Translations under genes and position numbers: made by a program
Shown: in pieces, positions 1-64,000 of the stretch
Layout: every line of letters begins with the position of its first letter
Numbering within the stretch: position 1 is the first letter of the stretch
The notes under the pieces: generated by a model
The model's input: only the letters and a program-made list of their open reading frames with translations
Databases searched by the model: none
What the model was told of the DNA's origin: nothing
IMG/VR virus record: IMGVR_UViG_3300042009_000026
Coordinates: 192,001 to 256,000 of that record
Strand: one strand, 5' to 3'
Source: a virus
Lineage: Duplodnaviria > Heunggongvirae > Uroviricota > Caudoviricetes
Length of the DNA stretch: 64,000 nt

Positions 1-1
1 C

Positions 2-2122
2 GGCGACAGCGTTCTGGCTAAAGGTAAAGGCCTGGTAGAATTCATCAGTCAAGAAAACTTCGGCGACATCTCTGAAGCTCAACGTGGCACCGCTGGTCAA
101 ATGTACCAGGACATCGGCGCTACCATGCAGAAGTTCGGTTTCGAACACTTCAAAGATAGCAAAGGCTATATCACCGAAAACCAACAGCGCGCTGCTACAG
201 TTGCTGCTATTGCTTGCGCTGATCCAGAAGCTTACAAACGTGCCCTGCGTGCCGTTTCTAAAGAAGTAGTTTCCAACGAAGACAACGTTCACAACGTACG
301 TCACGAATTCGGTGGTCCTGCTGGTACCCTGCAAGTTTTCCAAGACCACCTGGGTCTGGAAAACTACAACGAAAAATCTCAGCGTGACTTCCGCGTCGTA
401 ACTGTTGGTTACAACCTCGAAGCTTCCCGTCAGGATGAGTTTGCTGAACGTCTGTACCCTACTACCGTTATCAACCCAGTTGAAGGTGGTGTTGTTCAGG
501 TTCTTCCTTACATCGCTGTAATGAAAGACGTCTATCACGCTGTTAGCGGTGCTAAACTGCTGAACGAAGAAGTCAACATGGTAGAAGCATACCGTGACCC
601 TTCGATCCTGGATGACAACTGCACTGACCTGATCCCTGCTGTTGATCCAGATGGTACCAACCTGAAGTTCTTCGTTGATCCACTTCTGGTTCCACACCAC
701 GTTGTTACCAACGAACAGAACATGTCGGTTACCACTGGTCCTCTGAAGCCAAACGTTAAGATCGACCTGATGGGTAACTCTAACGCCAACCTGCTGATCA
801 ACAAAGGCATGCTGGACGTTTCTGATACCATCGATCCAAGTGGTCGTCTGAAAGCTCTGTACGTCAAGTTCGACGGCAAAGTAGTTCGTTTCGTTGTTGA
901 CCGTCTGCCTACCGCTGTATTCCAGCCTGGCCTAGTCGGTGACACCCGTATTGCTAAACTGGACTTCATCACTGAAGACCTGGTTGTTGGTGCTGACACC
1001 AAAGCAATCGACGGTTCGGTATCTGCTAACATGCAGGAACTGGTAAACCGTAAGTGGACCGCACGCATCTCCGTTACCTTCACTGGTCACGTATCCACTT
1101 CTCGTGGTGATGCTCGTTACGGCGCTGCTGGTATCGAAATCGACCGTATCGTCGACGAAGACCGCAAGCTGATCTCGATCGAAACTGGCGACGGTGCTGA
1201 TCTGGTTGCAGCTATCGGCGAACTCGAAGTTATCGGTTACGACCTGGACGTTAAGTTCACCAACACCAACCGCCGTCAGCGTGGTCACCTGTTGGCTACT
1301 CGCGCTATCCAGTTCCGTCACCCAATCCCGATGCACGCTCCGGTTACCCTGCCAATGTCCACCATGGATGAGCAAGGCCCAGGCGACGTCGTTAAGGCGC
1401 TGACTGTCAACACCAACATCCGTAACAGCAACAACGCTGTTAAACGTCTGCTGAACTACCTGGCTCAGCTGAAAGAAGTTGTTGGTAATGGTTACGACCG
1501 TCCTAAGTTCGGCGCTGTTGAAGGTGCTCTGAGCATCATGATGCGTCCAACCTACCGTGAAGGTTCGTTGCACCTGCCTGACCACATCGACACCCTGAAA
1601 TCTCAGGATCGCTGGCAGGACGTTTGCAGCACCATCTTGAACTTCGCTAAAGGTATCCTGTTCCCAGCATACCGCGAGTCCAACATCGAAGCTGCTTTCC
1701 GTGTAATCTCGGGCAACCAAGACGAGAAGCCAATGTTCATCTTCGCTACCGACAAAGAAATCGGTAACTACCTGATGACCCAAGGCGACGACCGTACTCT
1801 GGGCGCAATCCTGGAATACGACCTGGTAACTACCAACAACGAACTGTTCGATGGTAAACTGGTAATCGTTCCTACTCGTAAGAACCCAACCGAAAACGAC
1901 ATCCTGTCCTTCGGTCAGTTCTTCTACGTATCGACCGTGATCGCTGACCTGCCTATCACTCGTGGTGGCCAGCAAGTGACTCGTGAGATCGCAGCTGTTC
2001 CGTTCAACCTGCACGTGAACAACATCCCATTCGCAATCAACCTGACCATCACTGGTCTGGAAGAAGTAATGGGCAAATCGCAGTGGAACAAACCACTGAT
2101 CGATGCTATCACTACTCCATGA
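2..2122 (+). CDS. Major capsid protein (phiKZ gp120-like), 5'-truncated by window
   Basis: Frame open from base 2 (GDSVLAKGKGLVEFISQENF...) into ORF 101..2122. Strongly biased high-expression codons. Prohead protease-type S/A/G-x-E motifs (ISQE, VSNE, LGLE|NYNEK). QDEFAERLYPT and NTNRRQRG recalled as phiKZ-type capsid motifs. Lies upstream of the gp123-like gene. Confidence 0.9.
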   Translation, partial: GDSVLAKGKGLVEFISQENFGDISEAQRGTAGQMYQDIGATMQKFGFEHFKDSKGYITENQQRAATVAAIACADPEAYKRALRAVSKEVVSNEDNVHNVRHEFGGPAGTLQVFQDHLGLENYNEKSQRDFRVVTVGYNLEASRQDEFAERLYPTTVINPVEGGVVQVLPYIAVMKDVYHAVSGAKLLNEEVNMVEAYRDPSILDDNCTDLIPAVDPDGTNLKFFVDPLLVPHHVVTNEQNMSVTTGPLKPNVKIDLMGNSNANLLINKGMLDVSDTIDPSGRLKALYVKFDGKVVRFVVDRLPTAVFQPGLVGDTRIAKLDFITEDLVVGADTKAIDGSVSANMQELVNRKWTARISVTFTGHVSTSRGDARYGAAGIEIDRIVDEDRKLISIETGDGADLVAAIGELEVIGYDLDVKFTNTNRRQRGHLLATRAIQFRHPIPMHAPVTLPMSTMDEQGPGDVVKALTVNTNIRNSNNAVKRLLNYLAQLKEVVGNGYDRPKFGAVEGALSIMMRPTYREGSLHLPDHIDTLKSQDRWQDVCSTILNFAKGILFPAYRESNIEAAFRVISGNQDEKPMFIFATDKEIGNYLMTQGDDRTLGAILEYDLVTTNNELFDGKLVIVPTRKNPTENDILSFGQFFYVSTVIADLPITRGGQQVTREIAAVPFNLHVNNIPFAINLTITGLEEVMGKSQWNKPLIDAITTP

Positions 2123-2206
2123 AGGAATCCGGATAATGTTCGTCTACTAGAAGATGGAACAATCCGGTATCTGGAAGACGGTACTGTCCTACGGTACCAA
2201 GAGTAG
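2123..2206 (+). other. Putative in-frame stop-codon readthrough extension of the capsid (LEDG-repeat tag)
   Basis: After TGA (2120-2122) the same frame reads RNPDNVRLLEDGTIRYLEDGTVLRYQE-TAG with no in-frame ATG/GTG/TTG. The motif recurs at the C-terminus of 28484..29023. Confidence 0.65.
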
Positions 2207-2210
2207 CAAA

Positions 2211-2243
2211 CATACTGCCTCTCCTAGTGAGAGGCTTTATGCC
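2211..2243 (+). terminator. Hairpin terminator after the capsid and its extension
   Basis: GCCTCTC-ctagt-GAGAGGC stem flanked by CATA...TTTATG. Confidence 0.7.
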
Positions 2244-2263
2244 GTGTTGGACTGCAAATAATT

Positions 2264-2280
2264 TCAAATCTATATTACTA
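2264..2280 (+). promoter_or_regulatory. Early (virion RNAP) promoter, TATATTAC
   Basis: TATATTAC at 2271-2278 matches the phiKZ early promoter consensus. A near-identical context occurs at 5803-5819. Confidence 0.7.
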
Positions 2281-2303
2281 TCAAGCATATAAACAAGGAG
2301 ATA

Positions 2304-2350
2304 TATTCTCTGCCGTAGTAATTCCGTAGTAGTTATTACTACAGAGAATA
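2304..2350 (+). promoter_or_regulatory. Long leader hairpin
   Basis: TATTCTCT-gcc-GTAGTAAT / ATTACTAC-AGAGAATA: 8 bp, 3-nt bulge, 8 bp, 12-nt loop. Confidence 0.55.
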
Positions 2351-2381
2351 CGAACCCTTTTAAATCTTGAGATCCCAATCA

Positions 2382-2978
2382 ATGAATTACTTTGACCGCT
2401 TTGAGAAAGTGCTCAACCAAAAGTTCAATGGTGACTTAGAGGCTACCCTGAACTTCACCCGCTTTGATAACTATCAAGGCAAACCGTTACGCATCCGTGA
2501 AATCGATCGTCGTCCTAAGAAGGAACCTGTTTATGTAACAATCCCTGATGAACCGATAGTTGACATTCCAGTTGTTGAACCAGCAGAGGAAGTTGAATTC
2601 GAAGTAATTGATTTAGAAGCAGAGATGGAAAGAAGGAGAAAAAGTACTGAGACTAATAATCCTGTACAACCTGAACCAGCTGTCGAAGAATCGAAAGCTA
2701 TTCCTCTTTCTTTGACCTTACGGGATACGACTCAGTCGACATCCAGGGGGTCGGTTTTACAAAAGAAGAAGAGTCAAACTACCAAGACCGCGCTCTCGGC
2801 TACCGGTGGTAATCGAGCCCAACGTAGAGCCGCCAAAGCCCTTATCCGCAAAGGTGGTAAAACGTCAAGTTCGAGTACTCGGAAAGACGATGAACGAAAC
2901 AGTGGTGGTTCACAAAAAGCCCACGTACCGAAACGTGTGAGTTTGAGTGAACTGGAATTCGGGTTCAGATTGGAATAG
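2382..2978 (+). CDS. Hypothetical protein with acidic middle and basic disordered C-half (NRAQRRA motif)
   Basis: ORF track, ATG at 2382, downstream of the early promoter. Confidence 0.65.
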   Translation: MNYFDRFEKVLNQKFNGDLEATLNFTRFDNYQGKPLRIREIDRRPKKEPVYVTIPDEPIVDIPVVEPAEEVEFEVIDLEAEMERRRKSTETNNPVQPEPAVEESKAIPLSLTLRDTTQSTSRGSVLQKKKSQTTKTALSATGGNRAQRRAAKALIRKGGKTSSSSTRKDDERNSGGSQKAHVPKRVSLSELEFGFRLE

Positions 2979-2982
2979 TTTT

Positions 2983-4170
2983 ATGCCGCAACGTGGGAAA
3001 AGTCCATTCACTGAAATCAAAGGTTTAGATTACCAAGCCGGTTATATTAGCAAAGATAGTGCAATCGCAACTCAGCAAGGTAAGTTGGGTTCTCAGATGT
3101 CTGTTGGCGGAAGCTGGATTATCGAGAACTATACTGATACTGAGATCATCAGTTATAACCGACTGGGTATTACACAACGGGCTAAGCAATGTAAACCGGT
3201 TCGTGGTTATGTCCGTATCGAGATGTGCATGTGGGTTGGCTCTCTGTCAGCATTCGAAGATCTAACGCTTCGTACCACCACCAAGCATTTGACGGAAGCG
3301 CAACGTAAGATGATTAGCGATTACATGGCATCGCCTGTAGCTGATCGCCTGCGTCCGCAATCTGGTTATCAAGAACTAAGACTGCATTGGGATATCCCAG
3401 CACAGTTGTTACGTGATAATCCTCATGGTGTCTATCTAGATGTCCTAGGGATCGTAATCGCATTCGTAGACCCGAATGCTAGCTCGTTCGCTCCACCGCA
3501 TGTCGACTTCGAATATCTAGAAGACGATGAGTTCGAACATCAGGGTGTCTATGCATCCTTCAATAAACATGATGACTTAGTCCAGGCTGTCTGGATCAAT
3601 TATAAAGGAACTAGTGCCACCAAGCTCTGTAACAACCAGAACGATCCAAGCCAAGATGAAGGCCTGACTGTATGGATCGATGGCGAGAAGCATTTCTATA
3701 AGCTATCTGAGATGGCTAGCAATGGCTATCACATGACAAAAGCTGCAGCGTATGCTGAGCATTCTGAATCTAATGCTGCCGCCTCTGGTGCGCACAAACA
3801 ACATCTACAGGAGATGGAAAGAGAATACGACCGCAAGTTGAATGAAGAGAAGACGACTTATGAACGTCGAATGCGTGAAGAAGCAATTGCACGAGAACAA
3901 GAGCAGAGAGAATCTGATCGCCAACTCAAAGAAGCTGACCGGGTCAATAAAGATCTCCAACTCAAGCTTGCTGCAGAGAAGGATTATCGACTCTATCTAG
4001 ATCAGCGTGCAGATAAAAGATACGACCGAGAACAACTTATAGTTGACAAGCGTCCAATCCGGATTACTTCGAAGCTAACTGTGGTAGCTACTGCGACCAC
4101 TGTGGTGTTAGGTTGTATCAAGTTCTACCAGGAAATAAAGCGAATGTACGGCACAGAAGGGAGTACGTAG
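2983..4170 (+). CDS. Conserved phiKZ-like protein (gp122 position) with coiled coil and C-terminal hydrophobic helix
   Basis: ORF track. E/R-rich heptads, then LTVVATATTVVLGCIKFY. Stop overlaps the next start. Start codon uncertain (2947 or 2983). Confidence 0.7.
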   Translation: MPQRGKSPFTEIKGLDYQAGYISKDSAIATQQGKLGSQMSVGGSWIIENYTDTEIISYNRLGITQRAKQCKPVRGYVRIEMCMWVGSLSAFEDLTLRTTTKHLTEAQRKMISDYMASPVADRLRPQSGYQELRLHWDIPAQLLRDNPHGVYLDVLGIVIAFVDPNASSFAPPHVDFEYLEDDEFEHQGVYASFNKHDDLVQAVWINYKGTSATKLCNNQNDPSQDEGLTVWIDGEKHFYKLSEMASNGYHMTKAAAYAEHSESNAAASGAHKQHLQEMEREYDRKLNEEKTTYERRMREEAIAREQEQRESDRQLKEADRVNKDLQLKLAAEKDYRLYLDQRADKRYDREQLIVDKRPIRITSKLTVVATATTVVLGCIKFYQEIKRMYGTEGST

Positions 4171-5798
4171 TGGACCCGAAGTTAATCGCAGGAATCAAAG
4201 CACGTATGCCAAGGATGAATCCTATCCTGGCGAATGGTATTGCAGTCGAGCAGATGATGACTATCGATGAAGATACCGGCATCAACTATACCCGTCGTGA
4301 GATTGATCGCATCATGGGAATCAATGCCAACATCTGGCCAGCTGATTTCAAGTATGTCGGTAATACACTGGTAACTCCTTGGAAACACTTCGATGAGATT
4401 ACCCGTGAGTATGGCTCTAAGCGGATAGCCAACATCGCGAAGTCGACCACCTACATGGTGAACCTAAACTTCACGTATAAAGGCGAACCACTGTTTCCTC
4501 GTCCATTGCTGTTGCCATCGATTCAAGATGGTGGTATCGTAACACTCAACGGTGCGAACTATACCGTATCTCCAGTATCTAAAGACGTAGCGTTCTCTGT
4601 ATTGAACGGTAGCATCTTTATCCCACTCCGCAGAACCAAGCTGACCTTCAAGCAGAAGTCTCACCACTATTACTGCAATGGTCATCGAAAGATCATGTAT
4701 GTGATCTGGTCTCAGATTCACAACGAGATGGGTAAACGCACTAAGAAGGATTATGATAAGCGTGAGCGAATCGAATCCAGTTTGGCACAATATTTCTTCG
4801 CACAATTCGGCGTAACGGAAACGTTCAAACGCTGGGCAGGTGCAGATGTGCAGGTAGGTTATCTGAAAGACTTCCCTGAATCGCAATACCCACGTGATCA
4901 ATGGAACGTATATCAATCTGCCACGCTTACAGGAGCTCACCCGACGGGTGATCATGTCCTGGTCGTCCCAGCCCATCAGGAAACTGATCTGGTGAAACGA
5001 TTGGTTGCAGGATTCTGGTATGTAGTCGATACATTCCCTAACCGGTTTGTGGAACCGCACTACGCTGATTCTATCGATCTCTGGCGCATCATCCTGGGCC
5101 ACATGGTTTTCGGTGACTTCGAACACCAAGGTAAAGTGGCAGAGAACATCAAGTCCCACATGTATTCTCTGGAAACAACTCTCGATGAGATGACCATGGA
5201 AGAGCTCCACTCTGTTGGTATCAAAGCCAATAACATCTGGGAACTGTTCCATTCCATCATGACTGATATGGCTCACCACTTGTATGCTTCGGATATCGAT
5301 GAAACGTCGATGTATAACAAGCGACTCACGGTACTGCCATATGTGATGGAAGACTTCAACTATGCGGTATCCATGTTCTCGTATATGTTCCAAGGTCGTC
5401 GGGATAAAACCGAATGGTCTCTACAAGAACTGAATGATGGCCTGAAGCGTTCGTTTAAACTGAACACAGCCATCCGTAAGCTCACCTCTGAACACGGTGA
5501 ATTGGATACCCTGTCGATGCCAGGCTCCAACAAAGTAATTCGTTGTACCTCTATCCTAGTTCCTCAGGATCGTGCGAAGTCTGCTCTGGCTCACAACAAG
5601 TCATTGCTGGCGGATAACTCTCGATTGTTGAACGCATCTATTGCTGAAGTGTGCCAGTATCGAAATCAACCGAAGAACAACCCAGATGGTCGTGGGCGTC
5701 TAAATCTGTTCGCTAAGTTCCGTCATGACGGATTGATCGAACGACGTGATGAAGTAAGAGAACGTATCGACGCAGCACAAGCTCGCTTCAGTCGATAA
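4170..5798 (+). CDS. Non-virion RNA polymerase beta-like subunit (phiKZ gp123-like)
   Basis: GTG at 4170 after AGGGAG, 542 aa. Motifs TSMYNKRL, ASIAEV and PKNNPDGRGRLN. Synteny with the capsid gene. Confidence 0.85.
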   Translation: MDPKLIAGIKARMPRMNPILANGIAVEQMMTIDEDTGINYTRREIDRIMGINANIWPADFKYVGNTLVTPWKHFDEITREYGSKRIANIAKSTTYMVNLNFTYKGEPLFPRPLLLPSIQDGGIVTLNGANYTVSPVSKDVAFSVLNGSIFIPLRRTKLTFKQKSHHYYCNGHRKIMYVIWSQIHNEMGKRTKKDYDKRERIESSLAQYFFAQFGVTETFKRWAGADVQVGYLKDFPESQYPRDQWNVYQSATLTGAHPTGDHVLVVPAHQETDLVKRLVAGFWYVVDTFPNRFVEPHYADSIDLWRIILGHMVFGDFEHQGKVAENIKSHMYSLETTLDEMTMEELHSVGIKANNIWELFHSIMTDMAHHLYASDIDETSMYNKRLTVLPYVMEDFNYAVSMFSYMFQGRRDKTEWSLQELNDGLKRSFKLNTAIRKLTSEHGELDTLSMPGSNKVIRCTSILVPQDRAKSALAHNKSLLADNSRLLNASIAEVCQYRNQPKNNPDGRGRLNLFAKFRHDGLIERRDEVRERIDAAQARFSR

Positions 5799-5802
5799 AA
5801 TC

Positions 5803-5819
5803 TCAGATCTACATTACTA
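5803..5819 (+). promoter_or_regulatory. Early-type promoter (TACATTAC variant)
   Basis: TCAGATCTACATTACTA vs TCAAATCTATATTACTA at 2264-2280; intergenic. Confidence 0.6.
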
Positions 5820-5880
5820 GGATGAAGCTCACACAGAAGGGGTAAGCCCTAATTGCAAACATTCAAAAGGAAACAACTGC

Positions 5881-8055
5881 ATGTACCCGCAACAACAAAT
5901 GATGCAACAGCAACAGCACCAGCCGCAGTATTTGGCGAACATCTGCATCAACCAAGTGGATCAGTCTACATTCAATCCGAACTTGCCGAACGGAAATGAT
6001 TTGCCAATCCAGGTTCCTCAGTCCCAATGGCTGATGAATCCACAAGCACAACAATTGCTTGGTGTTGCCCTCGGTACATTCCGTCTGCGTCTGCAAGAAC
6101 GTGCAGCTCGTTCGCCACTGCATACTTGGGCATATAACCAGATCTCTCAGAACCGTTTCCAGAATCAGATCTGGCAACAATGGTCTGCTCATCTGGCTGG
6201 CTTCCTGGAATTCATCATGGTGGCCCAATCGCAGAACAATCCACCACAAGTGGCAGTTCCGAAAGCAGCAGATACCATGTTCAAATGCTATCTGTCGAAC
6301 TGTGTTGCAGCTCAACCGCAACTCGGTCAGTTCATTGCTCAAGACCAGGCTGCTATTGCAGACATCCAGAAGTATAGCCAGTTGTTCGGTGTGATCATGC
6401 AGGATATCCAGGCATATCGTTCCGGGCGTGCTATGGCTCCGCAACAGCAGATGATGGCTCAACAGCCACAAATGGCCATGATGAATAATGGCGTGATGGT
6501 TTCCATGGCTCAACCAGGCTATGGTCAACTTCCAGCAGTAGGTGTGAACATGAACTATGGTCAACCGCAAATGGCACAGCGTGCACCAATGCAGTTGTCT
6601 GCAATGGCAGTAGGTGCTCAACCACTGGGTGTACAGCCATCCATGGCAGTGCAGCCGTTGTCTGGAACTGGTAATACTGGTATGGACTATGGTATCCCAG
6701 CGGCAGAGCCTGTACCGGCTCCTATGCCAGTGGTACAACCACAACAACAGTCGACAGCACCATTGATGCCAGTTGAATCGTATGGTGAATCTGTGGCCCC
6801 TGTGACCACCCCTGTCGTGCATCAACCGGTGATGACCGTGGAAGAGCTGGATCGTCCGATTCCGATGTCTGCTAAAGATGTCATTCTCGATCCGCACTAT
6901 CACACCCCAGCTGGATTCGATGTTGATATGGAACGTCCATATGACATCATCCATTCCCCAGGCGGCATTGTAACTCGTCCGGCTTACCAAGTTCCCGATT
7001 GGACGGTAACTCGTAACGATACATTCGTCTATACCCAAATGGTCGATCCTTCCCGCTATATTCGTTTCTATACGAAGTGGCCTGATGGGATGGTCCAGGA
7101 AAGCATTGTCGAGATCAATGACATGATGAACTATCTGCAACACGAGATCGATGCCGATCTCCGTCAAGCGGCTACTCACCACAAAGGTGAAGTGCGTCGT
7201 ACTGCCCTGAAGATCCATACCGAGATCACCGACATGAAGCCGATCGCCGAAGTCAAAGAACTGCAACTGGCAGATGAATGCCAACCAGTTAAGATGTCTG
7301 TGGATTTCCAAGGCACCACTGACATGGAGAACGAAGTAGAGTCCCGTAAGGTTCTCCGCCAAGAACTCGGCCTGTCGAAAGAAGCTAAGCTGCCATCCCA
7401 TGAGTATAGCTCCACTCGTACTCACCTGATCGATATCGATCAAGATGGTTTCGATGCTTTGCTGGGTAGTCTGGATACCAACGATCTGCAACAAGTCGCC
7501 AAAGACTTCGCTCTGCACAATCGCCAAGGTCTGCTATCCGCTCGTGTCTATAACTTCATCAATCAGCGACTGACTCTGGAAACGAACTCGTTCCTGAAAG
7601 ATGCCATGTCCCTGGATGTGAACATCGATGACTTCATGAATGACATCGGTCCTCTGTTCGATCACCTGAACACTGAACTGAGCAATGGTCAGAAATATGT
7701 GAACCTGCTGAAAGAAGCAAGTTCTCTGATCCTGTCCCGTGCTGTGCAACTGTCTCGCACTGAAGACGAAGAAGGTGGTGACGTTACCTATTCGATCAAT
7801 GACACCTTCGTCAACCTACAAACTGGTTGGATGCTGGCTGACCTGACTGATGCCAAACTGAATACCGAAGCTCAATTGGTATCTGGTTATACGCATCTTG
7901 CTCTGATCGATGCGATCAAAGGCATGTATTCCCGTGCCTCTGCTGGTGAGCGTATCCTGCGTCGCTTCCGTGTCGTGACTCTGGATGGGGCTTATCTGGA
8001 AATCTTCAAAGGTGTCCTGGTTGATAAAGCGTTCATGTTCAAGCGTGTAGCGTAA
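5881..8055 (+). CDS. Hypothetical protein with Q/M/P-rich low-complexity segments
   Basis: 724-aa ORF, AAGGA RBS, phage-typical codon usage. Confidence 0.85.
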   Translation: MYPQQQMMQQQQHQPQYLANICINQVDQSTFNPNLPNGNDLPIQVPQSQWLMNPQAQQLLGVALGTFRLRLQERAARSPLHTWAYNQISQNRFQNQIWQQWSAHLAGFLEFIMVAQSQNNPPQVAVPKAADTMFKCYLSNCVAAQPQLGQFIAQDQAAIADIQKYSQLFGVIMQDIQAYRSGRAMAPQQQMMAQQPQMAMMNNGVMVSMAQPGYGQLPAVGVNMNYGQPQMAQRAPMQLSAMAVGAQPLGVQPSMAVQPLSGTGNTGMDYGIPAAEPVPAPMPVVQPQQQSTAPLMPVESYGESVAPVTTPVVHQPVMTVEELDRPIPMSAKDVILDPHYHTPAGFDVDMERPYDIIHSPGGIVTRPAYQVPDWTVTRNDTFVYTQMVDPSRYIRFYTKWPDGMVQESIVEINDMMNYLQHEIDADLRQAATHHKGEVRRTALKIHTEITDMKPIAEVKELQLADECQPVKMSVDFQGTTDMENEVESRKVLRQELGLSKEAKLPSHEYSSTRTHLIDIDQDGFDALLGSLDTNDLQQVAKDFALHNRQGLLSARVYNFINQRLTLETNSFLKDAMSLDVNIDDFMNDIGPLFDHLNTELSNGQKYVNLLKEASSLILSRAVQLSRTEDEEGGDVTYSINDTFVNLQTGWMLADLTDAKLNTEAQLVSGYTHLALIDAIKGMYSRASAGERILRRFRVVTLDGAYLEIFKGVLVDKAFMFKRVA

Positions 8056-8059
8056 TAGT

Positions 8060-8090
8060 CATAATGCCCTCACCTTTGGGTGAGGGTTCT
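8060..8090 (+). terminator. Hairpin terminator
   Basis: GCCCTCACC-tttg-GGTGAGGGT preceded by CATA. Confidence 0.65.
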
Positions 8091-8109
8091 ATTCTGTTTG
8101 GAGCTGTTA

Positions 8110-8457
8110 ATGATTAGCAAATGTGTACGCAGTATCGACCGTGACAAAGGCCTGACTCTGGCAGACTGGCGTAAGTTCTTTGAAGCTATCCCAACACCAT
8201 GGGTTTACAAAGCCCATGAGGGCACACCTGAACGGATTATCAACACAGCAATGAATGCCAAGGCATACATCAGCAATGTTGTATTCCACGATGACCACTT
8301 CACTTACGATCTGAATCTCCTCGATGGTTTCAGTGAAACTGATCACTTGGAACATTTCATCGAACCAGTCTACGGGATCATTTTCCGTGGTGGTAAAGCA
8401 ATACAAGCCGAAATCAAATTCCTGGAGTTCTATCAAAGTGAAAGCGCTCGGGGATAA
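8110..8457 (+). CDS. Hypothetical protein
   Basis: ATG at 8110 after GGAG. Confidence 0.65.
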   Translation: MISKCVRSIDRDKGLTLADWRKFFEAIPTPWVYKAHEGTPERIINTAMNAKAYISNVVFHDDHFTYDLNLLDGFSETDHLEHFIEPVYGIIFRGGKAIQAEIKFLEFYQSESARG

Positions 8458-8845
8458 CCTTTACCAATTCGTATTGCCTTACAGTGATTATCCAGAAGGG
8501 TTCAAAGAACTCGTTAAGGATGAACGCGAATGGCAGAAGTGGGTCAGTGATGGCCCTAATCTATCCGAAGCGTACAACTACATCGATGGGAATAATGTCA
8601 TTGGCTTGATCAGTGATGTTAGTTTCCAGGAAGACACATTTACTTTCATCTATCAGGACATGCTACGTAATCCAGATATGATGGACCGCATGAAGTTCTA
8701 TGCACGTGCAGTAGTTGTCGCAAAGACCCCTGAAGAAATACCAAAGATGCACCAGTTGTTTTGTTTCGACTGCATGCCGTCAGAATGGCCAGATCCAATC
8801 CAACAATTCAAATTGAACAACATTGTTGACATGTGTCAACCCTAA
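8438..8845 (+). CDS. Hypothetical protein, probable paralog of 8110..8457
   Basis: GTG at 8438 after GGAG; shares an IS[ND]VxFxxDxFT motif with the upstream gene. Confidence 0.6.
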   Translation: MKALGDNLYQFVLPYSDYPEGFKELVKDEREWQKWVSDGPNLSEAYNYIDGNNVIGLISDVSFQEDTFTFIYQDMLRNPDMMDRMKFYARAVVVAKTPEEIPKMHQLFCFDCMPSEWPDPIQQFKLNNIVDMCQP

Positions 8846-8863
8846 TTAAAAAGGAAAGCTACG

Positions 8864-9730
8864 ATGAACGCTATTGTTGTATGTGATGATGCCCTGGCAG
8901 AAGTGATGGATCAAGAAGCTAAGACTGCGCGTGATGTGCAGTACATTACTGGCAGTGGCCAAGTCGTAAAGCTTAAGGCTCCGTCGATTGAAGACATGCA
9001 GCAAATGCATGATAATCTTACCAATCAACATAATGCACTCGATCTCCATGGCACTGCCCAACCGGATCACTTTTCTCGGGAAGGTTTGCGTCAACGTGAA
9101 AACTTGCACAACGAGACTTACATGGAACAACTCATCAAACCGATGTTCCCAGATGACTTCCCAGAAGAACAGGTAACTGATACCAAGCATAAAGCTTTGG
9201 ATGAAGATGGCACTTACCACTACATTGCTATGGACGACCTGCCTTTGGTTGGCCGTACTGATGCTCCGTACAAAGTTGCTACCACTGGTGACTTGTACAA
9301 ATACGTCAGTGGTCAATACTTGACGTTCAACCCGTATGCTGAAGTTGGATTCCAGCTCTCTGTTCCGCGTGTAGTTATCGAAGATGATACTGCGCATATG
9401 CCTACTGGCGGTAAAGGACCTCTGTCGATCATCTACAATGTTCATGCACTGCGTCGTGATCTGTATATGAAAGGTGTGATGAACTGGACTTACATGGACA
9501 TGGTTCCGAAAGGTTTGATCGCCCCTTCTGATCAACTGGAGAAACAACGTTCGATCTATTTCCGTCATAGCCACAAAGCACTGGTGGAGCAACTCCGTAC
9601 ACAACTCCGGGTTCGTGGTGAACTCCAGAAGGAATATGTTAATGCTCTGTCTCGCATTGGTGTTGACGTCTGGTATGCTGATCACCAGTTCGGTTTCAAA
9701 GACGGTGAGTTTGTAGCAGTGTTTGCATAA
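8864..9730 (+). CDS. Hypothetical protein
   Basis: 288-aa ORF with AAGGA RBS. Confidence 0.75.
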   Translation: MNAIVVCDDALAEVMDQEAKTARDVQYITGSGQVVKLKAPSIEDMQQMHDNLTNQHNALDLHGTAQPDHFSREGLRQRENLHNETYMEQLIKPMFPDDFPEEQVTDTKHKALDEDGTYHYIAMDDLPLVGRTDAPYKVATTGDLYKYVSGQYLTFNPYAEVGFQLSVPRVVIEDDTAHMPTGGKGPLSIIYNVHALRRDLYMKGVMNWTYMDMVPKGLIAPSDQLEKQRSIYFRHSHKALVEQLRTQLRVRGELQKEYVNALSRIGVDVWYADHQFGFKDGEFVAVFA

Positions 9731-9752
9731 ATCAACATACCGGATAAGACGA

Positions 9753-9799
9753 CATAATGGCTACCCTTCGGGGTAGCCTTATGCTGTATTTTTTTTTTT
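9753..9799. terminator. Terminator at a convergent junction
   Basis: GGCTACCC-TTCG-GGGTAGCC with CATAA/TTATG flanks, followed by an 11-T run. Confidence 0.8.
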
Positions 9800-9811
9800 G
9801 TTTCTTCGTGA

Positions 9812-10240
9812 CTAGAAATGCAGTGTAACTGGATAAGGAGGCAACCAATTGATTGCATTAATCCGAGGAGTTAATGTTACAGACGTAGCTGCTGGTAGAA
9901 TAGTACCAAAGAAGAAGTCTTCATCGTAAACAGCAATGTCATAAACACTACGAAGCATTTCTAATATTTCCGTAGTGTTAGCATAATCCCCAGGCTTACC
10001 CACTAGCTTAACATCCTTCAAAGCATCATCGATACGATAGCGATTATAATAAACCACTTGCGAACCTTTGATACGAGTAGAAGTGGTCTTAGCCTGTATG
10101 GTTACTCGAGCATTACAATCATTCTGCAACCATACACCCGCATTAACAAAGTCGACATCTTTAATTTGGATAGCAGGCACGATCCCATGTAATGCACTGA
10201 ACTCATTCAAGAGTTTTTCTTTTGTGTCCGGTAAATACAT
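9812..10240 (-). CDS. Virion structural protein (phiKZ gp126/127-like family)
   Basis: ORF track. A YxR...I..L....DD pattern is shared with 10248..11123 and 28484..29023. Confidence 0.7.
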   Translation of the reverse strand: MYLPDTKEKLLNEFSALHGIVPAIQIKDVDFVNAGVWLQNDCNARVTIQAKTTSTRIKGSQVVYYNRYRIDDALKDVKLVGKPGDYANTTEILEMLRSVYDIAVYDEDFFFGTILPAATSVTLTPRINAINWLPPYPVTLHF

Positions 10241-10247
10241 GTTAACC

Positions 10248-11123
10248 TCAATCGTAGTGCAGACGTAAGAAGCCTGTCATGTTAGAAGATAGATCACTAA
10301 GTTCTAATACCACTACACGGTAGAACTCAGAACGAGAAGTCCACTTAGGGATAGTCGCCCCATTGTAGACAACCTTACAATGTGGTTCACCATCTACTAA
10401 AGAATGGACGATGTTGTTAACGGCAGGAACAGATTGGATTTGGAACTTGATACCCGATGCCTGGAATAAAGGATTCAGTAGTTGTTCTGGGTTATGATAC
10501 AACCCAACTGGAAGATCCTTAAGACTATCTCGCCAACGACTGAAGTCATAACCATTCGTGCAGTAGTTACCATTGATTTTGGCAGGATCAGGTCGAACCG
10601 TTACTTCAGGAAACTCATTCGGTTTAGTTGTCAACGTAGAGATGTCAATCTTAGACGTATTAGTTAAACGAACGCGCAAGAAACCAACAAACCGTAAGGA
10701 CTTGTCATCCGCCTGAATAATTATATCGTTATCACCTACAGCATTGAATCGATCGAAAGTTTGATGGATGAAGTCATCTGTCTCAAATACAATCTCATTA
10801 CGTTTACCAAGCTTAGTCAGAATATCAATCGTGCTAATGGGTAACGTTAAACCACGAATGTCAACAGCAAAGGTATTGCGGAAGAACTCAGTGCAATTCA
10901 GTCGATCATAAGTGAATACCGTTTCGGTAATCTCTGGCATCATGTTAACTGGATTAGTAGAACGGTTCGGAATGATTTCAATCTGAGTTAGCTTAGGACC
11001 CAACTTAACCAGTTCCTTTAACTTCACAATTCCAGGTTGGAGTTGGAAATTATATTTGTCATTGATCATGTCACAAATAGCTTGCCATGAACCTACCTTG
11101 AGGTAGTCGCGTGTGATATACAT
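10248..11123 (-). CDS. Virion structural protein (phiKZ gp127-like)
   Basis: ORF track, synteny, C-terminal GFLRLHY. Confidence 0.7.
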   Translation of the reverse strand: MYITRDYLKVGSWQAICDMINDKYNFQLQPGIVKLKELVKLGPKLTQIEIIPNRSTNPVNMMPEITETVFTYDRLNCTEFFRNTFAVDIRGLTLPISTIDILTKLGKRNEIVFETDDFIHQTFDRFNAVGDNDIIIQADDKSLRFVGFLRVRLTNTSKIDISTLTTKPNEFPEVTVRPDPAKINGNYCTNGYDFSRWRDSLKDLPVGLYHNPEQLLNPLFQASGIKFQIQSVPAVNNIVHSLVDGEPHCKVVYNGATIPKWTSRSEFYRVVVLELSDLSSNMTGFLRLHYD

Positions 11124-13295
11124 TTAAACATCATCCATATCTGGGTAGTTGGGGTCGTCTGAGTTTTGGTATTGACCGAGGTGGTTATCTACTGGCGGAG
11201 CATCATCAGTAAAGAACTGTACCTTCATCAACCCTACGGATGGCATCTTGGTCTTAATGTGAGAAACAGCTAACGAAAGATCGTTAATATAAACCATCGG
11301 ATCAATCCTCCGATACAATGTACCATCAGCAGACAAATCGATATTAGGTAATACCTGAGCATCTGTAATTTTGGTCTTCATGTAACCAATCGATTTGTAA
11401 GCATGGACATTTATGGTATCCACCGTTGCTCGGAAGTAGGAGCCCATTGACGCTCTGTAATCACCTACCCGTACCGTTGGCATACCAATGACATGGAAGT
11501 TAGTGTAGGCGACGTTACGGAGGTACTGGAGAGGATAAGATGACAGACGTTTCATCAACCGCAACAGTTCCCGCTGAATTTCACCCAATGTGATCACTTT
11601 AAACAGATTCGCACCAGTTGCAATGTTAATGCAGTCTGTTACAAGTTGTTCATATTCGGAAACACGGAACCCACGAATGTCGATACCCTGAGGTAAGAAG
11701 TAATCATCAAATGAGATAGGGTCTTTTACCAGACGACATGTACGATTCATGTAATGTGCCTTAACAGCATTCTCACACATCGCTCGACCATCTTTATGTT
11801 CCTGTAGCGAATATAGTTCCCACAGACGTAAGTAAGACTTATGACACCGAGTAGCGTCTAAGTAAAACTGTTCTGTAGAAATGTAAGACGTCATCGGGAA
11901 TACACGGTCTTGGATAGCGGTCAATACGTTGTCCCCAACGATACGTGGAGACACGAATGTCTTCAGTTGATCCAATGTCGGGAGAGGATTACGCATTACT
12001 TCATACGCGACCATAGAAGGAATCATGGTGATATCAGATTCCAATACTTGGGCATAAGCGTAGAGCATCATGATGTATGCATCTTTGACAGACACCGTCA
12101 TAAGCTCACCAGTCCGTGGATTAGGGATCTGTACATAAGCACGATACTTACCACGAGAGGCTAAGTCTAACCATTCGTTCAACAGAACGTTCATGTGAGA
12201 ACGCACAGAAGAAGTAGACCGGTCGATTACTTCAGAGTCGAGGATCTTAGTAGGCAAAGTAGAGAACTGATCAGATTCGATTTGTTCGGTAATCTCTTTC
12301 TCTGCGTCAAAACGTACGAGTGGGTTATCACGAGCCAGTGGATCTTCTCGTTCGAGAACCTGCCCAACGGTAGCTTTATCTTGTCCTTCATGAACAACAG
12401 GAAAGTTAACATCCAGTTTGATAAGTTCAGCCGTTGGCTTTAGGTCACCAGGCATTGCGGAAGCGTTCTGCTTGATGTTATACCAGATTAACGGGATACC
12501 ACGAGGGGTAAGGATATTATCTACCAACCGTTGCCATGTAGATTCTTTACCCACGTTACGTTCGTACCAATTAACATCACGGTACAAATGAAGTTGTTGC
12601 CCTTTGTCGAGATAAGGCATGAACTCATCCAAACGAGAGTTCGAACCCAGCCATTCACGAATGAAGAAACTGTTAGCACGACGGGTCTTAGCATTACGCA
12701 AACGAATCAACATGATCGCTAGCGGAAGCTGCGTATAAAGAGAACCCAGGAAGCCTGCAAAGTACAGATCATCCGAGATGTTAAACTGTTCATTGTACCA
12801 GCGATTGTAAAATGACGTCACCCAGTCTTGAAGTTCGTGATCGAAGTTATCTTCGTTCTCTTCAACATACTTGGGGTCATAGTACAAAATCTCACCATTA
12901 TGTGAATCAATCGCACGATCGATGTCAATTGGGTAGATAACCCCATTGATCAAACCGACTTGGTCAGGAAACTGACGCACTAGGTTATTGTAATAAATAC
13001 TGCCTGGAACATACTCTCGGGCAGTTGCACGGTGAATTGCTAGATTATCCTTTGTGAAGTCTATCATTTCCAACGTGTCTATGGACCGCACTACCATTTT
13101 ACTGTCCGTCGAGTGATACTCGCCAGCCATGTTCATGTAGTACTTCCACGATTTAGGATCAAGCTCATCCGAGATGATACCTTCTTCCGCCAGCCGTTCA
13201 TTTAGAATAGTGGCTGCTGCATCGAATTTAATCACCACTGTACGGGCTAGGCGCATTGTATCGTTTCGGTAAACTTCGAAATAAACGTTGCTCAT
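11124..13295 (-). CDS. Virion (probable baseplate) protein, phiKZ gp128-like
   Basis: WKYYMNMAGEYH motif, 723 aa, divergent from the portal gene as in phiKZ-like phages. Confidence 0.75.
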   Translation of the reverse strand: MSNVYFEVYRNDTMRLARTVVIKFDAAATILNERLAEEGIISDELDPKSWKYYMNMAGEYHSTDSKMVVRSIDTLEMIDFTKDNLAIHRATAREYVPGSIYYNNLVRQFPDQVGLINGVIYPIDIDRAIDSHNGEILYYDPKYVEENEDNFDHELQDWVTSFYNRWYNEQFNISDDLYFAGFLGSLYTQLPLAIMLIRLRNAKTRRANSFFIREWLGSNSRLDEFMPYLDKGQQLHLYRDVNWYERNVGKESTWQRLVDNILTPRGIPLIWYNIKQNASAMPGDLKPTAELIKLDVNFPVVHEGQDKATVGQVLEREDPLARDNPLVRFDAEKEITEQIESDQFSTLPTKILDSEVIDRSTSSVRSHMNVLLNEWLDLASRGKYRAYVQIPNPRTGELMTVSVKDAYIMMLYAYAQVLESDITMIPSMVAYEVMRNPLPTLDQLKTFVSPRIVGDNVLTAIQDRVFPMTSYISTEQFYLDATRCHKSYLRLWELYSLQEHKDGRAMCENAVKAHYMNRTCRLVKDPISFDDYFLPQGIDIRGFRVSEYEQLVTDCINIATGANLFKVITLGEIQRELLRLMKRLSSYPLQYLRNVAYTNFHVIGMPTVRVGDYRASMGSYFRATVDTINVHAYKSIGYMKTKITDAQVLPNIDLSADGTLYRRIDPMVYINDLSLAVSHIKTKMPSVGLMKVQFFTDDAPPVDNHLGQYQNSDDPNYPDMDDV

Positions 13296-13328
13296 GCTTT
13301 TTACTCACTTGAATAATGGGAGCTTCTC

Positions 13329-16088
13329 ATGGCTCGAAAAACTGGGGGGAACGGTAAAACGTATCCCATGTTTGAACAAACCCAAGAAGGCCTCAATCCA
13401 TTAACGCCCATTGGCGGTGTTATTAACTTGCTGCGTAAAGCAGTTAGTGAAAAGGGACAGAGTGTCAACCAACCACGCGTTGGTATCAACAAACAAACAA
13501 TGGATCGAGTATCGCGTCAGACGTCGCAAGACATTACTGATAACGACTCAATCATGCAGCTCAACCCAGACTTAGAACTTGTTGAGACCGTAATGGTCGG
13601 TAACATTCTCTCGCCTAAGGATCTGGGTGAAACGGAACTGGCTTGGTCTGTTGACCCGGTTCTGTTTGATAGTGAAATTGCACGACTACTGATAGAGCCT
13701 GTAGAAGAGCATTTTAAACGAGACTATAAGATTAACGACCGTCTCGACCTGGTGCTACGAGAGATCATGTTCCGTAAAGGCGCATCGATCCATATCGTTC
13801 TACCAGAGACCGTACTCGACCATTTGGTTAACGGCACACGCAAGGTTTCCATGGAGGCCTATGCAGGTTTCCGTAAGCGTATGTCACAGGGCGAACCACT
13901 CGGTTTATTAGGTCACCCCACCAATGCTAACATCTCGTTAGAAAGTTGGAATGTAACTACCGACGGCGCAAACAAGATTCGTGGTGATGCTAATCTACTC
14001 GTTACTGACAACTTCAACATCCTGAAGTCTCCCGTAGTGGGTCGTCGTGTTCGTGAGACACGTATCGCTGACCGTTTGAATCGTCATCGTATTTCTCTTG
14101 AAGCAGAACTGCAACAAGAAACGCAGAACTACAACTTTACCAATGCTGACATTGAAAAGCTTTATCAACGGAACCGTAATGGCACTACTGACCATGCTCA
14201 AGTTGTAACATCACCTCAGTTCATGGACAGGAAGTCTGTAGGGCATCCCCTGGCACTGCTTCCACCAATGGAAGCCGTTATCCCGGTATTCATGCAGGGC
14301 CGTCCACATGAGCACGTAGGTTACTTCTTGCTGGTAGACCAAAATGGTTATCCGGTATCGAAAGACTCTACTCGTGACTTCTATGGTGAGCTGCAAAGTT
14401 CATGGAATTCTAGCGGTGGCGGTAACTCTGATGGCAACTCTGAGATCCTCCGTCTAACACGTGAGGCGATGGGAGCCAATGCCAGCAAGCAGGATTATGA
14501 AGTAGACGAGATCCAAAAGACTTATAATTCGATCATTGTGAACGATCTACATAACCGTCTTCGTAACGGCGAGTACGATCAAGAACTCGAAATCGGTATG
14601 TCTGAAGAAATCCAACGGATCATGTTGTTCCGTAGCTGGGAACAGAAATGTACTCAACTCGTTTTCATTCCATCCGAACTCTGCACCTATATGGCTTTCA
14701 ACTTCAATGCTAACGGTGTGGGTGAATCACTACTGTCCCGTTCGAAGATGATTGCAACCATGCGTTCTACTTTGCTGATGGCTGATACCGTCGGTGGCAT
14801 GCGTAACGCAGTAGGTCGTAAGAAAGTTAACATCACGCTAGACCCGGATGATCCAGATGCTGAACAAACCATCTCGAACATTCAATCAGCTATCATGGAA
14901 CAAGCACATCGTTCGTTCCCACTGGCTGCTCCCGATCCTACTCAAGCAATGGACCACCTAATCCGTTCTGGCTTTGACTTTGCCATTAACGTTAACGGTG
15001 CAGACTATGCTGAAACGAAAGTAGAGTATGATGACTATAACACGAACCAACAGGCTGGTAACCCAGATCTGCAGGATCGTCTACGTCGCATGCATATTTC
15101 CGGTATGGGTGTACACCCTGAGAAAGTTGACCCGATGTCTTCACCAGACTTCGCTACAACTGCAACTCAGAACGACTTGGTATTCTCCCGTCGTGTACGT
15201 GCTTATCAGAAAGCTTTCACTGAGTACCTGCAAAAGTTCATTCGTACTTACACACACCACAGTTCGATCTTGCGCCAGAAGATGGCTAAGGCGATTGTGA
15301 AGAACCGTAAGATGTTATCGCCAGAACAAGCAGCACAACCAATCGATGAGATCATTGATGAATTCATCGGAGCATTGGAAGTATCGTTGCCTGCTCCTGA
15401 TAATACCCAACATGAACGTCAAGCCGAATCGTATCGTGCTTATTCCGATCTGTTGGACTCGACACTGGAAGCTTTCATTACACCTGACCTGTTCCCTGAT
15501 GAAGTACTAGGGATGTCTGGTGTAGCTGATAAGATCCTGAACCATGTTAAAGCTTACTTCAAACGTCAGTGGCTAACCAACAACAATGTCATGCCTGAAC
15601 TGGGTGTACTGTTGGAGATGGATGGTGATAAGCCTGCGTTCTCGTTGTTAGACTACATGGCAACTGCCCAGTCTACTATGGGTCGAGCATTCATGGAGTT
15701 TATGAAGCACGAAGTCGATAACAAAGACGCATTTGCCAAAGAGTTCAAGAAAGTTATTGAAGCTGCTGGCGCAAGCGACGGTGGATTTGGTGGAGATGCT
15801 GGTGGTGGCTTCGGTGATGATACCGGAGGTGATGACACAGGTAGCGGAGACGATGGTTTCGGCGATCTGGGTGGCGGTACAGACGACGGTATGGGCGGTG
15901 ACCTTAGCAGTGACATGGGTGGTGACACCAGTGGTACTGATGACATGGGTCTTGATGAACCTAGTGCTGATGACTCAACTACAGACGAGGATGCAGCGGG
16001 CGATACGGATGGCTTGGATGATCCGCATGCAGCAGCAGCTAAGGATGAAGAAGAGGATAAGGACGAAGAAGCACTCAACAATTTGTAA
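13329..16088 (+). CDS. Portal protein (phiKZ gp129-like)
   Basis: 919 aa. EHVGYFLLVDQNGYP and NGVGESLL motifs, internal SME/SLE protease-type sites, acidic G/D tail, synteny. Confidence 0.8.
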   Translation: MARKTGGNGKTYPMFEQTQEGLNPLTPIGGVINLLRKAVSEKGQSVNQPRVGINKQTMDRVSRQTSQDITDNDSIMQLNPDLELVETVMVGNILSPKDLGETELAWSVDPVLFDSEIARLLIEPVEEHFKRDYKINDRLDLVLREIMFRKGASIHIVLPETVLDHLVNGTRKVSMEAYAGFRKRMSQGEPLGLLGHPTNANISLESWNVTTDGANKIRGDANLLVTDNFNILKSPVVGRRVRETRIADRLNRHRISLEAELQQETQNYNFTNADIEKLYQRNRNGTTDHAQVVTSPQFMDRKSVGHPLALLPPMEAVIPVFMQGRPHEHVGYFLLVDQNGYPVSKDSTRDFYGELQSSWNSSGGGNSDGNSEILRLTREAMGANASKQDYEVDEIQKTYNSIIVNDLHNRLRNGEYDQELEIGMSEEIQRIMLFRSWEQKCTQLVFIPSELCTYMAFNFNANGVGESLLSRSKMIATMRSTLLMADTVGGMRNAVGRKKVNITLDPDDPDAEQTISNIQSAIMEQAHRSFPLAAPDPTQAMDHLIRSGFDFAINVNGADYAETKVEYDDYNTNQQAGNPDLQDRLRRMHISGMGVHPEKVDPMSSPDFATTATQNDLVFSRRVRAYQKAFTEYLQKFIRTYTHHSSILRQKMAKAIVKNRKMLSPEQAAQPIDEIIDEFIGALEVSLPAPDNTQHERQAESYRAYSDLLDSTLEAFITPDLFPDEVLGMSGVADKILNHVKAYFKRQWLTNNNVMPELGVLLEMDGDKPAFSLLDYMATAQSTMGRAFMEFMKHEVDNKDAFAKEFKKVIEAAGASDGGFGGDAGGGFGDDTGGDDTGSGDDGFGDLGGGTDDGMGGDLSSDMGGDTSGTDDMGLDEPSADDSTTDEDAAGDTDGLDDPHAAAAKDEEEDKDEEALNNL

Positions 16089-16126
16089 CGACATATTAGC
16101 CTTCCCGTTGGGGAAGGCTTTATGCC
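16089..16126. terminator. Bidirectional hairpin between convergent genes
   Basis: AGCCTTCCC-gttg-GGGAAGGCT with CATA/TATG flanks. Confidence 0.75.
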
Positions 16127-16127
16127 A

Positions 16128-17375
16128 TCAATTAGAACCAAGTACTCGGAAGAAAGCATCATCATGGATGAAGGGTTGTGCTGGATTACGGCCACCATCT
16201 ACAATAGCTTTAGTTTGCCACCGTCTATGGTTAGCATCGTAGTCGTGCCGAATATTATTTGTACCTGCATAAACGAATGTATCCACTTCATGAATCGTGT
16301 GGTAATCAAGCATCCGACCATAAGCACCTACGATGGGTAGGTTATCACCCGAAGGATCAATGAACCGACCTGGTAGACGTAACCATTCGATAGGTTCGTA
16401 GTCTTGAAAGAATGAAGGAGTGTCAACAACTACAAAGAAAGATTGTGACATGGTTAGATACTTCAACACTACTTCATCAGAACGCATTTGTTCAAGAGAC
16501 ATTAGTGTTGGGTTTTTAGGATCAACAACCAAACCTAAAGTATCTAGATCTAGTTCTTTAACTGATTGGATATACCGATCCAAGAACATCGAAGAACCAA
16601 CTTCAACACGCCATGTCCTATCACCTACGGGCTTATAGACTTTCCCCAATACCTGCAGATAACCACCTACCACCAACAGAACAGTTTTGTCCGTAATATC
16701 GATGTTGCTAGGCATGGTGATATAAGAAGCATCATTTAGTGGAGCACCTTCCCGTTGCGGACTAATCATTGATTCGGTAATAGGGATCTTTTGAATAGCT
16801 CCAATCGTTTCGAATGAGTATACACCGATCTGGTTATTGTTCGCACGACGTACAGACTTATTACCATCCAATACACGAATACCAGCAGCAGTATAATCGG
16901 TGATATGGAAATATCCATTAACCGTAGTTAGGCAATACTTATCGTAATCGGCATACGAATGAATCGGATGTGTTAGAATCAAATCTTCTTTGACAAATTT
17001 AGATGCTGTGGAGTTAACATGCAGGTCACGACCTTTAGGTTGAGCAATATAACCAGCATGCCAAGCCTGAGCATATCGTACCAGTCGTTCTGTTTCATCT
17101 GGTAACTGCGCTTCGAAAGGCAAGGTCACATTACCAATAGAAGTTAACCATTGCTGTACAGTAAATGTCGGATCAACGTTATTCATCCAAGTTGTAACAT
17201 TATCAAACTTAAGAGCTTTGAGTTGTTGCTGGCCTGCACCTGGATAACCGATGTAAAGAATTACGTCGCCATAAGTCACAGACAGAGTGGTAACGATTGC
17301 ATTACTGAGGTCAGCTTCTTGCCAACGACCTTTACGTCTATCGGCCCGATAGCGTGCACGTACTAGAGTGTACAT
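16128..17375 (-). CDS. Virion structural protein (phiKZ gp130-like)
   Basis: CLTTVNGYFH and LLVVGGYL motifs; synteny. Confidence 0.7.
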   Translation of the reverse strand: MYTLVRARYRADRRKGRWQEADLSNAIVTTLSVTYGDVILYIGYPGAGQQQLKALKFDNVTTWMNNVDPTFTVQQWLTSIGNVTLPFEAQLPDETERLVRYAQAWHAGYIAQPKGRDLHVNSTASKFVKEDLILTHPIHSYADYDKYCLTTVNGYFHITDYTAAGIRVLDGNKSVRRANNNQIGVYSFETIGAIQKIPITESMISPQREGAPLNDASYITMPSNIDITDKTVLLVVGGYLQVLGKVYKPVGDRTWRVEVGSSMFLDRYIQSVKELDLDTLGLVVDPKNPTLMSLEQMRSDEVVLKYLTMSQSFFVVVDTPSFFQDYEPIEWLRLPGRFIDPSGDNLPIVGAYGRMLDYHTIHEVDTFVYAGTNNIRHDYDANHRRWQTKAIVDGGRNPAQPFIHDDAFFRVLGSN

Positions 17376-17482
17376 TGATGAACCTCCGTGGGATTGAATA
17401 ATCCTATGTGAATTTAAAAATACTGGTGTGCATACACATCATTAAGCTAACAACTGCGCACCAGCGCTACATAGGAGGATAT

Positions 17483-19726
17483 ATGTCCACCATGAGTACA
17501 ACTGGTCTCTACGAAGAGGACCTGCACGGCACGAACCCTGCGAACCTCGTAACAGGTGAGATCCAGACGCTGCAAGTTCCTGGGCCTGATGATTACTACT
17601 TCATCATTCCAAAAGCTGCTCCGTACTTTACGGACTCTCTCAAAGTGTACAACGCCCAAACGGGACAGTTGTATGTGGAAAACGAAGACTACCTAACAGG
17701 CCACTTCTTCATTGAAGCTATGGACTCAATCGGTCGACCAATTAATGGTTCTATTCGTTTTATGAAACGAACCATCCAGGGTCAAGTACGATTAGAGTAT
17801 CGGACTATTGGTGGTCAATGGGGCTTTAGTGATTCGGCTATCCTGGCAGAACTGTCTAACCGACAGCTTAATCCACTTATCCGTACTTGGGCTCAAATCG
17901 ATGTACTCCCGGCATTGTTTCCTGTACTGGAACACAACCAAGCAGTTAACTCACTGATTGGCTCTGCACAAATCCTGGAAGCATTGGAAGCCTTAACTGC
18001 GGTCGTCGAGGCTTCGGCTGAAGGCGCCTCCCAGTCTCACTTGCTGGACTTTGCTAACCCACACCGGGTAACTAAAGCACAAGTGTTATTAGGCCTAGTA
18101 CAAAACTATGCAATGGCAACAGATACTGAAGCCCGCGCTGGTCTGCGTGATGATGTTTACATGTCGTCTCGTGCTGTTTATCTACAAGTAGTGGATAAAG
18201 CACTGACCCCGCTCAATGCACACATTGCTGCTCAAGGTAACGTGCATGGCTTGACAGCTGCTGACCTCAACTTAGGTCGGGTTCCTAACTTCTCTGCTGC
18301 ATCGCCAACAGAAGCGGTAGATATCACTAACAACATTACACTGTTAACTCCGTATACCGGTGCATTGTTGTTCGAACAGCTTTCTAACGTACCACGGATC
18401 GATGCATTAGAAAACCTAATCCGCGATCACATTGCTGATACCAACAATCCACACCAACTGACTCCTGCTATTTTGGGTATGTACTCAAATGCAGAGATTG
18501 ATCAGAAACTGGCCGACATCGCTGGTGGGGGTGGTGATGCTACTACTTTCGGTGGTAAGACTCCAGCAGAATGGGAAGATAGCTTCACCTCAGTAGATGA
18601 TGTCGAATCGGTAATCGATAAAGTTCGTATTCAACACGAAGAGAATATTGCATTAATTCAAACCGTGTCACTAACATCCAGTTGGACACCAGCCGATGAA
18701 ACAGCTTATCAAGGTTCCTTGATTGGTTCCGCCACTGCAGGCTACGGCATGTATGGTGTGATCAACTCATTCAACTCAGTTAATCTGATTCAAGGGTCTG
18801 ATGTTCCACAGATTCCGAACTTGGCTACATTGCGAAACGCTGCTGATGGCTGGGCATCTGCTGAAGATGCGGTTTACGTTATCGCTCCGAATGGTGCATT
18901 GCGGGCCTATGGTTCTGCATCCGTTGCTGCTCCAGTAGGTTGGAAGGATGATGTTTCCTTTAATACAGCTAATGCATTGGAAGCAGTATGGGCTACGGCT
19001 AGTTTGGTATACATGCGTAAGCGTGGTACTCCTGCCAACGGATCTAACCCAGCTATTCCTGGTGATCTGTACATGTACGGCGCGGCCACGCCATTGACTT
19101 TGGTTTCCCCATCATCAGAAGGACCAGTGACTATCTTTACTTCATCCCAGCAAACCTACATCGGCGAAACATCGGTATTGGAAATTGCAGATGATGTATT
19201 CGTTGGTCGCGGTACTGCTCCATGGGTATCTGCTATCAATGCTGTTATCACCGCAGTATCTGCAGAAATCGATGGCATCGACAATACTGATTTCATTCGG
19301 GATATCCGGATTGGCGACACACATGTAATCATCACTAGCTCGGTTCAAGGTGATCTCTATGTGTATCAAATCAACCGTACTGGTAACAACGTTACTGGTG
19401 TAGTCCGAGTTACTGATCCAGCTATTTTCGATACCCATGGTACCTTAGTACCAATTGGCGCAATCACTGGGGTTAAAGCAGTATCTGGTGCATACAAGCA
19501 CTTCTGTATTGTTACTGCAGATGACGAAGCCTTGTTCTTTGGGGATAACTCCCAAGGTCAATGTGAAGTGGATAATGCAGCTGGTCCATTCCTATCGATT
19601 GCAGCAGGCAATAACTTTACCGTTACGGTTAATACAAAACACCAAACGATGTTCTGGGGTAATTCACCGGATAACTCAATGTTGTATGGTAACCGTGGCA
19701 TTACGATCGAAGAGGTAACTCCATGA
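17483..19726 (+). CDS. Tail tip/baseplate fibre protein (phiKZ gp131-like)
   Basis: ATG after GGAGG. N-terminal YEEDLHGTNPANLV, H..D..NPH repeats, C-terminal RCC1/propeller-like repeats (FGDNSQGQ, WGNS). Confidence 0.8.
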   Translation: MSTMSTTGLYEEDLHGTNPANLVTGEIQTLQVPGPDDYYFIIPKAAPYFTDSLKVYNAQTGQLYVENEDYLTGHFFIEAMDSIGRPINGSIRFMKRTIQGQVRLEYRTIGGQWGFSDSAILAELSNRQLNPLIRTWAQIDVLPALFPVLEHNQAVNSLIGSAQILEALEALTAVVEASAEGASQSHLLDFANPHRVTKAQVLLGLVQNYAMATDTEARAGLRDDVYMSSRAVYLQVVDKALTPLNAHIAAQGNVHGLTAADLNLGRVPNFSAASPTEAVDITNNITLLTPYTGALLFEQLSNVPRIDALENLIRDHIADTNNPHQLTPAILGMYSNAEIDQKLADIAGGGGDATTFGGKTPAEWEDSFTSVDDVESVIDKVRIQHEENIALIQTVSLTSSWTPADETAYQGSLIGSATAGYGMYGVINSFNSVNLIQGSDVPQIPNLATLRNAADGWASAEDAVYVIAPNGALRAYGSASVAAPVGWKDDVSFNTANALEAVWATASLVYMRKRGTPANGSNPAIPGDLYMYGAATPLTLVSPSSEGPVTIFTSSQQTYIGETSVLEIADDVFVGRGTAPWVSAINAVITAVSAEIDGIDNTDFIRDIRIGDTHVIITSSVQGDLYVYQINRTGNNVTGVVRVTDPAIFDTHGTLVPIGAITGVKAVSGAYKHFCIVTADDEALFFGDNSQGQCEVDNAAGPFLSIAAGNNFTVTVNTKHQTMFWGNSPDNSMLYGNRGITIEEVTP

Positions 19727-20040
19727 TCAGTACAGCTATCGTAGCGGCCATGCTTCAACGTATGGCCATTTGGGCAGGTGAAACAGTCAACCGCTTCTCA
19801 TTGGTAAAGACCAGACTTGAAGCACTGGAACTGTCTTTCCGTAATCTAAGAGAAACGACCGCCGATGAAATCGGCTTAGGTCTAGTTGCAAATTACGCGC
19901 CTTCAACGTTAACACAAGCGAAGGGCGGAGTGAACAACTCGTCGCATATGACACCAAGACGTACCAATGATTTTGCCGAAGAGAAGATCTACGGACCAAT
20001 CGGCGATGCGTTTGCGACAGCAGCTGCTCGCTTGCCATAA
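19723..20040 (+). CDS. Small tail fibre-associated protein (gp132-like)
   Basis: IGLGLVANY...MTP repeat shared with neighbours; ATGA coupling. Confidence 0.7.
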   Translation: MISTAIVAAMLQRMAIWAGETVNRFSLVKTRLEALELSFRNLRETTADEIGLGLVANYAPSTLTQAKGGVNNSSHMTPRRTNDFAEEKIYGPIGDAFATAAARLP

Positions 20041-20106
20041 AACACACAAGACAGGGCATGGGTAACCGTGCCTTCTTTTGTAAGCATTATCCAAACGGAG
20101 TAACCC

Positions 20107-21456
20107 ATGGATAGCCCAATCGTACAGCTACCACTTGATCTAACGGGGACTGACCCTAACAACCATATTGGTAGCGAAGAACACCTACTGGTAGATCTTG
20201 ATGGTTTCCCGTATAAAATCATCACCCTCTTCCACGGTGGTTTTTATACGAAGGGACTCAAGGTCTACGATGCAGACTACAATAAGCTTATGCCTGATGT
20301 AGATTACATCTGTACTTACAAACATCAACAAGTTAGTGACCGCACAGGTCTGGAAGTTTGTAGTGCAATCGTTTTCATTAATCCAGCCATTGATGGCATC
20401 GTTTACACTTCTTCCCAAATGGTCGGTGATGACATCGCCTTCAGTTTTACTGTAGTGCAGGATTACATCACTTTCTACAATACTAAAACACCCGATTATA
20501 TTCCTACGTGGTCTGACTACATCGGTACCGAACCCAATTGGAGTCCAGGTGAACTAGTGCAAGCACGTTGGGGGTTGGATACTTATCAACCGTTCAACAA
20601 CGAATTAGAAACCATCTCACGTCGCCTAGTGATTGGTAATGATAATGCTGAAGAAGATTTACGAGAATCTATTCGCGATCGTCTAGATGTATTCTTGGCT
20701 CGGTTCAACAACCGACTACAGCAACACATCGATGATAAAGCTAACCCGCATGCTAGTGATGCAGAAAAAGTAGGACTAGGCTTACTGGAGAACTTACCAG
20801 TAGCTACAGCACCTCAGGCTTTAGCAATTGCATCGGATGATCATTACATGACTCCTGCTCTGGCATGGCAAGTTAGTGATCAGTATGCATCGATTCCTTT
20901 GAAAGCTCACACTGATCTAAATCCAGCCAACCCACATGATCTTTCTTATCTCCAGTTGAATTCACACAGCAAAGCACAAGCTACTGCAATAATCAACTCG
21001 AAACATCAGAAAGGTACAGTCATTGCAAACGCTCGGACCATTCTCTATCAAGGTGAATGGCACACATATGAAGCGTATGTAGCTAAGCTACGAAAGAATC
21101 TCTCAACATCTTATTTCCCTAACGGTATTTTGCAACCCCAGAAAATGGGAGCTGGACCATTAGAATGGAATGCGGTAATGCGTGGTGATCGTAGATGGTC
21201 ACGGGTAGCGGATATCCTAGCCGAATATGTTACTACACCAGCAGGTTCTTTTAATACCATTAGCGTTAACGCTTATGATCCGAATATTGCAATGAACATT
21301 GTGCGTTCTACTTGGCCATATGAGCCAGTAGGTAGTACAGTATTTGCTCGGATGTTAGTTGCCGTTCAACAAGGCTGGGGTAATGGCTCAACGCATTATG
21401 ATGTTGCTCAAGACTATGCATTTGTCATGACACCTTCTGGTTGGATTATGGCTTAA
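20107..21456 (+). CDS. Tail fibre/baseplate protein, gp131-family paralog (gp133-like)
   Basis: PLDLTG N-terminus and NPH repeats. Confidence 0.75.
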   Translation: MDSPIVQLPLDLTGTDPNNHIGSEEHLLVDLDGFPYKIITLFHGGFYTKGLKVYDADYNKLMPDVDYICTYKHQQVSDRTGLEVCSAIVFINPAIDGIVYTSSQMVGDDIAFSFTVVQDYITFYNTKTPDYIPTWSDYIGTEPNWSPGELVQARWGLDTYQPFNNELETISRRLVIGNDNAEEDLRESIRDRLDVFLARFNNRLQQHIDDKANPHASDAEKVGLGLLENLPVATAPQALAIASDDHYMTPALAWQVSDQYASIPLKAHTDLNPANPHDLSYLQLNSHSKAQATAIINSKHQKGTVIANARTILYQGEWHTYEAYVAKLRKNLSTSYFPNGILQPQKMGAGPLEWNAVMRGDRRWSRVADILAEYVTTPAGSFNTISVNAYDPNIAMNIVRSTWPYEPVGSTVFARMLVAVQQGWGNGSTHYDVAQDYAFVMTPSGWIMA

Positions 21457-21466
21457 GGTAAACAAG

Positions 21467-22837
21467 ATGACTCCACTACTGCACAAGTTTCCACTAGACT
21501 GGACAGGTACCGACCTGCGTAATCGGACACGAAGCGAGATGCATGACATGTCTGCGCTTTATGATCTGGACTACCGCTGTGTAGTCTTGGATCATGGTTA
21601 CTTCTATACTGACGATCTGTACATCATCGATGAAGCAGGCCGTGAACTGAAAGAGACCACAGACTACCAACTCGTTGGCTTTAATACCGACGTGGTAGGT
21701 AAGACAGCTAAGACCGTTGTGTCCGTAATTGTGATTACCAATAAAAAGGTAGCCTCTAAAATTTACGTTGATGCACAGATGGTCGGTGGTGGTTATGAAA
21801 AGGTAGGGCCTGCAATCGATCAGATGGCTATGGGTCTACTCAACAACACCCGCAAAGTCCACTGGAACAACATTAAAGACAAACCTGACCGTTATCCTGC
21901 CGGTGGCCATATGCACCCGCTATGGGAACTGTACGGCTTCACACCTACTGTTACGGTACTGAAGAGGATGTCTGTTGCTTTCGGTAAGAAAGTTCAGCAA
22001 GTATTGGATGCAATCTACAAAGACTTCGATACTCAAATGAAAACCATTGAGGGTGAACTCGATGTTGTGGAAGCTCGTTTGACTGCACACATTGCAGACA
22101 CTGCTAACCCACACAAAGACTCGAAAAATAACATCGGTTTAGCGAATGTATTCAATGCACCTACTGCTACATTAACACAAGCACGTTTAACTAATGGCGA
22201 TCTGATGCAGGTCTATGCAACTCCATGGTCGATTGGACAGGCACTCGATGCTAACTTTACACCGGTCTTGCAAGAACATATCGCTAACAAGAATAACCCA
22301 CATCGAAACACCACTACTCAGTTGAACATGTACACAATTCCTCAAATGCAGGATAAAGCTAATCTTTATACTGACCAAGGGGCGACGATGGACAAGTCTG
22401 CAGCTGTCTATGGTCAGACTGCTGATTCGTTGCGTCCACTGATGCAACTGAACAACCACACGAATAATTTGACAGTTGGCATGTACCCATTCCAGATTTG
22501 GGCTCGTCCATATATCGGCGGGTTATCTCCAAATGCACAGGTATTAAAACCTGATGGCTATTGGCAAAACATTGCCGATGTGATTACACGTGGGGTTACA
22601 CCAAGTACGCGTATCACTGTGATGCAAGGTGAATTCAACGATTATGCTCATGCGGTCAATACCGCAAACGCAATCATGACGGGTTGGCCTGTCGGTTCAT
22701 TGCTCTATTGCCACTGGAACTATGCTAAAGCATCTGGTAACGGTAACGGTGCAACTCAATGGGCAAGAACACGAAACACCAGTATTCTCGTCTACACTGG
22801 TGGTGGCGGTTGGATTACTAGTGCAGGAGGTGCATAA
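21467..22837 (+). CDS. Tail fibre/baseplate protein, gp131-family paralog (gp134-like)
   Basis: PLDWTG N-terminus, W..I..KP..YP...H.H motif, NPH repeats. Confidence 0.75.
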   Translation: MTPLLHKFPLDWTGTDLRNRTRSEMHDMSALYDLDYRCVVLDHGYFYTDDLYIIDEAGRELKETTDYQLVGFNTDVVGKTAKTVVSVIVITNKKVASKIYVDAQMVGGGYEKVGPAIDQMAMGLLNNTRKVHWNNIKDKPDRYPAGGHMHPLWELYGFTPTVTVLKRMSVAFGKKVQQVLDAIYKDFDTQMKTIEGELDVVEARLTAHIADTANPHKDSKNNIGLANVFNAPTATLTQARLTNGDLMQVYATPWSIGQALDANFTPVLQEHIANKNNPHRNTTTQLNMYTIPQMQDKANLYTDQGATMDKSAAVYGQTADSLRPLMQLNNHTNNLTVGMYPFQIWARPYIGGLSPNAQVLKPDGYWQNIADVITRGVTPSTRITVMQGEFNDYAHAVNTANAIMTGWPVGSLLYCHWNYAKASGNGNGATQWARTRNTSILVYTGGGGWITSAGGA

Positions 22838-24165
22838 TGGCTAGACTTACATTCCTTCCCTTAGATCTTACGGGGCAGGCACTTGTCAACAGACGTACAG
22901 GTGAACAACACCCACTGATTAAAGTTGGTGATAAAGTTAACCGCGTCTGTGTTTTGGATCATGGTGCTTTCTATACCAGCGGCCTAGTGGTTCGTGATAA
23001 TACCGGTCGACTACTTTCCCCTGTCACAGATTTTAAGACAACCTATCATTACGACAAGTTATCTAAGTTGACGGCTAAAGAAGTAATGGGTTTGATCGTG
23101 GTTACTAACCCGACGGTGGTATCACCATTAACCGTACAATACCAAGCTGTAGGTGGTAATTTCAGTATCTCTGTTACAGAACTTAAAGCGTTGTTAGAAT
23201 CCATTAAAGAAGATAACTTCACGCTTAAGTGGGAAGACATCATCGGTAAACCGACTGCATATGTTCCTGAAGACCATGACCATGAATACTGGCAATTGTG
23301 GGGTCTGGAAACTACCGTCGTTGAAATCGATCGGATTGCCGCTTCCTGGAAAGCTGGTACAATGGCTATCTCTAAAGAGAGCAAAGACTACGGCTCAATC
23401 TACGTTCAGAAAGGACGAGATGCTATCAATGCCTACGCGGTGAAAGTATCTGCTCACTTGGCTGATGTTAACAATCCACATGCGACAGATAAGAATAAGG
23501 TTGGCTTGGGCTGGATTAACAACTGGACAATGGCAACAGGCGTACAGGTAGTTAACCGAAACGATTCGACCCATTACATGCCTATCGGTGGGATGTATCG
23601 AATTCTGAATACAGGTCCTTTGCCTGATCTCAATGCACACGTCACCAACTTCTCCAATCCACACGGCACAACGGCAGCAATGGCCGGCAGCTGGACAACC
23701 ACAGAGATCAACCAATCCTTCACTGCGAAATACCTGTGGACGGATATAGCTACTAACTCGACACTGTATGGTGGTCGTACATCTGCTACACTGCGTTATG
23801 ACGTAACCGTTAACTTGGACCCACGTGATATTGTTGTTGGTGGCTTCCCCCATACTCAAATGGGGAGTAACGGTGGTGGTATTGGCTTAGATACTTGGAA
23901 CTGGGCATTGTGTGGTGATGGCAACTGGAGACGCTGGGTAGATCTACTGGCTGGGTTCAATAGTTCCCGTCGTCGATATGTATCACTAGGTAACTATAGC
24001 GACGCAGCAACTTTGCTAAACGTGGCCAACACTGCTTTTGGTGGCTGGCCAGATAACACGGTGGCAATCGGAACAATCGTCAACCATCCTACACCAGATG
24101 TGATATATACCACTCTCAAAGCTTTCGTCAAGTCCGGTGGGGCTTGGGTTAGTATCTACGGTTAA
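22837..24165 (+). CDS. Tail fibre/baseplate protein, gp131-family paralog (gp135-like)
   Basis: PLDLTG N-terminus, WEDIIGKP motif, NPH repeats. Confidence 0.75.
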   Translation: MARLTFLPLDLTGQALVNRRTGEQHPLIKVGDKVNRVCVLDHGAFYTSGLVVRDNTGRLLSPVTDFKTTYHYDKLSKLTAKEVMGLIVVTNPTVVSPLTVQYQAVGGNFSISVTELKALLESIKEDNFTLKWEDIIGKPTAYVPEDHDHEYWQLWGLETTVVEIDRIAASWKAGTMAISKESKDYGSIYVQKGRDAINAYAVKVSAHLADVNNPHATDKNKVGLGWINNWTMATGVQVVNRNDSTHYMPIGGMYRILNTGPLPDLNAHVTNFSNPHGTTAAMAGSWTTTEINQSFTAKYLWTDIATNSTLYGGRTSATLRYDVTVNLDPRDIVVGGFPHTQMGSNGGGIGLDTWNWALCGDGNWRRWVDLLAGFNSSRRRYVSLGNYSDAATLLNVANTAFGGWPDNTVAIGTIVNHPTPDVIYTTLKAFVKSGGAWVSIYG

Positions 24166-24179
24166 AAAGAGAAAACAAC

Positions 24180-24749
24180 ATGTATAATGAAACAGTGCTT
24201 TCAGATATGACGAGCGGTGAACGTGTTCGTGCATTGCTGATGTTTAACAAAGTCAACGGGGAATTCATTGCAGCACTTAGCTGGAATGATCCTACTACAC
24301 TAGGGGGTCAAGATTATATTCAGTATGTCGAAGCACAATACGACATGACGAATGATGTAGTTAAGGGTAAATACCCAGACTACAAAATCATGAATAAGAA
24401 CGAAGGTCCACAGCCGTACTACGAAGCTCAAGCAGATGCAGTAATGTCGGCTAAGATCACTAAGCTTTATCCAGTGGTTGAACAGGTCAACGTTCTTGCT
24501 CGTGCACTAGGTATCCTGGCTGAGAAGTTAGGCGTTACTGAAGAACTCAGTGAACTTACCGAGATGGTGGAATACATCAAACTCTGTAAAGAAGTGAATG
24601 CATCTACTAAGGAATTCTATAGTGAGTCTCCCGATTTCATTTACATCAGCAATGAAGAACTTGCAATCCAAGAAAATGCTCGATACGAAGGTGGTCTTCA
24701 CGAAGCCTTTGGGGCAAGAACGATCACAGGTGGACGTGTTTTCGGCTGA
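24180..24749 (+). CDS. Hypothetical protein (possible tail fibre assembly chaperone)
   Basis: ORF track; directly follows the fibre paralogs. Confidence 0.6.
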   Translation: MYNETVLSDMTSGERVRALLMFNKVNGEFIAALSWNDPTTLGGQDYIQYVEAQYDMTNDVVKGKYPDYKIMNKNEGPQPYYEAQADAVMSAKITKLYPVVEQVNVLARALGILAEKLGVTEELSELTEMVEYIKLCKEVNASTKEFYSESPDFIYISNEELAIQENARYEGGLHEAFGARTITGGRVFG

Positions 24750-25182
24750 TACGGCTGAAGCCATTGTGGGGGCTCTAGAAGCCCTTCCATCTGGTTACTG
24801 GTACCAACGCTCAAAGATCAACTCCATCCCCACTAAAGGGGTGACTGAGTGCGACTACGGGTTCTTAGGGCACAACCAGATGCCTAGAGAACTCCGTGAA
24901 GCATTATGGGACCTAGCTCCATCTATTCCCAAGTCAATGTTAGAAGAAGTTTGTGTTAACCGTTATGAAATTGGTGCTGGGATGCCTGAGCATATTGACT
25001 TAGCCCAATATCAATACAACATGGTTATTGCACTATCTAACAATGGCGATGGATGTACTGTGATGGATGAGTTCTTCATCGACGTACCGGGTAAAGGAAT
25101 GGTGTTCCCTCGCAAGTCCGAACCACATGCCGTACCTCCGGTTAAACATAAACGTTATGTAATAATTTTCCTGTATGCATAA
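24730..25182 (+). CDS. 2OG-Fe(II) oxygenase superfamily protein
   Basis: NRY..G.GM.EHID...H.V.PV...RY: HxD...H metal triad plus 2OG-binding Arg. Start codon approximate (GTG). Confidence 0.75.
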   Translation: MDVFSADTAEAIVGALEALPSGYWYQRSKINSIPTKGVTECDYGFLGHNQMPRELREALWDLAPSIPKSMLEEVCVNRYEIGAGMPEHIDLAQYQYNMVIALSNNGDGCTVMDEFFIDVPGKGMVFPRKSEPHAVPPVKHKRYVIIFLYA

Positions 25183-25185
25183 GGA

Positions 25186-25683
25186 GTGGACATGTACACA
25201 CGTCTGCACACGCTTTCAGAAACAGCAGTAACCGAACTACGTGAGCTTAAAGACGAAGTGTCTTTCTCCGATTCGTACGGTTCTCGTCGGAGACAAGGCA
25301 AGAACGATGCCAACGCTCTAAGTATCTACAACTACTCTAAGTGGTTTAACTGGACTCACAAACAACGTGAAGTTATCCGTAAATCATTACCCGAGCAACA
25401 AACCAAGAAAGCTAAACAAGTTTGGTTCTTGGAGTTCCCTGCTCGAACTGGTTTCCTAGATGTAATGACATATTGGATCGACCACGCTAAGATGTGTGGT
25501 AAAATCTGTGCTTATTCATTGACAGATAACCAGACGATCTATATCGATGGCCATTCGGTTACTCTTGCTAAAGGAGAAGGTATTTACTTCTGCCTGTCGA
25601 GTATCCATCAGATCAAGCCTTCCAAAGAAGGTCAACTGTGGGCATGTGTTATGACACAACAGCCTGTGGAAGCCCTAATGTAG
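25186..25683 (+). CDS. Double-stranded beta-helix/cupin-like protein
   Basis: IYIDGHSVTLAKGEGIYF...IHQI pattern; no clear HxD. Confidence 0.55.
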   Translation: MDMYTRLHTLSETAVTELRELKDEVSFSDSYGSRRRQGKNDANALSIYNYSKWFNWTHKQREVIRKSLPEQQTKKAKQVWFLEFPARTGFLDVMTYWIDHAKMCGKICAYSLTDNQTIYIDGHSVTLAKGEGIYFCLSSIHQIKPSKEGQLWACVMTQQPVEALM

Positions 25684-25735
25684 AAATACTTTTTCTACTT
25701 AATAATACAATGCCTCAACAAACAAGGACATCGAA

Positions 25736-26632
25736 ATGTCGATCTTGGACCAACAAGTTGTTAACGTAACACGTACCGCTATTGGTGCACTGTTACAAAC
25801 TGTTAAATATTTGGGGATGCCTACAAAGCTTGCCCTGATGCTAAACACTACACTGAACCAGAAGTTCAACGTACAGAATGGTGTGTTGCCTTCTGACGCA
25901 CAGTCTCTTAACTTCCGTTATCTCGTTATCGGGAACATGGGTCACTACACCGTCAAAGCTGATGATGGTTCGGATGAAACTGATGTTCGTCCACACCGTA
26001 CTAACCATAACGGATTGTATAATCATATTCCATTTGTACTCCGTGAAGTAACTGATGACCTGACTTCATTGGAACGTGAGAAGTATTGCCTCCGTACCCA
26101 AGAAACACATAAAGGCAAACCTTACTTTGCTTACTATGGTCGCCGTATCAATATCTCTTCAGTCGTTCCTCAGCTATTAGAAGTAGAGATCATCAACGGT
26201 GTTGAAGTTACACGTCCATACGTACCTACACTGGAAGACTTGAATCCTACGCCACCGGTTATCCCGAATACTGGTATTGTTGTTGGTTCGAACAAATTCA
26301 TTTCGGCTTCTGCTATTGTGGAAGTTAAGTTCACTAAAGAAGACATCGCTGAGATCGTTAATGCTCACCGTGTCCGTACTGGTTCGACTCGTTCCCCAGT
26401 TATCTCTGAAATCGGTTTGGTAACAGGTGTAGACAAACTCGTACCTGGCCCTGCTGGTAGTGGCGGTAGCTTTGACTACAACGAAGTTATCGGCGCACAG
26501 ATTTCTGTACACGTTGCAACTAACCACCCTATCGCATACAACTCTAATGGTCTGACCATGGTTTACGATATCGGTGCTTCTGAACCAATGCTGGGTGATC
26601 AAGCCCTCAACGTTGCTGAGTTCGCGAGCTAA
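25736..26632 (+). CDS. Virion structural protein (phiKZ gp139-like)
   Basis: [14 protein letters not shown]...ER.KY and [11 protein letters not shown] motifs; synteny. Confidence 0.75.
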
Positions 26633-26634
26633 CT

Positions 26635-27282
26635 ATGCTTAAGATGCCGGAGAACTCAGAACCGTTTAAGATTCTGTCTTTAGACCCTGGCTCTTCGCAT
26701 CTAGGGGTAGCAATACTACTCGACATGTTGGATGGTTCAGACGTAACAATTGATGATTCCTTCACAGTTCATCTTAAAGACACCTGCCCAGAATATTCTG
26801 AATTGGGTGACTTGCATGGTAACCGCGTGATTCGTCTGATGCAACTCGGAGATGCTGTTTTAAATCTCGTGAGAACGCACAGGCCACATGCGGTGATTGT
26901 GGAGGCTAACTACTTAGGTCGTTTCGCTACTGCCTTCGCAGCGCTCGTAGAGTGCGTTGCAATGGTGCGTAGTGCTGTGTACATGTACGACCCATTCATG
27001 CCTCTTTATCAGGTTGACCCTTCCACTGCGAAGATCAATGCTGGTATGGAACGTATTAAAGGAACAGACAAGGAAGATGTACGTCGTGCAATGAGAAAGC
27101 GTAAAGGCGTCGCTTGGAACGTAAATCTAGAAGAACTAGACGAACACAGCGTCGATGCATGCGCCATTGGCGTGTACTGCGCAGAACACATTACACCTAG
27201 GGTAATGCCCGCCGAGCCAGTGAAGAAATTCACCAAGGCTAAGAAGGAACGCAAGAAGCGGAGACGAGGTAAAAGACGATGA
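26635..27282 (+). CDS. ruvC: RuvC-like Holliday junction resolvase
   Basis: ILSLDPG..HLG, IVE, KEDV and EHSVDA catalytic motifs; basic C-terminal tail. Confidence 0.85.
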   Translation: MLKMPENSEPFKILSLDPGSSHLGVAILLDMLDGSDVTIDDSFTVHLKDTCPEYSELGDLHGNRVIRLMQLGDAVLNLVRTHRPHAVIVEANYLGRFATAFAALVECVAMVRSAVYMYDPFMPLYQVDPSTAKINAGMERIKGTDKEDVRRAMRKRKGVAWNVNLEELDEHSVDACAIGVYCAEHITPRVMPAEPVKKFTKAKKERKKRRRGKRR

Positions 27283-27785
27283 ATTTTTTCAAAGGTCTAC
27301 AGTGGTTCGAATGGCTCCTGATTGGTATCGTAGTTACGATGCTCGGAGCTTCATGGTTAATCTGGAACAAATACGATGAGCGCACACTAGAAGTCGGCGG
27401 TATGAAAGTCGAAAATAGTGTACTCACGGAGACGGTGAAATATAAAGATCAGTCCGCTACCATCTCGGATCAGGTTGTCGCTGAATTTGTTCAGGATAAA
27501 GAAGATGCGAAGGCAGAGTTGGAACAGTCACGTGAAGGAGTGATTGATGACTACATTAACATGGCAACAGCCACAACCGTTGCACCCGCGACAGTTGTGG
27601 ACGTCCCTAAAACAAAGGTTACAACGAGGCCAAAGGCAACTCAAACTCGGCCCGCCACCAAAGCATCTGATGATACTGGTGATCTTGCTCGTATTAGTCT
27701 CATGGCTAACAGGATGCGCGAGCACTACTGCACAGCTGCCCCAGAACGTGGTGTCGGCTGTAATGCCGGCGGTACTAACCAATGA
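27279..27785 (+). CDS. Inner-membrane spanin (Rz-like)
   Basis: Single N-terminal TM helix, then a helical segment; overlaps a lipoprotein ORF. Confidence 0.7.
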   Translation: MNFFKGLQWFEWLLIGIVVTMLGASWLIWNKYDERTLEVGGMKVENSVLTETVKYKDQSATISDQVVAEFVQDKEDAKAELEQSREGVIDDYINMATATTVAPATVVDVPKTKVTTRPKATQTRPATKASDDTGDLARISLMANRMREHYCTAAPERGVGCNAGGTNQ

Positions 27786-28020
27786 GTGTTACGTTTCTCC
27801 GCCTCCTACTGATGAAGACATCCTTAACGCTCCACAGCGTTATCGTGTAGCCGGTAAGATGTCGGATTGGGAAGCTCGTTTCCTGTTGATGTCTGATCAC
27901 TGGCTCCTACAAACTGACGCACTTGGCGTGTGTAATAAACAAGTGCGCAAATCACGTGAGTGGGTAAACAAACATCGTGGTTTGGAGAAGCCTAATGAAA
28001 ATCTCGGAAATCCTGAATGA
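27670..28020 (+). CDS. Outer-membrane lipoprotein spanin (Rz1-like)
   Basis: Overlaps the i-spanin in the +1 frame. MILVILLVLVSWLTG|C lipobox and Pro-rich mature part. Start may lie further upstream. Confidence 0.7.
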   Translation: MILVILLVLVSWLTGCASTTAQLPQNVVSAVMPAVLTNECYVSPPPTDEDILNAPQRYRVAGKMSDWEARFLLMSDHWLLQTDALGVCNKQVRKSREWVNKHRGLEKPNENLGNPE

Positions 28021-28396
28021 GATCGACCAGAGTCCGATTTCCTCTCACTCAACTGCAGCATTAATGATTGGTTATCTGAACAGTGAATTAGCACTGGTCG
28101 GAGAGACCGCATTGACTTCGAGCTCTACGGGCGCAGAAGCCATCGCTGCAATTTACAAAACCCCACGTGAAAAGCAAGATGTTATTTTCCAAAAGGACTT
28201 TACGTCTATTCGGAAGAAAGACAGTTACAAGTTCATGGTTCTATCCATGGCTGTTCTTGCTGTAGTGGCGGGGGCTGGTTTCGCTGGAAGCGTAGCTAAG
28301 TTGGAAGGAGAGGCAGCGGCAGGTGTGACGGACGTATTCAAAGTTCTGATCACCGGGTTGTTTGAAATTGCTAAAATGCTTATTTCAGGTCAATAA
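27995..28396 (+). CDS. Membrane protein, holin candidate
   Basis: ATG after GGAG; C-terminal hydrophobic helices; located in the lysis cassette. Confidence 0.5.
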   Translation: MKISEILNEIDQSPISSHSTAALMIGYLNSELALVGETALTSSSTGAEAIAAIYKTPREKQDVIFQKDFTSIRKKDSYKFMVLSMAVLAVVAGAGFAGSVAKLEGEAAAGVTDVFKVLITGLFEIAKMLISGQ

Positions 28397-28400
28397 AAAT

Positions 28401-28437
28401 ATACTGTCCGTCCCTTAAGGGGACGGACTTTATTATG
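28401..28437 (+). terminator. Hairpin terminator
   Basis: GTCCGTCCC-ttaag-GGGACGGAC followed by TTTATTATG. Confidence 0.7.
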
Positions 28438-28483
28438 CTATGTGGATTAATCAACTTTGTAACCACAGGACTGAGGTTTAAAC

Positions 28484-29023
28484 ATGATCACTACAGATCG
28501 TTTCCCGTATGACATGCCTTCCCGCGACGCGCTCGTGGAACAGGTGAATCGTGACTTGCAACGGAACTACAAACCGAACCAAGTTAGTTTTGAAGATATG
28601 TTCTTTGCTCCTCTGCCTGCTATCCCTGGCCGTACGTTTATTGAGATGACTAGTCGCCTTACTGGCCTAAAGGAATTCTTTGTATATCGCCGGTTAGATT
28701 TGGCTAATCCTAAGGCACTGGGCACAAGTACTCGCATTAAAGTGTTGGGACAACCGTCTCCAGCCAGTATCGCAAACGAAATTAATCGCAGCCGTCTGAT
28801 GTCATTCGGCCCTGATGATATTTCATTCTCCACGGTAGTTATCCAACCTCCTGAGAACACATTCGTCTATCGCTTGAAAGCGATGACAGGCAGTTACGCT
28901 TACTTCGGCGAAACAGACATTATCGTTGAAATTATGGAAGCTAACCCGTACGCTCGTTATCTTGAAGACGGCGATGCCCGGTTGATGGAAACCGGCGAAA
29001 TTCGTGAACTCGAACACGCCTGA
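28484..29023 (+). CDS. Virion structural protein (gp143 position) with C-terminal LEDG-repeat tag
   Basis: FVYRRLDL family motif; ends NPYARYLEDGDARLMETGEIRELEHA. Confidence 0.7.
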   Translation: MITTDRFPYDMPSRDALVEQVNRDLQRNYKPNQVSFEDMFFAPLPAIPGRTFIEMTSRLTGLKEFFVYRRLDLANPKALGTSTRIKVLGQPSPASIANEINRSRLMSFGPDDISFSTVVIQPPENTFVYRLKAMTGSYAYFGETDIIVEIMEANPYARYLEDGDARLMETGEIRELEHA

Positions 29024-29033
29024 GGTATATGAC

Positions 29034-29618
29034 ATGGCTATTCAAAACGCTATACTCGATTCTATTCCTTTACCTAAAGCGAATAAGTCTCGTGCAGCAG
29101 CTATTCCAACCCTAGAAGCTATCGGCAAGATTACTGGCATGTCCCCGACATTGTTGGCTACCTTCGCATCGATTGAATCGGGATTTGATTACACTGTCAA
29201 AGCATCGACATCAAGTGCAACTGGTTGGTTCCAACATCTAAATAAAACTTGGGATGATATCCTGGCGTTAACTAATGCCAAGTACAGTCTTAAGGATGAT
29301 GCTCAGCGTAGTCTCCGTTTAGATCCTCGAGCCAATGGCTTGATGGGCGCTGAACTGTTGAAGGACAATGCTCGCATTCTTCGGAGTGGCCTGGGACGTG
29401 AACCTAATGATACTGAACTATACGCCGCACATTTCTTCGGTGTTGGTGCAGCTAAGAAGTTCTTACTAGCGGATCGTAAAGCACTGGGTAAGGACTTATT
29501 CCCTAAACAAGCTGAAGCAAACGTTGGTATCTTCTACGCTCGTGATAAGAAGACAGCCCTGTCAATCGCACAGATTATCGATTTACTCGATTCTAAGGTT
29601 GCGAAACACCGTGGCTAA
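29034..29618 (+). CDS. Endolysin, SLT-type lytic transglycosylase (phiKZ gp144 catalytic domain homolog)
   Basis: ANKSRAAA, FASIES, SSATGWFQ, LMGAEL and LYAAHFFG match gp144 as recalled; ATG after GAGG. Confidence 0.9.
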   Translation: MAIQNAILDSIPLPKANKSRAAAIPTLEAIGKITGMSPTLLATFASIESGFDYTVKASTSSATGWFQHLNKTWDDILALTNAKYSLKDDAQRSLRLDPRANGLMGAELLKDNARILRSGLGREPNDTELYAAHFFGVGAAKKFLLADRKALGKDLFPKQAEANVGIFYARDKKTALSIAQIIDLLDSKVAKHRG

Positions 29619-29646
29619 TAACGCCAGATAAAGAAAGGACAAAGCC

Positions 29647-30981
29647 ATGAGCGGAGCACCAGCTGCACCAAACAAAAACATGCTTTCTGGTATGGAGCCA
29701 CTTCTCACCCTTAATGGTGATGAATTTGTAGAAGTAGTTAAAAGAGCTATCGATGGTAAATATAAAAACTACCGGGTACTAGCTAGTAAACTAAGAGATG
29801 CATCCACAGCGTATGATTTCGCTGTGGAGAATGGTTTTCAGGGTACATTAGGACAATGGCTCGATTGTACTCGTGCGCTCTATACTCCTGACCCAGCTTC
29901 GAATGGTAAAGTATTCGTGGCGGATACCCAAGGTATTGGACAATGGGTCGAAGTTAATATCGGCATTGTCGAAGGGTTGCAAGAAGAACTAGATCGCGTC
30001 TTATCTCAAATCGACACATCTACGGGGGTAGCTGCAGACGCGGCTACCGCTGCAAGGTTGGCAGCAGAACAAACAGCCGCAGACGTTGTTGAATCAACAG
30101 CAGTTAAAAATACGACTGCGGACTTCGCTACTGCAGCACAAACTTCTGCTCAACAAGCAGCTAGCTCTAAAACAGCAGCCCAGGGTTCTTCATCGACTGC
30201 ACAAACAGCAGCAACTCAGGCAATTGATGCCAAAGATGCAGCTGAAACATTTGCGGCTAATGCCGAGGGTTCATTTGCAGCAGTAGTTGCGGCTAAGGAC
30301 ACTGCGGTAGGTGCAGCGACTACAGCTGTTTCTGCGAAAGATGAAGCTGTATCGATGCGTCCAGTAATTGATGAAATGACAGAAGCAGCAGAAGTAGCTT
30401 TGGCTAGTACCAATGCAGCACTTACGGAAACACGTAATGCACGTGATGCAGTAGTGGGTGCTGAAGCAGAGTTGGATTTGATGAAGTTGTCATTGGCAGC
30501 AATTACTGCTGACCCGACTAACGCTGTGGTATCATGGGAACTCGGTGCCAAAGACTTTAACTTGGTTCAAGGCGGGGCAACGTTTAAAGCTGTTGCAGCT
30601 CGACTTGCTGGTTGGAGTATGCCTGACGAAGTAGCATCTTACCTGACTACTGTTGTTTCATTGCCTAGTCATTGGGCAACCATGGACATCTATGTCAAAT
30701 GGGTAAACGAAGTGGCTAACGTAGGTAACTGTGTACTCGGTGGTGAGATCCACAAATGGAAAGTTGGAGAGACCATGAACGCTACTCCTGCGGGTGGTTC
30801 TGGTGTAATGGCGGCTAACCCGTCTCCGTATATCGTCATTGAATCTAAGGTTGCTTCTGCACTAGTGCTCGATCCGACCCGCATGACGACTATCCGTATT
30901 GCTCGTCAAGGTGCATCAGTTAACGACACATTGCTGAATGCGATGACAATCTTTTCTATCAGATTGGTTAAGACATCATGA
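29647..30981 (+). CDS. Fibre protein, MLSGME class, with Ala-rich coiled coil
   Basis: N-terminal module shared with 32407, 48597 and 49838. Confidence 0.75.
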   Translation: MSGAPAAPNKNMLSGMEPLLTLNGDEFVEVVKRAIDGKYKNYRVLASKLRDASTAYDFAVENGFQGTLGQWLDCTRALYTPDPASNGKVFVADTQGIGQWVEVNIGIVEGLQEELDRVLSQIDTSTGVAADAATAARLAAEQTAADVVESTAVKNTTADFATAAQTSAQQAASSKTAAQGSSSTAQTAATQAIDAKDAAETFAANAEGSFAAVVAAKDTAVGAATTAVSAKDEAVSMRPVIDEMTEAAEVALASTNAALTETRNARDAVVGAEAELDLMKLSLAAITADPTNAVVSWELGAKDFNLVQGGATFKAVAARLAGWSMPDEVASYLTTVVSLPSHWATMDIYVKWVNEVANVGNCVLGGEIHKWKVGETMNATPAGGSGVMAANPSPYIVIESKVASALVLDPTRMTTIRIARQGASVNDTLLNAMTIFSIRLVKTS

Positions 30982-31160
30982 ACATTACTTATGCATCAGA
31001 AGGTCCTGGGTCACTGTTTACTATCCATGGAGAAATCGATGGCTTTGAACATAGCGCTACTGTGGATGCTTCGCTGACCGAAACCATGACTCGCGAGGAA
31101 GCTACTGCACTCGGAGAGTCTTTAATCCAAGAGGCGTACCAACGCTATCTTGAGGAGTAA
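30978..31160 (+). CDS. Small hypothetical protein
   Basis: ATGA-coupled; fills the gap between two fibre genes. Confidence 0.55.
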   Translation: MNITYASEGPGSLFTIHGEIDGFEHSATVDASLTETMTREEATALGESLIQEAYQRYLEE

Positions 31161-31165
31161 CTGCG

Positions 31166-32395
31166 ATGATGATTCCCTTATGGCAGTCAGGTATTCCAGG
31201 TTCACCTGCAGTGCGGGTGATGCCACCGAATCCACTTTACGTGGATACAGTGATCGGCACCGACAAAGGTAAGGGTACATTAACTGAACCTTTACGGTCA
31301 TTGGATGACGCTCGTTTGATGTGTGCTGGGTTGCCTAATTGGGTAATTAAAATCCATGCTCCATTAGAAACACCACTCCGTCAAGAAGTGGTATATGAAT
31401 CCACTGCCGATCTAACAATTGAAGGCATTGCTGCTAATGACCAGTGGTATGTATACGGTTCAGAAGTTGTTTCTGACTGGACGCCACTGGGCGATGGGTT
31501 ATATAGCAAAGCCATGGTTGACTGGACATTAATCCTATTCGCGGTAGTCACCACGATGCAGGAACTAGTTGGCGATCGGATGTTTCAACGTAAGTTGTTG
31601 GCTAGTGATACACCAGCTACACCCAATGAAGGTGAGTTTGGTTACACCGGCGGTACGATGTATATCAAGCTAGTAGGTGGAGTTGATCCAAACCTACATG
31701 TGATCGAAGTAGCCAAACGTAACACTGGGCTAGGTACACGGGGTCATGGGTTACTCAAGATCCGAAATATGTACGGGCGTTATTTCCTCAGTGCAGGCAT
31801 TAAGAATGGCCTGGCCTTTAACCCACTGGGTACTGGGAATCTAATTGCTGAAGATTGCGTCATTGAATACACCGCAGGTAGCGGTTTCGCTGCCGTTGGA
31901 CAAACCGAACTAACGACATGTATCCGTTCCAAGGCATATCGATGTGCAAACGACGGGTTTAACCTACATGGTCTGTCTGGTGCTTCATTGATGTTGTTGT
32001 ACGATTGTGATGGTAGCTATAACGGTGATAAAGCCGGGCAATCCGCACAGGGTGCATCTAACCATGAAGCAACTACGATGATCATCTACGGTGGACGCTA
32101 TGACTACAACGTCAGTGGTGGTATGGTTGTAATCAATACAGCCCGATGTGATATTCATGGGGATACCGAATGGGGACCTGTATACATGCGCTGGAACATG
32201 CGCTTAGGTAATACTCTTGGTGTTATCTCTAACCATGGCGGTATTGCCTGGATGGATGAATCAGTCGGGACCGTGACGGGTAATGTCAACGTTCTCGATG
32301 GTCAAGGTGTCGGTATTCGTCGTTGGCCGACCGCTACTGTTATCGGTCTAGAGAACATCACTTCTAGTGGCAACGCTTTGCCGGATGCAATTTAA
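31166..32395 (+). CDS. Parallel beta-helix protein (putative depolymerase)
   Basis: LYVD..IG.D...GT...PLRSL cap; N/G/D ladder repeats (DGFNLHG, GASNHE). Confidence 0.65.
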   Translation: MMIPLWQSGIPGSPAVRVMPPNPLYVDTVIGTDKGKGTLTEPLRSLDDARLMCAGLPNWVIKIHAPLETPLRQEVVYESTADLTIEGIAANDQWYVYGSEVVSDWTPLGDGLYSKAMVDWTLILFAVVTTMQELVGDRMFQRKLLASDTPATPNEGEFGYTGGTMYIKLVGGVDPNLHVIEVAKRNTGLGTRGHGLLKIRNMYGRYFLSAGIKNGLAFNPLGTGNLIAEDCVIEYTAGSGFAAVGQTELTTCIRSKAYRCANDGFNLHGLSGASLMLLYDCDGSYNGDKAGQSAQGASNHEATTMIIYGGRYDYNVSGGMVVINTARCDIHGDTEWGPVYMRWNMRLGNTLGVISNHGGIAWMDESVGTVTGNVNVLDGQGVGIRRWPTATVIGLENITSSGNALPDAI

Positions 32396-32406
32396 AGGAT
32401 TTCGCT

Positions 32407-35400
32407 ATGAGCGCTAATGATGTAGCACCAAACAAAAACATGCTTTCTGGTATGGAATCATTGCTCACAGTGAGCGGTGATGAATTCGCAGAAGTGATTA
32501 AACTAACCCCTGAAGGTACATATAAGAACTACCGTGTATTGGTAAGCAAGCTAAGAGCTGTATCCAACGCATATGAGTTCGCTGTACAGAATGGGTTTCA
32601 AGGTACACTAACCCAATGGCTGAATTGCACAGAGGCGTTATATACTCTTGATGCATCCGTGCGCGGCATGGTGTTCGTGGCTGATGATAACGGCATTGGC
32701 CAATGGACAGAAGTAGGCATTGGTATTATTGATGGACTGCAAGAAGAACTGGATGATGTTTTACGTCGTACCAGTGCTTCTGCTGCTGCTGCCTCGGCTT
32801 CAGCCGCTGCGGCTCAACAAGCATTAGTACAAGCTACAGGTGCAGCTACCTCGGCCACAGCCGCTAAGCTCGCGGCGATTAATGCTTCTGGTGCTGCAAG
32901 TGGTTACGCTTCTCAGGCAGCCGCTGCTGCGGTTGAAACTGAAGCCGACCGAGTTGTTGTAGTTACTACTCGCGATGAAGTTGCTGTAATTGCAGCATCT
33001 ATAGAAGAAGCGAAAACTGAAGTTGATGCAGATAAAGATGCAGCTGCACTCAGTGCTTCTGCTGCTTTGCTTTCTGAACAACATGCAGCTACTAGTGCAA
33101 CTACAGCTACAACAGCGGCTACGCTGGCTGGCGCTGCTCGTGATACCGCTGTAACATTAGCTGCTGAAATTGAAGCCTCTGTTGATCTGGCCATCGATGC
33201 TAAGAATACCGCAGTCACTTCTGCCGCCGCTGCGCAAACTGCTGCTCTAGAAGCAGCTGCAGCTCGTGATGCTGCAGAAGCAGTTGTTGTTGATGTCACA
33301 GATGCAGTAGCAGAAGTCCAAGGTTACGTTACCGAAGCTGAAGCCGCACGTGATGCAGCACAAGCAACCGTCGCAGTAGTAGTTACTGCCAAAGATCAAG
33401 CTGTAGCCGCTGCAACAGCAGCAGAGACAGCTAAAGATAATACGGTGGTATTAGTTTCATCCGCACAGGTTGCAGCAACCACAGCAGAGTCGGCTAAAAA
33501 TGCAGCAGAAGCCTCTGCATTGCAATCCACCACAGCACGTGATTCTGCCGAAGGCTTTGCAGTTGATGCACTGGCCGCAGTAGGAGAAACACAAAACTTA
33601 GTACTGTTGGCGGATGCAGCAAAAGATGCTGCCGAATTGTCTGCTGCACAAGCTACCACAGCGAAAGAAGCTACTGACGTTGCAGTTATTGCTGCACAGG
33701 GTTCAGCCACGCAGGCCACTACTGCCCGTGATGCGTCAGAAGCATTTGCTGCTAATGCATTGTCTGCAGTGGATGAAGCTCAGGCCCGTGTACTGGAAGC
33801 GCAATTGGCGGCAAGTGAAGCCAAGGCTACTGAAATCCAAGTCACCGAGCTGTCCGAAACAACGGCTGGTTACCGGGATCAATCACTGGCTGCACGTGAT
33901 GATGCTGAAGCTAATTCGATTACTGCATTGGCTGCGGCAGCAGATGCTCAAGCCAGTAAGCTGTTGGCGCAAGCCGCTGTACCAGCTGCAGCAGATGCTG
34001 CACAAGCAGAAGTCGATGCTTTCAAGCAATTACTTGTTGCTACAGGTGTAACACCTGGTGCCACAGTAGTCACTACCATCCAAGGTGGCGATAACGCAGT
34101 GTCTCGGTCTATCCAGGACAAGTTGCTGGAACAAGCTATTTCTGTTGCTGACTTCAAGCTATCGGCTGAAGGGTCCAATATTCGTCCTGCATTAGTCCGT
34201 GCTATTAAAGCAATAAAAGAAAACAAGACTAAGTCGCGTGTATTGTTGATTCCATACACAGTCGGCGAATGGACAGTAGATAGTCAAGTGTTGTTCGACA
34301 TCTCCGATTTCACATTGCTGCTCTATGGTAATGTGCGGTTGACGGCAACGACCCGTCAGAAGACTTTCTTGTTCTCTTCGGATATTATCAATGTACCGGC
34401 AGCAGCCTTGAAGAACGTTGCAGTATTTGGTAACGGCTCTTACGTCAATGGTAATGCCGATCAGATGACGTTTACTTACGCGCATGGCGATGGTTCAGAC
34501 AACGACAGTGCTGTACGCTTTAGTTACATTGACAACCTGCGTGTGTACAACGTGTGGGCAGACAATGGTCCTATTGATTCGTTCTCTACTATGCGGTGCC
34601 GTAACCAGCTCATCGATGGTTGCAAGTTCACCCGGTCTAAAGAAGACAATGGTTTCTCAGCTACTACGGATTGGGGACCAGTGTGGGAATACGGCAACTT
34701 TGATACTTACAGCTACGGCGTAGTATCTAACTGCGTAGCCGAAGACAACCAAGACTTCGGGATGACCGCCTATAATGCTTCGGGTGTCTATTTCTTGAAC
34801 AACCGTAGCCAACGTAACCGTGCTGGGTACAGCTATGAAGATAGCTATGGTGCTCCGGACACCAAGAAATACGATGGTGGCTTCTTTGGCTGCTGGGCAT
34901 GGAACTGTAAAGAGCAGGGGTTCTATATTGACGCAGATGGCATCACAATTGATCCTAACTGTAAGTCATGGAACATTCGCTATATCGGTAGCAACCCTAA
35001 CGGTCTGTTTGGTAACGGCGTAGTTATTGCTAACGTTGCTTCAGCACGAGTAGAAGGTGAACACACTGCTTGCGGTCATGCTGGCTTGGCTATCTTCAAC
35101 GGCACCGGTAATTTGATCCGTGTACATGCCAAAGGTAAGTTCAATGACAACGATGCCTCAGGTATTTTTGGTCGAGGTGTTAGTTTCCTACACATTGAAC
35201 CAGGTACCGAAGTTCGTAGCAATGGTAAAGTTCAGGTGAACGCCCAGTATAACTACGGGGTGAACATCAGCAACTCTGGTGGTGCGAACTATCTGCAAGG
35301 GGCAGGTTTAGTCAAAGTAGATGGTGCGATCATTAGCGGTAATGGCTTAGGTGCTGTCGATATCAACTACGTGAATCTCGTAGACATTCACAATGTGATT

Positions 35401-35886
35401 GGCGTCGATAACGGACAATCCGGTTCTAGCTTAGCTATTCGGGTACAAAATGCCACAACAGCACGTGTATTCGATAACCACATGGAGAGCATAACAGGTA
35501 ACCAGACATTCGTAGTTGATATTGAAGCTACGGTACAGAATGGTTACGAGGGTGGTAACACAGGTACCGGTACTACTGGTCTTGTAGTTAACAATGCCAC
35601 AGTTAAGCGGCAATCCATGCGAGCACAGTACTACGGTAGTTTCACCTACGATGCACCGAGTATTGCAGCTGGTAGTCAGGTAGCTCCGTCCTTCTCTGTC
35701 CTGGGAGCAGAAGTTGGAGACTTTGTGCAGGTGTCCTTCTCTACGGATATTGGCTTGATTTCGGTCAACGCCTTCGTGGTTACAACTGGTAACGTCCTGG
35801 TGTATTTGCGTAACAACACTGCATCGGCGATTGATCTTCCTTCCATGTCTGTACGAGTGCTGGTAACTAAGCGCAACGGCGGTTAA
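32407..35886 (+). CDS. Long tailspike/fibre: MLSGME module, Ala-rich coiled coil, beta-helix
   Basis: 1159 aa; long A/T/E-rich stalk followed by pectin-lyase-like repeats. Confidence 0.8.
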   Translation: MSANDVAPNKNMLSGMESLLTVSGDEFAEVIKLTPEGTYKNYRVLVSKLRAVSNAYEFAVQNGFQGTLTQWLNCTEALYTLDASVRGMVFVADDNGIGQWTEVGIGIIDGLQEELDDVLRRTSASAAAASASAAAAQQALVQATGAATSATAAKLAAINASGAASGYASQAAAAAVETEADRVVVVTTRDEVAVIAASIEEAKTEVDADKDAAALSASAALLSEQHAATSATTATTAATLAGAARDTAVTLAAEIEASVDLAIDAKNTAVTSAAAAQTAALEAAAARDAAEAVVVDVTDAVAEVQGYVTEAEAARDAAQATVAVVVTAKDQAVAAATAAETAKDNTVVLVSSAQVAATTAESAKNAAEASALQSTTARDSAEGFAVDALAAVGETQNLVLLADAAKDAAELSAAQATTAKEATDVAVIAAQGSATQATTARDASEAFAANALSAVDEAQARVLEAQLAASEAKATEIQVTELSETTAGYRDQSLAARDDAEANSITALAAAADAQASKLLAQAAVPAAADAAQAEVDAFKQLLVATGVTPGATVVTTIQGGDNAVSRSIQDKLLEQAISVADFKLSAEGSNIRPALVRAIKAIKENKTKSRVLLIPYTVGEWTVDSQVLFDISDFTLLLYGNVRLTATTRQKTFLFSSDIINVPAAALKNVAVFGNGSYVNGNADQMTFTYAHGDGSDNDSAVRFSYIDNLRVYNVWADNGPIDSFSTMRCRNQLIDGCKFTRSKEDNGFSATTDWGPVWEYGNFDTYSYGVVSNCVAEDNQDFGMTAYNASGVYFLNNRSQRNRAGYSYEDSYGAPDTKKYDGGFFGCWAWNCKEQGFYIDADGITIDPNCKSWNIRYIGSNPNGLFGNGVVIANVASARVEGEHTACGHAGLAIFNGTGNLIRVHAKGKFNDNDASGIFGRGVSFLHIEPGTEVRSNGKVQVNAQYNYGVNISNSGGANYLQGAGLVKVDGAIISGNGLGAVDINYVNLVDIHNVIGVDNGQSGSSLAIRVQNATTARVFDNHMESITGNQTFVVDIEATVQNGYEGGNTGTGTTGLVVNNATVKRQSMRAQYYGSFTYDAPSIAAGSQVAPSFSVLGAEVGDFVQVSFSTDIGLISVNAFVVTTGNVLVYLRNNTASAIDLPSMSVRVLVTKRNGG

Positions 35887-35934
35887 CACAATACAGGGTC
35901 ACCTAGTGGCCCCTTTATTTGACAAGGAAAATTT

Positions 35935-37806
35935 ATGTCATACGAATCTCTTGCTACTGCGGTAGACTTGCTGACTGTTAGTAATAATGAATTAACAGCT
36001 GCAGCTGAGGCAGTGCGCACTGTCGCGGAGAATGCCCGCGATGCAGCGGAAGCGTTCGCGATTAACACCTTGGCTACTGGCACTGAAGTAGATGCCAGTC
36101 GCATCGCGGCAGAACAAGCTGTATTGGCCGCTGGTTCTGCTGGTGCTACAGCTGGCAGTGCTGCTGCTCAAGTCCAAGTCGATGTACTTACAACTTCGAT
36201 GGCCAGCTATACAGATTCTGCCAAAGGGGCTGGTACTCTTGGTTTCGGAATGGCCGTGCCTTATGCACCGAATACACTGGGCGCTCGCGTACGTAACTAT
36301 ACCAAAGGATTTTATACTCCATATGACCATGGTGCTGTGGGCGACGGTATAGCAAACGATACAGCAGCAGTGCAGGCGTGTATTAATGCCATGCCAGTAG
36401 ATAGTGTTCTATGGATACCTGGTGATGCTACCTTTAATATCCCTGGTGGCGTGACGCTCTCCATTCAGGATACACAGATCACTGGTGGTGGTACCTTTAA
36501 GAACGGCCCTTTGATCCTTAACAAAGCAGCCGTGACTGGCGAAATTCGATGCGATATAAACCACATCAAGTTTGTTGGCACAGCATATGCAACCAACGGA
36601 ATCGAGCTTATTGCTGGACGCCGTGTAACCATTACGAATTGTATTTTTGATGCTTTGAATATTGGTGTTCTACGTCGCAGTGACGCTGGTCAAATTTTTC
36701 ACAACGTGGCTATGGTTCGTATCACCAATAACGATTTCAATACCGTTAACTACGCATTGAAAGTAGAACACAACGCTGATGCTAACTCATGGCAATATAC
36801 GAGTGACTGCGCTTTTGACAATAACCAGGTAAACATTGCCAGGGTATGTCAGATTGACATTGCTGGTATTGATGGTGCACACATCACAGGTAATGTGATG
36901 TTCATGGTTGGGTACACGTCAACTGATACAGCCTTAAAAGCTGCGAAAACGCACAATATCAAAATTGGCCAATCGGACTGGATCACCCTAGCTAATAACA
37001 ACTTGTTCGAAGCTGGACTTGAATCAATTCTGCTGGACAAAGCCAAGCACTTTAATATCTCTAACAACCATATTGCCTGGCCTGGCCAACGACAGCCGTG
37101 TGATGCTATTCGGCTAACTGGTACAAGCGAACCTAATGGAGTCATTACTGGTAACACTCTGTCACGATTTACTCGTCACGGTATTGCGGTAGAGGCTAAC
37201 TTAGATAACGCTACCATTACCAATATTAACGTGTTTGGTAATACCATCGAATACATGCTCAATCCACCGTCATATTACGGTACGGATGACATGTCATTGA
37301 TTTCTCATTATTCGATATATCAGCCGAGCAACTCACCGACCTTAGTTTCCAACTATCTCAACGTAGTAACCGGTGGTATTTTCCCGTCCATTCGCTCACG
37401 CTTGGCTGAAGGTATTCGTCTTGGTAGTAAGAGCGCAATTGCCGGTACAGCAGCCATTACCAAAACGGTGACTGCTGCGGAAGGCTTAGCTACATTGACT
37501 TCAGAGTTATCTTCGGCAGTGAGTACTAGCTACGCTGGACTCCTGCAGATTGAAGCGCGAAATTCGCCTGGTACACTTGGGTCCAACTTAGCCAGTTATT
37601 TCCTGCATATCACTAAACAACCAGGTGGTTCTGGCGTTGTGTCGGTAATTTCGCAACAAGGCCTTACTGCTGGTGCTGGTGCTAACCACCCCTCCTTCAC
37701 TTTTACAGTTGTTGGCGATGTGTTGACAGTTACACCTGTTGCCTCTACTACTGGGGCATTCGTGTTTTGGATTACGGCTATCGGCGGAATTGGTGTATAC
37801 ACGTAA
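35935..37806 (+). CDS. Tailspike/depolymerase, MSYE class
   Basis: YDHGAVGDGIANDTAAVQACIN pectate-lyase-3-type cap and Asn ladder repeats. Confidence 0.8.
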   Translation: MSYESLATAVDLLTVSNNELTAAAEAVRTVAENARDAAEAFAINTLATGTEVDASRIAAEQAVLAAGSAGATAGSAAAQVQVDVLTTSMASYTDSAKGAGTLGFGMAVPYAPNTLGARVRNYTKGFYTPYDHGAVGDGIANDTAAVQACINAMPVDSVLWIPGDATFNIPGGVTLSIQDTQITGGGTFKNGPLILNKAAVTGEIRCDINHIKFVGTAYATNGIELIAGRRVTITNCIFDALNIGVLRRSDAGQIFHNVAMVRITNNDFNTVNYALKVEHNADANSWQYTSDCAFDNNQVNIARVCQIDIAGIDGAHITGNVMFMVGYTSTDTALKAAKTHNIKIGQSDWITLANNNLFEAGLESILLDKAKHFNISNNHIAWPGQRQPCDAIRLTGTSEPNGVITGNTLSRFTRHGIAVEANLDNATITNINVFGNTIEYMLNPPSYYGTDDMSLISHYSIYQPSNSPTLVSNYLNVVTGGIFPSIRSRLAEGIRLGSKSAIAGTAAITKTVTAAEGLATLTSELSSAVSTSYAGLLQIEARNSPGTLGSNLASYFLHITKQPGGSGVVSVISQQGLTAGAGANHPSFTFTVVGDVLTVTPVASTTGAFVFWITAIGGIGVYT

Positions 37807-37860
37807 TTCGAGAAGCCTTTAAGGTTCTAACTTAACACTGTTTAACATTAGGAGATGTAC

Positions 37861-39726
37861 ATGTCTTATGAACAACTAGCGGAAGCTGTTGATGCCTTGT
37901 CGGCAGCTAATGCCGTCTTGCGCCAATCGGCAGTCACGGCAATTGCAGACAGCAACACAGCTAAAGAAGCGGCACAACAAGCAGTGCTAGAGGCGGAAGC
38001 TGTTGTTGCAGCGGGTATCAGCGGATTAGCCGATCCAGATGGATCAGAGAAACTGGGCTTTCAGCGCAGTGACCTAGCCGAAACCATCACCAACGTTAAT
38101 CTCATGTTGTCCGGTCTCACCGTGAACATCTGGGAGTACGCAGACCGCATCACCAACAAACCGGGGATATCGCCCAGCACTTGGGATTGGACACCCGCTC
38201 GAAACGCGGCCACTGCCTACGTAAAATCTAAGGGTGGTGGTTGGGTAAAATACCCGGCTGGCACGTATCCACACACTGTGTTCACTAAGTTGCACTCGGT
38301 GAGCGATCTTGGTGATGGGTCAAGCTGCACATACATCACAGCATTACCACGGACTTCTACGGTGCCGTATGGCATGGTGGAGATCGAACGCGGGGCGGTA
38401 TCGTCTTCCCACATCGTGGGCATTCACTTCCAAGGTAGTGTTATCCCAGGCCATGGTCAACCGACACTCAACCCCGACCAATGGGGACTGTACGCCAAAG
38501 CTCAATGGGACGAAGCGTACTTCCATGGCGGTTGGTGGTTCTCGGAATGTCGCGATGTACGGTTCTCCAACTTTAATAAGGGTGGTTGGACTCGTGGGGG
38601 CTACACCAACAATAACTACAAACGCCCTATCCAGTTCCTGACGTTTGACAAGGTGTTCTTCCAAGTCCCTGCGGGTGGCGAAGCCTTGCGTATGACTGGG
38701 CAACATGGACAGATCGATTTCCGGGGCGGTAGTGCTGAAGGACGGGATGGTGTGACGGCCTGGCGATGCATTACGTTGGATTGGGACCCAGATCCAGCTA
38801 CCATGGCTGATCCGGCCAGCGGTCAAGGCGAAGACCCGACCCATATTCCCGGGCAGGCTACGGCGGTGTTGGCTCCGATCAACGTGACGTTCGGCAGTCA
38901 ATTTTCCATGCAGAAGTCCCAGTATGGGATGTACGCACGGAACGTTCGGTCCATCTTCGCTCAAGAATGTTGGTTTGAAGGTATCGGGAAACTATTTACT
39001 CTGGCGGCCAATGCTCAGGTACATGTATCGAAGAACCACTTGGCTAACGCAGCGGATGGGACCAGATTCTTACCGGAAGTTACTAGTGGCTATATTTACA
39101 GCCTCAGTGGTAACGCTTATTTGTCATTCAGTCATGATAATGAATATCAGGGTATCGTGGATAACTACCTCGATCCTGATGTTGACTTTAATGCCATCAA
39201 TGGCTTGAACGTAAAAGGTATGCCATCGGGTAATACACTCGGTAAGTTCAAAGCTTATTCAAACAAAACTTTGCTCTGCGATGGTACAACGCTGGATATC
39301 AAAGCACACAAGTATGCGGTTATTAACCCAGGTGCAGATCCTACGGTCAAGTTAGCCAACCTAACCGCTACAGCCGCTCCTGGTGAAACAGTAATGCTTC
39401 GACCACTCAATGGTACGCTTACGTTAACCAACACCGGAAATATTTCTTTGAACGGTTTGGGTAATTTAACGGTCCCACAATTTGGTGTAGTTACATTGCT
39501 ACGGTTGTTTCAGATTGGTGCATCACCTGCCGAGTGGGTAGTTGTTAGTGCCTCCGATAACTACTCTACGGTGAAACCTGTTAATGGGTTCTACTACTGT
39601 TTGGGTACACGTGTCTGGCAACCTGGCGCAGCGCCTAACACCCCAATGGGTTGGGTATGTACCCAGGCTGGATTGGCTGGCACTACTGCTATCTTCAGAG
39701 ACATGCCAAACGTAGGGACTACTTAA
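37861..39726 (+). CDS. Tailspike/depolymerase, MSYE class
   Basis: MSYEQLAEAV N-terminus, WDWTPA cap, beta-helix, C-terminal GWVC..AG motif. Confidence 0.8.
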   Translation: MSYEQLAEAVDALSAANAVLRQSAVTAIADSNTAKEAAQQAVLEAEAVVAAGISGLADPDGSEKLGFQRSDLAETITNVNLMLSGLTVNIWEYADRITNKPGISPSTWDWTPARNAATAYVKSKGGGWVKYPAGTYPHTVFTKLHSVSDLGDGSSCTYITALPRTSTVPYGMVEIERGAVSSSHIVGIHFQGSVIPGHGQPTLNPDQWGLYAKAQWDEAYFHGGWWFSECRDVRFSNFNKGGWTRGGYTNNNYKRPIQFLTFDKVFFQVPAGGEALRMTGQHGQIDFRGGSAEGRDGVTAWRCITLDWDPDPATMADPASGQGEDPTHIPGQATAVLAPINVTFGSQFSMQKSQYGMYARNVRSIFAQECWFEGIGKLFTLAANAQVHVSKNHLANAADGTRFLPEVTSGYIYSLSGNAYLSFSHDNEYQGIVDNYLDPDVDFNAINGLNVKGMPSGNTLGKFKAYSNKTLLCDGTTLDIKAHKYAVINPGADPTVKLANLTATAAPGETVMLRPLNGTLTLTNTGNISLNGLGNLTVPQFGVVTLLRLFQIGASPAEWVVVSASDNYSTVKPVNGFYYCLGTRVWQPGAAPNTPMGWVCTQAGLAGTTAIFRDMPNVGTT

Positions 39727-39792
39727 CATACGGGTGGTCTAAGTTAATAAGTCTCTTAGACCACTTAACCAACTAAAAACATCGGAGGTTTC

Positions 39793-41559
39793 ATGTCGTA
39801 CGAACAATTAGCGTCGTCGGTAGCTGCACTGGGTATAGTCAATACCGATTTAAAGAATACGGTACTCACAGTTAAAGACGAAGTAGAAGAAGCTCGTGAT
39901 CAAGCTCAACAAGCTGTATTAGACGCACAAGCGGTGGTTGCTGCTGGCTTAAGTGATCTGTCCGAAAATGGCGGGGATTTGGTTGGGTTCGTACAACCGA
40001 TGGGTCCACCCATGACTATCGGCGAATACCTATTACGTAATAAACTGATGTGCCTAACTGGGGACATGCTTCAAGCTTTCATTAATTTCGCTTCAACCAG
40101 CGGTGGGCGTGATGTGACTCTAGTACCTAACCTAGTCTATGAAATGGGACTAAGTCAACTAGAGATTAAACCAGGTGTTGAACTGAAAACAGACGTTGGT
40201 AATGCCATGTCGGTACAGCATGTGGTCACGAATAATCCACGTGGGTTGGCTACTTTGCGTTTTGGTGCGATCACCACAGATGCAGTATTAGTCAGATCTA
40301 CTGCATTTAATAACAGCCTGCATAGTTTTATTATTGATAACTCGCTACAGGTATCTGGGCATGGTATCCACTGTGATGATTCCGATGGTGTTCAACGGGT
40401 AGGTACCAAAATCCGTAACGTCTTTATTTTCAAACGAGGACTGGGTGCAGGCCTATGGGTTAAACCTGGACATAAAGAAGGTTCAGCTCATGAGGTCTTT
40501 GTTCGTAATGGAGTCGGCATAGCCACAGGTACTGATGCCGAAAAGCTCGCGCAGTTAGCCGGTGACGGTGAATACGGTGTGGTAATAGAATCTGTTGATT
40601 GGGATTCCAATCGCATCCTTTGCGGATTTGCTAAGAAGCGTAGTTTCTTTTATACCGGGGGAGCATGTCGTTTTCGGGATGTTGATGCCTGGGGCAGTCA
40701 AGACATCAATGTTGAATTGATGGGTAGTTCCATTACTATCGATCGTTTGCAAGTAGATGGTGCAGGTAATGGTGGGTTATTGGTTAATGGCGGCGATGAC
40801 GTTGTTATCAACAAATTAATCTCCATCAACAATTGCCTAACAGCCGCAACCCCGACAGACGATATCATTATTCGTGGTGAATGCCGTAGCCTTTCTTTTG
40901 ATCAAGTTCGTTTGCGTGGTAGTCTTGGGAATATCAGGTATGGTATTGCCATGGAAGATACTGCAACTGGTACAGGTAACATTGGTGATCTGAATTTTGC
41001 TTCATCCTATCTGGACGGTATGAATGACAGAGCCCGTGCCTATATCAACGTCTCGGCCACAACTAATGCACTGTCTCCTGCTCGTGGTCACAGCATGCAC
41101 ATTGAGCGCCTAACAGTAAACCCACTCTTTACTAAATGGGCCAATGGGTTGCCTGATGGATACACTATTCGTGGCAGTGCCGTACCAACACAAATCGTCC
41201 CAGCCGGGATGTCCACAGGGAAATATCTTTCCGGATGTCGTGTTGTTTCTGGTGCAGTAGGTGTTAGTGGTATCCAAACGATTCTAGATAAAGACAAATA
41301 TAAAGGTCGTCGGATTTATTGCGGCGGTTGGTTTAAAGGATCGGGTTTGACCTATCTCGGTAACCAGCGGATTCAACTTTTCGATGGCGTCAATACATTC
41401 GTGGAGATTATTCCCAATGACAATCAATGGCATTGGGTAGCAATCGATAAACAAATGGATATCAATGCAACCGATGTCCAGATTCGTTTGGTTGCCGCCA
41501 ATGATACCACAACGGGTCTAATGCTAGAAATGACAGCTGTCTACTCCTGGGCATATTAA
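39793..41559 (+). CDS. Tailspike/depolymerase, MSYE class, with C-terminal CBM-like domain
   Basis: MSYEQLASSV N-terminus, beta-helix, NPLF..W...PDGY...WHWV jelly-roll-like end. Confidence 0.75.
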   Translation: MSYEQLASSVAALGIVNTDLKNTVLTVKDEVEEARDQAQQAVLDAQAVVAAGLSDLSENGGDLVGFVQPMGPPMTIGEYLLRNKLMCLTGDMLQAFINFASTSGGRDVTLVPNLVYEMGLSQLEIKPGVELKTDVGNAMSVQHVVTNNPRGLATLRFGAITTDAVLVRSTAFNNSLHSFIIDNSLQVSGHGIHCDDSDGVQRVGTKIRNVFIFKRGLGAGLWVKPGHKEGSAHEVFVRNGVGIATGTDAEKLAQLAGDGEYGVVIESVDWDSNRILCGFAKKRSFFYTGGACRFRDVDAWGSQDINVELMGSSITIDRLQVDGAGNGGLLVNGGDDVVINKLISINNCLTAATPTDDIIIRGECRSLSFDQVRLRGSLGNIRYGIAMEDTATGTGNIGDLNFASSYLDGMNDRARAYINVSATTNALSPARGHSMHIERLTVNPLFTKWANGLPDGYTIRGSAVPTQIVPAGMSTGKYLSGCRVVSGAVGVSGIQTILDKDKYKGRRIYCGGWFKGSGLTYLGNQRIQLFDGVNTFVEIIPNDNQWHWVAIDKQMDINATDVQIRLVAANDTTTGLMLEMTAVYSWAY

Positions 41560-41631
41560 TACCACCCAATAAGACCCAGGTTGAATTAATCATGGATACA
41601 CCTTCTAAAGACTTGTCCGATCGGAGGACCT

Positions 41632-44289
41632 ATGTCATATGAACAATTAGCTCAAGCGGTGACAGAACTGTCTGCCAGTAACACCGCTTTAAAAGAGCAA
41701 GCCGCAGCGGTACTTGATGCCGCTGATGTTGCTTTAGCTGCTGCAGCAGCAAGAACAAAAGTAAACGTAGCCTACCCGTTCACATATGTAGCAGGGCAAG
41801 CGCAATATGACGTTGAAGTAATCTCCGGTGATAATTCAGTCACTACAGCTGGTTTGTCACTATGGGTCGAAGGGGCTATCGAATACGCCTTTACTGTTGA
41901 CACGATGAAAAAGTTCACTCTGTTGAATCCAGAAGTTTATTCTGACGGGCAACAGATGCGGATCATCGTCAATGCACGTTATGACCACATGTTTGATCAG
42001 CTCGATAATTTGTACACCGTCGAGAAAACCAAACGTTCCCAAGACTACCTAACTTACTTAGAAGCAATGGGTTTGGAAACAGAGATCCCATATGCAGCAG
42101 GGATTGATGTGGTACGTACCACACAAGTAGTACGGTACTTAGACGTTAACTATCGTCCATTGCGGGCAGCATTGCCTTTCACCACCAGTACTTGGGTAGA
42201 AGACCAAAGTAAATTGGTACAAGCTGAAGACATTACGTTACGTCAATTCTTGTATGGCCCGCAAGGTTCAGAAGTCTTAGGGTTTACGCGTAGCTCATTG
42301 GCCACAGCCACAGGCACCGTCAATAGAATGTTGTCGGCTCAACCATACAACATCTACGAATTTTCTGATGCCGTTGTTGATCGCCCTGATCTAAATGACC
42401 CCGATACTTGGGATTGGACACCAGCAATAGCCAAAGCCTTTACGGACATTCCGTTGGGTGGAGAGCTAGTATTTACTCCAGGTGTATATCGTTCTTCTGG
42501 TGCTACTCGTATTGGCGCACTGCGTATGTATGCGGGTGGCAATGTTACGTTCTTGCAGATCGCTAACGCACCGACCGTCACACTGAAAGGTCGCTTGGAC
42601 GATATCATCAGTGTTACTACGACTGAAGCTTCGTCATATGACTTCAGTGGTGAAGGCGCAGCAACAGCCTGTACTAAATTGTCCTTTGCTGCAACACCTA
42701 CATGGGTAGTAGGGGATATAATTAAGATTGTAGCAGATGATGTCTTGTTCGGTTCGGCTAACACTGAGCAACGGACAGGTGAGTTCGGTTTCGTAGGTGC
42801 AGTAGTAGACAACGACGTATGGATCACACACTTGCTGCGTGACCCTTATACACTCAATGTTCGAGCTCGTCGTCAAGTCGATGACATGATCGGGCTGTAT
42901 GGATTTACTTTCGATACCTTGGATACGGGTAATGCCAACGGGTGGAACTCCGATCTATTGCAAGTTGTAAACGGTCAAAACTGTGAATTTGAAAACCTGA
43001 CTGCTGAATTCGGTTATGGTATCTTCATGAACTTGCAGAGTATTTTCCGATACAAAGCCAAAGGAATCATGGTCCGTCGGTTAATCAATGATCCTGTTTC
43101 ACAACGGTACGGTTACGGCATCTCGGATAAATCTTGTGCTTTTGGTGTAGTGACTATGTCACACTTCATGGGCTGTCGTCACGGCTATACCACTGGTACT
43201 AGTCGTGTACCAATTGCTGGTAGTGAAGATACCCATCGCTATGGTCGAACCTATGCGACTAAGGTCAGTGACTCTACGGGTATGGGTTGTACTAATGCCC
43301 CCTTCGATGCACACGAACTAGCTGACTCCATTGAGTTCCACAACTGTACAGCACACTCTGGTGTACGTGGTCCACAAAGCAGTGGTGCTGGTTTCCAAAT
43401 GCGTGGTCGTAATGGTGTATTCCATGGGTGTATTGCTTCTCAGATGCGCGTAGGTTTCTCGTTTATCTCGACCTATGCTAATGAGACCAGTAACGTTACT
43501 TTGATCAACTGCGAAGCACGAGGAGTGACTTCACAAGCGGTCATTAACTCTGGTGCTGCTGGGCGCACCATTGACAAGGTAACTATCAAAGGTGGTAAGT
43601 TCAGTTCGATCACTCAGTCGAACCTGTTGTGGATCGATCATCTGATCCTGGACAACCCGACCTTTATAGTACCAGCTGAGTCAGGGGACTATTCCAAATG
43701 CTTGGCCTTTGGGCGTGGTCGTGTAACAGGTACTGTCACTTTTGACCTTTCAAATGTAGACCCTACGTTGACTAACGTACGGTGCTGGTCGATCACCAGT
43801 GCGTTCACTAACATTGATATTGCTGACATGCGTATCATCGGTGCACCCGCTAGTGTGACTTCACAAGCAATCTGCGAAGGACAATTGATCGATCCTGCGT
43901 ACAAGGTGACCTTCCGTAAAGTAGAAGTTGACCGACATACCGAAGGGACTAAAAGTGGACAAACCACAATCGCCTACCGGTATATCAATAGTCAAGAAGG
44001 TACTACCAGTAATTTCATTACTCGGGTATTGACTGCTTCTGGACAATTTGTATCCACTGGTACATTGTACGGTGACATTACACTGAAGCTGTCTGGTGGG
44101 CCATACACTTTGGCAACCCCTGATGCTGGTAAACATGCTGGGCAACGCATGATCATTATCAATGCCGGCACAGCAATCTTGACTATGCCTGCAGGTGGTA
44201 CAACTAACCTTACTGCTAGTCGTGCGATTGCAGCAGGTTCTGCATTGGTCCTGGTGTGGGATGGAACCATCTGGCTCGTTGCCAGTTAA
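41632..44289 (+). CDS. Tailspike/depolymerase, MSYE class
   Basis: MSYEQLAQAV N-terminus, YAAG...LPFTT..W tailspike N-domain, WDWTPA cap, beta-helix. Confidence 0.8.
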   Translation: MSYEQLAQAVTELSASNTALKEQAAAVLDAADVALAAAAARTKVNVAYPFTYVAGQAQYDVEVISGDNSVTTAGLSLWVEGAIEYAFTVDTMKKFTLLNPEVYSDGQQMRIIVNARYDHMFDQLDNLYTVEKTKRSQDYLTYLEAMGLETEIPYAAGIDVVRTTQVVRYLDVNYRPLRAALPFTTSTWVEDQSKLVQAEDITLRQFLYGPQGSEVLGFTRSSLATATGTVNRMLSAQPYNIYEFSDAVVDRPDLNDPDTWDWTPAIAKAFTDIPLGGELVFTPGVYRSSGATRIGALRMYAGGNVTFLQIANAPTVTLKGRLDDIISVTTTEASSYDFSGEGAATACTKLSFAATPTWVVGDIIKIVADDVLFGSANTEQRTGEFGFVGAVVDNDVWITHLLRDPYTLNVRARRQVDDMIGLYGFTFDTLDTGNANGWNSDLLQVVNGQNCEFENLTAEFGYGIFMNLQSIFRYKAKGIMVRRLINDPVSQRYGYGISDKSCAFGVVTMSHFMGCRHGYTTGTSRVPIAGSEDTHRYGRTYATKVSDSTGMGCTNAPFDAHELADSIEFHNCTAHSGVRGPQSSGAGFQMRGRNGVFHGCIASQMRVGFSFISTYANETSNVTLINCEARGVTSQAVINSGAAGRTIDKVTIKGGKFSSITQSNLLWIDHLILDNPTFIVPAESGDYSKCLAFGRGRVTGTVTFDLSNVDPTLTNVRCWSITSAFTNIDIADMRIIGAPASVTSQAICEGQLIDPAYKVTFRKVEVDRHTEGTKSGQTTIAYRYINSQEGTTSNFITRVLTASGQFVSTGTLYGDITLKLSGGPYTLATPDAGKHAGQRMIIINAGTAILTMPAGGTTNLTASRAIAAGSALVLVWDGTIWLVAS

Positions 44290-44334
44290 TGAATACCAAG
44301 GGCTTTGCATAAGAGCCCTTATACGGAGGTTTGT

Positions 44335-46671
44335 ATGAGTGTTGGTCTACTCACTAAGTTAGCAAAAATAGTTCCTAACCTACTTAAGTTGGTTACCACT
44401 GATGGTGCCAGTGAAATCGGTAGTCCGTCTGGAGTAAACTTAGCTTCAGCTAAAGTCTCTCTTCAGAACATGGCTGCTCTTTTGGTATTGCCAAAACCAG
44501 TGGTAGCAACAGGACGGACATTGGTTGTCTATGTAGCTGGCTACTATGAACAAGGTGATGGCGGAGAAGGCGATTGGTACTGGGCTAGTAACAGCAATGA
44601 AGTACATGATGCCGCCATGGTAGTCAATCCACCGGGTAACGAAGGCGCAGGACGTTGGAAACGAGTCTTAACCGACGAAGTACGGCCTGAATTCTTCGGT
44701 GCTGTTGGTAACTACAGTTGGGATACCAAGCAAGGTACTTTGAATACAGAGGCATTACAAGCGTCACTGTGTTGGTGTAACCGTAAAGGTTCGATCCTAC
44801 GTCCGATGGCTGGTCGTAAATACCTGACCGATACACTGCGTCTACATTACGATGCTGTGTTAAACCCTAATTGGCCTGGTCGTAGTGGCCGAGTCAGTAT
44901 CTTGGGTCATGGTAACGGTCATGCGACTGGTGCACTGGAAGAACCAGGTACTGCCTTTGTGCACATCAATGGATCTAACACACCGCTTATTGAACTCAAA
45001 GGTCTTTTCTCCATTGAGAATCCAACTGGCATGGGTGGTTATTTTTCTTTGATGAACTTCAACCTTGTAGGCGGCACACACAGTGCCGATGTACTACGTT
45101 TACAAGGTGCGCAAGGTAGTATCTTCCTACAGAACTACACTGTTAAAGTACAGAACCCTGCAGGTAATGGTATCGTAGAATCGACTACTTGGGAAACTAC
45201 GCATATTAACGGATTGATCCGTGGTGGTGCATCAGGTACCGGTACATGGACAGGCGTCGGCCTAGATATCACAACTGATGGTTCGTTTGGTCAGACCAAC
45301 ATGAAGTGCTATACTAACGTCGATTGTTACAAAATGGGTTATGGTATCCGTATTGGTCGTCGTGGTGCAGTGCAGGGTACATTCGGTCCACTGGTCTTCA
45401 TTGGCGGCCAAACCTCGCTGGCTGATCAGCATGGCTTGTGGTTAGATGGTGGTGTTATTTCTTTCACTTCTATCGGCCAACAATTCGAAGGTTGTCAGAG
45501 GAATGCCATCAAAATTAGCCGTGAATATGAACCAGGTCTGTTAGCTACGGATATAGTGCGTAATGTTAAGTTCTCGCAGAACTACATCACTGGATCTGGT
45601 TTGGTTGAAGATGGTTCATATGACAGCTATGCGATTCATGTCCAAGATGGTGATTCTATTACCTTCGAAGGGATGACCTTCAACACAATGGGTAGTGGCC
45701 TTGCGTACAACGCTGAACTAGTAACCAATTTGCACATCATCCGTCCATTGATCCGTACTGTTCGCGAATACGGGGCTACATCAGGAACGGGTTTCCATTC
45801 GTATGGCGCAGCGCCAGCTATTCAAAAGTTCGAATGTACTGATGCTGTATTCAATCAGAACCCACTAATACAGTTCAACGCTGCGGCAATTGAACAGTTC
45901 TCACGCTATGCAGCAGGTGGTTATCTCAGTAATGCTGGTCAAACAACGCCAACAGTTTCTATGGGCGGTGCTTGGGCATCAGATTCGATTGATAACATGA
46001 ACTTCAATAACTCAGAACCACTGACAGTGACTAACATTCTGGGTGGACGAACTAAACAAGTACTGAGACTTTCGTTCTCAAATACCTTGACCACTATCGC
46101 CAGTAATGGTAACATCTATTTGCAAGATGGGCGAGACTTTACACCTAAGTCTTCCAAGTCGTCATTAACTCTCCAGTTTGACGGTGCAGTTTGGGTTGAA
46201 CAGGGTCGTAGCAATGGCTCTGAACTAAGAACCATCGTATTGGAAACTAGTGCTGTAGCACGACCACACCCAGGTACAATCACTACGGAACATACTTTCG
46301 TTACAGTAAACATCCCACCTGGTCTACTTGGTCTTAATGGTATCGTTGAAGTTGACGCGGTATTTAGTTATAGTAACAACGCTAATACCAAGACAATGAA
46401 GTATAAGTTCGGTGGAGGTTCATTCTTTTCGACTACTGCCACTGCTACGTCTTCTGCTGCATTTATTAAGAGACTCCAAAACAGAGGTGTCGCTAATAGT
46501 CAACTGGGTGAAGCTGCTAGTAGCCAAGTACAAGGGGGCACTAACGCTAACGCGCCGTACACAGCTGCTATCGATACAACGGCAACGGTGGCTGTAGCTA
46601 TTGTAGGTCAGTTAGCGGTAGGCACTGATACAATGACACTCGAACGATACACTGTCAGGGTTATTGTGTAA
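44335..46671 (+). CDS. Tailspike/depolymerase, LTKLAK class
   Basis: ATG after GGAGG. GYY..GDGG.G.W.W...GRWKR module, PEFFGAVG cap, beta-helix. Confidence 0.8.
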   Translation: MSVGLLTKLAKIVPNLLKLVTTDGASEIGSPSGVNLASAKVSLQNMAALLVLPKPVVATGRTLVVYVAGYYEQGDGGEGDWYWASNSNEVHDAAMVVNPPGNEGAGRWKRVLTDEVRPEFFGAVGNYSWDTKQGTLNTEALQASLCWCNRKGSILRPMAGRKYLTDTLRLHYDAVLNPNWPGRSGRVSILGHGNGHATGALEEPGTAFVHINGSNTPLIELKGLFSIENPTGMGGYFSLMNFNLVGGTHSADVLRLQGAQGSIFLQNYTVKVQNPAGNGIVESTTWETTHINGLIRGGASGTGTWTGVGLDITTDGSFGQTNMKCYTNVDCYKMGYGIRIGRRGAVQGTFGPLVFIGGQTSLADQHGLWLDGGVISFTSIGQQFEGCQRNAIKISREYEPGLLATDIVRNVKFSQNYITGSGLVEDGSYDSYAIHVQDGDSITFEGMTFNTMGSGLAYNAELVTNLHIIRPLIRTVREYGATSGTGFHSYGAAPAIQKFECTDAVFNQNPLIQFNAAAIEQFSRYAAGGYLSNAGQTTPTVSMGGAWASDSIDNMNFNNSEPLTVTNILGGRTKQVLRLSFSNTLTTIASNGNIYLQDGRDFTPKSSKSSLTLQFDGAVWVEQGRSNGSELRTIVLETSAVARPHPGTITTEHTFVTVNIPPGLLGLNGIVEVDAVFSYSNNANTKTMKYKFGGGSFFSTTATATSSAAFIKRLQNRGVANSQLGEAASSQVQGGTNANAPYTAAIDTTATVAVAIVGQLAVGTDTMTLERYTVRVIV

Positions 46672-46729
46672 TATTAAGGGAGGGCATAAACCTCCCCCTA
46701 ACCCCCCTAATAAATTTTGAGGTAAACGT

Positions 46730-48559
46730 ATGTCAATTGGTGCTTTAACTAAGTTGGCAAAGCTTGTGCCCAATCTGCTATCTTTGATGGGGATGAATGG
46801 CGCACAAGAAATTAAATACAATGGTCGATCTGTAGCAGCTCGCTTAGACGAATCCCCTAGCTTAACTGATTTCTGGCGTGAAGGTGATGGTGAGGATTGG
46901 CAACCAGCTTTTTCTCGAATAGTGGCGGCAGGTAAGCGTTCAGTTATTGTTCCCAGTGGTAGCTATGGGTTAGGTTCAACAGCATTCTTGCCTGCTGGTT
47001 TCTGGGTCGACTGTGAATCACGCAACGTGACCTTCTTTCATTTGGATACTGGTTCATTCGTAGATGGGTGTCTGTTCATGATCAACACCACGAATGGCAT
47101 TACTTGGTCTACACCATATCCGAATATGAACACGGGTGGGTTTCAGCGATGTAATTTCACCAATCCCCATGGCGTAAATCCTGCTAAGGGTATTAAGTGT
47201 TTTGGTTCAGGGAAGTTCGAACAACTAAAGTTCAATGGGTTAACCCAGAGCATCATGCGTCCGACTGGTTTCTACACAGACAGCTTTCATCTGAGTGATA
47301 TTATTGCTGAGAATCCTCAAGGCAATGAATCGTATCAGTTTGATATCTTAGGGCTTGGTGACGGGTTCATCGCCAAGAATATCCATTGTCCTTATACCGT
47401 GGCCACTGCACAGTCCATGAAAGCTATGCGCTTACGTGGTATTCAAGGCGGAACAGTAGAGGCTTGTATTGGTGGGGATTATCTAGTTGAGCTGTGTGGT
47501 AACATCAACTTCGTTGGCGGACACTTTGAACGTGCACAACATATTTACGATTCGTCTGATGTAACAGTGGATAGTCAGTTCCTTCCAGACACACGTATTC
47601 CGATTATCACCCAAGGTACTTTTGCTTCATCTTCAAATGAATCCAGATTTACTGTTAAGCTTCAGAATACACGCTTCAGGAATGTCGAAGGTCTTATGGA
47701 GTGGACTGGTTTCCATGTACAGCAAGGAGACTCTGTTTCTTTGATTGTGGATAACGCAGTACATCAATGGACAGTGCAAGGCGATTTCCAACGTGATCAA
47801 CAGGCCGGTATCCGTCTCTGTCAAGCGGATGGTATAACTCCTATTCCGAGCTTCAACAATTATTCATATCTGACTTCTCGTAAGAGCATAGTAGATATTC
47901 CTAACATCGTTTCTTTGAATCACGGTGTACGGATGGCTGATGCATCATTCCAAGGAATTGCATCATCTCGAGTAGAAGCCGTGGGTACTCGTTCGACAGG
48001 GGTGAACCAATGGAAAGCAGCGGTTGGCACTTATTACTACAATGTACAAGTGCTCTATGATGCTGGTCGTGCTATTGGACGCAATCCGGTTAATGCTGAA
48101 GCCAGCCTCATTGCTGCATTAGACAAAATGAATGTGCTCAACGTAGGTTTTGCAACTTCACCACGTAATGGGATCATTCGACTCTACCGTGGTACTGCGG
48201 CGGGATCATATACGCACTATGTGGATATCCATTCATTAGGCAGTACATTTATGTTTGATAATGGTGTAGCCGTTAATGGTGTACCGTGGTTAACACGTAC
48301 CGCTGGTGCGATGAACACCATCAACAGTATGGGTAGTTTTATTCGTTTCACTGGTAGCCGAATAAAGCTGGCGTCTGATGCTTTGCCTGGGAATGCTGGT
48401 TCCTTTATCCAAGGGGATCTAGTGGAACGTACTGATGGTGTTATTGATGCTAACTCCATGCTCCTTACCGGGCATAAACGATTAACCACTGGCTCCGGTG
48501 GAGTAATAGGCACCGACTGGGCTTATCTGAGACAGAGTCATGTTTCACCAGCAGTGTAA
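46730..48559 (+). CDS. Tailspike/depolymerase, LTKLAK class
   Basis: MSIGALTKLAKLVPNLL N-terminus, DW.PAF...VP.G.Y cap, beta-helix. Confidence 0.75.
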   Translation: MSIGALTKLAKLVPNLLSLMGMNGAQEIKYNGRSVAARLDESPSLTDFWREGDGEDWQPAFSRIVAAGKRSVIVPSGSYGLGSTAFLPAGFWVDCESRNVTFFHLDTGSFVDGCLFMINTTNGITWSTPYPNMNTGGFQRCNFTNPHGVNPAKGIKCFGSGKFEQLKFNGLTQSIMRPTGFYTDSFHLSDIIAENPQGNESYQFDILGLGDGFIAKNIHCPYTVATAQSMKAMRLRGIQGGTVEACIGGDYLVELCGNINFVGGHFERAQHIYDSSDVTVDSQFLPDTRIPIITQGTFASSSNESRFTVKLQNTRFRNVEGLMEWTGFHVQQGDSVSLIVDNAVHQWTVQGDFQRDQQAGIRLCQADGITPIPSFNNYSYLTSRKSIVDIPNIVSLNHGVRMADASFQGIASSRVEAVGTRSTGVNQWKAAVGTYYYNVQVLYDAGRAIGRNPVNAEASLIAALDKMNVLNVGFATSPRNGIIRLYRGTAAGSYTHYVDIHSLGSTFMFDNGVAVNGVPWLTRTAGAMNTINSMGSFIRFTGSRIKLASDALPGNAGSFIQGDLVERTDGVIDANSMLLTGHKRLTTGSGGVIGTDWAYLRQSHVSPAV

Positions 48560-48567
48560 CATGAACA

Positions 48568-48579
48568 GTAATTTTATGT
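48568..48579 (+). promoter_or_regulatory. Late (non-virion RNAP) promoter candidate, TATG
   Basis: Intergenic GTAATTTTATGT, identical to 63141-63152; TATG is the phiKZ late consensus. Confidence 0.5.
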
Positions 48580-48596
48580 AACAAAAGGATTCCGCT

Positions 48597-49196
48597 ATGA
48601 GCACTGAAACAGTACCAAACAAAAATATGCTTTCCGGTATGGAGTCTCTGCTCACACTGAGTGGCGATGAACTTGTGGAAGTGGTAAAGCTTATGCCTGA
48701 TGGTTCGTATAAGAACTATCGCACATTTGCTTCTAAACTCCGTGTAGGTAAAACTGCATTTGACATCGCCGTGGAGAATGGCTTTGTCGGTACAGAGGCC
48801 GAATGGCTTGCAACATTAGTAGGCGAATCCGCTTACGAGACAGCTGTTCGTTTAGGCGAGTTTGTGGGTACTGAAACCGAATGGGTTCAGTCTATGGCTC
48901 CTCTGTATGAACACAACGTTGAATCGAGTGGCCAAGCTTTGGTTGCTGGTGTAGACGGTATCGGTGCATGGACGCAACTCACTGGTGCGCACGTTGGCTT
49001 GGATAAAGTCGACAATACTACGGACATGGAAAAGCCGGTATCCGATCCACAACAAACTGAGTTCGCTCGGTATCTGTTGCGGTCTCGGACAACTACTGAA
49101 GTAATGAAGGTGCTATTGGCACTTCCAGGCATTCGGTATACAGAGGACATGACTGACATCATCTTTGATGAAGGTGTTGTGGCAGTTACCCCTTAA
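48597..49196 (+). CDS. Short fibre/adaptor protein, MLSGME class
   Basis: MLSGME module, two SAY/GF.GTE repeats, VGLDKVDNT.D..KPVS repeat. Confidence 0.75.
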   Translation: MSTETVPNKNMLSGMESLLTLSGDELVEVVKLMPDGSYKNYRTFASKLRVGKTAFDIAVENGFVGTEAEWLATLVGESAYETAVRLGEFVGTETEWVQSMAPLYEHNVESSGQALVAGVDGIGAWTQLTGAHVGLDKVDNTTDMEKPVSDPQQTEFARYLLRSRTTTEVMKVLLALPGIRYTEDMTDIIFDEGVVAVTP

Positions 49197-49224
49197 TTGT
49201 AATACATAGAAGGAACGAACGACA

Positions 49225-49707
49225 ATGATCATCCAAATTAAACGTGGCGTCACAGCAGTAGCAGCAACATGGGTAGGCGTTGAAGGCTCGCTCTTCATCG
49301 ACTTAACTACTAAACTGGTTTACGTGCATGATGGTGTCACAGTTGGTGGTACATTAGTAAGTGGTCTCAGTCAAGCTGCTATTAATCAACTGATTGATAC
49401 TAAGCTAGATGCGCAAACATTGGCTATTGCTGATATCACTGGACTGGAAACTGCTCTAGCCGATACTCTGAAAACTGCAGATATCGGTAACACAGTAGCT
49501 TCCCTGGTCGGTGGCAAGGTGCCTGTTGGACAACTCCCTGATCCAGTTGTGGTTCCGGTTAAAGCAACTGGGGCTGAGCTGATCACTGGTACAGACGACA
49601 CTAAGTTTGCTACGGCAGCTTCATTGTTATTGTTACTTGCCGATATTGGTTTTACCAAAGATGGCAACGGCGAATGGCATCTGGAATCAGGTGTTGTAAC
49701 ACCATAA
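49225..49707 (+). CDS. Short fibre protein with IQIKRG (Mtd-N/hyaluronidase-N-like) domain
   Basis: IQIKRG...G.LFID......VHDG.T.GG, IADITGLETAL and GKVP..QLP fibre motifs. Confidence 0.7.
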   Translation: MIIQIKRGVTAVAATWVGVEGSLFIDLTTKLVYVHDGVTVGGTLVSGLSQAAINQLIDTKLDAQTLAIADITGLETALADTLKTADIGNTVASLVGGKVPVGQLPDPVVVPVKATGAELITGTDDTKFATAASLLLLLADIGFTKDGNGEWHLESGVVTP

Positions 49708-49710
49708 AAA

Positions 49711-49740
49711 CATACGGGAACCTTAGGGTTTCCTTATGCC
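49711..49740 (+). terminator. Hairpin with CATA/TATG flanks
   Basis: GGGAACC-ttag-GGTTTCC. Confidence 0.55.
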
Positions 49741-49837
49741 GTCTCAGTATTTTTTAACCTACTGTATGAGTCTTATTTAAGTTTTAGTAAGGCGTCCAGT
49801 TTATTTTACTAAGACTCTCTTTAAAGGAAACATCGCG

Positions 49838-52800
49838 ATGGCTGAGTCAAATAAGAAGGGTATGATCTCAGGAATGGAGTCCCTGTTAACAATCAGTGGT
49901 GAAGAATTCCTTGAAGTCGTCCGTATGGAGACAGATGGTAGCTTCAAGAACTACCGATTGCTCATTTCCAAAATCCGTAACAATGCAGGTCTATCCGCTT
50001 ACGAGATCGCCATTCAAAATGGTTTCGTTGGTACCGTCGAGCAATGGCTAGCGTCACTCGAAGGTAAGACCGCATATCGAATCGCCGTGGACCTTGGGTT
50101 CATCGGTGATGAAGCCGCTTTTATTGCCTCTTTGAAAGGCGACAATGGCGCGGAAGGTAAGTCAATCTACGAGATCGCAATTGATACTGGGTTCGTAGGC
50201 ACCGAAGCAGATTTTCTAGACACGCTTGTAGGTAAGTCCGCTTACGAAACTTACTTAGGTCTTCCGGGTAATGCCGGTAAGACAGAAGCCGAATTTATCC
50301 TTTCGATTAAAGGCGTGAAGGGTGACACAGGCATTCAAGGTATCCAAGGGGAAGATGGTAAATCTGCATTCGAAGTATGGCAAGCCTTGCCGGGTAATAT
50401 CGGTAAAGATGAATCGGAGTACTTATACGCACTGACTGGTGCTGCTGGTGCTTCCGCTTATGAAATTGCTTTGGATGATGGCTTTGTTGGTTCTGAACTG
50501 CAGTGGCTTTCTTCCTTAGAAGGTCCTTCGGCATACGAAGTAGCTAAAGCGGCCAATCCTTCTATTCCTAGTGAAGCTGCATGGTTGGCTTCTTTGGTAG
50601 GTCCATCCGCATTTGCTGTTGCACAAGCGGCAGGATTTGTAGGTACAGAAGCACAATGGCTTGCTTCTTTGGTCGGTGATTCGGCGTATGAAGCTTGGTT
50701 AGCTGAAGGCAATGTTGGTTCAGAAGCACAGTTCCTGGAATCTCTTGAAGGTTCGGATGGTGTGAATGGTACCGATGGCGCTAACGGTGCTTCTGCTTAT
50801 CAGACCTGGCTCGGTCTGCCTGGTAATACCGGCAAAACAGAAGTTGAGTTTATCGCATCCATCAAAGGTGCGACAGGTAATGATGGCATAGACGGTATCA
50901 ATGGTGCCGATGGCGAATCGGCTTACCAAACTTGGTTGGCTTTACCTGGTAACGCTGGTAAGACAGAAGCAGAATTCATTGCTTCTTTGAAAGGCGCTGC
51001 TGGTACTAATGGAACGAATGGTCTCAATGGTAAGTCAGCTTATCAAGTTGCAGTTGAAGATGGTTTCCTCGGTTCTGAAGCCCAATGGCTAGAAAGCCTG
51101 GTTGGTCAAGAAGGTGCCATTGGCCCTGGTCTGAATGTTATTGACACCATTACACAAGAAGAATATGACGATATCGTTACTCAAGGCAATGCACTTGTTG
51201 GTGATGCCTACCTGGTCGAAACTTTCCTCTATGTCTACAATGGCACGAGTTGGGTTAAGTCTAATTCTATCCAAGGTCCAGAAGGCCAAGGTTTAAATTA
51301 TCTTGGTGAATGGCCTACTGCTATCGCCTTGCCACTTGATGTCAATTACGTCTCTGGTGATACTTACGTATGGCGGAGCTCATTGTGGACATTGGTAGAA
51401 CAACCTGATCGTAAATGGGTGGACATTGGTGTACCTGGTCCTCAAGGTAAATCCGCTTATCAAACTTGGCTGGAACTTCCAGGCAATGCTGGTAAGACAG
51501 AAGCAGAATTCATTGCATCACTCAAAGGCCCTAGTGGCGATGATGGTATCAATGGTCAGGATGGTACTAACGGTATCGATGGTGCTAAAGGCGATGATGG
51601 TGAGTCGGCTTACCAAGTTGCAGTACGTGATGGTTTCGTAGGAACCGAATTACAATGGCTTGCCTCCCTGAAAGGTGACCAGGGCGATCAAGGTATTCCT
51701 GCAGTAGCATTCGAAATCAAAGGTACACTTACCGATGTTTCAGAATTACCACGCCCTGGTAATGCTGCGGAAGCCTATTACGTTAACCGTGATTTGTATA
51801 TCTGGATCGTTGATGATGTTGTCCCGGCCAACTCCGACTATCAAAACTTCGGTTCTATTAATGGTGCTTCGGCATATGAGATCGCTGTTGAAGGTGGTTT
51901 TGTTGGTACTGAAGCGCAGTGGCTATTAACACTGAAAGGTACTGACGGGGTAGATGGCACTGACGGTACTAATGGTACAGATGGCCGCAATCTACAGGTC
52001 AAAGGTACCCAAGTTGATTTGGCTGCCATTCAAGCATTACCAACACCAGTCGATCAAGATGCATGGGTAGCATTGGACACAGGTCATCTGCATATCTACG
52101 TAACGGATACATGGATTGATGCTGGTCCTTTCCGTGGTGTGGATGGTACCGACGGCACTAACGGTGTCGATGGTGAATCTGCTTATGAAACCTATAAAGC
52201 CCTTCCGGGTAACTCAGGTAAAACTGAGGCTGAGTTTATCGCTTCGTTAAAAGGGGCAGATGGTGTTGATGGAACGAACGGTACTGACGGTCGTAATGTA
52301 ACTATTAAAGGTTCTGTTGCTAACGTTGGCGCTCTTCCTGGCGATGCTGTTGAACAAGATGCATGGACTACTCTGGACACTGGCATCCTGTACATGTGGA
52401 TTACTGGCGCATGGGTTAACCTAGGTCAGTTCCGCGGTGCTAAGGGTGACGATGGTATTCAGGGTATTGTCGGTAATGATGGTGCTCCAGGTATCGGTAT
52501 CGTTATCAAAGGTGAAGTAAACGTAATTGGGGATCTACCTGATCCATCAACTGCTGATCCAGGTGATGCGTACTACGTAGTTGCAGATAACAAACTGTAC
52601 CAAGTAAACGATGCTAACCTCTACGGCCCTGGTATTACTATTGTCGGCCCTCCGGGTGCTGATGGTATCCAAGGCATTCAAGGCCCTGCTGGTACCTCGA
52701 TCTCCATCATGGGATCTTACGCTACCGAATCGGCTCTGATTGCTGCGCATCCTACAGGTGTTGCTGGTGAAGGTTATTTGGTTGGTGACGATCTATACCT

Positions 52801-53920
52801 CTACGGTGTTAACCCAGTAGGTGGTGCTACCGAATGGTACAATGCTGGTCCTGTACGTGGTCCTAAAGGTGATCCTGGTATTCAGGGTATCCAAGGCTTG
52901 CGTGGTATCCAAGGTCTGACTGGTGAACGTGGTGCATTGTGGCTGACTCTACCAGATGGTGTTGAAGTTCCTACATCTGGCTATGGTCGCGAAGGTGATT
53001 GGGCAGTTAGTGATAACTTCGATACTTTCTACAAAGCTCCAGGCACAGGCTGGGTTCAGATCGGTCGTCTGGTAGCTGGTGATGTTAATTCACCACTGGG
53101 TAGTTTGGGTAAAGTAGTCCGTCTGGGTACCTCATGGGTAGCATTGCCTGTTGATGAAGTTCCTAATCTGGAAACAGGTAAGATCTACGCTCGTCAACTC
53201 AAAGCAGGTGAAACTGATTTGGGTGAATGGGTTGAAGTTACTTTCCCTGCATTCCCAGAACCAGCTGCTGATGATAAGCTTTACGCTCGTCGTCTTGCTA
53301 CTGGTCAGACTATCGGCGGTTGGGTAGAAGTACCTGGTGGTATTGCTGATCTGGTGACTAAAGATAACAAGCAATACATCCGTACCTTCGAGACTGCTGA
53401 CTCTGCTCCGAAATGGAAAGAGGTAGTTATCCCGGCTGGTATCGGTGAAGCTCCAACTACTGCGGGCAAAGTTTATTTGCGTAGTGGCCAGAACAACAAC
53501 TGGGTAGAATACGTTGCTCCTGCTGCTGGTATTGCTGAGGCTCCAACTGATGGTAAACAGTACATCCGTAAGAACTCAGCATGGGTGTCATTTGATCGTT
53601 ACGATCTCCCAGTTACTTCAATCTCTGCAACCGCTACTATTGATCCATTAGTAACTGCGTATATTGATGTAGATAACACTGGAGCCACAGCTAAGACCCT
53701 GACACTAAGTCCGGGTACCACTGGTCGTGCACAAACAGTAGCCATGTTAATTCGCGGCGCTGCAGGCACGATTACTTTCGCAGCAAATGGTGGTGCGGCA
53801 CTTGGTTGGAACACAGGTACGCCTCCATCATTCACTGGTGCGAAAACAGTACTGACATTCCTTTGGACTGGTTCGACTGCTACTGGTTGGATTGGTGCCC
53901 AAGGTGCAGTAGTACCTTAG
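49838..53920 (+). CDS. Collagen-like long fibre (phiKZ gp145-like)
   Basis: MISGME module, many GKSAY...GF.G.E..WL.SL.G repeats with GXY runs, C-terminal foldon-like repeats. Confidence 0.85.
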   Translation: MAESNKKGMISGMESLLTISGEEFLEVVRMETDGSFKNYRLLISKIRNNAGLSAYEIAIQNGFVGTVEQWLASLEGKTAYRIAVDLGFIGDEAAFIASLKGDNGAEGKSIYEIAIDTGFVGTEADFLDTLVGKSAYETYLGLPGNAGKTEAEFILSIKGVKGDTGIQGIQGEDGKSAFEVWQALPGNIGKDESEYLYALTGAAGASAYEIALDDGFVGSELQWLSSLEGPSAYEVAKAANPSIPSEAAWLASLVGPSAFAVAQAAGFVGTEAQWLASLVGDSAYEAWLAEGNVGSEAQFLESLEGSDGVNGTDGANGASAYQTWLGLPGNTGKTEVEFIASIKGATGNDGIDGINGADGESAYQTWLALPGNAGKTEAEFIASLKGAAGTNGTNGLNGKSAYQVAVEDGFLGSEAQWLESLVGQEGAIGPGLNVIDTITQEEYDDIVTQGNALVGDAYLVETFLYVYNGTSWVKSNSIQGPEGQGLNYLGEWPTAIALPLDVNYVSGDTYVWRSSLWTLVEQPDRKWVDIGVPGPQGKSAYQTWLELPGNAGKTEAEFIASLKGPSGDDGINGQDGTNGIDGAKGDDGESAYQVAVRDGFVGTELQWLASLKGDQGDQGIPAVAFEIKGTLTDVSELPRPGNAAEAYYVNRDLYIWIVDDVVPANSDYQNFGSINGASAYEIAVEGGFVGTEAQWLLTLKGTDGVDGTDGTNGTDGRNLQVKGTQVDLAAIQALPTPVDQDAWVALDTGHLHIYVTDTWIDAGPFRGVDGTDGTNGVDGESAYETYKALPGNSGKTEAEFIASLKGADGVDGTNGTDGRNVTIKGSVANVGALPGDAVEQDAWTTLDTGILYMWITGAWVNLGQFRGAKGDDGIQGIVGNDGAPGIGIVIKGEVNVIGDLPDPSTADPGDAYYVVADNKLYQVNDANLYGPGITIVGPPGADGIQGIQGPAGTSISIMGSYATESALIAAHPTGVAGEGYLVGDDLYLYGVNPVGGATEWYNAGPVRGPKGDPGIQGIQGLRGIQGLTGERGALWLTLPDGVEVPTSGYGREGDWAVSDNFDTFYKAPGTGWVQIGRLVAGDVNSPLGSLGKVVRLGTSWVALPVDEVPNLETGKIYARQLKAGETDLGEWVEVTFPAFPEPAADDKLYARRLATGQTIGGWVEVPGGIADLVTKDNKQYIRTFETADSAPKWKEVVIPAGIGEAPTTAGKVYLRSGQNNNWVEYVAPAAGIAEAPTDGKQYIRKNSAWVSFDRYDLPVTSISATATIDPLVTAYIDVDNTGATAKTLTLSPGTTGRAQTVAMLIRGAAGTITFAANGGAALGWNTGTPPSFTGAKTVLTFLWTGSTATGWIGAQGAVVP

Positions 53921-53924
53921 TAAA

Positions 53925-53956
53925 CATAAGCCTCCCTTTGCGGGGAGGCACTTATG
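53925..53956 (+). terminator. Hairpin terminator
   Basis: CATAAG-CCTCCC-tttgcg-GGGAGG-ca-CTTATG. Confidence 0.7.
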
Positions 53957-53999
53957 TTATTTTATGAATCATTAACAAATACGTTCTCAAGGAACTAAC

Positions 54000-54650
54000 A
54001 TGACTACAGTCAATCGTACTACCCGTCTGATCGAATCAGATAGCGGCGATTATCCTCTTTACTTAGCTGATCTTCCTTCGCGCGTACCGAATACTTCATT
54101 CCCACAAGTGGTAGATTCCGAGATTCTTTTTGAATTCGGATATGAACCAGTACTAGATGTTGAAGTCCCAGTTAACGATGTGGTTACAGAAGGTGCACCC
54201 GAGCTCCGTGATGGTAGTTGGTATCGTGTCTACAATGCACGTGCATTTAATGAGACCGAAGTAAATACCAATCTAGCTGCCGCTAAAGCTGCATTGAAAA
54301 CACAAGCAGAAGCTAAACGTGTAGCTGATTTTGAAAAAGGTTTTCCTTACCAATTCGGTGAGCAAATCTATCATGTACAGATTCGACCTACTGATCGACA
54401 GAACATCACAGCCTTACGGGTTATTGCAAAAGAAGCAGTAGCTGCCGAAGTGCCAATGCCTATCAACTTTCGTGTCTATGAAAACGTAAGTGTTACCTTG
54501 ACCGCTGCTGAGATGGTAGATGTAGCTAATGCTACTTTCAGTAAGGTAAGTGAAGGCTATGAGGTCATTTGGACTTTCAAAGATCAAGTAGACGCAGCTA
54601 CGACTATTGCGGAATTGCCTGTACTCCCATCCGAATTGTTTACTTTGTAA
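54000..54650 (+). CDS. Tail fibre assembly chaperone-like protein (DUF4376-like C-terminus)
   Basis: DRQNI...FR..EN..V.LTA.EM...K.QV.AA.T..EL pattern; follows the long fibre gene. Confidence 0.6.
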   Translation: MTTVNRTTRLIESDSGDYPLYLADLPSRVPNTSFPQVVDSEILFEFGYEPVLDVEVPVNDVVTEGAPELRDGSWYRVYNARAFNETEVNTNLAAAKAALKTQAEAKRVADFEKGFPYQFGEQIYHVQIRPTDRQNITALRVIAKEAVAAEVPMPINFRVYENVSVTLTAAEMVDVANATFSKVSEGYEVIWTFKDQVDAATTIAELPVLPSELFTL

Positions 54651-54712
54651 ACATTAGTCTTCCCCGCACAGGTGAGACTTTATACATGTAATACTTAAAC
54701 AGGAGATTACGT

Positions 54713-55702
54713 ATGTTTGAAATGCTCCTATATCCTGGAAGTCAAGGGCAACAATATTTCCCTAATTCCGGTCCTGGTCGCAAAACCCTAAAAGCTGGTA
54801 ATGAGGAAATAGGTTATTTTGGAACTTTGTCTTCTGTTGAATTATTCCAGGGATGGGAAGTCAGTAGTGCTTTAGGATTTACTGCTGGGTTAGTCAACAA
54901 AGAAACAGATAACACATGGATGAAATTTGTTTACCACGGGAAGTTTCTTTTCGTGTGTAAAGAATATACCCGCTATAACCTATCATGGGATGATGTTTAT
55001 AAAGCGGGCGCGATGTATGGTCTTAAGGGCAATGGTCCTTACCCTGTTTCTGGTTTTCCAAAAGACCAATGGACTGTAATGGTTAAAGAAGAATCAGGTG
55101 TTTCCATCCCTTGGAAGTTAGTGCCCCGTACCATCCGAGGAACAAGCGTTGATCCTTATGTTGGTGTTGACTATACTGCATTTGGATTGGCAGAAGGAAA
55201 CGAACACAACGATTTGATTTTTCGTTTATTAACCGATGGTGCGAATAGTCGACCTAATACGGGTATCTTTGAAAAATGGCCAGGTGCAGATTTAGGTATT
55301 AATGGGAACACTAACCATGGCTTCATCCAAGAGACATCTGCTTCTAACGTAGCTAACTCAATGGTACGTGGTCCAACAGGTGCAACTCTCAATCTACCAA
55401 AAGCCACTGTTCGTGCAACTACCGATGGTTGGCGCCCAGTGTTGGAATTGGTTGGGGATGATAATGCTTTCAACCCATACCGGTTATATCAGGAATATAC
55501 TGGTAACCAAGGTCCCCTTAGTGTTGCTGGTCAATTCGTAAATGTGGTATATAGTCCAACTCAATTCAGGGTTACTGATGGGGCTACTATCTTAGCACCT
55601 GCTGTCCAGTCAGTAACATTCGTGGACTATGTACGTAGACCGCAGAACCTATCGGTAGCTAATCCGATCTATCCCGTGTCCATGACTTTCACACGTACCT
55701 AA
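54713..55702 (+). CDS. Virion protein, phiKZ gp146-like family, with Pro-repeat C-terminal tail
   Basis: GPG..L..G....GYFG, WMKF...GK.LF and GWRPVLEL motifs. Confidence 0.75.
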   Translation: MFEMLLYPGSQGQQYFPNSGPGRKTLKAGNEEIGYFGTLSSVELFQGWEVSSALGFTAGLVNKETDNTWMKFVYHGKFLFVCKEYTRYNLSWDDVYKAGAMYGLKGNGPYPVSGFPKDQWTVMVKEESGVSIPWKLVPRTIRGTSVDPYVGVDYTAFGLAEGNEHNDLIFRLLTDGANSRPNTGIFEKWPGADLGINGNTNHGFIQETSASNVANSMVRGPTGATLNLPKATVRATTDGWRPVLELVGDDNAFNPYRLYQEYTGNQGPLSVAGQFVNVVYSPTQFRVTDGATILAPAVQSVTFVDYVRRPQNLSVANPIYPVSMTFTRT

Positions 55703-55712
55703 GGAATGAAAT

Positions 55713-56654
55713 ATGAACTTAAAACTTATCTGGACAGATATCAACACTGTAGACGTTACAATTAATATCTATCGCAGCGAAACAACAATTGATACAGCTA
55801 ACCTTCCTGCGCCTGTAGCTACGTTAACTGCGGGTGAAGAAACATGGACCGATCCGGATGCTGTTCGTGGACGTTATTACTACTACGTCTTTAAAACCAC
55901 GAGTGCTGTAGATACTGTAACATCTGCCAACTATCGTATTCAAGCAGTTCCACGATTAGGTCCTGGACCATCCGAATTGAAATATGGTGATTATAACTAC
56001 GGTTATTTTGGGTCTATTCCATCTAACGAATTCATTAACACTGCTAACTTACGTAGTGCAGTGAACTTCCAAGCTGGACCTGGTAACAATGCTGCTCCAA
56101 CATGGCACAAGTACGTACGTAATGGTACTGTATATTTTGTACCTAATACTTGCTTGGGGCAATCGGTGCAATGGACCGAGATTTATGCGGCTGGTATCAT
56201 GTTTGGTATCACTGGATCAGGACCTCATCGAAATGGCGCTACTGCAACAGATCAACGTAAGACAGTGACCATTGGTTCCGATGTCTTCATTGTGCGATGC
56301 ATGAAAGGTTATAGTGATGATGCCACACGTATTGTACCAAATGCCACGGTCAACGAACCTGCTGAATATTCTAATGAATTTAATGATTTTATTTATCCTC
56401 TCGTTAAATTTGTTCCAGCTGCACAACGCTTAGTTAACATTGCTGCGCAAGGAGTTCAAGAAACATTACCTGGCCCATGGAACGGTTATACAAGTGTGGC
56501 TATCCAAGAACTTAGTGACAGTGGTTCTTTGCCTGTAGTTCGACGTGGCGGTGCTTTTGAAACCCGTACAGGTTTAGCCCAGCGATCCAGTAACACCAAC
56601 GCCTATCTATGTTCATGGTATCCAATTTTGGAACTAGTAGCACCAGCTATCTAA
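55713..56654 (+). CDS. Virion protein, gp146-like family, N-terminal FN3-like domain
   Basis: L.W...IYRS...W.D...YYY, GPGP..L..G...GYFG and W.P.LEL motifs. Confidence 0.75.
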   Translation: MNLKLIWTDINTVDVTINIYRSETTIDTANLPAPVATLTAGEETWTDPDAVRGRYYYYVFKTTSAVDTVTSANYRIQAVPRLGPGPSELKYGDYNYGYFGSIPSNEFINTANLRSAVNFQAGPGNNAAPTWHKYVRNGTVYFVPNTCLGQSVQWTEIYAAGIMFGITGSGPHRNGATATDQRKTVTIGSDVFIVRCMKGYSDDATRIVPNATVNEPAEYSNEFNDFIYPLVKFVPAAQRLVNIAAQGVQETLPGPWNGYTSVAIQELSDSGSLPVVRRGGAFETRTGLAQRSSNTNAYLCSWYPILELVAPAI

Positions 56655-56664
56655 GTGAGGCAAC

Positions 56665-57588
56665 ATGTCAATTACAATTAACTGGCCTGCCACTAACGTA
56701 GGGGTAGCGACAGAAGTACGTATCTACGCTTCTACGGCCAAGATTCCTGATGATACATTACCTGCACCTATTGCCACATTAGCTGGGACAGCAACTTCCT
56801 TTGTATGGTCGTCACCTCCTACTGATAACACGGTATATTACTTTCGAATCGCAATTGATCGTGGAGCAGATTCTTGGCTTAGTGATAACCAGCCCTATGG
56901 TTATTTCTCTACCACTGGACCAGGTTTACAACAACCTGTCCGGGGTAGTTGGGAATTGGGTTACTTTGGACGTGTTCCAGTAGCGGATATGATCTCCGGT
57001 TCAGCTCTAAGAACAGCAATAGGTGCCGGAGCTATTGGTACCGCAATCGCTGATTCTAACATTACGTACTATTACAAATTTGTAAGAGAAGGTAAGATTC
57101 TGTTTTATCCAGCTGGTGCCATTATTACTACTGTAACATGGGACCAGTTATATAACCTCGGTCTGGTGTATGGTACAGATGACAATGGTGCTTATCCAGT
57201 AGGTGCAGCCTTAACTCCAACTAACCAAAAGAAACTGATCACTATCGGTGCTTTTAGTTTCTTGGCCCGTTGTCCGAAAGGCTCTACGTTACCAACTACC
57301 ACATTGGTGACTACTGCAACAGCAGATAAAGAAGGCTCAGAATGGGACCAAACCATGGGTCGTGTGAATCCGAATGCTACGTTGTCATGGAACACCAGTA
57401 TCATGCAAGATGACAACGTAACTATTCCGGCTACTACGCAAGGTACTATTACACAACATTTGTTGGTTGCTAGTGGTACACCTAAGACAGCACTGCATCG
57501 CGGTTCAGCAGCAATTGATGCAATTAACCAAGTGGGCACTGGTACAGCCAGCTATGGCTATGCTCCTTTTCTTGAGCTACAATTTTGA
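56665..57588 (+). CDS. Virion protein, gp146-like family, N-terminal FN3-like domain
   Basis: Same architecture as its neighbours. Confidence 0.75.
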   Translation: MSITINWPATNVGVATEVRIYASTAKIPDDTLPAPIATLAGTATSFVWSSPPTDNTVYYFRIAIDRGADSWLSDNQPYGYFSTTGPGLQQPVRGSWELGYFGRVPVADMISGSALRTAIGAGAIGTAIADSNITYYYKFVREGKILFYPAGAIITTVTWDQLYNLGLVYGTDDNGAYPVGAALTPTNQKKLITIGAFSFLARCPKGSTLPTTTLVTTATADKEGSEWDQTMGRVNPNATLSWNTSIMQDDNVTIPATTQGTITQHLLVASGTPKTALHRGSAAIDAINQVGTGTASYGYAPFLELQF

Positions 57589-57598
57589 GGTTTGAACG

Positions 57599-58531
57599 AT
57601 GCCAATTAAACTAGATTGGATTGATCACAACGTCTCGGCAGATAGTCGTAACGTCTACCGATCGACGTCCAAGATCGATCAGGGTAACCTTGGTGTACCT
57701 TTGGTATCATTACCAGGTGACGCCTTGACTTATACTGACAACACCGTGCAACGTGGTGTGACTTATCATTACGTTGTCACCAGTGTTCAGGGTACAGATG
57801 AAGCCCCATCTGCCGAATATGTGATCGCTTATATCCCATATACCGGACCTGGGCCACAGACCTTAGTTCGTGGTACGTGGGACTATGGTTATTTTGGGCG
57901 AGTTCCATTAGAAGATATCTTCTCTTCCACTGAGTTGGTTAAGGGGTGTAATCTGGCCGGAAGTATTACCATCAACACGACTGCTGGTAACTACTGGCAC
58001 AAAGTGGTATACGCTGGAAAGATCTTATTCTTCCCTAATAACTCAATTGGTACAGGGATTTCATACCAGACGTTGTATAACGCTGGATTAGTTTTTGGCG
58101 CTAGACCAAGTTCTGAATGGCCAGCTGCAATCAAAACGCAGTTAGGTACAATAGCACAGAATTTTGTAATTAGTTCTGGTACCCATCGATTTGTAGTAAG
58201 GTTACCTACTTCGCGGTCTAACATGGCCAGTACTAGTGTAGTGGCTACAGATCTACGTGGTGGTGAAGTTGATGCTGTATTTGCAGGCTTCTACATTGGT
58301 CGTGATTTCAATGATGCGAAGCTTCCGCAATTCGATGATTGCACTACTCCATTAGCTAACGGTAACTATTACCATACAGCTGATTATTACGATGGGGCTA
58401 GTCCTAACGCTAACGCCATTTTCAGATTCGGTTCCACTGGTTCGGTAATTGATAGCTTGCCTACTAAATTCTTACTTACTAACCCATCTACTTCTTTCTA
58501 TTGGAAACCAGTATTAGAGTTAGTCTATTAA
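57599..58531 (+). CDS. Virion protein, gp146-like family, N-terminal FN3-like domain
   Basis: Same architecture as its neighbours. Confidence 0.75.
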   Translation: MPIKLDWIDHNVSADSRNVYRSTSKIDQGNLGVPLVSLPGDALTYTDNTVQRGVTYHYVVTSVQGTDEAPSAEYVIAYIPYTGPGPQTLVRGTWDYGYFGRVPLEDIFSSTELVKGCNLAGSITINTTAGNYWHKVVYAGKILFFPNNSIGTGISYQTLYNAGLVFGARPSSEWPAAIKTQLGTIAQNFVISSGTHRFVVRLPTSRSNMASTSVVATDLRGGEVDAVFAGFYIGRDFNDAKLPQFDDCTTPLANGNYYHTADYYDGASPNANAIFRFGSTGSVIDSLPTKFLLTNPSTSFYWKPVLELVY

Positions 58532-58533
58532 GC

Positions 58534-58571
58534 GGCATAAAGCCTTCCCGTTGGGGAAGGCTAATATGTCG
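58534..58571. terminator. Bidirectional hairpin between convergent genes
   Basis: AGCCTTCCC-gttg-GGGAAGGCT, same core as 16089-16126. Confidence 0.75.
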
Positions 58572-58573
58572 TC

Positions 58574-59344
58574 TCACTCTGAAAAGCCTTCCACATCTGA
58601 AGGGTTAGGCTCATCAGATTTAGGCTTACCTTTAATATCAATTAGACTGAAGTATCGGGTGTCAATGTAGTTGATATCCATGTTGTGCTGTGTAACTAAA
58701 CGGAAACGGAACAAATCATGTTTCCGTTCTTCTATAGTTAGTTCAGCTGGATCACGATCAAATAACTTTGGATGCACGACGTTAAAGTCGGACATCAGGG
58801 TTCCTACGATTGCAACATGATGATACTTAAACCATTCGGCAAATTCGTAGATAATCATTCCACCGAATTCATCAGCTAAACGTTCAACAGTTAGTTCATG
58901 AATATGGTAGTCCACTAGTTTAACGTTTAATTCAGAACCATACTTCTCCTGGATAATACGTACCAGTTCAGAACGTTCGGCAGGAGACAATACATAAGGG
59001 GCTACATTGATAGCCAGACCAATTTCATCTGTGTGCTTGGTCATGCCATCCATCATATTGATGTCAGCTTCTGCCAGCAATTGATAAAGGAATGGCGCCA
59101 TACCCGTTTCGAAACTTTCATTCAGTGTCTTAGCTGTATTACTACCACCTCGTAATTCATAAGCCTCACGGAATTGATCATTAGTAACCAATCCACCCGT
59201 TAATGCAAACCAATCATCGTAATCGCGTTCCCAGTAAAGAGGATTCATTACTAGTGCTTCAGCGGCTTTCTTATTGATACCCGCCATGACACCTAAACGG
59301 GTATCTAACAAGACATCCAATCCAATCAACATTCGTCTGATCAT
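58574..59344 (-). CDS. Conserved phiKZ-like protein (gp147-like)
   Basis: LDVLLDTRLG N-terminal motif; synteny. Confidence 0.7.
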   Translation of the reverse strand: MIRRMLIGLDVLLDTRLGVMAGINKKAAEALVMNPLYWERDYDDWFALTGGLVTNDQFREAYELRGGSNTAKTLNESFETGMAPFLYQLLAEADINMMDGMTKHTDEIGLAINVAPYVLSPAERSELVRIIQEKYGSELNVKLVDYHIHELTVERLADEFGGMIIYEFAEWFKYHHVAIVGTLMSDFNVVHPKLFDRDPAELTIEERKHDLFRFRLVTQHNMDINYIDTRYFSLIDIKGKPKSDEPNPSDVEGFSE

Positions 59345-59823
59345 CGTGGTGCCTTATTCAAACCATGTTTGACTAGTACACCCACAGTATCCCGCTCAAG
59401 CGTTGAAGCAGCGCAAAGCATAAAGAGCCATGGGTTATCTGTTAGAATGGCTGCCAGTGAGCCTACAGGAGCTTGACGGGACAATGTAGTCGTGTCAACA
59501 ACGTTAGACTTGGTATTGTACATGTCTGTACGGAAACAGAAGTGATTAATTGCCCCTGTGACATCATCTAGTTCCTGCATAAAGGAAGTAGTAGCTGACA
59601 TCAGCAAGATATAAAACTCAGGGATGTTACGGATATCATCAAAGACACGACGGACAAAAGATTCATTCTTGCCTTCACGCAGTAAATGATGAACTCGGAT
59701 ATTAGTGATGACTTGGATTAGGTTAGTGAGCATAGACTTTTCACCGACAGGGTTCAAAGCGATAAACTCTTCCAACCCTTCCACCCAGGCTTTCCGGATG
59801 GAATCAGTTAGACGTGGATTCAT
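59341..59823 (-). CDS. Conserved hypothetical protein (gp148 position)
   Basis: ORF track; translationally coupled on both sides. Confidence 0.65.
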   Translation of the reverse strand: MNPRLTDSIRKAWVEGLEEFIALNPVGEKSMLTNLIQVITNIRVHHLLREGKNESFVRRVFDDIRNIPEFYILLMSATTSFMQELDDVTGAINHFCFRTDMYNTKSNVVDTTTLSRQAPVGSLAAILTDNPWLFMLCAASTLERDTVGVLVKHGLNKAPR

Positions 59824-60488
59824 ACGAGGTTATTCCTCAGCATCATTGACGATAGGTATACCGACAACGTTTTGTTGGATTTAACAATACTCGGTGTCTC
59901 AGCCATAATCGAAGTCAACGAAGCTTCACCCGTTTCCATGATCTGTCGGTTCATCTGATTATAAGCCTCAGCGTCACCACCACGGAACTTAACGAGTTCG
60001 AGTACCGCTGTGTTAAGACCTTTCGAAACGTTAACCTGAATCTCAGGACCAGACAACCGAGAACCTTTAGAATCACCGGAGGCTTGACCAGACCGTTCAT
60101 CCACTACGTGGTTAGAACCTGGAATAGAACGTTTCTTCGCGAGCATCTGAACTTGACGACGGAGTGGTAGCATACCGATCAAGTGTTTGTTTGGTGTTAA
60201 GTAAACTTGCCCTGTGGCCTGGTCTGTCAACTTGAGTTGTTGGAACAGTTCAAAACCTAGAGCTTCGGCTACTTTGTAGTTACGTTCGATACTCAGCGTA
60301 ACAGCAGCCAAGTTAGGGGCGAACAATGTAACGTACTCTTTGCCTGATTCTAGATTATCAATCCAGGTGGCAAACTCAGCATCTGACATTCGCTTGAACA
60401 TATCGGCCAGGAGTTGCTTGTTAGGGCTTCCCGGCAAGAACATGTCGATGAAATGCAGTGCATCCTTTTCTGTTGCTTTGCGTGACAT
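59820..60488 (-). CDS. Virion RNA polymerase beta-like subunit, C-terminal fragment (phiKZ gp149-like)
   Basis: RRQVQMLAKK, GQASGDSKGSRLSGPE (beta GG.R.GEME equivalent) and KFRGGD motifs. Confidence 0.8.
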   Translation of the reverse strand: MSRKATEKDALHFIDMFLPGSPNKQLLADMFKRMSDAEFATWIDNLESGKEYVTLFAPNLAAVTLSIERNYKVAEALGFELFQQLKLTDQATGQVYLTPNKHLIGMLPLRRQVQMLAKKRSIPGSNHVVDERSGQASGDSKGSRLSGPEIQVNVSKGLNTAVLELVKFRGGDAEAYNQMNRQIMETGEASLTSIMAETPSIVKSNKTLSVYLSSMMLRNNLV

Positions 60489-60518
60489 CGTATTTCTCCA
60501 TTAATGAATACTATACGA

Positions 60519-60815
60519 TTAGAGAGGATAGATTGGTCTGGCGTCTGCCATTGCTGGTGGCAATCGATTCGCACTGAAGAATGGCAAGATCTGTGTGCGA
60601 TATGTAACGCACCATTGGTCTAGCGTGTAAGGACAATCCTTAATAAACCAGAACCGTGCCCAGTCAGCAGGATACTGTCGGAGAATGTCATTCATGAATT
60701 CAGACATTTCTAAAGTAGTAGTAAGTGGTGTAACCATGCGTCGATTGAGATCTTCAGCTAGTTCAGGGTCAACAGCACGGGTCATCTCGAAGATGAATTG
60801 ATTATAAGAGTTCAT
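60519..60815 (-). CDS. Hypothetical protein
   Basis: ORF track. Confidence 0.6.
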   Translation of the reverse strand: MNSYNQFIFEMTRAVDPELAEDLNRRMVTPLTTTLEMSEFMNDILRQYPADWARFWFIKDCPYTLDQWCVTYRTQILPFFSANRLPPAMADARPIYPL

Positions 60816-60831
60816 ACGTTGGTCCAGTTAA

Positions 60832-61176
60832 CTAAAGCTCACCGCAATAATTAACTTCTGTTATGTTTGATAGGAATTTGGTGATAAGATGTCGGTGGCA
60901 AAATGTGCCTTCCGGACAATAGCAACCGAATGCAATGTTCTCATGGCTTATCAACCAGTCAAAGAATTCTGGGTAATTGTCGTAACGCCATTCCAGCATC
61001 GCCATGTATTGAGCTTCATATTGCTCAGGAGTAATGCGTTTACTTTTAACGTCCATCACGATCTGCCAAGTGGGGGCTAATTGCCACATACCTGACTTGA
61101 CAGTTGTATCGTAATAAGGAACATTATTAAAGAGTAAGTTCTCCAACTTACCCAACTGAAATGTGTATACGTTCAT
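60832..61176 (-). CDS. DUF488-like protein
   Basis: LAPTW...Y...Y and CYC....FCHR.LI motifs. Confidence 0.65.
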   Translation of the reverse strand: MNVYTFQLGKLENLLFNNVPYYDTTVKSGMWQLAPTWQIVMDVKSKRITPEQYEAQYMAMLEWRYDNYPEFFDWLISHENIAFGCYCPEGTFCHRHLITKFLSNITEVNYCGEL

Positions 61177-61177
61177 T

Positions 61178-61480
61178 TTATTTACGTGTCGTGATGTTGA
61201 TTGTGTTATTGACTACATGCACTGAAACATCCATTGGTGCATTAATGATTACCTCGCTATTACTGTCAACAGAGATAGCGATCTTTTGACTCTCGAAATA
61301 ATAACGTCCGAACCCAGCGACTTTAGGTGGAGCTGGAGGAGCAACCTTAGGTAATGGGTTGCGTGCAGCTATACGTGCTGGTTCATGTGGACAATTAGGT
61401 TTTAGACAACCTTCAACATTAATGGCGAATTCACATCGATGTTTCCACCACCATTGCTTTAACAACGTAAACAAACTCAT
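61178..61480 (-). CDS. Small hypothetical protein, Cys/His-containing
   Basis: ORF track; ATGA-coupled. Confidence 0.5.
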   Translation of the reverse strand: MSLFTLLKQWWWKHRCEFAINVEGCLKPNCPHEPARIAARNPLPKVAPPAPPKVAGFGRYYFESQKIAISVDSNSEVIINAPMDVSVHVVNNTINITTRK

Positions 61481-61680
61481 TTGGTTTCCTCTTGGCGCGC
61501 TGCGCGATATCTACGGATGAACTCTTCACCCCTAGTCGGATTTCTTTTGCATTTAGGATGTTCACAATGAAACGTAGCAGGTGCATTCACATTACACCTA
61601 CAAATGCCAGAGAAAGCATCAGGCACAATAAGTGCCCTCAGCGTAATTACGTCCCAGACACGCCAAAGGAAATTACCCAT
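61477..61680 (-). CDS. Small hypothetical protein, Cys/His-containing
   Basis: ORF track; overlaps the uvsX stop. Confidence 0.5.
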   Translation of the reverse strand: MGNFLWRVWDVITLRALIVPDAFSGICRCNVNAPATFHCEHPKCKRNPTRGEEFIRRYRAARQEETK

Positions 61681-63091
61681 TGGTTACTTCCAGAGGAACG
61701 ATCTTGGCTTTGTCTTCTTTAGACATCCAGTAAGGTTTGTACTCGAAGCGCAACATGCGGATCAAGTCCATAGTTGACAAGAACTTCTTCTCGCACAGGT
61801 GTTCTTCTTCTTTAACCATCCAATAGCCACGAGTACCCAACAGGACTTCCCAATCGTAGCCCATCTTCACCAAGCCTTCATACAGAGCCGCTGGAGTAGG
61901 TACGTCGAGTTTACGTTGGAACTGGATGAGTTGTAGCATCTCAGATTGAATCTCTACTGCACGACGCAGGAGAGGATCACCGTTAAGCTTCTGCCGTACT
62001 TTGGTACGAGACAGAGCGACGTTAGGACGCAGTTCAACGAAATAGTTCTGTACGTTACCACCGATACCGAAACCATTCTCTTTGCAGTAGTGGAATTCAG
62101 TCAGTGCTGGCAGTACGCCTTCGGATTGCGCAACGATGATCGGGAACAACAAATCAGAGATGCCGCCTTTCGAACGCAGGTTCTTAACTTCCAAAATACG
62201 GAGGTCCGAGTCACCCTGCATTGCGGTAGCGTTGTCTAATGGATAGACAGGCATCTTATCATTGTTCAGTAGTACCTTGTTCGATACGACGTCCCACACG
62301 TTGTTAGGCAGCGAATAGAAACCAGACGATACGCCTTTCAACACGGTATCTTTCTTCATACCGGTCAAGTTACGTTTATCGGTAGGGTACATGTCCATGT
62401 TGATGATGTCACCAACGTGAGCTGTCAAGATGAAATGCGTACCAGTTTTAGCAGCTACCTGAGGCAGTTGGTTAAACAGTTGGTTCTTCGCCTTACCGTT
62501 CGTCATTGCATCGGTGTTGTTCTTGCCATCACCGATCTTGTTCTTGGCGTACATGTCATCAACAGCAGACACGATAAACTTAGAGAAGCTATCGATGAAT
62601 GCAGTGGTTGGCTGTAAGCAGACTTTATGCTTCTTGTCTTTATCAACAAACGGAGTAGTTCTGATGTGCTTCTTCGGATCTTTAGCCTTCTCGTCTAGAG
62701 ACTTACGAAGTTGGAAAAAGAACTCATCGCCAGTGTACTGAGACAAGTCAGTAAACATGAATTGTGGATCATCGTTGAAATCAATTGCTGCGATCTCATC
62801 GAAGTGTTTAGCTACAGCAGAGAAGCGTGCAACTGGATTCAATGTACCTTCTGTGTCATAGACCATCGAGTGGGAACCAGGCATTGCCCGTCGGACCATC
62901 GATAACATGTAAACACCAATAGCCGTTTTGAAGTTGTTTGGTCGAGATACAATCCCATTCAAAGCCCCCAGACCACCGTTGAGGATCATCTCCCCGTGTT
63001 CACCCTCTTCATAATGACCAGACGAAATGTCCATCAAACAGCCGACGTTTACCGCCGGTCGGAATGACGGCTTCTTAAACTCTTGAAACAT
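61673..63091 (-). CDS. uvsX: RecA/UvsX-like recombinase (phiKZ gp152-like)
   Basis: Walker A-like G..SRPNNFKT, YDTE, Walker B FIDS, TAHVG and KNLRSKGG motifs. Confidence 0.85.
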   Translation of the reverse strand: MFQEFKKPSFRPAVNVGCLMDISSGHYEEGEHGEMILNGGLGALNGIVSRPNNFKTAIGVYMLSMVRRAMPGSHSMVYDTEGTLNPVARFSAVAKHFDEIAAIDFNDDPQFMFTDLSQYTGDEFFFQLRKSLDEKAKDPKKHIRTTPFVDKDKKHKVCLQPTTAFIDSFSKFIVSAVDDMYAKNKIGDGKNNTDAMTNGKAKNQLFNQLPQVAAKTGTHFILTAHVGDIINMDMYPTDKRNLTGMKKDTVLKGVSSGFYSLPNNVWDVVSNKVLLNNDKMPVYPLDNATAMQGDSDLRILEVKNLRSKGGISDLLFPIIVAQSEGVLPALTEFHYCKENGFGIGGNVQNYFVELRPNVALSRTKVRQKLNGDPLLRRAVEIQSEMLQLIQFQRKLDVPTPAALYEGLVKMGYDWEVLLGTRGYWMVKEEEHLCEKKFLSTMDLIRMLRFEYKPYWMSKEDKAKIVPLEVTNG

Positions 63092-63140
63092 GGTATTTCC
63101 TCTTTGATGTTATAGTACAATCACTTAATTGAGTTCAAGC

Positions 63141-63152
63141 GTAATTTTATGT
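63141..63152 (+). promoter_or_regulatory. Late promoter candidate, TATG
   Basis: GTAATTTTATGT upstream of a head-protein gene; identical to 48568-48579. Confidence 0.5.
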
Positions 63153-63191
63153 CTAGACTTCAAGAATCATTAACACAACAAGGTAGCTACC

Positions 63192-64000
63192 ATGTCCCTC
63201 TTTACTCGTTATGGCGACAACGCAGTTGTATCCAATGAATCAGTCGGTGCTCCAACCGTTGATCCGATCCGTCAGTTTTATTTCGCTTGTGAAAGCATTT
63301 CCATGGAAGCTGCCGAGATGGGTTCCATTGCCGGTTGGTTTGCTCGCATGGGTTCCAACGTATCAATGGCAGTTAAACGTGGCTTCGAATTGATGACCAC
63401 TTATGACTGGGCGCCACTGACCACTCTCTATCCTTCCAACATGAACACAGTAATGCGTTCACTGGATTACATGGAGATCCAATCTAAGCCTGTGTCACAA
63501 CCACGTGGGTTCTCTGGTAACCTGCATGACTACGTGATTGGTTTAGCTCCTCGTATTCAATTGGCATGTGCTATCAAAGCAAATGTTATTGATCCAGCTA
63601 TTCAACGGTTAGGTCACTATGTTACCAATCCAGGTGAACGTGGCGATCGTCGTGACTTCCCAGGTGGTGCAGCTGATATCGGCCAATTGGCTAAACTGTT
63701 AGCAGAAGAAGCAAAGTACTTTAAAGGTGGTTCTGATGCTACTGCTTCGTTTGGTCAACTGTTCTCAAACAATGCTGAATTCGTTAAAGCTGAATTCCAA
63801 ATGGTCGAGTATGGCAAACTGTTAGCTCAGACGCCTCCATCGGCTGTTAAAGCATCGGTAGAACAATTGTCAGCCGTTGCCCAAGGTTTGTTTAAATCGT
63901 TGTCCTCAGAGCGTGACCCTGCGTCTAAGCAACTGATCCAGACAATCGGTAATGAACTGGTAGCCGTAGCTAAGTGGGTTGAATGGTATGCTGTTCAAAT
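63192..64000 (+). CDS. Internal head protein (phiKZ gp153-like), 3'-truncated by window
   Basis: My translation of the 5' part: MSLFTRYGDNAVVSNES...ISMEAAEM...PRGFSGNL, with S-x-E protease-type propeptide sites. Absent from the ORF track, consistent with running off the window. Confidence 0.7.
   Translation, partial: MSLFTRYGDNAVVSNESVGAPTVDPIRQFYFACESISMEAAEMGSIAGWFARMGSNVSMAVKRGFELMTTYDWAPLTTLYPSNMNTVMRSLDYMEIQSKPVSQPRGFSGNLHDYVIGLAPRIQLACAIKANVIDPAIQRLGHYVTNPGERGDRRDFPGGAADIGQLAKLLAEEAKYFKGGSDATASFGQLFSNNAEFVKAEFQMVEYGKLLAQTPPSAVKASVEQLSAVAQGLFKSLSSERDPASKQLIQTIGNELVAVAKWVEWYAVQ

Follow-up and report, generated by a model that had tools for sequence, protein, structure and literature searches.

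The major capsid protein gene of a phiKZ-like giant Pseudomonas phage, cut at its 5' end by the 64,000-nucleotide stretch of DNA analysed here (the window), closes with TGA, after which the reading frame stays open for a further 27 codons. Are these codons part of the capsid protein, and if so how does the ribosome reach them? The identity of the gene is clear: PF25620 (PhiKZ_MCP, Pfam) matches ORF 2..2122 with an E-value of 5e-225 over profile positions 1-634 of 635, and the annotated capsid genes of Psa21 and D6 display 88% nucleotide identity to it. The 3' end of the locus is organized as follows:

2..2122, plus strand: major capsid protein gene of the phiKZ gp120 type (PhiKZ_MCP match; 5' end cut by the window; stop codon included)
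2120..2122, plus strand: candidate leaky stop TGA, in the context ...CCA TGA, with TGA in 29/29 distinct tail-bearing relatives
2123..2203, plus strand: in-frame extension of 27 codons, a short linker followed by three R-x-x-E-D-G-type units
2204..2206, plus strand: second stop TAG, the putative true end of the extended product, which differs between relatives
2217..2241, plus strand: terminator hairpin plus TTTATG, 3' of the extension, with a G+C-rich stem (2217-2235) and covarying pairs

This layout, which extends over 2120-2206 from the capsid TGA through the open codons to TAG, agrees with the original prediction. The extension (2123-2203) contains no in-frame ATG, GTG or TTG, and its peptide does consist of two R-x-L-E-D-G units and a final R-x-x-E. 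The hairpin (2217-2235) and the adjoining TTTATG lie, as had been claimed, after TAG and not after TGA, and the stem displays compensatory changes at 5 pairs among the 11 phages compared; because a hairpin with a covarying stem sits downstream of it, the extension appears to lie inside the capsid mRNA. RNA-library runs gave partial contigs, one of which, from a relative, spans the TGA into the extension, although this is not proof of transcription and carries no information on translation. The TGA at 2120-2122 is identical in an independent metagenome run; a sequencing error, an isolate-specific nonsense mutation and a lack of conservation in relatives, any of which would have undermined the prediction, are all excluded. 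It should be emphasized that the open frame alone is within chance expectation in this genome, and is not significant, as at least 27 open codons follow the stop in 27% of 306 long ORFs genome-wide. The significance of the extension derives instead from its internal repeat, its match to a paralogous C-terminus and its conservation in relatives.

An in-frame tail of 24-30 codons is found behind the capsid stop of phiKZ/KTN4, phiPA3, 201phi2-1, Phabio, Noxifer, PS119XW, Psa21 and D6, and of many metagenomic relatives. Conservation at the protein level past the stop, which the original prediction had looked to, was indeed found: a codon model gave an omega of 0.39 (F1X4) or 0.36 (F3X4) for the tail, and omega=1 was rejected (2dlnL 58-63, p about 1e-14). 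The eight near-invariant residues of the tail use many synonymous codons; across these columns there are 3 extra nucleotide states at codon position 1, none at position 2 and 16 at position 3, and the three at position 1 are CGN-AGR arginine switches. Indels within the tail preserve the frame, with a 3-nt deletion inside it in an independent run and indels of 1, 1, 1 and 4 nt directly after it, and the peptide is kept between phages whose DNA no longer aligns there. It is the zero frame that is conserved; both shifted frames contain stops and return pN/pS values of 0.86 and 1.09, and the frame +1 ORFs annotated over the region in Viktualia and HPP-Temi displayed no conservation. As read from its codons, these data show a tail that behaves as a protein under purifying selection in the capsid frame.

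The nature of the first stop is coupled to the presence of the tail. It is TGA in all 29 distinct relatives that retain the R-x-x-E-D-G tail, and TAA in 18/18 relatives that lack any extension (TGA with motif tail against TAA without extension, Fisher p 3e-11 with phylogeny ignored); all three independent contrasts that fall on supported branches agree with the association, a number too small for a sign test to reach significance. In L029, a close relative, the capsid C-terminus is 99% identical, a 59-nt deletion removes the tail, and the stop is TAA. Among 27 distinct relatives the second stop is TAA in 18, TGA in 5 and TAG in 4, approximating genome-wide usage, while the first is TGA in 27/27, a pattern which shows that, across these genomes, the tail is tied to TGA. 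Stop-less fusions, which the original prediction had envisaged in relatives, were absent from the 120 called capsid homologues, and the matches to the tail profile included no capsid homologue. Some lineages have lost the tail, which is therefore dispensable there. In related capsid genes the stop is followed in frame by Ig-like (Big_2) domains, one of which ends in the same tail. The two cases not counted among the 29 and 18 have Ig-domain extensions, in one case lacking the motif and preceded by TGA, in the other ending in the motif and preceded by TAA; the Ig-plus-tail extension behind TAA in the L103 lineage fits readthrough poorly. The proline before the stop, offered originally as an argument for leakiness, is not general, as the last residue before TGA in the 27 relatives is P in 11, A in 11, G in 4 and V in 1. 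The fourth base is A in 19, G in 7 and C in 1, and the stop context, with mostly A at this position, thus differs from the classic leakiest one; likewise, a comparison of the relatives for a stimulatory RNA structure near the stop found no covarying pairs.

A search of the 317,367-bp genome located the tandem motif at two places only, the capsid extension and the end of ORF 28484..29023, the latter comprising two features:

28484..29023, plus strand: gp143-type DUF7941 virion protein of 179 aa, assigned from PHROG 2935, synteny and the match of its tail to PHIKZ143
28943..29020, plus strand: C-terminal tail (residues 154-179) of the gp143-type protein, the same module as the capsid extension

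The ORF is matched by PHROG 2935 ('virion structural protein', E 2e-33), the gene that follows it encodes an SLT transglycosylase, as does phiKZ gp144, and a tblastn search with the tail matched PHIKZ143. PF25613 (DUF7941) scores 18.1 bits on the ORF, below the curated cut-off of 27; its homologues carry PF25613, and phiKZ gp143 is listed as a DUF7941 protein (10.64898/2026.04.21.720040). In 36 homologues the tail of the gp143-type protein contains invariant R158, R166 and R174 and near-invariant E161, G163, E169 and G171. The likeness between the two C-termini noted in the original prediction is real: hhalign aligned the capsid tail profile with the last 24 residues of the gp143-type profile (probability 95.9%, E 6.5e-9), and in a joint alignment the two sets of tails align in register, which shows, at the level of sequence, that the capsid tail is homologous to the extreme C-terminus of the gp143-type protein. 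The tail alone gave no Pfam match; a profile search retrieved 246 proteins with an R-L-L-E-D-G-type C-terminal tag at E 1e-3 or better. Within the phiKZ clade the capsid and gp143 tails of the same genome are no more alike than pairs from different genomes (p 0.96), giving no sign of concerted evolution. Complex prediction with residues 1-152 of a gp143 orthologue and the 27-aa capsid tail returned a score of 0.00, which is evidence for neither side. An AlphaFold2 model of the 327 C-terminal residues of the read-through product, with W at the TGA, is unreliable (mean pLDDT 44) and simply repeats the period-8 bridge pattern of the better gp143 model.

We consider it probable, on this comparative evidence, that the 27 codons are a true coding extension of the capsid protein, made by programmed UGA readthrough in a minority of subunits. 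A few ribosomes would decode UGA with a near-cognate tRNA rather than terminate, yielding a capsid subunit about 3 kDa longer that ends in a short linker and three R-x-x-E-D-G-type units. Judging from phiKZ, in which the C-terminal arms of the capsid protein converge on the middle of every capsomer and touch outer-surface proteins at the pentons, such a tail would be exposed on the outside, on a few subunits per capsid, and it may act there as a common tag by which DUF7941-type fibre proteins are attached or assembled. According to the part of the phiKZ structural report that deals with these arms, they bundle at hexamer centres and contact the outer protein gp244 at pentons; the capsid model stops at residue 747 and no extra density is reported in that part (PMC11297242). 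A rare, flexible tail could have been averaged out of the phiKZ map. The original claim of a hidden readthrough tail is thus strongly supported by comparison as far as the extension itself is concerned, by selection, an invariant TGA, a variable second stop, TAA on loss, the lack of a start and the absence of stop-less fusions, whereas its further elements, a docking function for the tag and a number of docking sites governed by how efficiently the stop is read through, we can only infer.

It could be argued that the tail is instead a free peptide of 24-30 residues, separate from the capsid protein and produced from a non-canonical start or by re-initiation after capsid termination. A purine-rich, Shine-Dalgarno-like run does follow the TGA in many relatives, the in-frame downstream ORF of L102, a related contig, has an ATG two codons past the TGA, and many free-standing proteins of 43-80 aa elsewhere end in the same tail. 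We nevertheless regard a free peptide as unlikely, as none of 27 sequences contains an in-frame ATG, GTG or TTG ahead of the motif, only 5/27 have a near-cognate start codon, at differing positions, and initiation would explain neither the requirement for TGA, nor the switch to TAA on loss of the tail, nor the constancy of the capsid frame. Less probable again is continuation of the capsid frame by another form of recoding at the UGA, either selenocysteine insertion or a short ribosome hop. The product would be identical in comparative data, and stop-hopping is indistinguishable from readthrough at this level (PMC5009743). That covariation among the relatives supported no hairpin at the bacterial SECIS position, where the weakly predicted pairs never vary, may argue against selenocysteine. 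A hop is difficult to reconcile with the stop-flanking codons, which differ among relatives and so provide no matched take-off and landing codons.

The stretch may, on the other hand, be untranslated, either as a nucleic-acid element conserved within the 3' UTR of the capsid gene or as the decaying remnant of a once-fused tail. Its position between a stop codon and a terminator, a codon choice (AGG, CTA, CGG, GGA) that is poor in comparison with the optimized capsid gene, and an openness that is not significant in one genome are all in keeping with such a view. These features are outweighed by the low omega and the rejection of omega=1, by the CGN-AGR switches at invariant arginines and the frame-preserving indels, and by a peptide that outlasts DNA alignability between phages in a region where covarying RNA structure was not found, such that an untranslated element is very improbable and, judged by the codon analysis, close to refuted. 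Least probable of all is that TGA serves throughout as a sense codon, owing to a change of code or an efficient suppressor, with the tail on every capsid subunit. The phage does encode a tRNA-Cys(GCA) and a tRNA-Trp(CCA) whose D stem contains a U11:A24 pair, an arrangement known from the Hirsh suppressor, a UGA-reading tRNA of E. coli. This tRNA-Trp is, however, restricted to the nearest relatives and is absent from phiKZ-type genomes that retain the tail; none of the 10 tRNAs of the genome has a stop-reading anticodon, and G002 has no tRNA at all. Furthermore, TGA is the ordinary stop of 29% of long ORFs in the genome, table 11 ORFs span 85% of it, homologues of gp143 themselves terminate at TGA, and the end of the phiKZ capsid model at residue 747, as given in the relevant part of the report (PMC11297242), does not suggest a tail on every subunit.

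Programmed readthrough, the reading that we prefer, may be compared with recoding in other phage capsid genes. The genome of Qbeta is ssRNA of 4 kb, its shell is T=3 and its extension comprises 196 residues, whereas this phage has 317 kb of dsDNA, a capsid of the HK97 fold at about T=27, and a tail of 24-30 residues that copies the end of another virion protein and is unrelated in sequence to that of A1. In both, however, the gene for the main capsid protein is followed, behind a UGA, by an in-frame extension. In Qbeta (Qubevirus) the minor capsid protein A1 is the product of UGA readthrough of the coat gene, and the extended subunits form a minority in the same shell (PMC8880383); in this phage, too, extended subunits would be a minority of the shell. 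In other dsDNA tailed phages (T7 10B, T3, Lactobacillus phage A2 and Listeria A118/A500/PSA) the capsid gene is recoded near its end to generate a second, C-terminally extended form that often bears a surface Ig-like domain (PMC5009743); the Big_2 domains in relatives of this capsid gene occupy the same position. These phages employ -1 or +1 frameshifting, and a frameshift-derived extension of the T7 10B type was rejected for this locus, where the -1 and +1 frames hold stops. Here a stop codon precedes an extension that stays in the zero frame, so that recoding has to take the form of readthrough or a hop. Our literature search found no description of stop-codon readthrough in a tailed-phage capsid gene, and no publication or protein-level report of this capsid tail.

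A parallel arrangement is evident in the distant phage Goslar, whose capsid gene has a TGA followed by 28 codons that match the C-terminal end of its own gp23, a DUF7941 protein of 180 aa that occupies the gp143 position. The post-TGA tail of the Goslar capsid is unrelated in sequence to the phiKZ-type tail, and capsid tail and DUF7941 tail change together between the two lineages. In the DUF7941 fibre proteins of chimalliviruses (Goslar gp22/gp23; phiKZ gp126, gp127 and gp143) it is the stretch after DUF7941 to which the capsid tail corresponds, the capsid protein having the tail only, without the domain. Goslar gp22 forms filaments, and for the Goslar DUF7941 proteins a prediction places the residues beyond the N-terminal domain in contact with the neighbouring protomer, as a docking segment (10.64898/2026.04.21.720040). 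It is conceivable, though we advance it tentatively, that the capsid tail mimics the docking tail of gp143/gp23-type proteins, such that tagged subunits would capture a DUF7941 N-terminal domain, or pair with its tail, and so anchor or seed a fibre 'cloud' on the head, with the leakiness of the UGA setting the number of anchors; the joint change of the two tails between the phiKZ and Goslar lineages argues for such mimicry. gp143 is also described as a regulator of the holin gp142, through its first globular domain, in an account that is silent on the tail (PMC12894885), and because gp143 tunes the holin in this way the same tag could link capsid assembly to the timing of lysis.

phiKZ and its relatives serve as models for the nucleus-forming jumbo phages and are also candidates for phage therapy against Pseudomonas. 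To our knowledge, the maps of their virions obtained by mass spectrometry and cryo-EM considered only annotated proteins. If the extension is made as proposed, these phages would possess a conserved, unannotated capsid isoform and the virion parts list would be incomplete. As far as our literature search shows, they would also be the first tailed dsDNA phages known to extend a capsid protein through stop-codon readthrough, frameshifting being the known route. The tail would offer a handle on where the abundant DUF7941 fibre proteins attach, and on the role of the widespread R-L-L-E-D-G-type C-terminal tag of virion proteins. Such tails escape gene callers, and other hidden extensions of this kind may therefore be common.

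The extension behind the capsid gene lies in a phiKZ-like jumbo phage genome of 317,367 bp from a rhizosphere metagenome assembly, the closest cultured relatives of which are the Pseudomonas phages Psa21, D6 and RVTF4 (~88% identical in the nucleotide sequence of the capsid gene). The layout of the region, and the other window features considered here, are as follows:

2..2122, + strand: major capsid protein ORF (PF25620, E 5e-225)
2120-2122, + strand: capsid gene stop TGA, read from the sequence
2123-2203, + strand: open in-frame extension of 27 codons, read from the sequence
2204-2206, + strand: second stop TAG, read from the sequence
2217-2235, 3' of the TAG: hairpin followed by TTTATG, the stem covarying among relatives
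9815-10240 and 10251-11123, - strand: two DUF7941 genes at the gp126/gp127 position, in which the tail motif is absent

This arrangement agrees with the original prediction, which described a TGA, 27 open codons without a start, a TAG and a hairpin located after the TAG. The extension contains no ATG, GTG or TTG, and its AGG, CTA, CGG and GGA codons differ from the optimised codons of the capsid gene. Just 3' of the capsid terminator (2271-2278) is a TATATTAC motif, invariant in Psa21, D6 and RVTF4 and present again in two other relatives (L109 and L029); it resembles an early promoter of the phiKZ type, which would serve the following gene.

It could be argued that the extension is simply intergenic sequence that happens to be open. 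Indeed at least 27 open codons follow the stop in 27% of the long ORFs in this genome (n=306), and within a single genome openness by itself is therefore not more than chance would give. It is the content of the tail that is unusual; in all six frames of the whole genome the tandem R-x-x-E-D-G motif occurs at two sites only, the capsid extension and the extreme C terminus of the ORF at 28484-29023 (+). When capsid genes of relatives were translated past their stop, a TGA followed by 24-30 in-frame codons, a second stop and a terminator was evident throughout the Pseudomonas phiKZ clade, the extension consisting of a short linker and three R-x-x-E-[DN]-G-type units. The comparison covered KTN4 (phiKZ species), phiPA3, 201phi2-1, Phabio, Noxifer, PS119XW, HPP-Temi, Viktualia, Psa21, D6 and RVTF4, together with many IMG/VR, metagenome and Logan contigs. 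The tail peptide is retained even between phages that share no alignable DNA at this position.

The manner in which the stretch varies argues that it evolves as protein in the capsid frame. Among 19 distinct tail sequences, eight columns show no or almost no change of residue, and the extra nucleotide states in these columns number 3, 0 and 16 at codon positions 1, 2 and 3, respectively; all three position-1 states are CGN-to-AGR arginine switches, and all four glycine codons are in use. A codon model of 27 distinct sequences, on a tree built from the capsid gene, gave an omega of 0.39 for the tail (0.36 under F3X4), with omega = 1 rejected (2dlnL 58-63, p about 1e-14), while pN/pS was 0.62 in the capsid frame compared with 0.86 and 1.09 in the shifted frames. 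In a relative from an independent sediment metagenome the TGA is intact and a 3-nt deletion lies within the tail; directly downstream of the tail the indels are of 1, 1, 1 and 4 nt. GenBank lists small 'hypothetical proteins' in the +1 frame over the tail region of Viktualia (L006:2546-2644) and HPP-Temi (L008:2521-2664). This frame is not conserved, and the hidden extension has thus probably led to miscalled genes in both records.

The identity of the capsid stop is linked to the presence of the tail. Across 49 distinct capsid 3' ends, TGA is the first stop in 29/29 motif-tailed genes and TAA is the stop in all 18 genes that lack an extension (Fisher p 3e-11, uncorrected for relatedness). In the tailed genes the second stop varies (TAA 18, TGA 5, TAG 4), close to genome-wide usage (61/29/10%), indicating that stops drift at this divergence while the first stop does not. 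Tail and stop identity each changed at least seven times on the tree; contrasts on well-supported branches were concordant in three of three cases, a number at which a sign test cannot reach significance. The clearest contrast is provided by a contig (RCUK01000188.1; L029:1840-2100), 99% identical in the capsid C terminus, in which most of the tail is lost through a 59-nt deletion, the remnant is out of frame and the capsid stop is TAA. The original prediction had proposed looking in relatives for stop-less fusions of capsid and tail, and none was present in 120 called capsid homologues. Thus, the tail appears to be retained only behind UGA, and never on every subunit. In the phiKZ capsid, each hexamer centre has been described as a 9-A pore enclosed by a bundle of helices, to which six C-terminal arms contribute (PMC11297242). 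A tail that is not on every subunit would fit this arm packing.

With respect to decoding, a canonical start before the motif was absent from all 27 sequences examined, and translation must therefore enter the tail from the capsid frame. In this genome TGA serves as an ordinary stop, a genome tRNA search found no tRNA with a stop-reading anticodon, and comparison of relatives revealed no covarying RNA structure 3' of the stop. A ribosome hop between matched take-off and landing codons is excluded because the codons flanking the stop vary among relatives. Near-cognate UGA readthrough, which we infer here, is the simplest mechanism; it has precedents in Qbeta A1 (PMC8880383) and in B. subtilis, where UGA is known to be read through at a background level (PMC6316719). 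The phage also encodes a tRNA-Trp(CCA), outside the window (G000:C1:59937-60012, locus L107), with a U11:A24 pair in the D stem. In E. coli the Hirsh UGA suppressor has this arrangement. The tRNA could possibly boost readthrough locally; its homologues are confined to the nearest relatives RVTF4 and D6 and are absent from phiKZ-type genomes, and so it is not the general cause. Taken together, the comparative data strongly support the reading, which we regard as probable, that ribosomes pass the conserved UGA and so append the tail to the capsid protein. In the literature that we searched, readthrough is not described for phiKZ gp120, the capsid protein, or for any tailed-phage capsid gene. The nearest known parallels are Qbeta A1 and, in T7, T3 and Listeria phages, capsid proteins extended by frameshifting; the tail described here lies behind a UGA in the capsid frame.

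The second carrier of the tail, the ORF at 28484-29023, is the orthologue of phiKZ gp143: tblastn with the tail matches PHIKZ143, the ORF matches PHROG 2935 'virion structural protein' (E 2e-33), its homologues contain DUF7941 and the gene that follows encodes an SLT transglycosylase (cf. gp144). The likeness between its C terminus and the capsid tail, already noted in the original prediction, was borne out by a profile of the capsid extensions (E 6.5e-9). The same three-unit tail ends all 36 aligned homologues, and capsid and gp143-type tails align in register with R, G, R and R invariant. AlphaFold2 predicts the orthologue with a mean pLDDT of 84.5 (tail 74-80), the tail forming beta bridges at eight-residue intervals. 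It has been reported that gp143 is non-essential and regulates the holin gp142 through its first domain (PMC12894885; 10.1101/2025.11.23.690004), and that it is one of three phiKZ DUF7941 proteins, a family proposed to form head-to-tail filaments in which the stretch after the N-terminal domain docks onto the next protomer (10.64898/2026.04.21.720040). The tail of the gp143-type protein occupies the position of this proposed docking stretch.

A parallel is seen in phage Goslar, the capsid protein of which shows only ~30% identity over the matched C-terminal stretch. Its capsid TGA is followed by 28 open codons unrelated in sequence to the phiKZ-clade tail (L024:1194-1277), and the sole other match of this tail in the Goslar genome is to residues 158-176 of the 180-residue gp23 (L113:363-902; 53% identity over 19 residues, E 4e-6 pairwise and 0.005 in the genome search). 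Goslar gp23 is an abundant DUF7941 protein (E 7e-20) whose gene adjoins a peptidoglycan-domain gene, the position of gp143. In both lineages, the tails of which differ, the post-UGA capsid tail thus copies the C terminus of the gp143/gp23-type protein that the phage itself encodes. No finer co-variation of the two tails was seen within the phiKZ clade. The gp143 tail is present in L073/L099 and L109 even though their capsid genes have TAA and no tail, and hence any dependence is one-way.

Larger in-frame additions, with Ig-like domains, lie behind the stop of two related capsid genes:

L102 (IMG/VR 3300043122_000192), 2008-2616, - strand: capsid TGA, then an in-frame ORF of 203 codons containing Big_2, an Ig-like domain
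L103 (IMG/VR 3300037502_002993), 2782-3066, - strand: capsid TAA, then 95 in-frame codons with Big_2

An ATG lies two codons past the TGA of L102, and thus its ORF may either be a decoration gene in its own right or extend the capsid protein by readthrough. In L103, Big_2 begins at the second codon and two R-x-T-E-D-G units stand at the end; the extension has no start codon and the genome no tRNA genes. Ig-like capsid additions through recoding are well known for frameshifting (PMC5009743), and would support the idea that the capsid C terminus is displayed outward.

The tail is not confined to these proteins. A profile search of 1.84 billion representative proteins returned 246 matches at E 1e-3 or better, and the best 148 of these (P0168-P0315) include 40 gp143 homologues, 74 proteins of 43-80 residues ending in three R-L-L-E-D-G-type units, a 790-residue protein, the gene for which is flanked by a tape measure gene and a tail gene, and proteins in which the motif directly precedes a Phage_cement_2 capsid-decoration domain; no capsid homologue is among these 148. 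No Pfam or PHROG family covering the tag was found. Thus, the tail is a widespread C-terminal tag on virion proteins. The most attractive reading, which we advance tentatively, is that on the capsid this tag may dock or anchor DUF7941 fibres.

What the first reader, a model, noticed from the sequence alone, without database searches (positions are those of the whole stretch)
28943..29023. Same LEDG tag permanently fused to a second virion protein: a shared docking code
Seen: the gp143-position protein ends with NP-x-x-R-Y-LEDG-x-x-R-L-METG-x-x-R-E-L-E, the same three-unit motif as the capsid readthrough tail. Its likely paralogs at 9812..10240 and 10248..11123 lack it. Inference: the tag is a portable module appended to otherwise unrelated structural proteins (head, and probably tail) to recruit a common ligand. 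The best candidates are the four MLSGME-module fibres, whose genes begin just downstream. This would be a plug-and-socket system for decorating head and tail with fibres.
Basis: partly seen in the sequence, partly recalled or inferred. Interest (0 to 1): 0.8.

Follow-up and report, generated by a model that had tools for sequence, protein, structure and literature searches.

The report
Fibre-docking peptide tag on jumbo-phage proteins
A small virion protein of this phiKZ-like giant Pseudomonas phage ends in the same 24-residue repeat peptide that follows the capsid gene's leaky stop. In many unrelated phages this peptide sits just before a fibre gene with a matching N-terminal cap, so it is most likely a portable hook that hangs fibres on the virus particle.

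Summary
Observation confirmed. ORF 28484..29023 (phiKZ gp143 homologue) ends in three 8-residue units R-h-h-E-D-G-x-x. The 27 in-frame codons after the capsid gene's TGA encode the same motif. These are the only two such sites in six frames of the 317-kb genome (about 0.05 expected by chance). The two paralogues lack the tag.

The tail is conserved in all 44 homologues. The N-domain is a DUF7941 fold like phiKZ gp127 of the outer baseplate.

The tag is not private to this clade. In IMG/VR it ends many unrelated tail proteins, and 47 of 79 next genes start with a 'KISxL' fibre cap, against 16 of 3722 other ORFs. The window's four MLSGME modules are diverged KISxL caps; phiKZ gp145 literally starts with KISQL. 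Distant jumbo-phage DUF7941+tag proteins lie directly upstream of KISxL fibre genes. Arg-type tags pair with a Glu at one cap position (28/29); non-Arg tags do not (1/29), which suggests direct contact.

One AF2 test on a cis fusion was inconclusive. I found no paper or solved structure describing the tag. The scan had already noted the tag/KISxL pairing on other DNA (e1-5773901).

The parts
28484..29023 (+). gp143-like protein (179 aa): DUF7941-type N-domain (about residues 10-150) plus a C-terminal tag
   Evidence: PHROG 2935, E 2e-33 over the whole profile. Pfam DUF7941 18 bits, below its cut-off of 27. AF2 pLDDT 84, and the best Foldseek hit is phiKZ baseplate chain 9xqd_0, E 1e-6. 49-82% identical homologues in 69 Pseudomonas phage records.
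28955..29020 (+). Docking tag: three units R-Y-L-E-D-G-D-A / R-L-M-E-T-G-E-I / R-E-L-E-H-A at the extreme C-terminus
   Evidence: R158, R166, E169 and R174 are invariant, and E161, G163 and G171 nearly invariant, in 44 homologues. The tail aligns column for column with tags of 28 unrelated phage proteins. AF2 gives beta bridges every 8 residues at pLDDT about 70.
101..2122 (+). Major capsid protein gene ending in TGA
   Evidence: Pfam PhiKZ_MCP 749 bits; PHROG 3231.
2123..2206 (+). In-frame post-stop extension (27 codons plus stop) encoding the second copy of the tag
   Evidence: The stop is TGA and the frame stays open for 25-28 tag-encoding codons in all 15 IMG/VR relatives, in phiKZ and in Psa21.
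29647..29856 (+). MLSGME (KISxL-type) N-terminal module of fibre 29647..30981
   Evidence: Alignment A3. hhalign against the KISxL profile: E 2.3e-5. The KISxL HMM hits it at E 0.003 among 1141 genome ORFs. PHROG 15433 N-terminus.
32407..32616 (+). MLSGME module of the 1159-aa stalked beta-helix protein 32407..35886
   Evidence: A3.
48597..48806 (+). MLSGME module of the 199-aa protein 48597..49196
   Evidence: A3. KISxL HMM E 0.009. tblastn finds this module in 69 Pseudomonas phiKZ-like records.
49838..50047 (+). MLSGME-type module (MISGME) of the 1360-aa collagen-repeat fibre 49838..53920
   Evidence: A3. Collagen repeats by Pfam.
9812..11123 (-). Two tag-less DUF7941 paralogues (142 aa and 291 aa; phiKZ gp126/gp127 position)
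   Evidence: Pfam DUF7941 35.7 and 62.4 bits. PHROG 2935/1037. The sequences end without the tag.
27977..28396 (+). gp142-like holin, just upstream of the gp143-like gene
   Evidence: PHROG 14484. A single hydrophobic segment lies near the C-terminus. Synteny with phiKZ 141-144.
29035..29618 (+). gp144-like transglycosylase (endolysin) lying between the tag gene and the first fibre gene
   Evidence: PHROG 4067/3201 transglycosylase. A GAGG Shine-Dalgarno motif precedes the ATG at 29035.

Best explanation
The last 24 residues of the gp143-like protein, three units of R-h-h-E-D-G-x-x, are a portable docking peptide. Its partner is the small N-terminal cap (KISxL type, here diverged to MLSGME) of fibre and spike proteins. 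In this phage that means the proteins starting at 29647, 32407, 48597 and 49838. The gp143-like protein would be an adaptor. Its DUF7941 N-domain, which resembles phiKZ gp127 of the outer baseplate, holds it on the virion, and its tail offers the hook. The same hook is added to a minority of capsid subunits by readthrough of the capsid gene's UGA. The capsid protein's C-terminus lies at the capsomer centre, so the same fibres could also be hung on the head.

Shown here: the two tags exist and are conserved; the tag is widespread and sits next to cap genes; the cap is homologous; an Arg/Glu covariation links tag and cap. Inferred: physical binding, probably strand addition plus an Arg(tag)-Glu(cap) salt bridge; one three-unit tag per fibre trimer; outward display on the capsid.
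For: Conservation: the tail is kept in all 44 homologues down to 38% identity.

Portability: an IMG/VR scan for R-x-x-E-D-G-x-x-R-x-x-E-D-G found 87 C-terminal tags. The stop lies 19-24 residues after the motif start, a feature the pattern did not require. The tags sit on unrelated carriers: PHROG 1101/6284 tail hub proteins, PHROG 6305, the PHROG 1407 major tail protein family and 60-70-aa proteins.

Adjacency: 47 of 79 ORFs directly downstream of a tag match a KISxL profile, against 16 of 3722 other ORFs. In reverse, 27 of 85 independently sampled KISxL genes follow a period-8 acidic tag, against 3 of 3028 control C-termini.

Homology of MLSGME to KISxL: hhalign E 2.3e-5. The KISxL HMM's only hits in this genome are two of the four modules. 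It also hits PhiPA3 and Noxifer gp145-like proteins. phiKZ gp145 starts ...KGKISQLPDLATLNDSEYIELI. PHROG 15433 covers both the window fibre and a tag-adjacent fibre in L063.

Orthologues elsewhere: DUF7941+tag proteins of about 180 aa in other jumbo contigs (Pfam 49-57 bits; hhalign 96%, E 4.7e-9). In two of the three (L063, L102) a KISxL fibre gene follows 26-34 nt downstream; for L048 the downstream DNA was not in the locus.

Covariation: Arg-type tags go with Glu/Asp at cap column X of G-x-E-x-x-X-x-V-Q in 28/29 pairs, non-Arg tags in 1/29 (Fisher p 6e-14, uncorrected for phylogeny). The window's caps have Glu there and its tags are Arg-type.

Virion context: the 201phi2-1 homologue was found in virions by mass spectrometry, and the phiKZ record annotates gp143 as 'structural protein' and gp145 as 'structural head protein'. 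The N-domain model matches phiKZ baseplate chain 9xqd_0, E 1e-6. The C-terminal arms of the phiKZ capsid protein form a helix bundle at the hexamer centre (PMC11297242).
Against: No binding was measured or modelled. AF2 on a natural in-frame tag-stop-cap fusion left the tag at pLDDT about 55, undocked. Fibres are probably trimers and the tool folds single chains, so this is inconclusive rather than negative.

In phiKZ-like phages the tag gene and the fibre gene are separated by the endolysin gene.

phiKZ gp143 was published as a cytoplasmic holin-specific lysis regulator (PMC12894885) and is non-essential, whereas gp145 appears essential.

Neither gp143 nor gp145 is among the 40 proteins modelled in the phiKZ virion atlas.

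Co-occurrence inside the Pseudomonas clade is a single phylogenetic event. The covariation is not corrected for relatedness. The adjacency profile was trained on 35 of the 47 positives.
Confidence: 0.65

Rival explanations
1. [quoted passage not shown] Its conserved tail would serve that regulation, and the resemblance to the capsid extension would be unrelated to fibres.
For: The gene sits between holin and endolysin here as in phiKZ. Plasmid experiments in PMC12894885 show gp143 shifting holin triggering by 10-15 min and blocking a truncated holin, and AF3 predicts contact between the N-domain and the holin.
Against: The published contact involves the first globular domain, not the tail. The same tail occurs on tail hub and tube proteins of phages that have no such lysis cassette, and after the capsid stop. 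The homologue is a virion protein by mass spectrometry. In two distant DUF7941+tag orthologues the next gene is a fibre gene, not an endolysin. The two roles are not mutually exclusive.
Confidence: 0.12
2. The tag is a self-association or DUF7941 polymerisation element. Tags from different chains zip together, or the tail docks on the N-domain of another DUF7941 protomer, head to tail as proposed for Goslar gp22/gp23. This would tie gp143 to capsid readthrough tails or into filaments without involving KISxL caps.
For: The Goslar preprint predicts head-to-tail DUF7941 oligomers through the region after the N-domain and shows gp22 filaments. The tail follows the N-domain exactly where that linker would be. 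The repeat is beta-prone.
Against: DUF7941 is exclusive to chimalliviruses according to the preprint, yet the tag is widespread on unrelated carriers. The linkers of the tag-less paralogues show no such motif. This rival explains neither the cap adjacency nor the Arg/Glu covariation.
Confidence: 0.1
3. The tag binds something other than a phage protein, for example a host surface polymer, Ca2+, or an intracellular assembly factor such as the phage nucleus or PhuZ. Its position next to fibre genes would then only reflect the usual hub-then-fibre gene order.
For: The units are acidic with a D/E-G turn that could chelate metal. Fibre genes often follow hub genes anyway. Tagged major-tail-protein-like genes are not followed by a cap gene.
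Against: The carriers differ greatly, from hub proteins to 60-aa mini-proteins, DUF7941 proteins and the capsid protein, while the adjacency to caps persists. Residue-level covariation between tag and cap is hard to explain without contact.
Confidence: 0.08

Closest known systems
Modular anchor/adaptor systems for phage receptor-binding proteins (T7 gp17 N-domain on gp11/gp12; G7C gp66-gp63.1; CBA120 TSP1-4; Klebsiella KP32-type anchor-branch spikes). Recalled from general knowledge, not tested here.
   Same: A conserved N-terminal module on otherwise unrelated fibres or spikes docks on a defined site of a structural protein, so binding bodies can be swapped.
   Different: In this phage the site is a 24-residue linear repeat peptide at the extreme C-terminus, portable between unrelated carriers including the capsid protein. 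In the known systems it is a folded domain interface. No solved structure contains the tag.
Qbeta A1 protein (readthrough of the coat gene's UGA)
   Same: A leaky UGA at the end of the capsid gene would give a minority of extended subunits that carry an extra function on the particle surface.
   Different: This is a tailed dsDNA jumbo phage. The extension is only 27 residues and copies a tag that is genomically fused to another virion protein. Protein-level readthrough is not shown.
DUF7941 (PF25613) proteins of chimalliviruses: phiKZ gp126/gp127/gp143 and Goslar gp22/gp23 (preprint 10.64898/2026.04.21.720040)
   Same: The same N-domain fold. gp127 is modelled at the tip of the outer baseplate, and family members carry host-recognition domains or form filaments.
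   Different: The gp143 subfamily replaces the linker and C-domain with the docking tag. Its place in the virion is unknown. The preprint does not mention the tail or its copy after the capsid stop.
phiKZ gp143 'lysis regulator' (PMC12894885)
   Same: Orthologue: about 49% identity and the same position between holin and endolysin.
   Different: In the passages I searched, that paper treats gp143 as a purely cytoplasmic protein and does not discuss the C-terminal repeat, its virion association or its copy after the capsid stop.
PhicrAss001 tail fibre gp22 docked on the THA2-THB hub (PDB 7QOJ; PMC10172136)
   Same: The N-terminus of a trimeric fibre is held by a small hub. Residues 28-63 of gp22 weakly resemble the cap (E 0.45).
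   Different: The match is not significant. The hub is a folded A2B trimer, and I did not check whether it carries any repeat tag.

Membership tests
C-terminal period-8 acidic tag paired with a KISxL fibre cap (noted earlier in this scan, e1-5773901; no paper found) | At least 2.5 units of [R/h]-h-h-[E/Q]-[D/E]-[G/N]-x-x ending within a few residues of the stop | tested here: met
   The tail at 28955..29020 aligns without gaps in the repeat to 28 tags from unrelated contigs. The stop lies 22 residues after the first Arg, within the 19-24 range of the family.
C-terminal period-8 acidic tag paired with a KISxL fibre cap (noted earlier in this scan, e1-5773901; no paper found) | The next gene downstream begins with the KISxL cap | tested here: not met
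   The next gene is the endolysin (29035..29618). The first cap gene starts at 29647, two genes downstream. The feature is met in two distant DUF7941+tag orthologues, L063 and L102/L034.
C-terminal period-8 acidic tag paired with a KISxL fibre cap (noted earlier in this scan, e1-5773901; no paper found) | The genome encodes KISxL-type caps, and these show the Arg(tag)/Glu(cap) pairing | tested here: met
   The four caps (A3) match the KISxL profile. Glu is invariant at the covarying column, and both tags are Arg-type.
DUF7941 (Pfam PF25613) | Score above Pfam's gathering threshold (27 bits) | tested here: not met
   18.1 bits, E 0.0019, covering profile positions 4-151 of 276. Some close homologues carry a precomputed PF25613 hit.
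DUF7941 (Pfam PF25613) | N-domain fold shared with solved or annotated members | tested here: met
   Foldseek finds phiKZ outer-baseplate chain 9xqd_0 at E 1e-6, probability 1.00, TM 0.69. PHROG 2935 is shared with the 142-aa paralogue, which passes Pfam. hhalign to L102, a Pfam-positive protein: 96%.
phiKZ gp143 lysis regulator | Orthology and synteny (spanins, holin, gp143, endolysin) | tested here: met
   tblastn gives about 49% identity over 97% of the length to phiKZ-group phages. The gene order matches phiKZ 141-144.
phiKZ gp143 lysis regulator | Changes holin triggering time | not testable with these tools
   This needs the induction assays of PMC12894885.
Qbeta-type capsid readthrough protein (for the second copy of the tag) | A conserved leaky stop followed by an in-frame extension that evolves as protein | tested here: met
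   TGA in 18 of 18 phiKZ-like sequences (17 relatives and the window). The frame stays open for 25-28 codons, with the motif kept and the other residues varying.
Qbeta-type capsid readthrough protein (for the second copy of the tag) | The extended protein is present in virions | not testable with these tools
   No proteomic data are at hand.

The most novel reading that the evidence does not exclude
A short three-unit peptide (R-h-h-E-D-G-x-x, three times) is a natural, widely shared 'snap tag' of tailed phages. One linear tag captures the N-terminal caps of a trimeric fibre, with an Arg-Glu pair setting specificity classes. Phages move it between carriers at will. In phiKZ-like phages they write it behind a leaky capsid stop, so that a dosed number of host-binding fibres sits on the head as well as on the baseplate.
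Probability: 0.45. Interest if true: 0.85.

Novelty: new variant of a known kind. Interest (0 to 1): 0.72.

Why it matters
If the tag is the hook for KISxL-capped fibres, several things follow.

- It assigns a structural role to phiKZ gp143 and suggests a location for gp145-type proteins; neither is placed in the current phiKZ virion atlas.
- It gives a purpose to the conserved UGA readthrough of the capsid gene, namely fibres on the head.
- It defines a simple sequence rule for finding which phage proteins carry fibres in metagenomes.
- A 24-residue peptide that recruits a fibre would be a handy natural part for swapping or displaying receptor-binding proteins in laboratory phage work.
- It would qualify the published view of gp143 as only a lysis regulator.

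Tried and rejected
- PDB sequence searches with the gp143-like protein, the 199-aa cap protein, the cap profile and the tag profile gave nothing significant. The best was PhicrAss001 gp22 at E 0.45.
- Pfam on 35 caps gave no family.
- A literature search for the motif strings returned only noise. Searches for phiKZ readthrough and for gp143 found no description of the tag.
- AF2 was run on a natural in-frame tag-stop-cap fusion from L065 with a mixed alignment (A6). The cap folded confidently, but the tag stayed at pLDDT about 55. The tool returns no coordinates or PAE, so contacts could not be read. The result is inconclusive.
- I looked for concerted evolution between the capsid tag and the gp143 tag within genomes. 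Only eight usable pairs were available, five from one clade (201phi2-1 gave no gp143 tag match). phiKZ uses Asn in both tags (LENG), but this is too little for a test.
- My first idea was that the protein is a tail-tube paralogue, because it lies near a 723-aa gene. I dropped this: the paralogues sit at the gp126/gp127 position and are DUF7941 proteins.
- A first regex for the covarying column mis-registered on the window's caps. I used the hhalign register instead.

Full report
**What the window is.** The window is bases 192001-256000 of a 317,367-bp genome. Its capsid and gp143-like genes are 82-97% identical at the protein level to Pseudomonas phages Psa21, D6 and RVTF4. They are about 50-75% identical to phiKZ, PhiPA3 and 201phi2-1. 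Gene order follows phiKZ:
- major capsid protein at 101..2122;
- two DUF7941 paralogues at the gp126/gp127 position (9812..11123, minus strand);
- a lysis block with a spanin-like gene (27279..27785), a holin-like gene (27977..28396), the gp143-like gene (28484..29023) and a transglycosylase (29035..29618);
- then fibre and spike genes.

**Observation.** The gp143-like protein ends ...EANPYA RYLEDGDA RLMETGEI RELEHA. The capsid gene stops at TGA (2120..2122) and continues in frame as RNPDNV RLLEDGTI RYLEDGTVL RYQE, then a stop. In all six frames of the whole genome, the tandem motif occurs only at these two places. Residue shuffles give about 0.05 per genome. A looser period-8 acidic pattern also finds only these two. 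The two paralogues lack the tail. Four proteins share the MLSGME module.

**Conservation.** Forty-four homologues of the gp143-like protein, down to 38% identity, all end in the tag. The three Arg residues and one Glu are invariant; the other Glu and both Gly residues are nearly so. After the capsid gene, all 15 IMG/VR relatives, phiKZ and Psa21 have TGA followed by 25-28 open codons. These keep R-x-x-E-D/N-G-x-x-R-x-x-E-x-G-x-x-x-R-x-L-E while the other positions vary. I checked eight distant chimalliviruses: LucasX, RP31, Deimos-Minion, an SPN3US-type phage, Kp24, PCH45, sm033 and Eowyn. Six end the capsid gene in TAA with nothing behind it. RP31 and PCH45 end in TGA but have no tag. An earlier report of this scan reached the same reading of the capsid readthrough (e1-5611340, e1-5611346); my check of it is independent.

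**What the carrier protein is.**
- PHROG 2935 covers the whole protein including the tail.
- Pfam DUF7941 matches the N-domain below threshold, and the paralogues above threshold.
- AF2 with 44 sequences gives pLDDT about 90 for residues 11-150. The tail is at about 70, with beta bridges every eight residues.
- Foldseek's only significant hit is a 150-residue chain of the phiKZ outer-baseplate map, 9xqd_0 (E 1e-6, TM 0.69). By its length and entry it is probably the gp127 N-domain, but I did not confirm the chain's identity.
- The Goslar preprint lists phiKZ gp126, gp127 and gp143 as DUF7941 proteins. It proposes that the family sits on the peripheral baseplate and forms head-to-tail filaments.
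- The 201phi2-1 homologue was identified in virions by mass spectrometry, and phiKZ gp143 is annotated 'structural protein'.
- A 2026 paper calls phiKZ gp143 a holin-specific lysis regulator, on the basis of plasmid timing shifts of 10-15 min and an AF3 model that involves the first domain.
- TnSeq finds the gene non-essential.
- The phiKZ virion atlas does not mention gp143, gp145 or gp146.

**The tag is widespread.** I scanned IMG/VR for DNA encoding R-x-x-E-D-G-x-x-R-x-x-E-D-G. Most hits are C-terminal. In 87 cases the stop follows 19-24 residues after the motif start, after a third partial unit R-x-h-E. The pattern required neither the stop nor the third unit. The carriers are unrelated:
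- 640-880-aa J-like hub proteins (PHROG 1101/6284);
- other tail proteins (PHROG 6305);
- a major-tail-protein family (PHROG 1407);
- mini-proteins of 60-70 aa;
- the phiKZ-type proteins.
The window's two tags align with them without gaps in the repeat. The tag profile matches no chain in the PDB.

**The partner.** In these loci the next gene, starting within -4 to +35 nt, usually begins M-x-x-K-I-S-x-L...L-x-G-x-E-L-x-E-x-V-Q-x-G-x-x-K. It then continues as a varied tail fibre, tailspike or collagen-like protein.
- With a profile of 35 such N-termini, 47 of 79 ORFs directly downstream of a tag match at E below 1e-3, against 16 of 3722 other ORFs in the same loci. The profile was trained on 35 of the positives, and the background includes spurious ORFs.
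- The reverse sample was drawn only by the pattern MA-x-KKIS-x-L...G-x-E. There, 27 of 85 distinct genes follow a gene that ends in a period-8 acidic repeat, against 3 of 3028 control C-termini.
- That sample shows the Arg-type tag to be one subclass of a wider family, for example YLLQENTDYILQENNSKIIL.
An earlier report of this scan on a different genome noted the same pairing (e1-5773901). I found it independently here before reading that note.

**MLSGME is a KISxL cap.**
- Profile-profile comparison of the four window modules with the 35 caps gives 76% probability, E 2.3e-5. It aligns LSGMEsLLTlsGdEfvEVvk with ISeLxxAxxLxGxELxExVQ.
- Run over all 1141 ORFs of the genome, the cap profile hits only 29647 (E 0.003) and 48597 (E 0.009).
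- It also picks up the gp145-like proteins of PhiPA3, Noxifer and a close relative of the window.
- phiKZ gp145 begins MANVTDKGKISQLPDLATLNDSEYIELI.
- PHROG 15433 covers the N-terminus of both the window fibre and a tag-adjacent fibre in contig L063.

**Independent lineages.** Contigs of 180-238 kb (L048, L063, L102/L034) encode proteins of about 180 aa with a Pfam-significant DUF7941 N-domain and the same tag. hhalign of L102 against the gp143 family gives 96%, E 4.7e-9, tail included. In L063 and L102/L034 the capped fibre gene follows directly, 26-34 nt downstream. The separation by the endolysin gene in phiKZ-like phages therefore looks like a local rearrangement, not evidence against coupling.

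**Co-occurrence.** In the phage collection, the gp143 homologue, the module and the phiKZ-type capsid gene are each found in 69 Pseudomonas phage records. Outside Pseudomonas, gp143 has no match and the module gives only weak or partial matches. I could not intersect the lists, and this is one clade, so it counts as a single event.

**Covariation.** Cap column X is defined in G-x-E-x-x-X-x-V-Q. Among tag-cap neighbours, tags with Arg at unit position 1 go with Glu or Asp at X in 28 of 29 pairs. Tags with an aromatic or aliphatic residue at unit position 1 go with Pro, Val or Ala, and only 1 of 29 has an acidic residue (Fisher p 5.6e-14, no phylogenetic correction). The non-Arg group contains several different tag types. 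The window's tags are Arg-type, and all four caps have Glu at X in the hhalign register, as does phiKZ gp145. This is the kind of signal a direct Arg-Glu contact would leave.

**Head as well as tail.** The phiKZ capsid paper shows the C-terminal arms of the capsid protein forming a six-helix bundle at the centre of each hexamer, and reaching the outer protein gp244 at pentons. A 27-residue extension would start there. The phiKZ GenBank record labels gp145 and gp146 'structural head protein', whereas the TnSeq preprint calls them putative tail fibres and essential. That the extension points outward is an inference.

**Structural test.** No multimer prediction was available. I used a natural locus (L065) where the tag gene's stop is followed in frame by the cap gene. 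I read the stop through and gave AF2 a mixed alignment. The cap (a short helix plus a hairpin) reached pLDDT 87-94, but the tag stayed near 55. Fibres are probably trimers and the tool returns no contacts, so this neither supports nor refutes binding.

**Verdict.** Its plug-and-socket interpretation is the best-supported reading, at about 0.65. It rests on conservation, portability, two-way neighbourhood enrichment, cap homology, independent DUF7941+tag/fibre pairs and residue covariation. Binding, stoichiometry and capsid display remain inferred. The published lysis-regulator role of gp143 is a rival that may coexist with this one. I found no paper or solved structure that describes the tag.

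Noticed in passing
L030 (Serratia phage PCH45, capsid gene end at locus 1439): The PCH45 capsid gene ends in TGA-C and is followed by 48 open in-frame codons rich in acidic residues (..DLYLQTEDLTDTVDTEQGNPIELE..). They do not match the tag. This may be another capsid readthrough extension.
   Followed up: no
L035, L065, L081, L125, L126, L145, L146: In several unrelated contigs the tag gene's stop codon (mostly TAA) is followed in the same frame, after 0-7 codons, by the start of the capped fibre gene. Readthrough there would fuse hook and fibre. This may be chance, since one arrangement in three is in frame.
   Followed up: partly
L055, L060, L086, L096, L099, L100, L128, L136, L148: A family of proteins of about 160 aa resembling major tail proteins (PHROG 1407) ends in RLLEDG-x-x-RLLEDG-x-x-RLLEAA. 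It is followed by a non-cap gene (MS..IQF.A.L.RR.E..L). If the tag is a fibre hook, these tail tubes might carry fibres along their length.
   Followed up: no
L036, L082, L112, L062, L118/L139: In some proteins the tag lies inside the protein, once as two copies about 30 residues apart. The peptide is therefore not always a terminal element.
   Followed up: no
L273 (phiKZ 147276-152926): The phiKZ GenBank record labels gp145 and gp146 'structural head protein'. The TnSeq preprint calls them putative tail fibres, and the 2026 virion atlas does not mention them. Their location is unresolved.
   Followed up: partly
window 27279-28020: A gp141-like ORF with an N-terminal membrane helix contains, in another frame, an ORF with a lipobox-like LTGC (27544..28020). 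This is the embedded i-spanin/o-spanin layout described for phiKZ 141/141.1.
   Followed up: no
window 2123-2140 and 28943-28954: The N-P just before the first Arg of both tags is shared only among the Psa21-like phages. phiKZ has G-K-G-Y before one tag and S-D-T-I before the other. This hints at recent copying between the two tags in this clade.
   Followed up: partly
L152-L271 (for example L157, L160, L182-L184): Many MADKKISALT...GTEVLPIVQSGATVK fibre genes follow a gene that ends ...NGVYQQKNTY-x-V-x-G-x-x-LTFS-x-APP-x-TS-x-IEV-x-Y and carries no acidic repeat. This may be a different kind of socket partner for the same cap.
   Followed up: no
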